From assembly GCA_947632405.1 (NCBI GenBank), contig CANRPE010000004.1:1-49554 (forward strand): a stretch of DNA of 49,554 bases, in the 5' to 3' direction. Shown here one piece after another: positions 1 through 49,554 of the stretch. The stretch comes from an uncultured Bacilli bacterium (GTDB lineage: Bacteria > Bacillota_I > Bacilli_A > RF39 > UBA660). Under the pieces are notes generated by a model. It searched no databases, was not told the DNA's origin, and saw nothing but the letters and a program-made list of their open reading frames with translations. Each line of letters opens with the position of its first letter. The stretch's first letter is position 1. The translations under genes were made by a program, and so were the position numbers.

Positions 1-65
1 AATATAAAATAAATTTTGTTCAAGTTTCATGACTATGTGTGCCTTGAACGAAGTGAAAGGAATGT

Positions 66-584
66 GTGGTTAGTATGAAAAAAGAAAAAAATCCTATATT
101 AGTCATTTTTTGTATTATTATTTTGTTACTATTTATTATATTGCCACCAACTTTTAGAAGTTTAATTCCAAATGAGGAAGAAAAAACACCAGCTGCAGCA
201 CCACAGCCTAAATTACTTATTGTAAGTTGCAATCGTATATATCAAGATGAATTATATCAAGTAAGTAGTAGAGCTAAATATATTGATGGTGTAATTTCTA
301 CAAATATCTTAACTTATCAAAAATTAGATGCATTACCTGAAAATTTTACTCCTAGTGAGATATCTCCAACGGTTCCTGCTCAAGACGATTTAAATTATTT
401 TAAAGGTATTCCTAATATACAAGTTAATGAACAAAATAATATTACGACAATCACTCTTGATTCTAGTTTATTAGATACTAATACTAGTGATGATAAAATT
501 AATAATTATATTCAAGATGATTATACACTTCAAAAAGAATTTTATGAAAATCAAGGTTATAAATGTAATATCTTAGAAAGTTAA
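66..584 (+). CDS. hypothetical membrane-anchored protein
   Basis: 172-aa ORF with one N-terminal hydrophobic helix (ILVIFCIIILLLFIILPP) and a polar C-terminal part. No family motif recognised. Start is ambiguous (GTG 66 or ATG 75). Confidence 0.5.
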   Translation: MVSMKKEKNPILVIFCIIILLLFIILPPTFRSLIPNEEEKTPAAAPQPKLLIVSCNRIYQDELYQVSSRAKYIDGVISTNILTYQKLDALPENFTPSEISPTVPAQDDLNYFKGIPNIQVNEQNNITTITLDSSLLDTNTSDDKINNYIQDDYTLQKEFYENQGYKCNILES

Positions 585-1348
585 ATACTTTCTTTTTTTA
601 TTATTTTTTTCATAATATTGATAATTAAAGCTAAAGTAATTGTATATTCAAATAAATAGATAAAAGAAAATAATTTATCTAAATGATTTATAAAATTAAA
701 AAAAGTAATTGTTTTTAAAATAGAAATTCCTGGATAAGAATAGGTAAGAGGTAATTTATTTCCTAGACATCCAATTAATAAAATAATATCAAAAAAAGAT
801 GAACTAACTCCTAATAGATAGCCAATAGTGATATTATTTTTTCTAAGATAAAAGAAAATAAATATAATTAAATATGGTAATATACTAGTTGTTATTTTAT
901 TTATATTAGTAAAATCTTTATAATTATCTACTTGTATTAATGATAATAATCCTATAGAAATTAAAATTGCTATAAATATAAAAATAAATAAAAATATTTC
1001 ACTAATTGAAGAAATTGTTTTAATTTTATCTTTTCCTATAATATAAGAAATTATAATGAGTGATAAGGCTACTGAAAAATAATTTTCATATCTAAAATAA
1101 TTAATATTAATAAAATTAACAGCATTAGTTAAAATAATAACAAATATAAATAATAGAGAAAGAAAATAAAGCCATTTTCCTAAACTATTATTAATTGTAA
1201 ATTTTATTTTTTTTAAAATTAAAAGTAATAATAGAATAATACTAGCAGTAATTAAAAAAGAAAATAGATTAGTGAATGTATATAGATTAAAAAAACAACG
1301 TGTTAAAAAAAAGACTAAAGCTATCATAGATAGATCTTTTTTAGGCAT
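581..1348 (-). CDS. spore germination protein, GerAB/GerKB-like permease subunit (short form)
   Basis: Polytopic 255-aa membrane ORF, last gene of a gerA-type operon. It overlaps the upstream gene by 8 nt. The C-terminal pattern YPGISILKTITFFNFINHLDKLFSF resembles the conserved GerxB tail. Confidence 0.55.
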   Translation of the reverse strand: MPKKDLSMIALVFFLTRCFFNLYTFTNLFSFLITASIILLLLLILKKIKFTINNSLGKWLYFLSLLFIFVIILTNAVNFININYFRYENYFSVALSLIIISYIIGKDKIKTISSISEIFLFIFIFIAILISIGLLSLIQVDNYKDFTNINKITTSILPYLIIFIFFYLRKNNITIGYLLGVSSSFFDIILLIGCLGNKLPLTYSYPGISILKTITFFNFINHLDKLFSFIYLFEYTITLALIINIMKKIIKKESI

Positions 1349-1910
1349 TTTTAAATTCTCCTACTTCTTTATATTTATAAAATATTAGTCTTTTATTTTT
1401 GAAAGTTACAATTGGTATTTTAATCTTTTTCTTTTCTAATTTAGCTTTTTTTATACTTCGTAAGGTAGTATTATCTTTTATTAAATGATTAACATATTTA
1501 TAATCGGAACTATATTTTAATACTTCAATTGGATTAGGTTTACTAAAGATTATATTAAAATTATCTAGATCACTTTTTAGTACTTTTTCTAAGTCATAAA
1601 TAATTTTTAAGTTATCATCTTTGATAATGATATTTTCTAAATGTTCTAAATATATATCTTTTGTTATATCCTCAGATAAAGAATTAAAGGCTTGTTTTAA
1701 ACTTGAACTAGTATTTTTATAATAATTATATGTTTTTGTTATTTTATTTTCTTCTTTCTTAGGAATAATTTCTTGAAAAGTAATTGTATAAAGATTATTA
1801 TTCTTTTCGATTGCGATATTTGTAATAATTGCCAAATTACTTAATTCTTGATAATTATTATTACCAAGAATTAGAAGTAAAAATATTGTTATATATATAA
1901 TTTTTTTCAT
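1341..1910 (-). CDS. spore germination protein, GerAC-like subunit (truncated, no lipobox Cys)
   Basis: 189-aa ORF between the A and B subunits with ATGA overlap to the A subunit. It has a signal-like N-terminus followed by ELSNLAIITNIAIEK, as in the GerxC N-domain. The protein contains no cysteine at all. Confidence 0.5.
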   Translation of the reverse strand: MKKIIYITIFLLLILGNNNYQELSNLAIITNIAIEKNNNLYTITFQEIIPKKEENKITKTYNYYKNTSSSLKQAFNSLSEDITKDIYLEHLENIIIKDDNLKIIYDLEKVLKSDLDNFNIIFSKPNPIEVLKYSSDYKYVNHLIKDNTTLRSIKKAKLEKKKIKIPIVTFKNKRLIFYKYKEVGEFKNA

Positions 1911-3310
1911 TTATATTCACCTCTTTTTTCATTTTTTGTAAGTAAGGGGTTTCTGTATTTTATTCCTTTATTTTTTGTTTTTATAATAGCATCTTTTTGT
2001 TCATTTTTAATAAATGGAGAAAATGGAGCTAGATAAGGTTTATCAAAGGAAGTTAAGGTAATTAATTTATAGAGTAAATAAACTGCTCCTAAGTATATTC
2101 CATATATTCCTAAAATTGATGCTAATATTAAAAAGGAAATTCGATAAATTCTAATAGCATTAACTAATTCAATTGATGTAAAAACAAATCCTGCGATAGA
2201 AGATAAAGCAATTACAATAATCATAATAGGAGACATGATTCCAGCACTTACAGCTGCATCTCCTAAAATTAATCCACCTAAAATAGAAATAGCACTTCCT
2301 GTTGTTGATGACATACGTAAATCACTTTCTCTTAACACTTCAAAAGATAAAATCATAAATAATGCTTCAATAGTAGCTGGAAATGGAACTGATGCTCTTT
2401 GAGCTTTTAATAAGAGGAGTAAAGATAGAAAAATTGAATCTTGATTGTATGTTGTAACAGCAATATAGTATCCTGGTATAAATATTGCAATAAAAAAAGC
2501 TAATATACGAATAATTCTAATAAAAGAAGTATTAAATGATTTTTGATAATAATCATCAACAGTATGAAAAAAATCTATAAAAAAATTAGGGAGAATTAAT
2601 GCATATGAACTCATATCAACAAGAATAACTACCTTTCCTTCTAATAATGCCATAGCTACTTTATCAGATCTTTCTGTTAAAGAAATAGTTGGAAATAAAT
2701 TATCAGTTTCCAAAGTATCTTTTAAATAAGCTGAATCAATAATACCATCAATATTAATTGTATCTAATTTTTTTTTAACTTTTTTAATTAAATCTTTATC
2801 AATTATATCATTCATATATAATAATCCTATTTTAGTACTAGTACTAGTTCCTAAAGTAATTTCATCCCACCATAAATTACTAGATTTAATTCTTCTTCGA
2901 ATAAGTCCTAAATTAGTATTAAAATTTTCAGAAAAAGCATCTTTTGGACCAGTTAAAGAAAGTTCACTTTCAATAGTTGTAATACCTCTTTCTAATGTCT
3001 TTCTAACTTCTATCGCATAGATTTTATTACTAATAATAATTATTAAAAATCCTTTATTTAAATAAGAAATTGCTTCTTGAAAAGTTATTTCTACTATATT
3101 TGCTCCTGGTAAATAATTAGTTATATTATTTAATTCTTTTTTAGTAAGTAATGTTAATTTTTTTAAAATAAAATCACTAATTTCGGAACTACTTGCTAAA
3201 ACTTCATTAAAAATTAAAGCAAGTTTAGTTTTAGAAATTGTAAGAATTTTGTAGATATAGTCATTACTATTACCAGTAATTTCTTTTAATTTATCTATAT
3301 ATTGCTTCAT
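1907..3310 (-). CDS. spore germination protein, GerAA/GerKA family
   Basis: 467 aa with the GerA-family signature LTGPKDAFSENFNTNLGLIRRRIKS and C-terminal TM helices. SD GGTGA lies upstream. Confidence 0.9.
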   Translation of the reverse strand: MKQYIDKLKEITGNSNDYIYKILTISKTKLALIFNEVLASSSEISDFILKKLTLLTKKELNNITNYLPGANIVEITFQEAISYLNKGFLIIIISNKIYAIEVRKTLERGITTIESELSLTGPKDAFSENFNTNLGLIRRRIKSSNLWWDEITLGTSTSTKIGLLYMNDIIDKDLIKKVKKKLDTINIDGIIDSAYLKDTLETDNLFPTISLTERSDKVAMALLEGKVVILVDMSSYALILPNFFIDFFHTVDDYYQKSFNTSFIRIIRILAFFIAIFIPGYYIAVTTYNQDSIFLSLLLLLKAQRASVPFPATIEALFMILSFEVLRESDLRMSSTTGSAISILGGLILGDAAVSAGIMSPIMIIVIALSSIAGFVFTSIELVNAIRIYRISFLILASILGIYGIYLGAVYLLYKLITLTSFDKPYLAPFSPFIKNEQKDAIIKTKNKGIKYRNPLLTKNEKRGEYK

Positions 3311-3360
3311 ATTTTCACCTATTTCTAGTATGATAAAAATTCTAAAAAGTATGCTATAAT

Positions 3361-4584
3361 ATGAATAAAGGAATGAGATTAATGAAAGTAGAAAAATTAG
3401 ATCATTATGGTAGAGGAATTGTTAAACAATCTGGAAAAATTGGGTTTATTGAAAATGCATTAGAGTTTGAAGATATTGATATTGAAATATTTAAAGATTA
3501 CAATAAATATTTTGAAGGGAAAAGTAAAAAAATTAAAAATAAAAATATAAATAGAATCAAACCTAAATGTCAATATTATGATATATGTGGTGGTTGTCAT
3601 TTATTACATATGAATGATTTTTATCAAACAAAATTTAAAGAAGAAAAAATAAAAAATATAGTATTAAGATATTTAAATAGTAATATAAAAATAAATGAAT
3701 TAATAAAAGATAATAATTTCTATTATCGTAATAAAATTGTTTTACATATTAAAAATAATAAAATTGGATTTTATCAAAATAAAACAAAAAATTTAGTAAC
3801 AATTAATTCTTGTCTGATTGCTAATAAAAAAATAAATGAATTAATAACATTTTTAGCTAAAATAGAAGATTTTGAAGAAATAGAGAAAATTACAATAAAA
3901 GTTGGTAATTTAACTAATGAAGTTATGTTAATTTTAGAAGGAAAGTTAAAAAATTATTTAAAATATATGGAATTTTGTGATGTTTTAGTAATAAATAATA
4001 AAGTTATGACAGATAAAAAATATATTTCATCTTATATTGGTAATAAAAAATATTTTATAAGTAAAGATTCTTTTTTTCAAATTAATTATGTTGTAGCAAC
4101 TAAAATGTATAATCAAATAAGATATTATATTAGTAAACTTAAAAGTAAAAATGTTTTAGATTTATATTGTGGAACTGGAACAATAGGGATATATATTGCT
4201 GATTTAGTTAATAAAGTTTTAGGAATTGAAATAGTAGAAGATGCTGTTAAAGATGCAAAATTAAATAAAGAGCATAATAATATCAATAATATTTCATTTT
4301 TATTAGGTAAAGTAGAAGATAAAATAGAGTGTATTAAACATGATTATGATACAATTATTGTTGATCCTCCTAGAAGTGGTCTTAATAAAAAAATAATTCC
4401 TATATTAAGAAAAATAAAACCAAAAAATATAATTTATGTTTCATGTGATCCGATAACTCTTATGCGAGATTTAAATTTTTTAATACCAGATTATAATATA
4501 GAAGAATTAACTCCATATGATATGTTTCCAAATACTTATCATCTTGAATGTTTATGTCTATTAACAAGAAAAACTAAATATTAA
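3361..4584 (+). CDS. 23S rRNA (uracil-5)-methyltransferase, RumA/RlmD(RlmCD) family
   Basis: Has a TRAM-like N-terminus, the Fe-S Cys cluster CQYYDICGGC, the SAM motif LDLYCGTGTIG, and DPPRSG and YVSCDP motifs. The true start is probably ATG 3382 (MKVEKL), because ATG 3361 abuts a TATAAT box. Confidence 0.85.
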   Translation: MNKGMRLMKVEKLDHYGRGIVKQSGKIGFIENALEFEDIDIEIFKDYNKYFEGKSKKIKNKNINRIKPKCQYYDICGGCHLLHMNDFYQTKFKEEKIKNIVLRYLNSNIKINELIKDNNFYYRNKIVLHIKNNKIGFYQNKTKNLVTINSCLIANKKINELITFLAKIEDFEEIEKITIKVGNLTNEVMLILEGKLKNYLKYMEFCDVLVINNKVMTDKKYISSYIGNKKYFISKDSFFQINYVVATKMYNQIRYYISKLKSKNVLDLYCGTGTIGIYIADLVNKVLGIEIVEDAVKDAKLNKEHNNINNISFLLGKVEDKIECIKHDYDTIIVDPPRSGLNKKIIPILRKIKPKNIIYVSCDPITLMRDLNFLIPDYNIEELTPYDMFPNTYHLECLCLLTRKTKY

Positions 4585-4730
4585 GTATAATCTATAAATA
4601 ATATTTTTCAGCTAAAATATTGAAATATAATTTAAATTAAGATATGATATATAGAAATTAATTTATTTAAGTAATTGTAATTTTTTTATTAGTTATTTCA
4701 TTTATTATAAGTAATAGAAAGGAATTAAAA

Positions 4731-5597
4731 ATGATTAAAATATATACTGATAGTTGTAGTGATATCCCAATTACAAATTTGCCAAAAGATTTAGAAATAC
4801 TTCCACTTCATTATTATTTTGAAGGTGAAAATATTGAATATGGTGAAAAATATCAATTAAATATGCGAGATTTTTTTGAAAAAATAGAGCAGGGTAAAAT
4901 TCCACATACTTCTTCTGTTAATCCTGAATTTGCTATTAATAGATTTTTAGATGATATTTTAAGTGGAAATGATATTATTTGTATTTGTGCATCATCTAGT
5001 TTAAGTAGTACATATCAAAATGTATCATTAGCGGCTAAGCAATTAAAACAAGAATATCCATCAAGTAATATTACTGTTATTGATTCTTTGACTGGTTCTT
5101 TAGCAGAAGGATTATTAGTACTAAAAGCAAATTCATTGAAACAAGAGAAAAAAAGTTATCAAGAAATTATTGATTATATTGAAAATTATAAAAAGTATTA
5201 TCAAATAAATTTTTTTGTTAATGATTTAACTTATTTACAACGAGGAGGTAGAATTTCTAAAACAGCATGTGCTATTGGAACAACTTTAGGTATTAGACCA
5301 TTAATTCATGTAAATTATGAAGGTCAAGCAGAACAAGTTCTAAATAGTAGAGGAGTAAAAAAATGTGATCATATACTAATTCAAAAATTAATTGATGAAG
5401 TAGATTTAAATGAAAGTATAGGTATAGTTCATTCTGATGATTTAGTTTCTGCACAAAGATTACTTTCACAAATTGAAAAATTAGATTTGTCTTGTCCAAT
5501 AGTTTTAGGAGAAATCTCTCCTACAATTGCTACTCATATTGGTCCAAATGCCTATGGTCTTACATATAAAGTAAAATCTATAAAAAAGAATTTATAA
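4731..5597 (+). CDS. DegV family fatty-acid-binding protein
   Basis: N-terminus IKIYTDSCSDIP and overall DegV pattern; 288 aa. Confidence 0.9.
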   Translation: MIKIYTDSCSDIPITNLPKDLEILPLHYYFEGENIEYGEKYQLNMRDFFEKIEQGKIPHTSSVNPEFAINRFLDDILSGNDIICICASSSLSSTYQNVSLAAKQLKQEYPSSNITVIDSLTGSLAEGLLVLKANSLKQEKKSYQEIIDYIENYKKYYQINFFVNDLTYLQRGGRISKTACAIGTTLGIRPLIHVNYEGQAEQVLNSRGVKKCDHILIQKLIDEVDLNESIGIVHSDDLVSAQRLLSQIEKLDLSCPIVLGEISPTIATHIGPNAYGLTYKVKSIKKNL

Positions 5598-5609
5598 ATT
5601 CTTTTTTTT
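5582..5609 (+). terminator. AT-rich hairpin plus T-tract after degV-family gene
   Basis: aaaaaagaattt / aaattctttttt palindrome overlapping the stop codon. Confidence 0.4.
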
Positions 5610-5640
5610 ATGGTATATTATGTATAATAGGAGGAAGATT

Positions 5641-6510
5641 ATGGGAAATATTAAGGGTAAAAAATATCAAAATTTATATACATTTATGCTATTAACAATT
5701 GGTTGTATTATTGGGGCTTATGCTCTTGAGACTTTGCTAATACCAAATACTATTTTAGATGGTGGTATTACAGGAATATCAATAATTATTTCAAAAGTAT
5801 CTAGTATTCCTCTTAGTATATTAGTATTAGTCTTGAACATTCCATTTATTTATGTTGGATATAAAAATATGGGAAAAGGATTTTTAATTAGAGCAGTTTA
5901 TTCAATGATATTATTTTCTTTATCTTTGACTTACTTTGGTTACTTTGAACAAATAACTAATACTATTTTATTAGCAACTATATATGGAGGAGCTTTATTA
6001 GGATTAGGGGTTGGTCTTGTTATTCATGCTGGTGGTTGTGTTGATGGAACTGAATCAGTTGCCTTAGTTATTAGTAAAAAAAGTTCTTTATCAGTTGGTC
6101 AAGTAGTTTTAACTTTTAATTTAGTTATCTTTTTTGTAGCAGGATTTATTTTTGGAATTGATCGAGCTTTGTATTCATTACTTACTTATTTTATTACATA
6201 TAAGGTAATAGATTTTGTTTCAGAAGGATTCCAACAAGCTAAAGCAGCGATGATTATAACTGAAAAAGGAACAGATATGGCTACAGAAATATATAAAAAA
6301 TTAGGACGAACAGTAACTAAGATTAAAGGTAAAGGTTTAATTACGGGTGAAAAGGAAGTATTATACTGTGTCTTAACTAGAATAGAAGTATATGAATTAA
6401 AACGAGTTTGTCAAGAAATGGATCAAAGTAGTTTTATTACTATTTTAGAAGTATCTGAAATAATCGGAGATCATATTAAATCAAATCGAAGAAAAAAATT
6501 AGTAAAATAA
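5641..6510 (+). CDS. YitT family membrane protein (DUF2179 C-terminal domain)
   Basis: Motif LDGGITGISII, multiple TM helices, and a soluble C-terminal domain. Start chosen at the ATG preceded by AGGAGG (track start is 5620). Confidence 0.85.
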   Translation: MGNIKGKKYQNLYTFMLLTIGCIIGAYALETLLIPNTILDGGITGISIIISKVSSIPLSILVLVLNIPFIYVGYKNMGKGFLIRAVYSMILFSLSLTYFGYFEQITNTILLATIYGGALLGLGVGLVIHAGGCVDGTESVALVISKKSSLSVGQVVLTFNLVIFFVAGFIFGIDRALYSLLTYFITYKVIDFVSEGFQQAKAAMIITEKGTDMATEIYKKLGRTVTKIKGKGLITGEKEVLYCVLTRIEVYELKRVCQEMDQSSFITILEVSEIIGDHIKSNRRKKLVK

Positions 6511-6533
6511 AAAAACAAATAATTTGTTTTTTT
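6511..6533. terminator. bidirectional hairpin between convergent yitT-family and hydrolase genes
   Basis: aaaaacaaa-taa-tttgttttt. Confidence 0.4.
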
Positions 6534-7293
6534 ATTCTTTGATAAAGCTTTCAATAATTTGATTAGTTAAAGTTGGATATGCTAGATATGAATAATGAGT
6601 TACTTTTGGATAGATAATCAAGTTACTATTTTTAATTTTTTTATTAATATAATATCCATCCTTTAATGGTGTATCTTTATCTTTTTCACCCCATAATAAT
6701 AGTGTTGGAACATTTATTTCTTTATAATAATATTTTAAATCTTCAGAAATTATATTTTTAAATGTTTGATACATATTTTGATCTAAAGCTTTATAATCAG
6801 TAGATGCGAATTTTCTGAATAATCTTTTTAAATATATATTTCTTTTTCTTTTGGGAACAAAAATTTTTAATTTTTTTAGAAATTTATAAATAGTTTGTTT
6901 AAGTAATTGCATAATTTTTTTTCGTCTTTTAATTCCAGCAACATCAATCATTATAATTTTTTTAATTAAATCTTTATAATATCCAGCAAGTAAGGTTGCT
7001 ATTCTACCTCCAAAAGAATGGCAAATAATAATTGGATTTTTAATTTGTTCTTGTGCCATAAAATCTCTTACTATATTAGTATAATCATAAATAGTTAAAT
7101 CTTTTTCTGGAAATATACTTTTTCCAAATCCAGGATAATCTAAAATATAAACAGTATATTTTAATTTAAAATAATCAATCATCATATTAAAGGTTTTTCT
7201 AGTATCTCCCCAACCAGGTAAAATTAAAATTATTGAATCACTATTTCCATATTTCTCATAATATAAGGCATAGTTGTCTTTATTAAAATACAT
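6532..7293 (-). CDS. alpha/beta hydrolase
   Basis: Nucleophile elbow HSFGG, LPGWGD oxyanion region, C-terminal His. 253 aa. Confidence 0.8.
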   Translation of the reverse strand: MYFNKDNYALYYEKYGNSDSIILILPGWGDTRKTFNMMIDYFKLKYTVYILDYPGFGKSIFPEKDLTIYDYTNIVRDFMAQEQIKNPIIICHSFGGRIATLLAGYYKDLIKKIIMIDVAGIKRRKKIMQLLKQTIYKFLKKLKIFVPKRKRNIYLKRLFRKFASTDYKALDQNMYQTFKNIISEDLKYYYKEINVPTLLLWGEKDKDTPLKDGYYINKKIKNSNLIIYPKVTHYSYLAYPTLTNQIIESFIKE

Positions 7294-7413
7294 ACAATCA
7301 CCTATAATAATTTATGAGATAAAAAAATAAGGGTTCTTCTTTTCAGATAGACTCTTTTTTAGTATAATATAGATATATAATTTTTATTTAATATCGACTT
7401 TTAGGAGAAGTAT

Positions 7414-8052
7414 ATGAAATTTCAATATAATGATAGAGATTATTTAATAGTAATAGAAAAAAAGAAAACTAATAAAAATACATATATTAGAGTAAAAAGT
7501 GATTTTACGATACTAATTACAACTAATATTTTGACAAGTGATCGTGAAATTATTAAATTAATTGAACAAAATCAAGATTCTATTATTAGAATGATTAAAA
7601 ATCAAGAGAAGAAAAAGGAAAGTAATGATGGTTTTTTCTATTTAGGAAAAAAGTATGATCCTATATATGTAGAGTATTGTGATATTTCATTTGGTGATAA
7701 AAAAGTATTTATTAATAAAAATTTAGATATAGATAAATGGTATAAAAAACAAGCTAAAATAATTTTTAAAGAGCATTTTTTAGAAAATTATCAAAAATTT
7801 AGTGAAAAGATTCCTTTTCCAAGTTTGAAGATAAGAAAAATGTCATCACGTTGGGGAGTATGCAATACAAAATTAATTACAGTTACTTTAAATTTAGAAT
7901 TAATTAAACGTGATCCTAAATATTTAGATTATGTTATTATGCATGAATTATCACATTTAATTGAAGCTAACCATTCATCTAGATTTTGGAGTATTGTTGA
8001 AAAAAATTGTCCTAATTATAAGCAATTACGTAATGATATGAAATACTTTTAG
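7414..8052 (+). CDS. YgjP-like metallopeptidase (DUF45 / M48 superfamily)
   Basis: SRWGVCN motif followed by the zinc motif HELSHL. Confidence 0.85.
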   Translation: MKFQYNDRDYLIVIEKKKTNKNTYIRVKSDFTILITTNILTSDREIIKLIEQNQDSIIRMIKNQEKKKESNDGFFYLGKKYDPIYVEYCDISFGDKKVFINKNLDIDKWYKKQAKIIFKEHFLENYQKFSEKIPFPSLKIRKMSSRWGVCNTKLITVTLNLELIKRDPKYLDYVIMHELSHLIEANHSSRFWSIVEKNCPNYKQLRNDMKYF

Positions 8053-8062
8053 GAGGTAGCAA

Positions 8063-8797
8063 ATGATAATTACTAGTCTAACCAATCAAGAAATAAAATT
8101 TTTAACTAAATTAAAACAAAAAAAATTTAGAGATCAAGAAAAATTATTTTTAGTAGAAGGAGAACATTTAATCGAAGAAGCGTTAAAGAAAAAGCTAATT
8201 ATAAAAATAATTGTAACTGAGCAAAATAAAAGTATTTATCCTAATATTGATTCAAAGTTGATTGTAACTAAAGAGATTATGAAAAAGCTTTCTTCATTAG
8301 AAACTCCTCCTAATATTATAGGTTTATGTAAAATGCAAGAAGAACAAGAAGTAGGCAATAAAATATTAATATTAGATAATATTCAAGATCCAGGTAATTT
8401 AGGAACAATTATTAGAAGTGCTGTTGCATTTAAAATTGATACAATTATTTTATCACCAAATACAGTTGATATATATAATTCTAAAGTAATTCGAAGTAGT
8501 CAAGGAATGTTATTTCATATTTCAATTATTAGAAAGGATTTAACCTTAGAACTAGAAAAAATAAAGCAAAGAAATATAGCTATTTATACAACTGATGTAA
8601 AAAATGGAATAGATATTAAAGAAATTAATCAAAATATGAAATATGCATTGATTGTAGGAAATGAAGGACAAGGAGTTAGTCCTGCTATTGCAAAATATGC
8701 TGATAAAAAAATATATATTAAAACAAATCCAGTAGTTGAAAGTTTAAATGTTGGTGTTGCTACTAGTATCTTGTTATATGAATTAGCAGATTTTTAA
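8063..8797 (+). CDS. TrmH/SpoU family RNA 2'-O-methyltransferase
   Basis: SpoU motifs NIQDPGNLGTIIRSA, GNEGQGV and ESLNVGVATSILLYE. Confidence 0.85.
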   Translation: MIITSLTNQEIKFLTKLKQKKFRDQEKLFLVEGEHLIEEALKKKLIIKIIVTEQNKSIYPNIDSKLIVTKEIMKKLSSLETPPNIIGLCKMQEEQEVGNKILILDNIQDPGNLGTIIRSAVAFKIDTIILSPNTVDIYNSKVIRSSQGMLFHISIIRKDLTLELEKIKQRNIAIYTTDVKNGIDIKEINQNMKYALIVGNEGQGVSPAIAKYADKKIYIKTNPVVESLNVGVATSILLYELADF

Positions 8798-8812
8798 AAG
8801 AGGTGTATATAA

Positions 8813-9298
8813 ATGGATAAAGTATATGTAGGAAAAATAGTCAACACTCATGGTATTAAAGGAGAAATCAGAATTATTAGTGATTTTGAATTTAAAGATA
8901 AAGTATTTTATATTAATGCTAATATTATTATTGATGATAAAAATTATAAGATTACTACTTATCGAAAACATAAACAATATGATATGATTACATTAGAGGG
9001 TTATTCTAATATTAATGATGTATTATTTTTAAAAAATAAAAAAATATTTGTTAGAAAAGATCAACTTAAACTTGACCAAAATCAAGTATTAGATGAAGAT
9101 TTAATTAACTTTAAAGTAATTGATCAAAATAATAATTATGGGATTATTACAGAAATTTTTTATGCTAGTAAAAGTAATAAAATTTTACGAGTAAAATTTA
9201 AAAAAGAAGTATTAATTCCTTTAGCTTCACCAATGATTAAAAAAATTGATCCTCAAAATAAACAAGTAGAGGTAGAATTAATTAAAGGAATGATATAA
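8813..9298 (+). CDS. rimM: 16S rRNA processing protein RimM
   Basis: N-terminus VGKIVNTHGIKGEIRI and position directly upstream of trmD. Confidence 0.9.
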   Translation: MDKVYVGKIVNTHGIKGEIRIISDFEFKDKVFYINANIIIDDKNYKITTYRKHKQYDMITLEGYSNINDVLFLKNKKIFVRKDQLKLDQNQVLDEDLINFKVIDQNNNYGIITEIFYASKSNKILRVKFKKEVLIPLASPMIKKIDPQNKQVEVELIKGMI

Positions 9299-9967
9299 AT
9301 GAAAATAGATGTATTAACTTTATTTCCCAATATGTTTAATCACATTTTTAAAGAATCAATTATTGCCCGAGCAATTGAAAATAAATTGGTTGAAATTAAT
9401 ATTCATAATTTTAGAGATTATTCTAAAGATATACATCATAAAGTTGATGATACTCCATATGGTGGTGGATGTGGAATGGTTTTAATGGCTCAGCCAATTT
9501 TTGATTGCGTAGAGTCTATAAAAACAGCTGACTCTAAAATAATTTTATTAACTCCTTCAGGAATACCATATAAACAAAAACAAGCATATGATTTATCTAA
9601 AGAAAAACATTTAATTATAATTTGTGGTCATTATGAAGGTTTTGATGAAAGAATTAGAACTTTAGCAGATTTTGAAATAAGTATTGGTGATTATGTTTTA
9701 ACAGGAGGAGAAATTCCAGCTATGGTATTAATCGATTCAATTACTAGATTAATTCCAGGTGTAATTAATGAAGCTAGTCACTTAGAAGATTCATTTTCTA
9801 ATGAATCTTTACTAGATTATCCAAAATATACTAAACCAAGAGTATATAAAAACATGGAAGTTCCTGAAGTTTTATTATCTGGAGATCATAAAAAAATAGA
9901 AGAATATCGCTATAACGAAAGTGTTAAGAAAACAAAACAAATAAGACCTGATTTATTAGAAAAGTAG
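9299..9967 (+). CDS. trmD: tRNA (guanine37-N1)-methyltransferase TrmD
   Basis: MKIDVLTLFPNMF, DDTPYGGGCGMVL, GHYEGFDERI and LTGGEIPAMVLIDSITRLIPGV. Confidence 0.95.
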   Translation: MKIDVLTLFPNMFNHIFKESIIARAIENKLVEINIHNFRDYSKDIHHKVDDTPYGGGCGMVLMAQPIFDCVESIKTADSKIILLTPSGIPYKQKQAYDLSKEKHLIIICGHYEGFDERIRTLADFEISIGDYVLTGGEIPAMVLIDSITRLIPGVINEASHLEDSFSNESLLDYPKYTKPRVYKNMEVPEVLLSGDHKKIEEYRYNESVKKTKQIRPDLLEK

Positions 9968-9975
9968 GTGAATTT

Positions 9976-10413
9976 ATGTATATTGTTGTACGTAAAAAAC
10001 AAAATTTAAAATCTAATATTATAATGACAGAGTTATCTGGAATTTTATTTGGAACTACTAAGAAAGTATATAAAATTAATGATGTAAATATTTCTAATTT
10101 GATTATTTATCATAAAAAATTAGCTTATCAAATTGCTTTAGAACAAGTAAATAAAAAATTTAAAAAATTAATGTTAATTTTACCTGAACTTTTAATTAGT
10201 GATGATGAAGATGGTGAAGCTTTAAGACAAGCATTAAATCATATTGAAAGATTTAGACAAATTATTAAAAATAAATATCGAAAATATTTGAAACAAAAAG
10301 ATTTAGAGACAATGTCTAAACAACTAATGATTCTTCAAAAAGAAGCAGAAACTAGATTTATAGAAATTCAAAATAATAAATATATGACAAATACAAAAGG
10401 TTCATGTAAATAA
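9976..10413 (+). CDS. hypothetical protein (helical, basic)
   Basis: 145-aa ORF with SD AGGTGA, followed by an AT-rich hairpin terminator. It occupies the slot where rplS normally follows trmD but does not resemble L19. Confidence 0.5.
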   Translation: MYIVVRKKQNLKSNIIMTELSGILFGTTKKVYKINDVNISNLIIYHKKLAYQIALEQVNKKFKKLMLILPELLISDDEDGEALRQALNHIERFRQIIKNKYRKYLKQKDLETMSKQLMILQKEAETRFIEIQNNKYMTNTKGSCK

Positions 10414-10425
10414 AATGTAAATTAG

Positions 10426-10462
10426 AAAAATAAATATTTTGTTAATAGATATTTATTTTTTT
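10426..10462 (+). terminator. AT-only hairpin plus T-tract
   Basis: aaaaataaatat (11-nt loop) atatttattttt. Confidence 0.35.
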
Positions 10463-10497
10463 GTATGATATAATTTTAGTAGAAAGGTAGTGAAAAT

Positions 10498-11304
10498 ATG
10501 GATACGGAAAAGAATACTTATAATCAAAAAAAAGGAAAAGGAGTTAATATATTTTTAATATTAATTATTTTAGGTTTAATTATATTTATTTGTTATGATA
10601 AATTATATTTAGATAAAGAATCAGAAGTTCAAAAAGAAGTAAAAGAAACAGAAAAAGATTCAAAAAAGGAAGAAATTTTGGATATATATTCAGATGAAAT
10701 TCAAAAATTATATAATAATATTCATACTAGTAATTGTGATGAAGATACAATAGATTTTTATAGTGATGGGGCAGTTAATTTAGATAATTTTAAAGCCAAT
10801 GCATTTTATATGGCATATGATATATTATTAGATGAAAAGGGTGTTGTCCAAGATAATGGTTACAAAAAATTAGCATCTTTTACGTATGATGAAATTAATG
10901 AAAAAGCTAAATTAATTTTTGGAAAAGATTTTAATGTAGAAGATAAAATCTATGCAATTTGTCCATACCAATATAATTCATCAGCAAAAACATACACATA
11001 TAATGAGCAAGGTGGATGTGGTTGTACATCAGGACCTGATAGGCCAATAATTACTTTATATAAAGCAGTAGCTAAAGATAATGAAATTCATCTATATGAA
11101 TCAGTAGTATATTCTAAATTTAAAGTTGAAAATAATAGTACTGATTATTATAAAGATCCATTATATAATCAAAAAATTAATAATGATGCTTGTAATGAAA
11201 ATTTTTCAAATAAAGGGTGTATTGATAATAGTACTAAGTATGAGTTTATCTTTAAGTTAGAAAAAGAAAATTATATTTTATCTAATATTATTAAAGCAGT
11301 TTAA
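10498..11304 (+). CDS. hypothetical membrane-anchored protein with Cys-containing ectodomain
   Basis: 268 aa with an N-terminal TM helix (VNIFLILIILGLIIFICY) and a polar domain containing GGCGCTSGPDRP. A terminator follows. Confidence 0.55.
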   Translation: MDTEKNTYNQKKGKGVNIFLILIILGLIIFICYDKLYLDKESEVQKEVKETEKDSKKEEILDIYSDEIQKLYNNIHTSNCDEDTIDFYSDGAVNLDNFKANAFYMAYDILLDEKGVVQDNGYKKLASFTYDEINEKAKLIFGKDFNVEDKIYAICPYQYNSSAKTYTYNEQGGCGCTSGPDRPIITLYKAVAKDNEIHLYESVVYSKFKVENNSTDYYKDPLYNQKINNDACNENFSNKGCIDNSTKYEFIFKLEKENYILSNIIKAV

Positions 11305-11312
11305 ATAAAGAA

Positions 11313-11347
11313 AAATCAATTCTTACTATACGAGTTGATTTTTTTTT
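11313..11347 (+). terminator. rho-independent terminator
   Basis: aaatcaattc / gagttgattt stem (one G-U pair) followed by a T-run. Confidence 0.55.
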
Positions 11348-11385
11348 GTTATAATTATTGTTGTAAAGTAGAATAGAGGGATAGA

Positions 11386-13719
11386 ATGAAAAGTTTATCA
11401 AAAGAAGAATTATTGACGTTAAATCAATATTTTAATGCCTTAAATTATTTATCTGTAGCACAGTTATATTTGTTAGATAATCCATTATTAAGAACAAAGT
11501 TAAGTATTAATGATATTAAACCGAATGTTGTTGGTCATTGGGGTACTGCTCCAGGACAAAATTTTATTTATTTACATTTAAATAGGATGATTAAAAAATA
11601 TAATTTAGATATGATTTATATTTCTGGTCCTGGTCATGGTGGTCAAGCAATGGTTGCTAATAACTATTTAGAAGGAGTTTATAGTAAATTTTATCCTAAT
11701 ATAACTGAAGATTTAGAGGGATTAAAAAAATTATGTAAGCAATTTTCTTTTCCTGGAGGTATTTCTTCCCATGTTGCCCCTGAAACTCCTGGTTCAATTC
11801 ATGAAGGTGGAGAATTAGGCTACAGTCTTTCTCATGCAACAGGTGCGGTTTTAGATAATCCAAATTTGATTGCCGCTTGTGTTGTAGGTGATGGGGAAGC
11901 AGAAACAGGACCGCTTGCTACAAGTTGGAATTTTAATAAATTTTTAAATCCAAAGACTGATGGAATTGTTTTGCCAATACTTCATCGTAACGGTTACAAA
12001 ATTGCTAATCCTACTGTTTTTGGAAGAATGTCAAAATTTGAAATTGAACAGTTTTTTTCTGGATTAGGATTTAAACCCTATTTTGTAAGTGGCGATAATC
12101 CTTTGAAAATGCATAATGAAATGGCTAAAACAATGGAAAAAGTTATTAAAAATATTAAATATTTAAAAGATGAAATTACTACAAAATGGCCTATTATTAT
12201 TTTAACAACTCCTAAAGGGTGGACAGGACCTAAACAGTTTGCAGAAAAGCAAATTGAAGGTAGTTTTAGATCTCACCAAGTTCCAGTTGCTATTTCAAAT
12301 GAAAATTTAGATGGTTTAGTTGCCTTAGAAAAATGGTTAAAAAGTTATCATCCAGAAGAATTATTTGATGAAAATGGACGATTAATTAAAAAATTAAGAG
12401 ACTTAAATCCACCATTATCAAAATGCATGGGTGCTAGTAAATATGCAAATGGAGGTTTATTATTAAAAGAATTAAATACTCCAAATTGGGAAGATTATGC
12501 TTTAAATATTAGTACTCCAGGTTCTAAAAATGCTCAAGATACTATGGAACTTGGAAATTATATAAGAGACTTATTTAAGTTAAATAAAAAAGAAAAAAAT
12601 TTCAGAATATTTGGTCCTGATGAGGCTTTATCAAATAGATTTAATCATATTTTTGAAGCAGAATCTAGAACTTGGAATCAAAAGATTTTAAAAAACGATG
12701 AATTTTTATCAAACACGGGTCGTATTATGGATTCATATTTATCTGAGCATTTTTGCGAAGGAATGCTTGAGGGATATTTATTAACTGGTAGATATGGTTT
12801 TATTCACAGTTATGAAGCTTTTGTTCGCATTATTGATTCTATGGCTAGTCAACATGCAAAATGGTTAAAGGTTACTAAGCAAATCCCTTGGCGTGAAGAA
12901 ATTGCCTCTTTAAATTATTTGTTAGTATCTCATGTTTTTCAACAAGATCATAATGGTTATACTCATCAAGATCCTGGTTTTTTAAATCATTTAGTTACTA
13001 AAAAAGCAGATATTGTCAGAATGTATTTACCACCAGATACAAATTGTTTACTATCATGTTTTGATCATTGTATAAAAACAAAAAACCATATAAATGTAAT
13101 TGTCGCTAGTAAACATCCAAGACCACAGTGGTTAACAAAAGAGCAAGCAAAAATTCATTGTCAAAAAGGAATAGGAATATGGGATTTTGCAAGTGATAAA
13201 GAAGAACCAGATTTGGTATTTGCTTGTTGCGGAGAAACGCCTACTTTAGAAGTTTTAGCAGCCGTTGATATTTTAAAAACTTCAATCAAAGATATTCATT
13301 TACGTGTAGTTAATGTAGTTGATTTAATGAGACTTCAAACTAAAGAAGAACATCCTCATGGAATGAGTGATGAAGACTATAATAAGATATTTACTCTTGA
13401 TAAGCCTATTATTTTTAATTTTCACGGTTATCCATCATTAATTCATCAATTAACTTATAAACGTGCTAATAGAAATTTACATGTACATGGTTATAAAGAA
13501 GAAGGAACTATAACAACAGCATTTGATATTCGAGTTCAAAATGAAATTGATCGCTTTCATTTAGTTATTTCAGCTTTAAAAGAAATTCCAAGATATAAAA
13601 CAAATTCTAAAGTTTTAGCTGATTGGTGTTATGATATGTTAAAAAAACATTCAAGTTATATAAAAGAATTTGGTGAAGATATGCCATATATTAAAAATTG
13701 GGTATGGAAAAATCATTAA
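11386..13719 (+). CDS. xfp: xylulose-5-phosphate/fructose-6-phosphate phosphoketolase
   Basis: 777 aa with GHWGTAPGQNFIY, the EGGELGYSLSHA ThDP-binding signature, and collinear phosphoketolase pattern throughout. Confidence 0.95.
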   Translation: MKSLSKEELLTLNQYFNALNYLSVAQLYLLDNPLLRTKLSINDIKPNVVGHWGTAPGQNFIYLHLNRMIKKYNLDMIYISGPGHGGQAMVANNYLEGVYSKFYPNITEDLEGLKKLCKQFSFPGGISSHVAPETPGSIHEGGELGYSLSHATGAVLDNPNLIAACVVGDGEAETGPLATSWNFNKFLNPKTDGIVLPILHRNGYKIANPTVFGRMSKFEIEQFFSGLGFKPYFVSGDNPLKMHNEMAKTMEKVIKNIKYLKDEITTKWPIIILTTPKGWTGPKQFAEKQIEGSFRSHQVPVAISNENLDGLVALEKWLKSYHPEELFDENGRLIKKLRDLNPPLSKCMGASKYANGGLLLKELNTPNWEDYALNISTPGSKNAQDTMELGNYIRDLFKLNKKEKNFRIFGPDEALSNRFNHIFEAESRTWNQKILKNDEFLSNTGRIMDSYLSEHFCEGMLEGYLLTGRYGFIHSYEAFVRIIDSMASQHAKWLKVTKQIPWREEIASLNYLLVSHVFQQDHNGYTHQDPGFLNHLVTKKADIVRMYLPPDTNCLLSCFDHCIKTKNHINVIVASKHPRPQWLTKEQAKIHCQKGIGIWDFASDKEEPDLVFACCGETPTLEVLAAVDILKTSIKDIHLRVVNVVDLMRLQTKEEHPHGMSDEDYNKIFTLDKPIIFNFHGYPSLIHQLTYKRANRNLHVHGYKEEGTITTAFDIRVQNEIDRFHLVISALKEIPRYKTNSKVLADWCYDMLKKHSSYIKEFGEDMPYIKNWVWKNH

Positions 13720-13735
13720 TTTCCATACTTTTTTA
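13702..13735 (+). terminator. rho-independent terminator of phosphoketolase gene
   Basis: gtatggaaa / tttccatac stem followed by TTTTTTA. Confidence 0.65.
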
Positions 13736-13786
13736 TTTTGTCAAAATTCGTGTTTTTTCTACATAAGGATTTGTTATAGTTAAGAT

Positions 13787-14050
13787 GTGAAAGGAGATGA
13801 TATCATACAGATAAAAATAATAGGAGTTAATAGTGTTAAAGGGATAAAACAAAAAAGAATATTAAAACAAGCTTGTGAAGAAATAGAAGAAGAAATTAAA
13901 ATCATTGAATTAAATCCAAAAAATAAATACTATGACATTAAAAATCTTCCTACCTTAATTATTAATAATAATATTGTAAGTGAAGGTAAAATTTTATCAA
14001 TAAAAGAAATAAAAAGTTTACTACTCTCATACCAAATAAACTATATTTAA
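13787..14050 (+). CDS. thioredoxin_3-like small protein lacking the CxxC motif (possibly decayed)
   Basis: The pattern IKIIG...LPTLIINNNIVSEGKILSIKEIKSLL matches small MTH895-type thioredoxin-fold proteins, but the CxxC position reads NSVKG. No ATG start is in frame downstream of the SD AAAGGAG; the only option is a GTG that lies before the SD. Confidence 0.4.
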   Translation: MKGDDIIQIKIIGVNSVKGIKQKRILKQACEEIEEEIKIIELNPKNKYYDIKNLPTLIINNNIVSEGKILSIKEIKSLLLSYQINYI

Positions 14051-14068
14051 TACTATCGTTTAATCTTT

Positions 14069-14095
14069 AAAATCTGACTTATGTCAGATTTTTTA
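14069..14095 (+). terminator. rho-independent terminator
   Basis: aaaatctgac-ttat-gtcagatttt. Confidence 0.65.
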
Positions 14096-14155
14096 ATAGT
14101 TAAGCTAGAATTTTATAATATATTATGTTAAAATATATATAATAGAGGTGAAGAT

Positions 14156-14470
14156 ATGTATATAGATTTAATTTTACTTATTATTTTGATGATAGTTGTA
14201 GTAATGTTTTTTAAACGTTTTTCATCTTTTGTTTTCTTTATTGCTGTATTTGATATTTTCTTTAGAATTTTAACATTTATTAAATTAAATATCCCTTTAG
14301 CAGATGTTGCTGCGGTTATGGATAAATATATTCCTACTGGTATTTTAGGAATTATTGCTAAATATACGGATGGTCTTTTTACAACTGTTTTAGATTGGTG
14401 TTATGTTATCATTATGGCAATATTTTGGTTTTATATTACTAGAATTTTTATATCAAAGAAAAAAATTTAA
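14156..14470 (+). CDS. small integral membrane protein
   Basis: 104 aa, 3 predicted TM helices, SD GAGGTGA, and a clean terminator. Confidence 0.5.
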   Translation: MYIDLILLIILMIVVVMFFKRFSSFVFFIAVFDIFFRILTFIKLNIPLADVAAVMDKYIPTGILGIIAKYTDGLFTTVLDWCYVIIMAIFWFYITRIFISKKKI

Positions 14471-14496
14471 AATTACAGCTTTGTAATTTTTTTTTT
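14469..14496 (+). terminator. rho-independent terminator
   Basis: aaaattaca-gctt-tgtaatttt followed by a T-run. Confidence 0.55.
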
Positions 14497-14623
14497 ATTA
14501 TTTATAAGCATAACTTGCTATTATTTAACATATATGTAATAAGACTTTAAAGAAAAATTATAATATTTTTTAAGCTATAATTGTTATTTGGTGTTATAAT
14601 AACTCTTTGGGAGGAATATTTAC

Positions 14624-17600
14624 ATGAAAAAAATTACGGATTTTATAGTAAAAGGAAGATATTTTTTCTTAGTATTATTTATAATATTATCTGGAATATG
14701 TTTATTTTTATCGACTAAAGTTACTATTAATGAAGATATTATGAAATACTTACCAAAATCATCTGAAACTAAGATAGGAAAAGATCTTATGGATGATGAA
14801 TTTAGAAAACAAGATACTTCAATACTTAATGTAATGTTTAAAAACTTATCTAATTCTGATAAACAAAAAATTCTAGAGAAATTAAAAGATATAAAAGGAG
14901 TAAGTTCAGTTTCTTATGAAAATACGGCTGAATATAATAAAAAAAATTATACACTATATATTTTGAATGTAGATGATTATGATTCTTCTAAAACAGCCAC
15001 TAATGTTTATAACTATGTAAATAATAATTTTAAAACAGCAGGCATGAGTGGTTCCATTTATGATGAAAATAAACCAATTTTGCAATTATGGATTGTTATT
15101 ATAGCAGTTATTTTTGCTATGATAATTTTAATTATTTTAAGTGATTCTTATCTTGAACCATTTCTATATTTAATTTCAATTGGAATTGCTATTTTTATTA
15201 ATAAAGGTACTAATATTATGTTTGATAGTGTTTCATCTATTACTAATTCAATTGTAGCCATTTTACAATTAGCTTTATCTATGGATTATTCAATTATGCT
15301 ATCAAATCGTTATAAACAAGAAAAAGAGGCTAATTCTAATAAAGTTGCAGCAATGAAAGAAGCTTTATACCAATCATTTAAGTCAATCTCAAGTAGTTCT
15401 GTTACTACTATTGTAGGTTTAATTGCCCTTGTATTTATGAGTTTTACAATTGGAAAGGACTTAGGTTTTGTTCTAGCTAAAGGAGTTTTACTTAGTTTAG
15501 CTAGTATATTCTTTTGCTTGCCTGCCTTACTTTTAATCTTTGACAATTTAATCGCAAAAACAAAGAAAAAATCACCTAATTTTAATTTAACTAAATTAGG
15601 CAATATAATTTATAAAACTAGATATTTTCAAACAGTTTTAATTATTATATTATTTATAGCAGCTTATTTATTAAAGGGTAATATAAATATTTTATATACT
15701 AGTTCACAACAAGATAAAGTTGGAGCAATATTTCCAGCAACTAATCAGATAGCTATTGTATACAATAATAAATATGAAAAACTAATGAAAAGCTATTGTC
15801 AAGATTTTGAAAAAGATAAAAAAATTGACCAAGTATTATGTTACTCTAATACAATAAATGAAAAATTAGCTTATGACAAGTTAAATCAAAAATTTAAAGA
15901 TTTAGGTCAAAATGTAGAAATTGAAGATTACTTAATTAAAATTATTTATTATAATTATTATAATAAAAATAAAAGTAATAAAATGACCTTAGATGAATTT
16001 ATTTCATTTATTAAATCAGATATAATGACAAATAATAATTTTAGTAATTCACTTAGTAATGATATACAAACTAATTTAGATTTACTTAAAAATTTTACAT
16101 CTTCTGATTTAATTAATCAAAAACGTTCAATAAAAGATATAGCGAGTATTTTAGGAATGAATGAAATAGATGCTACAGATATTTTAATTTATTATAATAG
16201 TAAGAATTCAAATTTAAGCATGACTATTAAAGATTTTGTCCATTTTATGTTAACAGATGTAGCTAATAATAAAAAATATGCGAGTAGTTTAGATAAGGAA
16301 ACTATTTCTAAATTAAAACAATTAGATAATTTTTCAAATATTAATATAATAAATCAAAAAATGAATTCTAATGAATTATCTGAACTTTTCGGTATAGAAA
16401 AAAATTTAGTTGATAAATTATTTCTTTTTTATGAAACAACACAAGAAAGTAGTACGAAGTTAACTTTAAATGAATTTACTAAATTTGCTTTAGCTATGTC
16501 AAATAAGAGTGATTATAAAGATATGTTTGATGAAACTACTCTTAAATCATTAACTATTTTAAATACATTAAGTAATAAAGATTATATAAATAAAGATTTA
16601 GATAAAAATACTATGAAGAATGTTTTAAATAATTTTGGTTTAGCATTAAATGATGATTATTTAACTCTTATATACCTTTATTACACAGGTTATTATTCTT
16701 CTACTAAATTAACTTTAAGTGATTTTGCTAATTTAACTTTAAATATGGCTAATAATCCATCTCTAGTTAAGTATGTTAGTCTCGATTCTGAAACAATAAA
16801 TACTTTAACATTAATTAAAAATTTAAATGAAAAATATAATACACCTTTATCAAAAGAACAATTATATTTAATTTTTGGAATTAGTTCTGAATTCCAAGAA
16901 CAATTAAATCAAGAAATTACAGAATCAATGACTCCAAAAGAATTTATAGATAAATTATTATCATCAAAAATTCTAGCTAATAATGACCAAACAATTACGT
17001 CTTTAAAATTAGCACAGTATTATTTAAATACAATGGATAAAAAATATGATATCAATGAACTTGCTACTGTTGTAGCAAAAGATAAAGCAACTAATAAAGC
17101 AACTATAAGTTTTATCTATGGTTTTTATGATAATCAAAATGGAAATATTAAAAAAATATCTCTTAAAAACTTAATAAACTTTTTATATAGTAATAAATCT
17201 AATCAATTAATTGCTCAAACTTTAGAAAATTATCAAAATATGTTTACTTTAACTTATAACGTAGTTAATAATGTTGATACAGTTTATAGTTATTTTGAAT
17301 TAGCAAATATTATTAATAAAGATTCAAATCAAATTAATAAGATTTTTAATGTTTATGATTTTTATCATACTACTATAACACTTACACCATTTGAATTAGT
17401 TAATTTAATATTAAATAATATTGATAATTCTCTTTTACAAAATCAATTATCTTCTGATAATATTAATGAATTAAATTTAGTTAAAGAAGTTATGAACTCT
17501 ACAATAAATGAAACTAAATATTCTCCTCAATCACTAAGTATGTTATTAGGTATAAATAAAAATACATTAGAGTTATTATTTAGTTTATATAATTCAAAAT

Positions 17601-18712
17601 ATATTGGAAAAAATAAAGAAATATCTTTATTTAACTATGTTAATTTTATCGTTAAAGAAGTAATGAATAGTAAAGAATATGGTTCTAATTTTGATAGTTA
17701 TCAAAAAGAAAAATTAACAACGATTAATACGATAATGAATACATCACTAAATAAAACTAAACACACTTCAGCAGAAAGTTTTGCATTATTAAGTATTCTA
17801 AGTGAAAATTTAGATAAATCTTTAGTAGATTTAGTTTATATGTACTATGGAAGTAGAAATTGGTATAATGAATCTTGGCAAATGACTATAGAAGAATTTG
17901 TTAATTATTTAAATTCTAATATTATATCTGATAAGCGTTTTGATAATTTTATTAGTAATAATAAACGAAAAATAATTACTAATTCTAAAAAAACTATTAA
18001 TAAATCAAAAAAATTAATTGTTTCAGATAAGTATTCAAGAATAGTATTAAATACTAAATATGATTTTGAAACAGAAGATACTTATAAATTTATAAATTCA
18101 ATTCATAATAAAATAAAAAATAAAGATGATATTTATGTAGTAGGAAATTCTCCAATGGCAGTTGAAATGAGTAAAACATTTGATCAAGAATTAAATAAGA
18201 TTACAATTTTAACAATGATTTTTATATTCATAGTAGTAGCTATTACATTTAAAGATTTAATTATTCCACTTGTTTTAGTATTAATTATTCAAACAGCTGT
18301 ATATATTACTATGAGTGCTATTTCAGTAACAGGTGGTTCTGTATATTTTATAGCTTTATTAATAGTTCAAGCAATTTTAATGGGAGCTACTATTGACTAT
18401 GCTATAGTTTATACTTCTTATTATCGTGAATCACGTTTAACTTTAAATATCAAAGACTCTATTATAAATGCATATAATAGATCAATACATACTATCATTA
18501 GTTCATCTTCTATCTTAATTATTGTTACTTTAGTAGTTGCTAATTTTGCTTCTGCTATTGCTGCAAAAATATGTGAGACTATTTCTCAAGGAACTTTTGC
18601 ATCAGTAATTCTAATTTTATTTATATTACCTGGAGTTCTAGCAACTACAGATAAATTAATTTGTAGAAAACAATACTTAAAAAATCAAAAAAATAAAAAC
18701 AATCAAATATAA
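14624..18712 (+). CDS. MMPL/RND-superfamily transporter with greatly expanded, repeat-containing extracytoplasmic loop
   Basis: Two MMPL-type TM bundles are present: LQLALSMDYSIMLSNRYKQE at about aa 214-233 and ILMGATIDYAIVYTSYYRES at about aa 1251-1270. They are separated by about 800 aa of repeats. Confidence 0.8.
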   Translation: MKKITDFIVKGRYFFLVLFIILSGICLFLSTKVTINEDIMKYLPKSSETKIGKDLMDDEFRKQDTSILNVMFKNLSNSDKQKILEKLKDIKGVSSVSYENTAEYNKKNYTLYILNVDDYDSSKTATNVYNYVNNNFKTAGMSGSIYDENKPILQLWIVIIAVIFAMIILIILSDSYLEPFLYLISIGIAIFINKGTNIMFDSVSSITNSIVAILQLALSMDYSIMLSNRYKQEKEANSNKVAAMKEALYQSFKSISSSSVTTIVGLIALVFMSFTIGKDLGFVLAKGVLLSLASIFFCLPALLLIFDNLIAKTKKKSPNFNLTKLGNIIYKTRYFQTVLIIILFIAAYLLKGNINILYTSSQQDKVGAIFPATNQIAIVYNNKYEKLMKSYCQDFEKDKKIDQVLCYSNTINEKLAYDKLNQKFKDLGQNVEIEDYLIKIIYYNYYNKNKSNKMTLDEFISFIKSDIMTNNNFSNSLSNDIQTNLDLLKNFTSSDLINQKRSIKDIASILGMNEIDATDILIYYNSKNSNLSMTIKDFVHFMLTDVANNKKYASSLDKETISKLKQLDNFSNINIINQKMNSNELSELFGIEKNLVDKLFLFYETTQESSTKLTLNEFTKFALAMSNKSDYKDMFDETTLKSLTILNTLSNKDYINKDLDKNTMKNVLNNFGLALNDDYLTLIYLYYTGYYSSTKLTLSDFANLTLNMANNPSLVKYVSLDSETINTLTLIKNLNEKYNTPLSKEQLYLIFGISSEFQEQLNQEITESMTPKEFIDKLLSSKILANNDQTITSLKLAQYYLNTMDKKYDINELATVVAKDKATNKATISFIYGFYDNQNGNIKKISLKNLINFLYSNKSNQLIAQTLENYQNMFTLTYNVVNNVDTVYSYFELANIINKDSNQINKIFNVYDFYHTTITLTPFELVNLILNNIDNSLLQNQLSSDNINELNLVKEVMNSTINETKYSPQSLSMLLGINKNTLELLFSLYNSKYIGKNKEISLFNYVNFIVKEVMNSKEYGSNFDSYQKEKLTTINTIMNTSLNKTKHTSAESFALLSILSENLDKSLVDLVYMYYGSRNWYNESWQMTIEEFVNYLNSNIISDKRFDNFISNNKRKIITNSKKTINKSKKLIVSDKYSRIVLNTKYDFETEDTYKFINSIHNKIKNKDDIYVVGNSPMAVEMSKTFDQELNKITILTMIFIFIVVAITFKDLIIPLVLVLIIQTAVYITMSAISVTGGSVYFIALLIVQAILMGATIDYAIVYTSYYRESRLTLNIKDSIINAYNRSIHTIISSSSILIIVTLVVANFASAIAAKICETISQGTFASVILILFILPGVLATTDKLICRKQYLKNQKNKNNQI
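15911..17998 (+). repeat. nine tandem ~73-87-aa protein repeats inside the MMPL gene
   Basis: The anchor motif [ML]T[LIP]x[ED]F recurs at aa 454, 533, 613, 696, 769, 846, 919, 1000 and 1087 (MTLDEF, MTIKDF, LTLNEF, LTLSDF, MTPKEF, ISLKNL, LTPFEL, ISLFNY, MTIEEF). Flanks are conserved and Y/F-rich. Confidence 0.75.
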
Positions 18713-18734
18713 AACGACAAATAAGTCGTTTTTA
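18711..18734 (+). terminator. rho-independent terminator of MMPL gene
   Basis: aaaacgac-aaataa-gtcgtttt. Confidence 0.55.
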
Positions 18735-18763
18735 TTGTGCTAAAATCTAAAGTGGTGATGGGA

Positions 18764-19546
18764 ATGAAAATCTATGTAGATTTAGTATTTTTAATTAATT
18801 TCTTTTTTGATTTTATATTACTTACAGCTACTAAATATATTCTAAAAGAACGAGTAAAAGTATATAAATTAATATTAGGTAGTTTTATTGGAGGACTTAG
18901 TATATTCTTTCTTTTTTTTAAAATGAATTCAATAGAATTATTTATCTTAAAAATATTAATCAGTATTTTAATGATTTTAGTTAGTTTTGGAAGAAATAAT
19001 TTTTTAAAAAATTATATATATTTTTATATAATTAGTATTTTTTTAGGTGGAAGTATGTATTTTATTAATTATACTTTTTCTTCTAAGCATCAAGGCTTAA
19101 TCTTTTTTTCAAAAGGACTATCAATTAATTTAATAGTAATGATTATTCTTTCACCTATTATTACTTATTATTATGTAAAAGAATATAAACATTATAAAAC
19201 TACTATTAGTAATTGTCATAATGTTGACTTATATATTAAAAATAAAAAATATTGTTTAAAAGGATATTTAGATACAGGTAATACATTAACAGATCCATAT
19301 AAAAATAGAGCTATTATTTTACTTAATACTAATAAAATTATTTTAGACAAAAAGAAGCATAAAATAATTTATGTACCATATCAGACAATAACTAATTATG
19401 GAGTTATTCCATGTTATCAAGTAGATAGAATTATTATTGATCAAAAAGAATTTAAAAATATATTAATAGGAGATACTAAAAATTATTTTAAATTAGAAAA
19501 TGCAGATTGTATTTTACCAAATCAAATAAAGGAGAAATTAAAATGA
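18764..19546 (+). CDS. spoIIGA: sigma-E processing peptidase SpoIIGA
   Basis: N-terminus MKIYVDLVFLINFFFDF, five TM helices, and the aspartic protease motif GYLDTGN. Its stop overlaps the sigE start (ATGA). The track ORF starts at GTG 18737. Confidence 0.9.
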   Translation: MKIYVDLVFLINFFFDFILLTATKYILKERVKVYKLILGSFIGGLSIFFLFFKMNSIELFILKILISILMILVSFGRNNFLKNYIYFYIISIFLGGSMYFINYTFSSKHQGLIFFSKGLSINLIVMIILSPIITYYYVKEYKHYKTTISNCHNVDLYIKNKKYCLKGYLDTGNTLTDPYKNRAIILLNTNKIILDKKKHKIIYVPYQTITNYGVIPCYQVDRIIIDQKEFKNILIGDTKNYFKLENADCILPNQIKEKLK

Positions 19547-20235
19547 CAAAGATTATAGATTTTTTAAAAAAATTATTTACTAAAGTTGGTAATATTTTTT
19601 ATGTAGGAGCAACAGATATTTTACCTGAACCATTATCTAGAGAAAAAGAAGACTTTTATTTAGGATTATTAGAAGAAGGTGATCAACAAGCTAGAGATAT
19701 TTTAATTGAGCATAATTTAAGATTAGTTGTCTTTTTATCTAAAAAATATGAAAATACAGGAGTAGATTTAGAGGATTTAGTGAGTATAGGAACAATTGGT
19801 TTAATTAAAGGTATTAATACATTTTCTCGAAATAAAAATATTAAATTAGCAACTTATGCTTCTAGATGCATTGATAATGAAATATTAATGTATTTAAGAA
19901 AAACTAAAAAATTAAAAACGGAAGTTAGTATAGATGCTTCTTTATCTTATGATTCAGAAGGTAATGAATTACATTTAGAAGATGTTTTAGGAACAGAAAA
20001 AGATTTAGTTACACGAGGAATTGAAGAAGAAAATGATCGAAAATTAATGATTAATGAAGTTATGAGATTAAATCCTCGTGATCGAGATATTATTATATTA
20101 AGATATGGATTACTAGGCAATAAAGAATTAACTCAAAAAGAAGTAGCAGAAAAATTAGGAATTTCTCAATCATATATTTCAAGAATAGAAAAAAAAGTAA
20201 TTAAACGATTAAAAACATTAGTAAATTATACATAA
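19543..20235 (+). CDS. sigE: sporulation sigma factor SigE (pro-sigma-E)
   Basis: Has a pro-sequence followed by YVGATDILPEPLSREKE, region 2 (NLRLVVFLSKKY, GTIGLIKGINTF) and the region 4 HTH (TQKEVAEKLGISQSYISRIEKK). SD AGGAG lies upstream of ATG 19543. Confidence 0.93.
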   Translation: MTKIIDFLKKLFTKVGNIFYVGATDILPEPLSREKEDFYLGLLEEGDQQARDILIEHNLRLVVFLSKKYENTGVDLEDLVSIGTIGLIKGINTFSRNKNIKLATYASRCIDNEILMYLRKTKKLKTEVSIDASLSYDSEGNELHLEDVLGTEKDLVTRGIEEENDRKLMINEVMRLNPRDRDIIILRYGLLGNKELTQKEVAEKLGISQSYISRIEKKVIKRLKTLVNYT

Positions 20236-20238
20236 AAG

Positions 20239-20261
20239 ATTGCACTTTGTGTAATTTTTTT
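20239..20261 (+). terminator. weak hairpin plus T7 after sigE
   Basis: attgcac-ttt-gtgtaat (one G-U pair) then TTTTTTT. Confidence 0.4.
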
Positions 20262-20311
20262 CTTGTAAAAGATATTTATTTTTTCTATACTAATAATGGA
20301 GGATATGATTT

Positions 20312-20905
20312 ATGGCAAAGTTATATTTTAGATATGGAGCAATGAATTCTGGAAAAACAACAATCTTATTACAAACTTCTTATAATTATGAAGAACGAGG
20401 AATGAAAACACTTCTTTTAAAACCAGGAATTGATACTAAAGGAGAAAATTATTTAGTTTCTAGAATTGGATTAAAAAGAAAAGTAGATCACATTATTTTA
20501 GAAGATGAAGATATTTATCAATATTTAGAAAAAAATCTAAAAAATATTTCGTGTGTATTTGTTGATGAAGCTCAATTTTTATCAAAACAACAAGTGGAAG
20601 ATTTGATGCAAGTGGTAGTTGATTTTAATATTCCAATCATGTGTTATGGTCTTAGAACAGATTTTCAGACAAAAGGATTTGAAGGTTCAACTAGACTTTT
20701 AGAAATAGCTCATTCTATTGATGAAATAAAAAGTATTTGTAAATGTGGCAAAAAAGCTATCTATAATTTAAGAAAAGTAAATGATAAATTTACCTTTTCA
20801 GGAGAACAAGTTGCTATTGATGGAAAAGATTCCGTAACTTATGAATCTTTATGTCCAAAATGTTGTTATCAACAGTTAAAAAGAATGAAAAATAATAAAA
20901 AGTAA
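20312..20905 (+). CDS. tdk: thymidine kinase
   Basis: P-loop GAMNSGKTT, VDEAQF, and C-terminal zinc ribbon CxxC...CxxC. Confidence 0.95.
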   Translation: MAKLYFRYGAMNSGKTTILLQTSYNYEERGMKTLLLKPGIDTKGENYLVSRIGLKRKVDHIILEDEDIYQYLEKNLKNISCVFVDEAQFLSKQQVEDLMQVVVDFNIPIMCYGLRTDFQTKGFEGSTRLLEIAHSIDEIKSICKCGKKAIYNLRKVNDKFTFSGEQVAIDGKDSVTYESLCPKCCYQQLKRMKNNKK

Positions 20906-20934
20906 AAGATAAAAGAATAAAAGGAGGAAAAACA

Positions 20935-23571
20935 ATGAAATATGTATATTCATTTAGTGAAGGTAATAAAGATATGAAAAATATTTTAGGTGGGAAAGGA
21001 GCAAATATTGCAGAAATGATATCACTTGGCTTACCTGTACCTAGAGGATTTACTGTTACTACAGATGCTTGTATTAAATATTATGAAGATAATGAAAACT
21101 TAAATGAAGAAATTACTAAACAAGTCTATGCTAAATTAGCAGAATTAGAAAAAGTAACAGGAAAAATATTAGGTGATATCAATAATCCTTTATTAGTTTC
21201 AGTTAGAAGTGGAGCACGAGTATCTATGCCTGGAATGATGGATACTATTCTTAATTTGGGAATGAATGATGAAGTGTGCTTAACAATTGCTAAAATGACA
21301 AATAATGAACGTTTTGCCTATGATTCATATCGTAGATTTATTCAAATGTTTGCGGATGTAGTAATGAATTTTCCAAAAGAAGATTTTGAAGGTTTATTTG
21401 ATAAAATCAAAGAAGAAAAACAAATAACTAATGATACTGAATTAACTGCTCTTGATTTAAAAGAAGTAATCGATAAGTATAAACAGCAATATAAAAAGCA
21501 TGCAAATACTGATTTTCCGCAAGATCCTAAAGTTCAATTGATTGAAGCAATTAAAGCAGTATTTAGAAGTTGGAATAATGATCGAGCTATTACATATAGA
21601 AAACTAAATAATATTCCTAGTGACTGGGGTACAGCTGTTAATGTTCAAGAAATGGTATATGGTAATAAAGGAGAAACTTCTGGAACAGGAGTTGCTTTTA
21701 CAAGAAATCCAGCAACTGGAGAAAAAAAATTATTTGGTGAATATTTAATAAATGCACAAGGAGAAGATGTTGTTGCTGGAATTCGTACTCCACAAAGTAT
21801 TGAAACTTTAAAAGATATTATGCCTAAGTGCTATGAAGAATTTCAAAAAATATGTACTATTTTAGAAAATCATTATAAAGATATGCAAGATATGGAATTT
21901 ACTATCGAAGAAGGTAAATTATTTATGTTGCAAACAAGAAATGGAAAAAGAACTGCAGAAGCTGCAATAAAAATTGCTGTAGATTTAGTTACAGAAAAAA
22001 TGATTAGTAAAGAAGAAGCACTTTTACGTGTAGATGCTACAAGTCTTGATCAACTTCTTCATCCAACATTTAAAAAAGAAGCTTTAGCAAAAGCTAAACT
22101 AATAACAACAGGTTTAGCAGCATCTCCTGGAGCTGCAACAGGAAGGATTTATTTTTCAGCAAGTGATGCTATTGATGCATATAAAAATAAACACGAAAAA
22201 GTATTATTAGTTCGAAAGGAAACATCTCCTGAGGATATCGATGGAATGAATATAGCTGAAGGTATATTAACAATTCACGGAGGTATGACTTCTCATGCTG
22301 CTGTAGTAGCAAGAGGTATGGGAAAATGTTGCGTTTCTGGGTGTAATGAATTAACTATAGATGAAATAAATAAAACTATTGCTATTAAAGAAGACATTCT
22401 TTTTCATGAGGGTGATTTCATTAGTATAGATGGAAATACGGGTAATGTTTATGGAGAACAAATTGAAACTGAAGAAAGAAAAATATCTGGTGCTTTTGAA
22501 ACATTTATGAATTGGGCTGATGAAAAAAGAACTTTAGGAGTTAGAGTTAATGCAGATACTCCAAAAGATGCTTTAACAGCTAAAAATTTTGGAGCTGAAG
22601 GTATTGGTTTATGTCGAACAGAACACATGTTTTTTGAACCAACTAGAATCTTTCATTTTCGTAAAATGATTATTGCTGAAACAAAAGAAGAAAGAGAAAA
22701 AGCTTTAAATGAAATATTAGAATATCAAAAAGATGATTTTTATAAACTATTAAAAACAATGGCAGGGTATGAAGTAACTATTCGTTTTCTAGATCCACCA
22801 TTACATGAATTTTTACCTAAAACTAATAAAGAAATCAATGAATTAGCACATAAATTAAAAATATCTTTTGATTCATTAAGTAAAAGAATAGATAGTTTAA
22901 AAGAATTTAATCCAATGATGGGTCATCGTGGTTGTCGTTTAGCTATAACTTATCCAGAAATTGCAATTATGCAAACTAAAGCTGTTATAGAAGCTGCAAT
23001 TAAACTAGAAGAAGAAAAAATAACAGTAGAACCTGAAATTATGATTCCATTAGTAGGTGATATAAACGAGTTAAAATATATTAAAAATATTATTAAAACA
23101 ACAGCTGATACTTTAATTTTAAATAAAAATTCACAAGTAAAATATAAAATTGGTACAATGATAGAAATTCCTAGAGCATGTATTATAGCTGATAAACTTG
23201 CTGAGGAAGCTGAATTTTTTAGTTTTGGTACTAATGATTTAACTCAATTAACTTATGGTTTTTCAAGAGATGATTCTCCTAAATTTTTAAAAGATTATTA
23301 TGAAAAAAATATATTTAAAGAGGATGTTTTTTCTTCGATAGATGAAGATGGTGTTGGAACACTAGTAAAAATGGCTGCAAGCTTAGGAAAAAAGACACGA
23401 CCTAATATTAGCTTAGGAATATGTGGTGAACATGGTGGAGATCCTAAATCAATTGAATTTTGTCACAAAAATAATTTAACGTATGTTTCTTGCAGTACCT
23501 ATCGAATTCCAATAGCACGCCTTGCCGCTGCACAAGCCGCAATCAAGTCTGGATGCAAGAGTAAAGAATGA
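20935..23571 (+). CDS. ppdK: pyruvate, phosphate dikinase
   Basis: 878 aa with LGGKGANIAEM, the phospho-His motif GGMTSHAAVVARG, and the PEP-utilising C-terminus GLCRTEHMF and FFSFGTNDLTQ. Confidence 0.97.
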   Translation: MKYVYSFSEGNKDMKNILGGKGANIAEMISLGLPVPRGFTVTTDACIKYYEDNENLNEEITKQVYAKLAELEKVTGKILGDINNPLLVSVRSGARVSMPGMMDTILNLGMNDEVCLTIAKMTNNERFAYDSYRRFIQMFADVVMNFPKEDFEGLFDKIKEEKQITNDTELTALDLKEVIDKYKQQYKKHANTDFPQDPKVQLIEAIKAVFRSWNNDRAITYRKLNNIPSDWGTAVNVQEMVYGNKGETSGTGVAFTRNPATGEKKLFGEYLINAQGEDVVAGIRTPQSIETLKDIMPKCYEEFQKICTILENHYKDMQDMEFTIEEGKLFMLQTRNGKRTAEAAIKIAVDLVTEKMISKEEALLRVDATSLDQLLHPTFKKEALAKAKLITTGLAASPGAATGRIYFSASDAIDAYKNKHEKVLLVRKETSPEDIDGMNIAEGILTIHGGMTSHAAVVARGMGKCCVSGCNELTIDEINKTIAIKEDILFHEGDFISIDGNTGNVYGEQIETEERKISGAFETFMNWADEKRTLGVRVNADTPKDALTAKNFGAEGIGLCRTEHMFFEPTRIFHFRKMIIAETKEEREKALNEILEYQKDDFYKLLKTMAGYEVTIRFLDPPLHEFLPKTNKEINELAHKLKISFDSLSKRIDSLKEFNPMMGHRGCRLAITYPEIAIMQTKAVIEAAIKLEEEKITVEPEIMIPLVGDINELKYIKNIIKTTADTLILNKNSQVKYKIGTMIEIPRACIIADKLAEEAEFFSFGTNDLTQLTYGFSRDDSPKFLKDYYEKNIFKEDVFSSIDEDGVGTLVKMAASLGKKTRPNISLGICGEHGGDPKSIEFCHKNNLTYVSCSTYRIPIARLAAAQAAIKSGCKSKE

Positions 23572-23702
23572 TATTGATGTCTTTTTAACCCGTATTATAA
23601 TCATTACAAAAGATGATTTAGTAAGGTATAGTGATGAAATACCTGAATGTAAATATGTAAGGTTAAAAGAGCCAATATTTGTTGATATTTATATATAAAT
23701 TT

Positions 23703-23743
23703 AGACTAAGATGACTTATTAAGTCACATATCTTAGTCTTTTT
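23703..23743 (+). terminator. hairpin copy A (agactaagat...atcttagtct plus T-run)
   Basis: 10-bp outer stem with an inner gactta/taagtc stem. It lies about 130 nt after the ppdK stop. Confidence 0.6.
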
Positions 23744-23924
23744 ATATGATATGTGACAAAGAATTTAAGGTAATAAACGTGCGACTAATATACACAAAAC
23801 CAAAATTAAAAGATTTATCACAAGGTTCAAGAATTGTTTTTGCTAGACAATTATAATGGAACTTTAGAAATAGCAAATATTTTAACAATACTATAAAATT
23901 TAGTATAAAAATGTATAAAAAGTG

Positions 23925-23954
23925 TTGACTTTATATATAAATATATGCTATATT
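23925..23954 (+). promoter_or_regulatory. sigma-A type promoter (TTGACT, 18-nt spacer, extended -10 TGcTATATT)
   Basis: Read directly from the sequence. It lies upstream of the small ORF at 24023. Confidence 0.55.
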
Positions 23955-24022
23955 CTATATTGATTAGTACTCAGGAAACTTATGAAGCCCTGAGTCAATT
24001 TTTATTTATGGGTGAATATTAT

Positions 24023-24262
24023 ATGAAAGAATATAAACATAATGAAGTTGAATGTTTTGATTTATTAGTTAAAGCAGAGGCTTATTTAACAAATAGAAAT
24101 TTAATTAATCAAACTATGTTTGACATTACAAGTACAGCTGATTTTAATTTAGAAGAACTACTATGTAGACCTAATACTATAGAATCAAATACATCTTTTG
24201 AGGATACTCAAAAACTATTGCAAAAAGCAGATAAAGAATTAAGAAAATATAAAAATTTCTAA
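24023..24262 (+). CDS. small hydrophilic hypothetical protein (79 aa)
   Basis: The track ORF starts at 23945, but that ATG lies inside the promoter's extended -10 region (the -10 hexamer itself spans 23949-23954). ATG 24023 has the SD-like GGGTGA 7 nt upstream. No family recognised. Confidence 0.4.
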   Translation: MKEYKHNEVECFDLLVKAEAYLTNRNLINQTMFDITSTADFNLEELLCRPNTIESNTSFEDTQKLLQKADKELRKYKNF

Positions 24263-24297
24263 AGCTATTTCAAATAAAAATATTTATCTATAAATAT

Positions 24298-24336
24298 AAA
24301 CTAAGATAATTTTTAAGTAATATATCTTAGTTTTTT
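24298..24336 (+). terminator. hairpin copy B (aaactaagata...tatcttagttt plus T-run)
   Basis: 11-bp stem after the small ORF. Its sequence is closely similar to copy A. Confidence 0.6.
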
Positions 24337-24440
24337 AGTTTTAAATTTGTAGTAATAATTAAAATAATAATATATTCTAAAGTAATTTTAGTATTTTTGT
24401 GATAAAATAAAATGTAGTATATAGTTAAGGAGCCTAAGAT

Positions 24441-27050
24441 ATGAGTGAATTTTATCAAAAAAATATTAATGAACTTTATAAAGAATTAAATACATCATCA
24501 TCTGGTTTAAATAATAAACAAGTAAAATATCTTCAACGAAAATTTGGAAAAAATGTTTTAGAAGAAACAGAAAAAATCACAAAATTACAATTATTTTTAA
24601 AACAATTTAAAAATATTATGGTTATTTTGTTATTTTGTGTTGGGATATTATCTTTAATACATGCCTTTATAAATAAAAGTGATTATCTAGAACCAATTGT
24701 AATTTTAGGAACTTCTATTCTTAATTGTATCATGGGCTTTTTACAAGAATATAAAGCTGCTGATGCTGTAGAAAAATTAAAAAATTATTCTCATGATTAT
24801 ATTAAAGTTAAACGTAATAATAAGTATATAGATATTGATTCTAAAAATTTAGTAGTAGGGGATTATATTATTTTAGAAAGTGGTGATAAAATTCCTGCAG
24901 ATGCAAGAATTATAAAAAGTTATTATGCGAAAGTAGATGAATCAATTTTAACAGGAGAAAGTTTAACAGTAGATAAAAATAATATTCAAATTGATAAAGA
25001 TGCTCCAATTTCTGAACGAAATAATATGGTATATTCTGGTACTTTATTAGTATCAGGAAAAATAGAAGCAATTGTTATTGCAACAGGAATGAACACAGAA
25101 TTAGGAAAAATAGCTCAAGCTATTAATACTCCAAAAAAAGTATTAACGCCCTTACAAATCAAAATAGAAAAAGTTAGTAAATTTATTACTTTAGTGGCAG
25201 GATTATTAGTAATTTTTGTACTAATATATGGAATAATAAATGACTATGATTTTTTTAGTATAGTAATGTTATGTGTTTCAATGATAATTGCTAGTGTTCC
25301 AGAATCATTACCAGTTGCTATTACAGCTACTTTAAATATTGGAATAAATCAAATGGCAAAGAAAAAATCAATTGTTAGGAATTTAGCAGCAATTGAAACT
25401 TTAGGAGCAACTAATATTATTTGTACTGATAAAACTGGAACTTTAACTGAAAATAAATTAAAAGTAATAAAAATATACAATTCTTTAAGATTAGTTGATA
25501 ATTTAGAAAAACAGGATTCAAAATTAGTAGAAGCAATAAGCTTATGTAATACAGCTCTAATGAGTAATAAGAAAGAATATGTTGGTGATTCAGTTGATGT
25601 TGCTTTAAAAAATTATTTAGTATCTCAAAAAATAGAAGACTTAAATTATAAAAAAATATATGAAATCCCATTTGATTCTGATCGAAAATTAATGAGTGTA
25701 ATATATAATAACAACAATAATCATAAGTTCTTATATACTAAGGGAAGTTTTGAAGCTATTTTACAAAAAAGTACTAAAGTATTAATTAATAATAAAATTG
25801 TTAATTTAAGTCAAGAAATAAAAAATAAATATTTACAACAAGAAAAAATAATGTCTTCTGAATCTTTAAAAGTATTAGGATTTGCATATAAAGAAATAAA
25901 TTTAAAGTCAAAAGATAATGATAATTATATTAAAGAAGAAGATAATTTAATTTTATTAGGCTTAGTAGGACTTAAAGATTCTATTCGAAATGATGTAAAA
26001 TCCTCAATAGAAACATGCCTTAATGCTGGAATTAAGATTATTATGTTAACAGGAGATAATTTACCAACAGCTTTTTCAATTGCTAAAGACGTTGGGATTT
26101 GTAAAGAAATTGATGAATGTATTAATGCTCAGGAACTTGATAATTTAGATGCACATGAAATAAAAAAATATGTAAATAAATATCGCGTTTTTGCACGAAT
26201 TAGTCCTCAATATAAGCTAGAAATTGTTAAAGCCTTGCAAAGTCAAGGTAAAGTTGTAGCTATGACAGGTGATGGAGTTAATGATGCTCCTGCTATAAAA
26301 TTAGCTCATGTTGGAATCGTCATGGGTCAAAGTGGAACTGATGTTACTAAAGATGTTGCTGATATAATTCTTTTAGATGACAGCTTTAATACTATAACAA
26401 CAGCAATTGAAGAAGGCAGAAGAATTTATGATAATGTCATTACGAATATTTTATATAACTTATCCAGTAATTTTACAGAAATATTAATTATTTTATTTGG
26501 AATATTAACAAAAAATCCAATCATATCAGCAATACATATTTTATATATTGATTTAGTAGCAGATACTTTGCCTTCGATTATGCTTGCTTTTGAAAAATCG
26601 TCAAATGATATTATTAAAAGAAAACCAAATGGATTAAATAAACCAATATTCACCCCATTTTTTACTGCATTTTTAATTTCTTCTGTTATTTTAGAAACAG
26701 GAGTTAGTTTATTTGTTTATTATTGCTTTATTCGATTTGGTCAAAATCTTGCTCAAACATTAGCACTTTTATCGATTATTATTAATGAATTTGTTTTTGC
26801 TTATAATTGTCGAAGCCTAAAAGAATTAATTTATCAACGTAAGGTATTTAGTAATAAATATTTAAATATTGGAATTTGTTTTTTATTAATAATTCAAATT
26901 ATAGTATTTTTGACGCCTATTGGTAAAATCTTTGGTTTAGTTACTATTACAATAGCAGAATTTATATATGTTGTATTAATAAATTTATTAATTTTTACTT
27001 TAATTGAATTATTAAAACCAGTATTAAATAAATATTTTAAAGATAATTAA
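24441..27050 (+). CDS. cation-transporting P-type ATPase (Ca2+-ATPase-like, P2 type)
   Basis: TGES, phosphorylation site ICTDKTGTLT, hinge MTGDGVNDAPAIK, and 10-TM architecture. 869 aa. Confidence 0.95.
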   Translation: MSEFYQKNINELYKELNTSSSGLNNKQVKYLQRKFGKNVLEETEKITKLQLFLKQFKNIMVILLFCVGILSLIHAFINKSDYLEPIVILGTSILNCIMGFLQEYKAADAVEKLKNYSHDYIKVKRNNKYIDIDSKNLVVGDYIILESGDKIPADARIIKSYYAKVDESILTGESLTVDKNNIQIDKDAPISERNNMVYSGTLLVSGKIEAIVIATGMNTELGKIAQAINTPKKVLTPLQIKIEKVSKFITLVAGLLVIFVLIYGIINDYDFFSIVMLCVSMIIASVPESLPVAITATLNIGINQMAKKKSIVRNLAAIETLGATNIICTDKTGTLTENKLKVIKIYNSLRLVDNLEKQDSKLVEAISLCNTALMSNKKEYVGDSVDVALKNYLVSQKIEDLNYKKIYEIPFDSDRKLMSVIYNNNNNHKFLYTKGSFEAILQKSTKVLINNKIVNLSQEIKNKYLQQEKIMSSESLKVLGFAYKEINLKSKDNDNYIKEEDNLILLGLVGLKDSIRNDVKSSIETCLNAGIKIIMLTGDNLPTAFSIAKDVGICKEIDECINAQELDNLDAHEIKKYVNKYRVFARISPQYKLEIVKALQSQGKVVAMTGDGVNDAPAIKLAHVGIVMGQSGTDVTKDVADIILLDDSFNTITTAIEEGRRIYDNVITNILYNLSSNFTEILIILFGILTKNPIISAIHILYIDLVADTLPSIMLAFEKSSNDIIKRKPNGLNKPIFTPFFTAFLISSVILETGVSLFVYYCFIRFGQNLAQTLALLSIIINEFVFAYNCRSLKELIYQRKVFSNKYLNIGICFLLIIQIIVFLTPIGKIFGLVTITIAEFIYVVLINLLIFTLIELLKPVLNKYFKDN

Positions 27051-27144
27051 ATTTATTAATATCAAAACAAATTACAATAGTAATAATTATTTATTCTTTA
27101 TTGATTTTTTGTTATAATATAAAATATAATGAGGTGATTAAAAG

Positions 27145-28056
27145 ATGAAGATTGTATGTGTTGGTCATGCAACATATGATATTACTTTACCAATGAATGC
27201 TTACCCACTTGAAAATAGTAAATATAGATTAAATACAAAAATTGAATGTGGTGGAGGTCCTGCTTCTAATGCTGCTTATTTACTTGCTAAATGGGGCGAA
27301 GAAACTGCTTTTGTTGGAATGGTTGGTAATGATTATTATGGTCAATCAATTATTAAAGAACTTAATGCTATCGGAGTAAATACAGAATATATTGAAAAAA
27401 ATTCAGCTACATCAACAGATAGTAGTTATATAATTAGTAACGTAGCAAATGGATCAAGAACTATTTTAACATCAAAAATAAAAGCATTTCCTTCTTTATC
27501 AAATCCAGTTGATATTACAGATGCAGCTTATATTTTAGCTGATGGAGAACATTATGAAACAACTAAAGAAGTTTTACTAAGAAATCCTAAGGCTATTAGT
27601 ATTTTAGATGCAGGTAGATGCACTAAAGAAGTTGTTAATTTAGGTCTTTTAGTAAAATATTTAATTTGCTCAAAAGATTTTGCTGAAAATTTTACAAATA
27701 TAAAAATAGATTATGATAATCCTCAAACTTTAATAAACGTGTATAACAGTCTAAAAAAATATTATAAAAATCAAATAATTATAATTACTTTAGAGGCAAA
27801 GGGAAGTTTTACTAAAATAAATGATGAATATAAAATAATTCCTAGTATTCCAGTTAAAGCTATTGATTCAACAGGAGCAGGAGATATTTTTCATGGAGCT
27901 TTTCTTTATTTTACTTTACAAAATTATAATTTAGAAAAAGCAATAAAACTAGCATCTATTACTGCTGCGATATCTGTAACAAGAATTGGTAGTAGGCATG
28001 CAATTCCTACTTTAGATGAAGTAATGGAGTTATATTCAAAATATGAATCTCTATAA
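27145..28056 (+). CDS. PfkB/ribokinase-family carbohydrate kinase
   Basis: GGGPASNAA near the N-terminus and the C-terminal DSTGAGDIFHGAF motif. Confidence 0.85.
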   Translation: MKIVCVGHATYDITLPMNAYPLENSKYRLNTKIECGGGPASNAAYLLAKWGEETAFVGMVGNDYYGQSIIKELNAIGVNTEYIEKNSATSTDSSYIISNVANGSRTILTSKIKAFPSLSNPVDITDAAYILADGEHYETTKEVLLRNPKAISILDAGRCTKEVVNLGLLVKYLICSKDFAENFTNIKIDYDNPQTLINVYNSLKKYYKNQIIIITLEAKGSFTKINDEYKIIPSIPVKAIDSTGAGDIFHGAFLYFTLQNYNLEKAIKLASITAAISVTRIGSRHAIPTLDEVMELYSKYESL

Positions 28057-28297
28057 TAATTGTCCTCAAATTGATTTACATGGAATTGATAGAGATTATG
28101 CTAAAATTTTAGTAAAAGATTTTATTTATGATCAATATCAATTAAAAGAAGAAACTGTTATTATTATTCATGGTATAGGAAAGGGAATTGTAAAAAATGC
28201 TGTTCACCAAGAATTAAGAAATAATCATTACGTAAAATCGTACAAATTAGATAATTTTAATATTGGATGTACTATTGTTAAATTACAACTAAAATAA
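28043..28297 (+). CDS. Smr (small MutS-related) domain protein
   Basis: DLHGIDRDYA ... IIHGIGKGIVKNAV pattern. Overlaps the pfkB-family gene by 14 nt. Confidence 0.85.
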   Translation: MNLYNNCPQIDLHGIDRDYAKILVKDFIYDQYQLKEETVIIIHGIGKGIVKNAVHQELRNNHYVKSYKLDNFNIGCTIVKLQLK

Positions 28298-28317
28298 TAG
28301 TATTTTTTAAGTGTTTA

Positions 28318-28346
28318 TTGACTTATTGAGATTTTTATGTTATTAT
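28318..28346 (+). promoter_or_regulatory. sigma-A type promoter TTGACT-17-TATTAT (TG at -15/-14)
   Basis: Read directly from the sequence, 29 nt upstream of the 28375 gene. Confidence 0.55.
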
Positions 28347-28374
28347 ATATAGCACTTAAAGGGGGTAAGGCTAT

Positions 28375-29817
28375 ATGAATGATGAATTCAATGAGTTAGA
28401 TAATCTTGATTATCTTGAAGATGAAGTTATTTATGACGAAGATTATGATAATTATTATGATGACGATTTTGATACTGAAATTGATGAATATGACGATGAT
28501 TATACTATTTCTGATAGTGAAGATTATAAATATGAAGATAATCTTGAGCTAGATGAAAATTATCAATACAATGAAATAGAATCTGAAAATGATGATAAGT
28601 TAGAAAAAACAATTAATCTTCGTAATAAAATGATAAGAATATTTTTGATTATTTTATTACTTATTATTATCATTTTATTGAGTTCTGTATTTATAAAGTC
28701 ATTTATTTCTAAAAATAAAAATGAAAAAGATGAAGTTACTGTAACTAAAAAAGAAAAAGAAAATTATGATGAAATATTTAGCTTAATGAAAAATGCTTGT
28801 ATTAATTATTATGATCAAGAAAAAATTGATAATGATGAAATATTAACTTTAAAAAAGATGAAAGAATTATCTCTTATTAAAACAGTAGATGAAAATTATG
28901 ATGACGAAAATTCTATTGCTTATATTAAGAAAAAAGATGATAATTATGAATTAACTATAAATGTTAAATATAATAATATTAAAAAAACAAAAACATATAT
29001 ACTAGGTCATTATTCATATTGTACTAATACTTATTTATGTGAGAAAGATGAAACATTAGAAAATGAAACATACTTATATGAATATTCTAAAGAAGGAAAA
29101 GTTACCTTATCTAATTGGTCTAGCTGGAGTAATTATGTAAATACTTCATGTACTACTAAAAATATTTCTTGTGATACTGATGATATGAATTGTTTAACTG
29201 AAATTAAAGTTATTCAAAAAGAAGAAAAAAGTGGTACAAAAAATAAATATTATATTAATTATCGCTCTGCTTTTCAAACTAATCAAAAAGAAGTTAGAAA
29301 AGTATGTAGTAATTTTGATTATATTAAAATTAATGGAGTTTACTATCGTACAGAAAAAAATAGTAATTATAAAATGTTAGGAGCAATTAAAAAAACTACG
29401 ATGGCTAATTATTATAATTTCCGTTATGATGGTAGATATAGTTATCAAAATCCACCAAATGATACAATAGCGACTCGTTTTGTCTTTGTTGGACCAGATT
29501 ATAGTAATTGTAAAGATACATGTGATGGTAAAATTAAATATTATTATGATGCCTATACATTTACAAAAAGTCTTACTAAAGTTTCTAATCCAGAGTTAGA
29601 TTGTAATAATTCTACTACTATTGTAATTCCAAATTATTCTATTACTAAGCAAAAAATAACTGTAAATTTTGAAGAACCACAATATCAAACTGTGTGTTAT
29701 AAAACAACAAGAACAAGAACTAAACAAAATGACAGTGATACTGTTTGGAGTAAAGAAGATGATTCAAAATTACTTGATAATGGTTATACATATACAGGAA
29801 ATAAAAAGTTAAGTTAG
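28375..29817 (+). CDS. hypothetical single-pass membrane protein: Asp/Tyr-rich cytoplasmic tail, Cys-rich ectodomain
   Basis: 480 aa. About 85 acidic N-terminal residues (DEDYDNYYDDDFDTEIDEYDDDY), a TM helix IRIFLIILLLIIIILLSSVFI, then a Cys-rich domain with SNWSSWS. Promoter at 28318-28346 and SD GGGGG. Confidence 0.6.
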   Translation: MNDEFNELDNLDYLEDEVIYDEDYDNYYDDDFDTEIDEYDDDYTISDSEDYKYEDNLELDENYQYNEIESENDDKLEKTINLRNKMIRIFLIILLLIIIILLSSVFIKSFISKNKNEKDEVTVTKKEKENYDEIFSLMKNACINYYDQEKIDNDEILTLKKMKELSLIKTVDENYDDENSIAYIKKKDDNYELTINVKYNNIKKTKTYILGHYSYCTNTYLCEKDETLENETYLYEYSKEGKVTLSNWSSWSNYVNTSCTTKNISCDTDDMNCLTEIKVIQKEEKSGTKNKYYINYRSAFQTNQKEVRKVCSNFDYIKINGVYYRTEKNSNYKMLGAIKKTTMANYYNFRYDGRYSYQNPPNDTIATRFVFVGPDYSNCKDTCDGKIKYYYDAYTFTKSLTKVSNPELDCNNSTTIVIPNYSITKQKITVNFEEPQYQTVCYKTTRTRTKQNDSDTVWSKEDDSKLLDNGYTYTGNKKLS

Positions 29818-29828
29818 GAGTGATTTAG

Positions 29829-31688
29829 ATGAAAGATAATAAATTTGTAATAAAAGTTATATTTTATGAGATTGAGGTTGATGATAAAACTGTTCAACAA
29901 GCGGCACTTATTTGTGATGATGGAATATCAATAGTTTCAAAAGAAGAAGGATATAAAGTATTAAATGAAATGATACATGAAACTGTAAATGCAAATGGTA
30001 AAAGTCTTGATTTTGATGATATAGAGAAATTAGATTTATTTGAAGTTTTGCATGAAGAAGATTTTATTAATAAGTATCCTGATTTATATACTAAAATACA
30101 AGCTCATATGCATAATGAAAATAATAATTCTCAAACTGAGGAACAATCAGAATTTAAAGATAGTCAAGATATTGAAGAAAATGATGAAGAAGACTATGAT
30201 GACTATGATGATTATGATGATTTTTCAGTTCTAGCAGAAATGATTAAAGATAAACTTAAAGGCCTTAAAGTTAAGAATGTTGTTTTTGGAGCAGCAATTA
30301 TATTTTTAGCAGTTACTGCTGGAAAATGTGCCTTTAAACTTGCAGATAAAAGCGAATCTAAAAATAGTAAAACAGTAAAGACTGTTAAAGAAGAAACTAC
30401 AACTGATATTGAAAATAGCAAGGAAAACGATGCTACTACAGAAAAAACATATCAAAATATGGAAGAACTTTTACGTAGTGCAAATATCAATTCAACAAAA
30501 GCAGCTGCTATTGAAAAAGTATGGCTATATTTATGCAATTATAATCAATCTATTTCAGAAAGATATTTAAGTGATTCAACTAGACTTGCACATACATGGG
30601 ATGAAATTATGATTCAATTTTTAACATATAATGATTTAAGTCAAGATGATATTAATGCTATTTTTGGTAATTATAATTTAAATGTTGATGAGTTAAAAGC
30701 ATCATATCAAGCTGGTTTTAACCAAGATGTATTAGAATATTGTGTATTAACTGATCCTAGTAATAAATCAAGTTTATTTGTTTCAAAAGAAAGTCAAGAC
30801 TTTTATAACAAATATGAAGATATGATTATTCGTTTTAATAGATATGAAGATATTTCAAAGAAAGAAGAAGTTGCTAATCAATTTTATAATGAAATTAGAG
30901 ATGATTTTGAATTAAACGTAGCAGGAGCTGAAATTCCAAATTATAAATTATCTGTTTTAGCAATGATTAAAGCTTTTAATACTATGACAAAAGATTTAGA
31001 TTTAGAAGCTAAATTAACTAAAGCTGAGAAAAAATACTTTAATAATTTAAGTGATTTCTCACAAGTTGAAGGTAAAATATCAAATCTAGCGACTCTTTTA
31101 TATTCACATAATCTTGCTCAACAAGCATTAAATGAAGTTAATAGTGAAATTTCCTATGAAGATATCCGTAACTTAGCAATTAATGAGTTGATGACTAATA
31201 ATTTATATAGTGTAGAAGAAAGTCAACGAGATATTAGTAATTCATCTTTTTATAAAAATAATACTAATTTAAAAAGTAGCAAAAAAGAAAAATCAGAAGA
31301 AACAGAAACAACTGTATCTCCAAATACTGAATCTAATAGTAATCAACAAAAATATAATGAAAGTACAACTAATAGTTCAAATGAAAGTAAAGATGATAAT
31401 TATCAAGATGAAGAAAAATCAGCAAAAATTCCAGATTGGATGTTAGAAGAAGAAGAACAAGATACTAGTTATATAAATAATCAAGAAACTACTGAAAATG
31501 ATACTGAAATAGATGTAAATGAAGATACGGAATATTATGATGAAGAAATCATTCCAGTTGAGCCTGACACACCTGATTATAGTTATAATAATAGAATGTT
31601 ATATAATGAAGCTGTAGCTAATTTATTAGTTGAAAATATGGAAAAAGTAGGTATTGCAGCTTACCAAGAAAATCATGCTAAAAAATAA
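29829..31688 (+). CDS. hypothetical single-pass membrane protein with Asp/Tyr-rich tract
   Basis: 619 aa. Soluble N-domain, acidic tract EENDEEDYDDYDDYDDF, TM helix VVFGAAIIFLAVTAG, a helical ectodomain and an acidic S/T/N/E-rich tail. Lies 11 nt after the previous gene. Confidence 0.6.
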   Translation: MKDNKFVIKVIFYEIEVDDKTVQQAALICDDGISIVSKEEGYKVLNEMIHETVNANGKSLDFDDIEKLDLFEVLHEEDFINKYPDLYTKIQAHMHNENNNSQTEEQSEFKDSQDIEENDEEDYDDYDDYDDFSVLAEMIKDKLKGLKVKNVVFGAAIIFLAVTAGKCAFKLADKSESKNSKTVKTVKEETTTDIENSKENDATTEKTYQNMEELLRSANINSTKAAAIEKVWLYLCNYNQSISERYLSDSTRLAHTWDEIMIQFLTYNDLSQDDINAIFGNYNLNVDELKASYQAGFNQDVLEYCVLTDPSNKSSLFVSKESQDFYNKYEDMIIRFNRYEDISKKEEVANQFYNEIRDDFELNVAGAEIPNYKLSVLAMIKAFNTMTKDLDLEAKLTKAEKKYFNNLSDFSQVEGKISNLATLLYSHNLAQQALNEVNSEISYEDIRNLAINELMTNNLYSVEESQRDISNSSFYKNNTNLKSSKKEKSEETETTVSPNTESNSNQQKYNESTTNSSNESKDDNYQDEEKSAKIPDWMLEEEEQDTSYINNQETTENDTEIDVNEDTEYYDEEIIPVEPDTPDYSYNNRMLYNEAVANLLVENMEKVGIAAYQENHAKK

Positions 31689-31705
31689 TTAATAGCTAAA
31701 AATAT

Positions 31706-31734
31706 TTGACAAATATAAGTTTTTGTAGTATAAT
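31706..31734 (+). promoter_or_regulatory. perfect consensus sigma-A promoter TTGACA-17-TATAAT
   Basis: Both hexamers match exactly with the optimal spacer. It lies about 80 nt upstream of the 140-aa ORF. Confidence 0.7.
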
Positions 31735-31815
31735 ATGTTTACTTTGAAGATAATATATATGTACATTATATATTATAGGGGACTTCAATGATAACAAGTT
31801 TAGGGGGTTGAATAT

Positions 31816-32238
31816 ATGAAGACAAGTTCTTATATATTTGAATATTTAGATGAAAATGATTTTAGAAAAAAAGAAAGATCAGTTAGAAAGTATAATATGT
31901 TAGCGTATAAGAAACTAACTTTTAGTTATTATCCAGAATTACGTAAAGGTAATTTTTTAGGAGAAAAAATTGATGAAGATAAAAAAGCAAAAACTATTTC
32001 TTATGAATTAAAACTTCCTACTGATGAATTATTTGCAAAAGTTCATGGTGAAATAAGATTACACTATACAGTATATACTGAAAAAGGAGTTATCTTATTA
32101 ACTAATATTACTCCTGAAGGTATTTTAGATGAAGGGCATCGTGCAGAACTTTCTACATATAAAGGTGTCATGGTATCTAAAACTGACCCTGAAAGAGATA
32201 TGTTTAAAATTAATTTACTTAATATGTTAGGAAAATAG
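31816..32238 (+). CDS. hypothetical protein (140 aa)
   Basis: SD GGGGG, a consensus promoter 80 nt upstream, and a hairpin terminator overlapping the stop. No family recognised. Confidence 0.55.
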   Translation: MKTSSYIFEYLDENDFRKKERSVRKYNMLAYKKLTFSYYPELRKGNFLGEKIDEDKKAKTISYELKLPTDELFAKVHGEIRLHYTVYTEKGVILLTNITPEGILDEGHRAELSTYKGVMVSKTDPERDMFKINLLNMLGK

Positions 32239-32257
32239 AAAGAAATTTCTATTTTTT
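32232..32257 (+). terminator. rho-independent terminator
   Basis: aaaatagaaa-gaaa-tttctatttt, overlapping the stop of the 140-aa ORF. Confidence 0.5.
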
Positions 32258-32326
32258 CTTTATTAAATATAGAATAACATAAGTGATTGTGATATTATAA
32301 TTATATAGAAAAAGGAGGATGAATTT

Positions 32327-33046
32327 ATGAGTGGTCATTCTAAATGGGCAACTATTCATAGAAAGAAAGGATTGATTGATGCTGCACGTGGTAAAGTATT
32401 TCAAAAACTTGCTAAAGAGTTATATGTAGCTGCTAAAAGTGGAACTCCTGATCCAGATCAAAATGCATCGCTTAGAATGGTAGTTGAAAAGGCTAAAGCT
32501 GCTAATATGCCTAAAGATAATATTCAAAAAGCAATTGATAAGGCAAAAGGTTCAGGTGAAAATGAGCATTATGATCAAATTAGATATGAAGGATATGGAC
32601 CAAGTGGTGTTGCTGTAATGGTAGATTGTCTTACTGATAATAAAAATAGAACAGCATCTTTTGTTAGAAGTACTTTTACTAAAAAAGGTGGTAATTTAGG
32701 AACGGATGGTTCTGTTAGTTATATCTTTGAAAGAAAAGGTTCAATTGTAATACCTAACTCTTATGCTGAAGACGATATAATGCTAGTAGCACTAGATAAT
32801 GGGGCTTTAGATATCGAAAATGATGGTGAAAATTATAATATTGTAACTTTACCAGAAGATATGCTAAAGGTTAAAGATGCACTTATTTCTTTTGGTGTAG
32901 ATACTTTTTTAGAAAGTGAAGTTACTTATTTACCAAATATGGAAGTAGAAGTTGATGATGAACATAAAGAAAAAGTTTTAGAATTGATAGAACAGCTAGA
33001 AGATTTAGACGATGTTCAAAATGTTTATTTTAATATGAAAGATTAA
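32327..33046 (+). CDS. yebC: YebC/PmpR family DNA-binding transcriptional regulator
   Basis: MSGHSKWATIHRKKG N-terminus and collinear YebC pattern. Confidence 0.95.
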   Translation: MSGHSKWATIHRKKGLIDAARGKVFQKLAKELYVAAKSGTPDPDQNASLRMVVEKAKAANMPKDNIQKAIDKAKGSGENEHYDQIRYEGYGPSGVAVMVDCLTDNKNRTASFVRSTFTKKGGNLGTDGSVSYIFERKGSIVIPNSYAEDDIMLVALDNGALDIENDGENYNIVTLPEDMLKVKDALISFGVDTFLESEVTYLPNMEVEVDDEHKEKVLELIEQLEDLDDVQNVYFNMKD

Positions 33047-33047
33047 G

Positions 33048-33077
33048 ATATTCCAATATTATTTGGAGTATTTTTTT
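33048..33077 (+). terminator. rho-independent terminator of yebC
   Basis: atattccaa / ttggagtat stem (one G-U pair) then T7. Confidence 0.55.
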
Positions 33078-33149
33078 ATAAAATAATATTGAAGATACAT
33101 AAATAATTTGTTATACTAAAATATATATAATAATTTGGGAGACGTTATT

Positions 33150-34562
33150 ATGGGAAAACAAAATAAAACAATTAGAAATCGAAGAAAAATAAAAGTTGAA
33201 AATTACGATAATCTTAATAATGATACTAGTGGTTTAAAAAATAAAATTACAAAGGCATTTGCTCGTGAGGCTGAATTTACAATTATATCTATTTTTATAG
33301 TTACTATTATTATGATTTCTGGAGCATATGCTGTTTTTTCAACGGTACAAAAACAAGAAACCTATAATACATTAACTGTAGGTACCTTAAAAATTGATTT
33401 TGATGCAACTTCTACTGATTTAGGAAATGTAATTAATTTAAATGGAACATATCCAATGAGTGATATTGATGGTCAAAAGGAAACAAATCCTTCTTATAGT
33501 TTTAAAATTACAAATACTGGTAATTTAGATGCTTTTTATAAAGTGAAAATTATTGATGATGATGAAATGATAAAAGAAGATGACTGTGCAGATAATTTAC
33601 TTCAAAAGGATAAAATAAAGATTAGTATTAACAATAGTACTCCATTTCTTTTAAATACGGTAGAATCAAATGATTATATTATTGATTCTGATATTTTAAA
33701 GGCAAATAAGAGTAAAGTTTTTTCAATTAAAGTTTGGATAGATGAAGATGCAGGTAATGAAGTTTTAAGAAGACATTATCATGGAAAGATTGTTGTTGAA
33801 GGTGAAAATGCACAATCCAATAAAAATATTGTTGTCGCATATAAATATGATGAAGAAAATGCTGCAACAAAGTGTATTTCTGGAACAGAAACAACTTGTC
33901 AAGAAACAGATTGCTATAAAGATCGAAATAAAGATATTTGTCCTAAAGGAACAATTATTAAATATAAAGTAAATGATCAAGAAACTATTCCTTTCCATGT
34001 AGTGTATGATAATGGTTTAACTTTAACTATGCAAAGTCAAAAAAATATTGTTTATAATACTCAGTGGTATTACACAAAAGAAGATAGTATAAAAGCTCCA
34101 AATACAATTTTAGATAAATTAGAATCAGTAACACAAAATTGGGATAATGTAAATTCAAAAACATATGAACTTGGTACAACTAGTTTAAGTAATAAAGGAG
34201 AATTTACAGGATGCACACAAGAATTAGTATGCAATAGTAATACTTATACTTTAACTGAAAGAACAGCAAAGGCAAGAATTTTAACTTTTCAAGAGGCAGT
34301 TGATTTAGGTTGTACTAGAGAAGCACAATCATGTCCTATTTGGATGTATAATTATTTATTTAATTCAACTAATTTTTCAGGAACTGAAAATGATATTTAT
34401 AAAGAAAATGAAGCTCAAACAAATGCAGGTTATTGGCTTATTAATTCGAATTCATCTAATCTTGATAGTGCTTGGGATATATATACAAACGGTAATTTAA
34501 CAGATAATTCTATTGATAATATAGAATATGGTGCACGAGCTGTTATTGAAATTAATAAATAA
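33150..34562 (+). CDS. secreted/anchored protein with TasA/camelysin-like (SipW-type signal) N-terminal domain and Cys-rich C-terminal domain
   Basis: The TM helix ends in SGAYAVFS and is followed by TLTVGTLKIDFD and FKITNTGNLDAFYK. This parallels TasA/CalY motifs (AAF.., GTLDL, N.GSL). ATG 33150 has the SD GGGAG (track start is TTG 33135). Confidence 0.55.
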   Translation: MGKQNKTIRNRRKIKVENYDNLNNDTSGLKNKITKAFAREAEFTIISIFIVTIIMISGAYAVFSTVQKQETYNTLTVGTLKIDFDATSTDLGNVINLNGTYPMSDIDGQKETNPSYSFKITNTGNLDAFYKVKIIDDDEMIKEDDCADNLLQKDKIKISINNSTPFLLNTVESNDYIIDSDILKANKSKVFSIKVWIDEDAGNEVLRRHYHGKIVVEGENAQSNKNIVVAYKYDEENAATKCISGTETTCQETDCYKDRNKDICPKGTIIKYKVNDQETIPFHVVYDNGLTLTMQSQKNIVYNTQWYYTKEDSIKAPNTILDKLESVTQNWDNVNSKTYELGTTSLSNKGEFTGCTQELVCNSNTYTLTERTAKARILTFQEAVDLGCTREAQSCPIWMYNYLFNSTNFSGTENDIYKENEAQTNAGYWLINSNSSNLDSAWDIYTNGNLTDNSIDNIEYGARAVIEINK

Positions 34563-34564
34563 AA

Positions 34565-34594
34565 AAAATAATTGATATTTTTATCAATTATTTT
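34565..34594. terminator. bidirectional hairpin between convergent genes
   Basis: aaaataattgata-tttt-tatcaattatttt. Confidence 0.5.
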
Positions 34595-35804
34595 TATTAA
34601 GTTGTTCTATTTTTTCATATATTTCTTTTATATATTTTTCATATCCTATATCTTTTGGAATATAATATTTTTTATCAATTAATTTATCAGGTAAATATTG
34701 TTGTACAACATAAGCACCTTTATAATCATGCGGATATTTATAATCAGTTGAATCAGTTCTAAGATGCTTAGGTAAAATACCAACATTTCCATTTTCAACG
34801 TCACTTAAAGCATTATCAAAGGCTATATGAGCAGTATTACTTTTAGGTGATAATGCCATTTCTGTAACAATAGTTCCAAGTGGAATTCTAGCCTCTGGTA
34901 GTCCAATTCGTTCAGCTGCATTTATTGCAGCATCTAATCTTGGACCTATAGAAGGATTAGCAAGACCAATATCTTCATAAGCAATAACACTTAATCTTCG
35001 ATATATTGAATCTAAGTCGCCTTCAATTACTAATCTAGCTAAATAGTGTAATGCTGCATTTACATCACTTCCACGGATTGATTTTTGAAGTCCTGATAAA
35101 ACATCATAATGACCATCTCCATTTTTATCTGAAAAAAAGACAGGTTTATTATTAATGGTTTTAATTGTAGTTTCAGTGATAGTTTTATCATCAGTAGAGT
35201 AGTAGGCTATTTCTAATAAATTATAAGCATATCTTAAATCACTTCCAGCTAGTTTTGCAATCATTTCAATAGTTTTATTATTAATTTTGATTCCATCTAA
35301 ATCTGGGTGTTTTAAAGCCTTTTTTAGGGCTTTTATAATATCTTTTTCATCTAAAGGATTTAATTCAAATAATTGGCATCTACTTCTAATTGCAGGATTG
35401 ATAGAATGATATGGGTTAGCTGTTGTCATTCCTATTAATGTAATCATACCACTTTCTAATTGTGGTAATAATAAATCTTGTTTATCTTTATTCATTCGAT
35501 GTATTTCATCCATAACTAAAATAATTCCATCATACATTTTAGCTTCTTCAATAACCGTTTCTAAGTCTTTTTTGTTATTAATTGTAGCATTTAAATATCG
35601 ATACTTATAACCTAAATCATTAATTAGAGCTGTTGCGATAGAAGTTTTTCCTATTCCAGGTTTACCATATAATATCATTGAAAATATTTTTTTATTATTA
35701 ACTAAATTTGATAATATTTTCCCTTTTCCTATTAAATGTTTTTGTCCATAAACATCTTTTAAACTTTTAGGAGCAAGTTTTAAAGCTAAAGGCTTACTAA
35801 TCAT
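34584..35804 (-). CDS. rarA: replication-associated recombination protein A (AAA ATPase RarA/MgsA)
   Basis: Walker A GKPGIGKTS, Walker B LVMDEIHR, and the MgsA C-terminal pattern YDVLSGLQKSIRGSD and YKYPHDY. Confidence 0.95.
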   Translation of the reverse strand: MISKPLALKLAPKSLKDVYGQKHLIGKGKILSNLVNNKKIFSMILYGKPGIGKTSIATALINDLGYKYRYLNATINNKKDLETVIEEAKMYDGIILVMDEIHRMNKDKQDLLLPQLESGMITLIGMTTANPYHSINPAIRSRCQLFELNPLDEKDIIKALKKALKHPDLDGIKINNKTIEMIAKLAGSDLRYAYNLLEIAYYSTDDKTITETTIKTINNKPVFFSDKNGDGHYDVLSGLQKSIRGSDVNAALHYLARLVIEGDLDSIYRRLSVIAYEDIGLANPSIGPRLDAAINAAERIGLPEARIPLGTIVTEMALSPKSNTAHIAFDNALSDVENGNVGILPKHLRTDSTDYKYPHDYKGAYVVQQYLPDKLIDKKYYIPKDIGYEKYIKEIYEKIEQLNKNN

Positions 35805-35925
35805 ATGTAATCACCATCTTTATTGTACTAAAGGTGCTATATTTAGTCAAATTTATCATTGCTAATTTTTATAGAAAAAATAGAATGAATGTTTTATAAT
35901 ATAATTATATAGTAGGTGATTATCT

Positions 35926-36825
35926 ATGAAAATTTCTTTAGCAATAGAAGATTTTATTAATTATTGTATATTTGAAAAAGGTCTTTCTGATAAAACAGCT
36001 GAATCATATCATTATGATTTAAATACTTATAAAATATATTTAGATCAAAATAATATTACTAATGTTGAAGATATTACTACACATGATATAGAAGCATATT
36101 TAAAATATAGGACTGAGCAAGGAGAAACAATATCAACGATAGCTCATAATTTAACTGTAATAAAAAATTTTCATTCATACTTATTAAAAACTAATAGTAT
36201 CAAAAAAGACGTTAGTGAAAATATTTCAAGACCTAAATTAAAGAAAAGTTTACCTAAAGCTTTAAGCATATCTGATGTTGACCAATTACTTAATATTAAC
36301 TTAAATACAGCATATGATTATAGGAATAAGGCTATGCTTGAATTAATGTATGGTTCAGGTTTAAGAGTATCTGAATTAATAGCATTAAATATTCATAGTG
36401 TTGATTTTACTAATTGTATTATTAAAATAACTGGAAAGGGTAATAAAGATAGAATTGTTCCAGTTGGAGAATATAGTATGTACTATTTAAATAAGTATTT
36501 AGAAATTAGAAGTCTTATGTTAAAAAAAGAACATACTGATGCTTTATTTTTAAATAATCATGGTAAAAGAATGACACGACAAGGTTTTTTTAAAAATTTA
36601 AAAATAATTTTAAAAAAACAAGGTTTAGATGAAAATATATCACCACATACTTTAAGACATTCTTTCGCAACTCATTTATTAGAAAGAGGAGCAGATTTAC
36701 GCAGTATTCAGGAATTATTAGGACATTCAGATATTTCGACTACTAGAATTTATACGCATATTAGTGATAATATAGTAAAAGAACAATATGAAAAATATCA
36801 TCCTAGAGAACATAAAGATAGTTAG
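35926..36825 (+). CDS. xerD: site-specific tyrosine recombinase XerD
   Basis: Catalytic region HTLRHSFATHLLERGADLRSIQELLGHSDISTTRIYTH. 299 aa. It is syntenic with deoB and spoIIM, as ripX (xerD) is in Bacillus subtilis, and a dif site lies 1.8 kb away. Confidence 0.85.
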   Translation: MKISLAIEDFINYCIFEKGLSDKTAESYHYDLNTYKIYLDQNNITNVEDITTHDIEAYLKYRTEQGETISTIAHNLTVIKNFHSYLLKTNSIKKDVSENISRPKLKKSLPKALSISDVDQLLNINLNTAYDYRNKAMLELMYGSGLRVSELIALNIHSVDFTNCIIKITGKGNKDRIVPVGEYSMYYLNKYLEIRSLMLKKEHTDALFLNNHGKRMTRQGFFKNLKIILKKQGLDENISPHTLRHSFATHLLERGADLRSIQELLGHSDISTTRIYTHISDNIVKEQYEKYHPREHKDS

Positions 36826-36826
36826 T

Positions 36827-36855
36827 TTGACTAGTCAGTTCTGCTATGATAAAAT
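36827..36855 (+). promoter_or_regulatory. sigma-A type promoter TTGACT-17-TAAAAT with TG extension (deoB)
   Basis: Read directly from the sequence. The -35 overlaps the 10-bp palindrome TGACTAGTCA. Confidence 0.55.
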
Positions 36856-36887
36856 AAAAAAGAGATTTACATTTTAGAGGTGAAGTC

Positions 36888-38054
36888 ATGAGGTTTAAAC
36901 GAATATTTTTAATGGTCTTAGATTCAGTAGGAGTAGGGGAAGCAAAAGATGCTTCAAACTATGGAGATATTGGCTGCAATACATTAGGACATATCAAAGA
37001 TTCTACAAGTTTATTTATTCCTAATTTAAAGAAAATAGGTTTTTTAGATACAGTAAACATGAATGAAAATGATAATGTAGATGCTTATTATACTATAGCT
37101 GAACCTAATAATGCAGGAAAAGATACATTAAATGGTCATTATGAAATGATGGGAATTACAAATAATATTGAATTTAAAACATTTAATAGTGGTTTTCCAA
37201 CTGAATTATTGAATCAAATAGAACAAGTTACAGGAAGAAGAATTATCGGTAATAAATGTTGTAATAACGATGAAATTATTAAAGAACTTGGAGAAAGACA
37301 ATTGAATTATGGCTCTTTAATTATTTATACTTCTGCAGATTCTGATTTACAAGTTGCTGCTCATGAAGATGCAATTCCAGTTTCAATGTTATATCAGTAT
37401 TGTGAAAAAATACGAGCAATTACATTACGTGAAGATTGGCGAGTAGGTAGAGTCATTGCAAGACCATTTATAGGAAGTAATGGTCATTATCGTTTTTCTA
37501 ATAGTGGTAGAAAAGATTATGCTGTAAAACCACCTAAAAAAACTATACTTGATAGTTTATCTGAAAATAATTATAATGTTATCGCTATTGGTAAAATTAA
37601 TGATATTTTTGATGGAGTTGGTATTAATAAAAGTATAAAAGCTACAAATAATATGGAAACAATTAATAAATTAACTGATATTATGGATAAGAATTTTACA
37701 GGATTATGTATGGTTAATTTAGCTGATTTTGATAGTTTATATGGCCATACTAGAAATGTTGAAGGTTATGCCAAAGCTTTAGAAGAATTAGACGTTGAGA
37801 TTCCAATGATTATTAATAAATTAGAATTAGATGATTTATTAATAATTACAGCAGATCATGGCAATGATCCAACTTTTGAAGGTTGTGATCACACAAGAGA
37901 AAATGTTCCGGTAATTTTATATAGTAGAAGTTTTGTAGAACCTAAAATTTTGCCTAAATTAAATACTTTAGCTGATATTGGAGCAACTATTGCTCAAAAC
38001 TTCGAAATAAGTTTACCAGAAATAGGTAATAGTATCTTAAATAAATTAAAATAA
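36888..38054 (+). CDS. deoB: phosphopentomutase
   Basis: RIFLMVLDSVGVGE, ADFDSLYGH and ITADHGNDPT motifs. Confidence 0.95.
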   Translation: MRFKRIFLMVLDSVGVGEAKDASNYGDIGCNTLGHIKDSTSLFIPNLKKIGFLDTVNMNENDNVDAYYTIAEPNNAGKDTLNGHYEMMGITNNIEFKTFNSGFPTELLNQIEQVTGRRIIGNKCCNNDEIIKELGERQLNYGSLIIYTSADSDLQVAAHEDAIPVSMLYQYCEKIRAITLREDWRVGRVIARPFIGSNGHYRFSNSGRKDYAVKPPKKTILDSLSENNYNVIAIGKINDIFDGVGINKSIKATNNMETINKLTDIMDKNFTGLCMVNLADFDSLYGHTRNVEGYAKALEELDVEIPMIINKLELDDLLIITADHGNDPTFEGCDHTRENVPVILYSRSFVEPKILPKLNTLADIGATIAQNFEISLPEIGNSILNKLK

Positions 38055-38083
38055 AAAGAGTAGGAGAGAGACCTATTCTTTTT
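38055..38083. terminator. bidirectional hairpin between deoB and DUF1540-like ORF
   Basis: aaagagtagg-agagaga-cctattcttt (one G-U pair), with T-runs on both strands. Confidence 0.5.
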
Positions 38084-38252
38084 CTTCATCAATACTATCA
38101 AAACTATCACATACAGTTTCTTCAGTACAACTACAATCATCATTATCACAGACACAACTTACTTTAATTTCATCTAATTCACATTCTTGTTTGTCAGTAT
38201 TTTGATGTTTGCAACTATTTACTTCACATTTAATTTTACTTTTTTTATCCAT
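38073..38252 (-). CDS. DUF1540-like small cysteine-rich protein (59 aa, not in ORF track)
   Basis: Minus-strand ATG 38252 is preceded by AGGAGG. Translation is MDKKSKIKCEVNSCKHQNTDKQECELDEIKVSCVCDNDDCSCTEETVCDSFDSIDEEKE. The KCxVxxCxH...C pattern is typical of DUF1540 proteins of spore formers. Confidence 0.5.
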   Translation of the reverse strand: MDKKSKIKCEVNSCKHQNTDKQECELDEIKVSCVCDNDDCSCTEETVCDSFDSIDEEKE

Positions 38253-38612
38253 AGTATTTTTCCTCCTATTTTAGTTTGTATAAATTTAATTAAATTTATA
38301 CTACACTTCCCCTATTTATTTTAATTTAAAATAAGAAAGAGGAGAGTAAGAGAAGTATATAGTTATTGTAGTTAAATTAATTAAATAAACTAAAGAGAGG
38401 TTAATATATATTAAATATATACTTATATAGCAAAAGAACAATTAAATTAAAAAATAATTAAATATTAAAATATAATTAGATAATTACTATTAAAAAATAT
38501 TATATATAATTATAATTATAATTAATTTATATGATAGTAATATATTATAGTATATAATTAATATATTATAGAAATATACTATTTATTTTGCTTATAGTTT
38601 TCTATTACTATA

Positions 38613-38640
38613 ACTTCCTATAATTGATATTATGTTAACT
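38613..38640 (+). other. dif: dif chromosome-dimer resolution site (XerC/XerD target)
   Basis: ACTTCCTATAATTGATATTATGTTAACT matches the Bacillus subtilis dif core as I recall it (ACTTCCTAGAATATATATTATGTAAACT) at 24 of 28 positions. It matches the E. coli XerD arm TTATGTTAAAT at 10 of 11. It lies at the coding-strand switch. Confidence 0.8.
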
Positions 38641-38651
38641 TCATTAAATTA

Positions 38652-39761
38652 CTATTTAATAATTAGTTTTTTAGGAAGTTCATGTAATGGTTGTATATGA
38701 GTAATTATTCTATTAATTGTATCTAACTTATCTTTTGTTTCAAGATAAAAATCATTAAATTCATCACTTTTATGTTGCGTTAAATATGCTATTTTTATTT
38801 GTTTTTTAAATAAATTAAGTGCTAATTCTTCTTCTGATAAATATTGAATATTCCCATTAAATAGATTATTTATAAAATCTTCTTCTAATTCATCATTAGA
38901 GAGAATTATATTAGTTATTTTGGAAGATACTGAAAGTGATTTTTCACTTCCCTTACACATTAAATAATTATTTTGACTTATAGAACTATCAATAGCCTTT
39001 AAATAAAGTGATTCACTACATGTAGGACAATAGATATAATATTTATCTTGTTCATTTAATATTGTCATTTGATGATTTACATAGTCTGTAGTTAAATCAA
39101 CTTCTTTTTCATTAGTTGTATGATACTTATTTACATATAGATTATGAGCTTCATTCCCTACTCTATTTTCTAAGTCAGTTAATAATGAACTCATATGTCT
39201 GCATACAGATCTACCTGTTGCTACTCTACAACCAAATAGCTCGTCTAATTCACATTTTTTGATAATATCAGCTGCTTTACCTGCTGCTATATAAGTATCA
39301 TAACCATGTTTCTTAGAATAAGATAGTAAGCCATTATTTAACATATATTGATAAGCTAAAGCAACTTCAAAACTATCAGTAATATCAAGACTTTTTAAAA
39401 AACTTGAAAAATCATCTAAATATTTTTCATATACATTTATACATTGATGATACTCATCACTTTGTCTTAAAGAATTCATTAAACTATTTGCGACTGAATT
39501 ATCACCTTTATTCTTTTCATATTTAATAAATGATGAAACAAGTGAAAAAGTAAAAAACAAAAGATGACCACCACTAAGCATTAATAATTTATTAGTAATA
39601 TCATCAATAGGTAAAGTTGAAGAAAGATAAAATTCTACTAAGCTTATTTCAGTTAATAAAGTTGAAAATTCAGTAAAGATTCTAACATTTTTACTTTTTA
39701 TTTGTTCTTTTATAAAACGTTGTTTAAATAATTTTGCTAAATTAAAATAATCTATTTCCAT
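38652..39761 (-). CDS. hypothetical protein with possible transglutaminase/papain-like Cys-His core
   Basis: 369 aa, SD AGGGGA. GRSVCRHMSSLLTDLENRVG resembles the G-x-C-R-D-F-A transglutaminase-core motif. VNHQMTILNEQDKYYIYCPT resembles the H-A-W-x-E...F-D-P-T segment. Confidence 0.6.
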   Translation of the reverse strand: MEIDYFNLAKLFKQRFIKEQIKSKNVRIFTEFSTLLTEISLVEFYLSSTLPIDDITNKLLMLSGGHLLFFTFSLVSSFIKYEKNKGDNSVANSLMNSLRQSDEYHQCINVYEKYLDDFSSFLKSLDITDSFEVALAYQYMLNNGLLSYSKKHGYDTYIAAGKAADIIKKCELDELFGCRVATGRSVCRHMSSLLTDLENRVGNEAHNLYVNKYHTTNEKEVDLTTDYVNHQMTILNEQDKYYIYCPTCSESLYLKAIDSSISQNNYLMCKGSEKSLSVSSKITNIILSNDELEEDFINNLFNGNIQYLSEEELALNLFKKQIKIAYLTQHKSDEFNDFYLETKDKLDTINRIITHIQPLHELPKKLIIK

Positions 39762-39806
39762 GATTTTTCCCCTAACTCAAAAACTGGACATATTATACCA
39801 TAATAA

Positions 39807-39837
39807 CAGAAAAAAAGCAATCTATAATCATTGCTTT
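39807..39837 (-). terminator. rho-independent terminator after the HTH gene
   Basis: The minus strand reads aaagcaat-gattatag-attgcttt followed by ttttctg. It separates the HTH gene from the 369-aa gene. Confidence 0.5.
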
Positions 39838-39839
39838 CT

Positions 39840-40607
39840 TTAAACTTTTCTTGATTGAATTTCTGCTATCTTTTCTAAAACTTCTTTAGCATTGTTTTCA
39901 TTAATTTCAGTATACCCTAATTCTTTTAAAGCTTGAATTTTTGCTGTATTAAGTTCTTGAGTTCTACTTAATTTTTCTTCGTTCTTATGTGCAATATCTT
40001 CTACAAATCGTTTATGAGCATCAGTTATTTTTGTTCTAGATGATCCACCATTACTATATAAAGTCATTGCACTAAACATAATACTTTCAAAGATAAATTG
40101 TTGATCTTTATTATATATAAATTCCATAGGATCTGTAAATCCTAATGATTTAGACATATATGCTAAAATATATTCTAATTCCTTATTTGTTTCCATTGAT
40201 TGTAAAAACTGATATAAATAACAAAAAGTAGTATAGGTATTTTTAGTTTTATCATCTGATAATTTTTCTTTTAACAAATTAATAATATCAGATAATATTT
40301 CCTGTTCCTTCTTATTAAATCCTTTTAACTCAGTAAATATTTCTCTATCAGCAGTGTTTTTTACTCCTTCATTTAAACGAGCTTCAACATCCATAATATA
40401 TTCGCCTGTTACTTCTATTTTATTAATTTCTTCTTCAGTAGCAACACTTAATAAGCTTAATAATTTTACTGATTTTTCTTTTGGCCATTCTGCTAATGAA
40501 TCTAATGCTAGATAATTATATAACATTTGACGAGATACACCTAGATATTTTGCTAATCTGACTTTACTAATTCCTAATTCTACTAAAACTGTATTTAAAT
40601 TTTTCAT
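39840..40607 (-). CDS. helix-turn-helix (XRE-like) DNA-binding protein with unknown C-terminal domain
   Basis: N-terminus LGISKVRLAKYLGVSRQMLYNYL. 255 aa. Has its own promoter (40631-40658) and its own terminator (39807-39837). Confidence 0.75.
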   Translation of the reverse strand: MKNLNTVLVELGISKVRLAKYLGVSRQMLYNYLALDSLAEWPKEKSVKLLSLLSVATEEEINKIEVTGEYIMDVEARLNEGVKNTADREIFTELKGFNKKEQEILSDIINLLKEKLSDDKTKNTYTTFCYLYQFLQSMETNKELEYILAYMSKSLGFTDPMEFIYNKDQQFIFESIMFSAMTLYSNGGSSRTKITDAHKRFVEDIAHKNEEKLSRTQELNTAKIQALKELGYTEINENNAKEVLEKIAEIQSRKV

Positions 40608-40630
40608 CTTGTTATTACCCTCCTAATTTA

Positions 40631-40658
40631 ATTTTATCATCTTTACGTAAATAGTCAA
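40631..40658 (-). promoter_or_regulatory. sigma-A type promoter TTGACT-16-TAAAAT with TG extension (HTH gene)
   Basis: The reverse complement reads TTGACTatttacgtaaagaTGaTAAAAT. Confidence 0.55.
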
Positions 40659-40698
40659 GAAAAAAGTATGTAAAATGCTTTACATACTTGATTTTTTT
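40659..40698. terminator. strong hairpin after mnmA (bidirectional T-runs)
   Basis: aagtatgtaaa-atgc-tttacatactt, a perfect 11-bp stem. Confidence 0.65.
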
Positions 40699-40729
40699 TA
40701 TTTAATTATATATAATGCGATAATTAAAA

Positions 40730-41836
40730 TTATAAGTACCATAATTTTTGTTTATTTTTTTGGACTTCTTTAATAATTCCTCCACCAAGACATATATCAT
40801 TTAAATATAAAACACAAGCTTGTCCTGGAGTTACAGCTTTAACTTTGTCGTATTCAACTAAAATAGTTTCATTATCATAATATGTTAATTTAACTGGAAT
40901 ATCATCTTGACGATATCTGAATTTAGCAAAGCAATCCGTTGGTCTTAAATCACAATTAAAATTAAGTGTATCAATAATGCAGCTAGTTGAATATAAATAT
41001 TCGTTATCACCAAAAGATACATATAAAATATTTTTAGTTAAATCCTTACCTACTACAAACATTTTATCTTGATTTCCACCAATATTTAAACCCTTTCTCT
41101 GCCCTATTGTATAATACATTAATCCAATATGTTCTCCGACTTTTTGAGAAGTTGAAATATCAATAACATTTCCTGGTTGTGCTGGCAAATAGTTTTTTAA
41201 AAAATTTTTAAAATTTCTTTCACCAATAAAACAAATTCCTGTAGAATCTTTTTTAGTTGCTGTTATAAGATTTAATTTCTGTGCAATAGCACGTACTTCT
41301 TCTTTTAAATAATCTCCAAGTGGAAATAAAACATTTTTTAGTTGTTCAGAATTTAATTGAGATAAAAAGTAGGTTTGATCTTTATTTATATCTTTTGCTT
41401 TTTTTAGATAGCCATTTTCAAGTTTTGCATAATGTCCTGTTGCGATAAAATCTGCTCCTAACTTTTTTGCTTCTTTTACAAAATAATCAAACTTAATATA
41501 TTTATTACACATAATATCAGGATTTGGAGTACGACCTTTTTTTAATTCATCTAAAAAATAAGTAAAGACATTATCCCAATATTCTTTAACAAAATCAACT
41601 CTATGCAAAGGAATATTAAGTTTTTTACAAACAGCTAAAGCATCATTATAATCTTGTTCTTGAGGACATATTTGTTGATTAGTTAAAGTTGGATTTCCTA
41701 ATATATCATTATTTATTAATGAATCCCAGTTTCGCATAAAAAGACCTATTACTTCATAACCTTGTTCTTTTAATAAGTAAGCACATACTGATGAATCTAC
41801 TCCTCCTGACATTCCAACTATTACCTTTTTACCCAT
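40730..41836 (-). CDS. mnmA: tRNA 2-thiouridine(34) synthase MnmA
   Basis: PP-loop [11 protein letters not shown] and collinear MnmA pattern ([16 protein letters not shown]). Confidence 0.95.
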
Positions 41837-41872
41837 GTTAATACCACCTAATCTATATTATACACTAACTAA

Positions 41873-42472
41873 TTAAATTTGTAAAAAATTTAATATTGTC
41901 GGAACAATATATACTTCTAAAATACTACTTATTATAATAAATAATAAACTAATAGTTAATATTTTAAAGTATTTTTTCATAATATGATTAAAATTAATAT
42001 CTTTTTTAAAAAATAATAATTTATTTAAATTTTTAGAAAATATTATTGCATAGTAACTTAAATATATAATAGCAAATAAATTAATAAATAATGGTATTAT
42101 ATAAATAAAACAAATTATAATACCTTTTAATTTATAAAAATATAAAATACTACTTATACTAAATCCTAAGATAAAGCTCTTTATTATTAAAATTATTATA
42201 ATTATAGGAATTCCAATAATAGAAATACCTAATAGCCAAATTGAAACAATATAAAATATATTAGAAAAAATACTACTTGTAAATGCTTTAAAATAATTAA
42301 ATTTATCTAACTGACTAAAAAATGTAGTTAGACATTCTTCTATTGCTTTTTTATCTTGATTTGATAAAATTGCTGTATAAAATATTCCTAATAAAATGGA
42401 AATACTTACTACTAGTAATAATCTAAATAATAGTTTATTTTTAATACTACGTTTTATTTTATATTTTTTCAT
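41873..42472 (-). CDS. spoIIM: stage II sporulation protein M
   Basis: 199-aa polytopic protein. WLLGISIIGIPIIIIILIIKSFILGFSIS parallels B. subtilis SpoIIM [29 protein letters not shown]. It lies near xerD, as spoIIM does in B. subtilis. Confidence 0.8.
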   Translation of the reverse strand: MKKYKIKRSIKNKLLFRLLLVVSISILLGIFYTAILSNQDKKAIEECLTTFFSQLDKFNYFKAFTSSIFSNIFYIVSIWLLGISIIGIPIIIIILIIKSFILGFSISSILYFYKLKGIIICFIYIIPLFINLFAIIYLSYYAIIFSKNLNKLLFFKKDINFNHIMKKYFKILTISLLFIIISSILEVYIVPTILNFLQI

Positions 42473-42574
42473 AATCTCACCTATGCTAACATATTCATAA
42501 TTAAGAGTAGAAAGACTTTATTTTAATAGACTTTTTACAACAAATATTTTATAATGATACTAGAGGTGAAACAT

Positions 42575-42661
42575 ATGAATGAAAAACTAGTTAAATATGT
42601 ATCTTTATTTTTAGCAATTATTATGTTAATAGGATTTTTAAGTGTACTTATTTATATTTAA
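42575..42661 (+). CDS. 28-aa hydrophobic mini-protein (not in ORF track)
   Basis: MNEKLVKYVSLFLAIIMLIGFLSVLIYI. SD GAGGTGA lies 5 nt upstream, the promoter-like TAGACT-17-TATAAT further upstream, and a perfect hairpin terminator directly after the stop. Confidence 0.35.
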   Translation: MNEKLVKYVSLFLAIIMLIGFLSVLIYI

Positions 42662-42664
42662 TAA

Positions 42665-42690
42665 AAAATGTTCCAAATTTGGAACATTTT
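42665..42690. terminator. bidirectional hairpin
   Basis: aaaatgttcc-aaattt-ggaacatttt, a perfect palindrome between the mini-ORF and the 98-aa gene. Confidence 0.6.
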
Positions 42691-42985
42691 ATTTTTCTAT
42701 ATAACCTTCTAATTCTGGAATTACTTCTTTTTGAGAATTAATATTATATTTATTTACAATATCATTTATTCTTTGCGTGTCTTTTGAAAAATATAGTAAA
42801 AGTAATCCTGCTACTCTATTTGCAATATATCTTTCAACTGCAATTTTTTCTTTTTCATTGATATTATATTTATGATATAAATAATTAATGGGATTATCTT
42901 TATAAATATAATTTACTAAAGAATTAGAAATAGTATTAATATCTTTATTTTTATCCTTAATTTGAATTCTTGACCATACTTTCAT
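42689..42985 (-). CDS. hypothetical protein (98 aa)
   Basis: ATG 42985 has the SD GGGAAG 8 nt upstream (track start is GTG 42994). Contains the internal duplication KYNINEKEK / KYNINSQKE. No family recognised. Confidence 0.5.
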   Translation of the reverse strand: MKVWSRIQIKDKNKDINTISNSLVNYIYKDNPINYLYHKYNINEKEKIAVERYIANRVAGLLLLYFSKDTQRINDIVNKYNINSQKEVIPELEGYIEK

Positions 42986-43047
42986 GTAATACACTTCCCA
43001 TCAATATAGCTTATTATTATACAATAAAATCCTTATAATAGCAATTA

Positions 43048-43764
43048 TCATTGTAATATTTTTTTAATTTTTATATCCTCTTTTTCAAAAATAGTTATTT
43101 TATTATCTTTAAGAATCGCTAATAAAATATTATTATAATTTGAATAACCTTTTTTCTTTAATTCTTTATTTAACCAATCAATACTTTTATTACTATTTTT
43201 TAAATTTTTAGTCATTAATTTTCCATCTATAATAATATTACTAGCTAAACTTTCTTTTTCTTTTTTAATATTTAAATCAACTAAATTTGGAACTTGATAA
43301 TCTATTTTAGGTAGAAAACTAATTTTTCCATTTGCTTCCATAATAGCATAACTAATTTCTGAAATATCAAAGTAACCTGCTCCACGACATTGTTCTAGTA
43401 AATCATTAATATCTATTTTTGTTTTTTTAAGACTCTCTGTACTAATTTTTCCATCTTCTATAATAATTGTTGGAACTCCTATTAAAAAGCGTCTTAAAAC
43501 AATACTTTTCATAGTAATATATGATACTAAATAAGAAACAAGGCCAAATGTTATCATAGCTATAATTCCATTTATATATTGATTATCAATATTCATAACC
43601 ATTTCTGCTGTAAAATTACCTATAGATATTCCAATGACATAATCAAATAAACTAAGCTCTGATACTTGTTTTTTACCAATTAACTTAGTAATAAAAAATA
43701 AAACAATTAATGAAATAACACTTCTAGGAATAATACTAAGTGCTTCTGATATATTAATATTCAT
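43048..43764 (-). CDS. DUF421 (YetF/YdfS-like) membrane protein
   Basis: LIGKKQVSELSLFDYVIGISIGNFTAEM is the typical DUF421 N-terminal signature. The C-terminal domain is soluble. Confidence 0.8.
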   Translation of the reverse strand: MNINISEALSIIPRSVISLIVLFFITKLIGKKQVSELSLFDYVIGISIGNFTAEMVMNIDNQYINGIIAMITFGLVSYLVSYITMKSIVLRRFLIGVPTIIIEDGKISTESLKKTKIDINDLLEQCRGAGYFDISEISYAIMEANGKISFLPKIDYQVPNLVDLNIKKEKESLASNIIIDGKLMTKNLKNSNKSIDWLNKELKKKGYSNYNNILLAILKDNKITIFEKEDIKIKKILQ

Positions 43765-43804
43765 TTTTCTCACCACTATTAATATGAATAAATGTAGAAA
43801 ATAT

Positions 43805-43832
43805 ATTCAAAAAAAGAGACATTAGTCTCTTT
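43805..43832 (-). terminator. rho-independent terminator of spoIVB
   Basis: The minus strand reads aaagagac-taat-gtctcttt followed by TTTTTG. Confidence 0.55.
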
Positions 43833-44817
43833 AATTTTCTCCTTCTTCTAACATAGTAGTAATAAAAATACCATATCCCTTTGTAGTATCATTAACAATA
43901 ACATGAGTAACAGCACCAATTAATTTATTATTTTGAATAATAGGAGAACCACTCATTCCCTGAACAATTCCTCCTGTTCTATCTAAAAGATTTTTATCTT
44001 TGATTTCAAATAGAATATTCTTAGTTTCATTATTTTTATCTATATTAATAATTTCTATTTCAAAATCTTCTATTTTTTCATCTTCAATTACAGTTTTTAT
44101 TGATGCTTTACCTAGTTTAATATCATCAATTGTTCCTACTTCAATTAAATTATTTTGATCAATATTACTCTCATATGATCCAAATATTCCAGAAATTTCA
44201 TTTCCTGTTATCGTTCCAAACACTTTGGTTTTATCATATTGAGCATTTTTTTGACCTGCTTTTCCATTACTACTTTTTTCAATTCCAATAACATTTGCTC
44301 CAAAAATAATTCCTCGATCAATTTCAAATTTAGATGCTGTTGTTTGTTCATCAATTTCATGACCTAAAGCTCCAAATATTTTTGTATTTGGATCAATATA
44401 TGTTAATGTTCCTATTCCAGTAATTTTATCTTTTACATATATTCCAGTCTTAGTAATTCCATCTTCATCTTCTACTAAATTTAACGATATTTCTTTTTCT
44501 TCCTGATTTCTTAGAACTGTAAAATCTACTGTATTTTTTGTTGTTTCGTTAATAATTTTAATCATAGTATCTATAGAATCAATTTCTTTATTTTCCATTT
44601 TTAAAATTCTATCTCCTACTTCAAAACCAGCATTTCTAGCAATATATGCATCATTTACTTTATAAAAACCAACAACTAATACTCCTTTCGAATTTACTTC
44701 AATTCCAACTGTTTCTCCTCCTGGTACAACAAAATTTGAATAAGCAAATACATTTAGTGGCATAATAAAAAGAAGAAGTAGTACAAAAAGTTTATGTAGT
44801 TTGTTTTTAAAATTCAT
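43831..44817 (-). CDS. spoIVB: SpoIVB peptidase (S55 signalling serine protease)
   Basis: Signal anchor, PDZ-like region (GFEVGDRILKMENKEI), GIGTLTYIDPNTKIFGALGHEI, and catalytic GMSGSPIIQNNKLIGAVTHV. ATG 44817 follows the SD GAGGTGA. Confidence 0.9.
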   Translation of the reverse strand: MNFKNKLHKLFVLLLLFIMPLNVFAYSNFVVPGGETVGIEVNSKGVLVVGFYKVNDAYIARNAGFEVGDRILKMENKEIDSIDTMIKIINETTKNTVDFTVLRNQEEKEISLNLVEDEDGITKTGIYVKDKITGIGTLTYIDPNTKIFGALGHEIDEQTTASKFEIDRGIIFGANVIGIEKSSNGKAGQKNAQYDKTKVFGTITGNEISGIFGSYESNIDQNNLIEVGTIDDIKLGKASIKTVIEDEKIEDFEIEIINIDKNNETKNILFEIKDKNLLDRTGGIVQGMSGSPIIQNNKLIGAVTHVIVNDTTKGYGIFITTMLEEGEN

Positions 44818-44881
44818 AAAAATCACCTCATAAAAACTTACTACATTATTAGTCTATACAAACATCTTCTTTTTATATTAA

Positions 44882-46252
44882 TCAATTTTTTCCAGTAGTT
44901 ATTCTTCGTTTTATTTTTCTTTTTTTATTATAATTTTTTTTATTTTGGAAATCATTATAATTAGCTAATTCCAAAGCCTTATCGTAAAGTTGTTGTTGAT
45001 CACTATATTCCTCGATATAAGTATTTATTAATGTATCTGTTAAAATTTGTTGATTTAACTGATAACTATCTGAATTTTCTTTTTGTTGGTTTTGCCTAAC
45101 AAATATTAAACATTTTGCCAAATCTTCGATTGTTATTTCTCTTTCTAGATATGGTTCTAAATCTTGATAATAAAATAAACATTTTTCTTTACCATCTATA
45201 AAATTTTTTAAACAATTATTTTCCATTAATTGACAAATATAATCTGCTTTCATTCCAAATAAACTATAATAATTTGCAATCGAATAAATAAGCTTACTTG
45301 CCTTTAAATCTTGAATATTATTAAGTTCATTTATAGCTTGTTCTGGATTATTATTTTTATCAAAAAAAGGTGTTAATGTACTAATTAGATTATCTTTATC
45401 AATTATCTTAAAAAAAGCTTTTGTTCGAGCAAAATAACGATAATTTTGGTAAGTACTATCTTCTTTTTCTTCTTTAGACTTAGCATAAAAATCAAAATAT
45501 AAGATAGAATTAACATTATATTTTTCATCATTTACATAAACAAAATTTCTATAATATTGTTTTTTAGAATTATTTTGTTTTAAGATATCAATAGCTGAAT
45601 TCATCCCTAATTTTTTAACTACAAAATCAAAAATAACAGTAGATTTTATTATATTATTTTTTTCTTTTTCTAAGTCATTAGTAATATTTTGAGAATTTAA
45701 ATTATCTAATTGGTCTTTTTCACTTATATTTCTTTTAATTTCATCATATAAGTAAAGTAATTGTTCTAATGGGGATAATTCAATTACTTTTTCAAATATA
45801 GTATTAATTAATTGAATCATTTTAATAAATTCTTGATAAGTAATTATTTGATTTTGGATTTTTATTTTTAAAAAGGTACTAAAATCTTCTTTTAAAAATA
45901 AATCTAACTTATCATAATCATTTGGAGTAACAACTAAAATTGGTTCTTGAGATTTTAAACTAGGATTATTTTTTAAAAATTTAATTGTATTTTCGATATT
46001 ATTTTCATTACTACAAATTTTAATAGTTTGAGCATTTTTAATTTGAAATTTTTCTAAATCTTTTGAATCATAAAAATAGCCTTTAGAACGAAAAGCATTT
46101 CGAACTAATTCATATACTTTTTCTTCTTGATATGTTTTTTCTAATGTTTCTGTAGGATCTATATATAAAATAAGATTATAATCATCAATTAATTGATATT
46201 TATCAGTACTAGTTTCATTTTTTTCAGATTTTAAAAAAATTTCTAAATTCAT
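44882..46252 (-). CDS. hypothetical protein, gene 3 of unknown trio (possible Cys-less transglutaminase-like scaffold, basic tail)
   Basis: 456 aa. Its SD AAGGAG is embedded in the 3' end of the upstream gene. Region aa 155-260 is LSPLEQLLYLYDEIK ... STVIFDFVVKKLGMNSAIDIL ... YYRNFVYVNDEKYNVNSILYFDF. Confidence 0.65.
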   Translation of the reverse strand: MNLEIFLKSEKNETSTDKYQLIDDYNLILYIDPTETLEKTYQEEKVYELVRNAFRSKGYFYDSKDLEKFQIKNAQTIKICSNENNIENTIKFLKNNPSLKSQEPILVVTPNDYDKLDLFLKEDFSTFLKIKIQNQIITYQEFIKMIQLINTIFEKVIELSPLEQLLYLYDEIKRNISEKDQLDNLNSQNITNDLEKEKNNIIKSTVIFDFVVKKLGMNSAIDILKQNNSKKQYYRNFVYVNDEKYNVNSILYFDFYAKSKEEKEDSTYQNYRYFARTKAFFKIIDKDNLISTLTPFFDKNNNPEQAINELNNIQDLKASKLIYSIANYYSLFGMKADYICQLMENNCLKNFIDGKEKCLFYYQDLEPYLEREITIEDLAKCLIFVRQNQQKENSDSYQLNQQILTDTLINTYIEEYSDQQQLYDKALELANYNDFQNKKNYNKKRKIKRRITTGKN

Positions 46253-46257
46253 ATGTT

Positions 46258-49554: not shown

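Follow-up and report, generated by a model that had tools for sequence, protein, structure and literature searches.

Genetic context of the site

The window analysed here is an entire contig of 49,554 bp, with 23.5% GC and 77% A+T. It is chromosomal DNA; no plasmid or phage genes were detected in it, and none of the Rfam families reached the threshold in the window. To the left of the site under study lie gerA-type germination genes, genes for a tRNA methyltransferase, a phosphoketolase, a thymidine kinase, a P-type ATPase and a 1362-aa MMPL-family protein, and also rimM, trmD, spoIIGA, sigE, ppdK, yebC and rarA, followed by xerD and deoB (Table 1). To the right, beyond orf255, come mnmA, spoIIM, a 101-aa ORF, yetF and spoIVB, and xseB belongs to this side as well; a plus-strand ORF at 49252-49497 was discarded as an antisense artefact of xseB. 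For brevity, the 28-mer at the centre of this study is called dif below.

Table 1. Coordinates of the 28-mer, its parts and the neighbouring features in the window.
Feature	Position	Strand	Description
xerD	35926-36825	+	tyrosine recombinase, 299 aa; ends 1,788 nt before dif
deoB	36888-38054	+	phosphopentomutase; NF003766, 487 bits; last plus-strand gene
Hairpin at the convergent gene junction	38053-38083	.	12-bp stem; -11.9 kcal/mol; z = -3.0
DUF1540 ORF	38077-38252	-	small, Cys-rich, 58 aa; PF07561, E = 3.3e-6; between deoB and dif
dif 28-mer	38613-38640	+	ACTTCCTATAATTGATATTATGTTAACT; intergenic
XerC-type arm	38613-38623	+	ACTTCCTATAA
Central hexamer	38624-38629	+	TTGATA
XerD arm	38630-38640	+	TTATGTTAACT
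Short extension on the XerD-arm side	38641-38643	+	TCA in the window; clade consensus TCT(A)T
orf369	38652-39761	-	orphan, 369 aa; on the XerD-arm side of dif
orf255	39840-40607	-	conserved HTH protein, 255 aa; weak HTH_7 match; first conserved right-flank gene
xseB	49248-49481	-	absent from the ORF list; counted as a right-side CDS

The product of xerD contains a Phage_integrase domain and a SAM-like N-terminal domain. It passes the cut-off of the XerD equivalog model TIGR02225 (339.8 bits, cut-off 329.6), whereas its scores against the XerC model (310.5 bits, cut-off 335.15) and the XerS model (120.5 bits, cut-off 267) stay below the respective thresholds. The observation of an earlier note on this DNA, that xerD lies only 1.8 kb from the site, is therefore correct with respect to both the distance and the identity of the gene. 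A xerC gene was found neither in the window nor, in the related loci, at a distance of up to 10 kb from deoB.

Plus- and minus-strand genes converge between deoB and the DUF1540 ORF (38054/38077), the latter being the first minus-strand gene and occupying the same place in most relatives, at 44-63% identity. The hairpin at this junction, which was not called by a simple terminator scan, is probably a bidirectional terminator; it encloses the maximum of the cumulative GC skew (38070). Counted from this strand switch, the 28-mer itself is placed about 0.55 kb further right and has a minus-strand gene on each side. One of these genes, orf369, is an accessory insertion. In a comparison with 5.8 billion proteins its sole match was itself, no Pfam, NCBIfam or PHROG family was recognised in it, and it had no homologue in 41 syntenic loci, where the corresponding slot was either empty or filled with other cargo. 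The next gene, orf255, is by contrast a conserved one: nearly all relatives have it on the right-hand side of dif, with 55-77% identity.

Sequence of the 28-mer and its recurrence across genomes

The 28-mer has an 11-6-11 layout, in which two imperfectly inverted 11-bp arms, complementary to each other at 7/11 positions, surround a 6-bp centre. It agrees with B. subtilis dif at 24 of 28 positions, distributed as 10/11 in the XerC arm, 4/6 in the hexamer and 10/11 in the XerD arm. The earlier note had reached the same count, and the B. subtilis reference string that it used is correct, being printed verbatim in Kono et al. 2011 (PMC3025954). Its account of the mismatches stood in part: there is indeed one mismatch in each arm (position 9 in the XerC arm and position 24 in the XerD arm), but when the 28-mer is divided in the standard way as 11-6-11, the two mismatches near the centre (positions 13 and 14) are both in the hexamer, and none lies just 5' of it, where the note had put one of them. 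With E. coli dif, the 28-mer shares 20/28 positions, including 6/11 in the XerC arm and 10/11 in the XerD arm; the latter figure, for TTATGTTAACT against TTATGTTAAAT, had also been given correctly beforehand. The same is true for the position of the site in a non-coding gap: it is flanked by the start of the DUF1540 ORF at 38252 and by the stop codon of the minus-strand orf369 (38652-38654), which is the nearest one and lies 12 nt past 38640.

Within the window, the 28-mer is present in a single copy at up to three mismatches, and the next-best 28-mer on either strand differs from it at seven positions. At 38669-38679, 45 nt from dif, a 10/11 match to the XerC arm in inverted orientation was noticed and dismissed, because single-arm matches occur in the window at chance frequency (5 observed vs 2.45 expected).

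In a genome with 77% A+T, a near-palindrome without any function might arise by chance, and Kono et al. pointed out that AT-rich backgrounds complicate the prediction of dif in clostridia (PMC3025954). However, at the base composition of the window (38% A, 38% T), a site with at least 24/28 matches to B. subtilis dif is expected only 2.2e-4 times per window, and dinucleotide-preserving shuffles of the window gave no match to the 28-mer. We return to this reading below, together with the conservation data.

The arms of the 28-mer recur in other bacteria. We scanned 185,579 species genomes (596 Gb), requiring both arms to be exact and leaving the hexamer free, and the exact 22 arm bases were found in at least 120 genome contigs, in one copy each; the exception was a single contig with a duplication spanning a run of N. 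Chance would account for about 2 of these matches at the most in 596 Gb, even at the base composition of the window. Among the matches listed, contigs with exact arms came from Bacillus and related genera, MAGs of gut Bacilli, Izemoplasmatales, Acholeplasmatales, Omnitrophota and Planctomycetales. TTGATA was the commonest hexamer among the matches listed (36/121); it was confined to low-GC gut MAGs and was followed by the conserved TCT. Overall, TC(T) stands after the 28-mer in nearly all TTGATA-type sites, whichever way the site is oriented.

Two of the longer records allow the site to be placed on a chromosome scale. In Bacillus sp. N5-665, represented by a circular sequence of 5,519,593 bp deposited under a plasmid label, dnaA occupies positions 552-1949 and the same-arm site is located at about 2.82 Mb, that is, 51.1% of the record away from dnaA, with a local change of skew at this point. 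In an Alkalihalobacillus contig of 3.81 Mb, the same-arm site lies at 49.1%. Dif-like sites with the same arms were also met on 24 viral contigs from IMG/VR.

Conservation of the locus in related gut Bacilli

The closest relatives of the organism under study, with DeoB 60-78% identical, are gut MAGs labelled as Bacilli, Tenericutes, Mollicutes or Erysipelotrichaceae. Candidatus Faecimonas, which NCBI places in Bacilli incertae sedis, and Clostridium sp. CAG:417 are also among them. The circular MAGs available in or near this clade have sizes of 1.3-1.5 Mb.

In 41 species-level relatives, the convergent gene junction is the same, and a dif with at most three mismatches is found there, 20-2250 bp downstream of xerD-deoB; the distance between xerD and dif is 0.9-3.3 kb in all 41. 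The conserved gene order consists of rarA on the minus strand, xerD and deoB on the plus strand, the DUF1540 ORF (where present) on the minus strand, dif, and then orf255, mnmA, spoIIM, orf101 and spoIVB, all on the minus strand. The only circular MAG with the clade arrangement, OZ006981.1 (locus L160), stands outside these 41 loci, its site having five mismatches to that of the window.

A MAFFT alignment of 38 dif-oriented loci contained 21 invariant columns out of the 28, all of them inside the 28-mer, and the intergenic DNA of the same loci did not contain a single conserved column beyond the 28-mer and the following TCT. Since the 28-mer is conserved and the surrounding intergenic DNA is unalignable, we conclude that selection acts on the site itself. 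The same facts, the constancy of the site across 41 species amid unalignable intergenic DNA, also bear on the origin of the 28-mer by chance: this reading is effectively refuted by the conservation data, and its probability is, in our opinion, negligible. Cer-like accessory sequences, seemingly detected with blastn at 150-190 nt on the XerC-arm side, were dismissed as a product of AT-rich composition; no conserved column corresponds to them in the 38-locus alignment.

More distant Bacilli (DeoB identity of 55% or less) have mostly kept the xerD-deoB pair. Only two of them carry a weak dif-like match, with five mismatches and 3-6.5 kb away from deoB; in the others, no match was present up to 10 kb from this gene. 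Such a distribution indicates that the pairing of xerD with deoB is ancestral and that the terminus came to adjoin it within the clade.

When all loci are turned so that xerD-deoB is on the plus strand, the site itself has the plus orientation in 17 loci, including the window, and the minus orientation in 25, and the flanking genes are the same in both cases. In a neighbour-joining tree of concatenated DeoB and XerD, all deep branches have the minus orientation, and at least three orientation changes have to be assumed. The unit that demonstrably flips is only about 32 bp long, the DNA around it being unalignable. This suggests that the orientation of dif relative to its flanks is unconstrained.

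Strand polarity and nucleotide skew

The earlier note had described about 29 of 35 coding sequences on the plus strand to the left of the site and 11 on the minus strand to the right. Our recount returned 29 plus and 6 minus on the left, with the 58-aa DUF1540 ORF included, against 0 plus and 11 minus on the right, with xseB included, so these numbers hold. Comparable polarity is seen in the 41 related loci, which together have 272 plus and 66 minus ORFs to the left of dif, and 15 plus and 234 minus ORFs to the right of it.

Cumulative GC skew of the window peaks at 38070, 0.54 kb from the site, and the region that stays within 5 counts of this maximum extends over 37938-38089. A least-squares change point of the GC skew falls after base 38071, and the cumulative AT skew has its peak at 38157. 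Among the relatives, 39/41 loci have a positive raw GC skew on the left, and 32/34 have a negative one on the right.

As the strand of a gene and the side on which it lies are confounded, we calculated top-strand GC skew at third codon positions. It amounted to +0.30 for plus-strand genes on the left (sign agreement not scored), +0.16 for minus-strand genes on the left (6/6 positive) and -0.26 for minus-strand genes on the right (10/10 negative). For intergenic DNA, the skew values were +0.33 (left) and -0.27 (right). Judging by the third-position and intergenic values, the sign of the skew goes with the side and not with the coding strand, and this is what replication-linked mutational bias predicts. 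On the right side of the window, which has no plus-strand gene, strand and side are nearly fully confounded. Among pooled relatives, minus-strand ORFs on the left have a third-position skew of +0.11, in the direction expected for a replication effect; however, the plus-strand ORFs on the right (n=15) have +0.22, being positive rather than negative. For these two reasons, namely the confounding in the window and the positive values of the pooled right-side plus-strand ORFs, the replication-linked component of the skew is cleanly demonstrated only on the left.

Convergent genes, combined with a top strand richer in G than in C that gives way to a bottom strand richer in G than in C, characterise a terminus rather than an origin in Bacillota. 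In the window, the polarity of both strand and skew spans the full 49.5 kb, thus reaching beyond one pair of operons. We consider it likely that the window spans the replichore junction. The terminus had already been proposed in the earlier note, and this proposal is now backed by a dif match beyond chance, convergent genes, a skew peak about 0.5 kb away, a conserved junction and the adjoining xerD.

We also looked for polar motifs that could guide DNA translocases. The known FtsK/SpoIIIE guide motifs GAGAAGGG and GGGNAGGG had zero occurrences in the window. The heptamer GAAGAAG was distributed between the top and bottom strands as 17:4 to the left of the site and 1:6 to the right; it thus inverts across the site but tracks the coding strand, and of the four copies on the wrong strand to the left, two fall in minus-strand genes. 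The octamer GAGTAGGG, with 58 leading-strand and 0 lagging-strand copies in 709 kb pooled from 41 loci, had to be rejected: in the window it corresponds to the SVGVGE codons of deoB. Because these DeoB codons are conserved, the pooled bias of the octamer reflects the common ancestry of one gene and does not make it a guide motif.

Accessory DNA adjoining dif

The XerD-arm side of dif varies from species to species, being near-empty or occupied by upp and pyrP, by murT and gatD, or by genes for large membrane proteins. Three relatives carry elements resembling filamentous phages, bounded by dif and a half-dif. In locus L170, a 5.2-kb insertion is enclosed between a full dif (11855-11882) and a direct repeat at 17065-17092. 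This second site, AAATTATTTCA|TTGATA|TTATGTTAACT, is identical to the full dif in its central region and XerD arm, whereas its XerC arm is degenerate. Among the proteins encoded by the insertion are a rolling-circle Rep (Rep_OBD, 9.9e-41), a P-loop ATPase of the Zot-like type (phrog_197, 3.7e-8) and a protein of 440 aa whose hydrophobic N-terminus resembles a signal peptide. Loci L131 and L063 harbour a related 4.9-kb element, which codes for an ATPase homologous to that of L170 and for a 62-aa protein resembling a major coat protein; its bounds are dif and a half-site retaining the XerC arm and the central region. The same layout, 5.7 kb in length, exists in the IMG/VR viral contig L209, with a G2P-type Rep (1.1e-17), a Zot domain (3.7e-6) and small coat-like proteins. 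Judging from their gene content and boundaries, the elements of L170, L131/L063 and L209 bear the signature of Xer-integrating, inovirus-type elements. Their presence suggests that Xer enzymes may recombine the dif of this clade in vivo. A putative second site in locus L171 encloses conserved core genes, and we regard it as a chance match and not as an element boundary.

Taken together with orf369, which adjoins dif in the window, the varied cargo of the relatives, including the dif-bounded inovirus-like elements, bears out the expectation expressed in the earlier note that the terminus zone collects accessory DNA. The same facts could also be put together differently. The 28-mer might belong to an integrated phage or plasmid and serve as its attachment or junction site while mimicking dif, with the strand switch representing an ordinary boundary of convergent operons. 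The same-arm sites on the 24 IMG/VR viral contigs, the inovirus-like elements occupying this very position in relatives and the orphan gene next to the site of the window would all fit such a scenario. Nevertheless, the window has no second full or half dif that might bound an element, including one with orf369: the next-best 28-mer has seven mismatches, and single arms appear at chance frequency. No integrase, Rep, Zot or other phage gene was found near the site, both flanks are composed of housekeeping and sporulation genes conserved in 41 species, and the polarity of strand and skew extends across 49.5 kb. We therefore regard a mobile-element origin of the 28-mer as very unlikely.

Functional interpretation

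In the literature, dif sites are recognised by resembling a validated dif, occurring once, lying between genes and being close to a skew shift (PMC1914069, PMC2731167, PMC3025954). The 28-mer resembles validated dif sequences, occurs once in the window, is intergenic and lies near the local skew shift, which argues for a canonical dif of the XerC/XerD type. In our view, it is very likely the functional chromosomal dif of a very AT-rich, spore-forming, uncultured bacterium of the gut Bacilli. As such, dif is here an ordinary, expected feature of a chromosome and not a new kind of element; dif has been predicted in hundreds of genomes from 16 phyla (PMC3025954).

By analogy with E. coli and B. 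subtilis, the site might work as follows. After replication, an odd number of crossovers would leave the sister chromosomes joined as a dimer. XerD, encoded 1.8 kb away, would bind the right arm, TTATGTTAACT, and a putative partner of the XerC/CodV type, encoded outside the window, would bind the left arm, ACTTCCTATAA. Both enzymes would then exchange strands across TTGATA and resolve the dimer. Leading-strand gene orientation and skew are inverted about 0.5 kb away from the site, where the replichores would meet. Recombination at the copy of the window, the XerC partner and a position opposite oriC are thus what one would anticipate from the better-studied systems.

Alternatively, the site, being a real Xer target, might in this lineage of reduced genomes be served by one recombinase, namely the adjoining XerD homologue, in a linked module resembling XerS/difSL or XerH/difH. 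The tight linkage of xerD and dif in 41/41 relatives (0.9-3.3 kb) speaks in favour of this idea, the more so as the classical xerC and xerD genes are reported to be far from dif and dif itself to have "no apparent specific genetic environment" (PMC1914069, PMC2731167). The lack of a second recombinase gene within 10 kb and the modest size of the circular MAGs in or near the clade (only 1.3-1.5 Mb) agree with it as well. On the other hand, the two arms are clearly different, with 7/11 symmetric positions. The left arm agrees with the CodV (XerC) arm of B. subtilis at 10/11 and hardly varies within the clade, facts that point to a separate binder of the XerC type. Furthermore, the protein scores as XerD; with the XerS model it reaches only 120 bits, the cut-off being 267. 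Since Bacilli that have their dif elsewhere also possess xerD-deoB as an ancestral pair, the linkage may be a by-product of the position of the terminus. On balance, we find service by a single recombinase improbable. If XerD did act alone on this canonical-looking dif, xerD and dif would form a conserved, linked terminus unit and a third, independently evolved single-recombinase Xer system, a proposition to which we give equally little credit. In that case, an unusually active, autonomous module would explain why the site has flipped in place (at least three times on the DeoB and XerD tree) and why inovirus-like elements have been captured repeatedly.

The site can serve reliably as a landmark in an uncultured lineage that is represented mostly by fragmented MAGs; for the purposes of annotation it is a routine one. 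It marks the probable terminus, orients the replichores on the window and about 40 related contigs, and flags the adjoining DNA as a likely entry point for Xer-exploiting elements. Of modest comparative value are the conserved linkage of xerD, deoB and dif, the unfixed orientation of the site, and the occurrence of inovirus-like elements at dif in gut bacteria of the Gram-positive lineage.

Comparison with known systems

The closest known system is dif of B. subtilis with its recombinases CodV (XerC) and RipX (XerD). Both sites are 28 bp long and follow the 11-6-11 scheme, agreeing at 24/28 positions with 10/11 in each arm. Both belong to spore-forming Bacilli, in both the xerD(ripX)-deoB(drm) pair is present, and both sites are situated at a change of skew and gene orientation, seen locally in our case. 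They differ in the hexamer, which is TATATA in B. subtilis and TTGATA here, and in the distance to the recombinase gene, since xerD is found 1.8 kb from dif in our case and the classical xer genes are reported to be distant from dif (PMC1914069). Besides, the genome considered here is far more AT-rich (about 23% GC) and probably much smaller.

The dif of E. coli, acted upon by XerC/XerD and FtsK, shares with the present site the architecture, the XerD arm at 10/11 (TTATGTTAACT vs TTATGTTAAAT) and the intergenic location at a replichore junction, a probable one in the present case. In contrast, the XerC arms agree only at 6/11, and the KOPS-type motif GGGNAGGG is missing from the window.

The XerS/difSL system of streptococci and lactococci and the XerH/difH system of epsilon-proteobacteria resemble the locus described here in the clade-wide linkage of a recombinase gene to its site. 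In these systems, a single atypical recombinase (about 356 aa) acts on a site that is 31 bp long or diverges in some other way and lies immediately upstream of the recombinase gene. Here, on the contrary, we deal with a 299-aa XerD equivalog and a canonical 28-mer found 1.8 kb downstream, with deoB in between, and the locus is therefore built differently from such modules.

Finally, we would like to comment on the integrative mobile elements exploiting Xer (IMEX), such as the CTX, VGJ and TLC elements of Vibrio. The inovirus-like elements of L170, L131 and L209, equipped with an RCR Rep and a Zot-like ATPase and lying between dif and a directly repeated half-dif, are similar to them. Unlike the Vibrio elements, they are hosted by gut Bacilli of the Gram-positive lineage; the window itself contains none of them, only an orphan gene with no half-site. 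Overall, the conserved proximity of xerD and dif is the one departure of this locus from the textbook picture.

An orphan gene beside dif

The 369-aa ORF next to dif (orf369), whose end lies 12 nt from the XerD arm, proved to be without relatives: a homologue search of 5.8 billion proteins returned only the ORF itself, no Pfam, NCBIfam or PHROG family matched it, and no counterpart was present in any of the 41 syntenic related loci from species-level gut Bacilli relatives. No half-dif flanking the gene was found. It is an orphan accessory gene, and the same slot in relatives holds mobile elements or other cargo. We would also like to comment on the inverted XerC-arm copy within its 3' end, separated from the real arm by 45 nt. 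This copy was rejected as a meaningful site and is probably coincidental, since single-arm matches occur in the window at chance frequency.

Features in the window and at dif in other loci
Feature	Location	Strand	Remarks
Large ORFs without Pfam family	window 28375-31688	+	
Large ORFs without Pfam family	window 33135-34562	+	
Large ORFs without Pfam family	window 44882-49181	-	
Cys-rich DUF1540 ORF	window 38077-38252	-	58 aa, between deoB and dif
Inverted XerC-arm copy ACTTCCTAAAA	window 38669-38679	-	10/11 match
orf369	window 38652-39761	-	
xseB (exonuclease VII small subunit)	window 49248-49481	-	77 aa, missing from ORF list
Inovirus-like element	L170 (relative): 11855-17092		between full dif and directly repeated half-dif
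Inovirus-like element	L131 (relative; contig shared with L063): 1868-6818		between full dif and directly repeated half-dif
Inovirus-like element	L209 (IMG/VR contig): 1097-6859		between full dif and directly repeated half-dif

Elements and same-arm sites elsewhere

Inovirus-like elements of 4.9-5.7 kb were found at dif in three other loci. All three encode a Zot-like ATPase, two encode an RCR or G2P Rep, and small coat-like proteins were seen in two. Both attP types are represented among them: the central region is retained in each, together with the XerD arm in one type and with the XerC arm in the second. Sites with both arms identical to those of dif and different central hexamers were present on 24 IMG/VR viral contigs (L201-L224). 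Many of these sites are no more than about 100 nt from the end of their contig, the placement that prophages or elements exploiting Xer should show when excised at dif. A same-arm site also occurs in NZ_CP093325.1 (L225, L226), a circular 5.52-Mb Bacillus record carrying dnaA, which is evidently a chromosome despite its label "plasmid p1" in a plasmid collection.

Gene content and orientation around dif

The DUF1540 ORF, too short for the 80-aa cut-off of our window ORF listing, keeps its position in most relatives (44-63% identity). The plus-strand ORF at 49252-49497 was discarded as an antisense artefact of xseB. Amid otherwise conserved runs of housekeeping and sporulation genes sit large ORFs of 480, 619, 475, 456, 642 and 327 aa, none with a Pfam match at 1e-5 or better; the last four also had no NCBIfam match.

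Comparing the window site (38613-38640) with the 41 related loci (L123-L172, L053 and L019), we found that the dif unit of about 32 bp varies in orientation relative to identical flanking genes: 17 loci, the window included, have it on the plus strand and 25 on the minus strand. The DeoB+XerD tree requires at least three flips of this unit, with minus as the apparent ancestral state. This comparison identified neither an inverted partner site nor a mechanism for the flips.

Linkage of xerD, deoB and dif

The xerD-deoB-dif linkage (window 35926-38640), with xerD and dif 0.9-3.3 kb apart, is kept in 41 species. More distant Bacilli mostly retain xerD-deoB, and no close dif match was found there within 10 kb. 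Such linkage of xerD to dif is unusual compared with classical Xer systems, in which the genes are described as lying far from dif.
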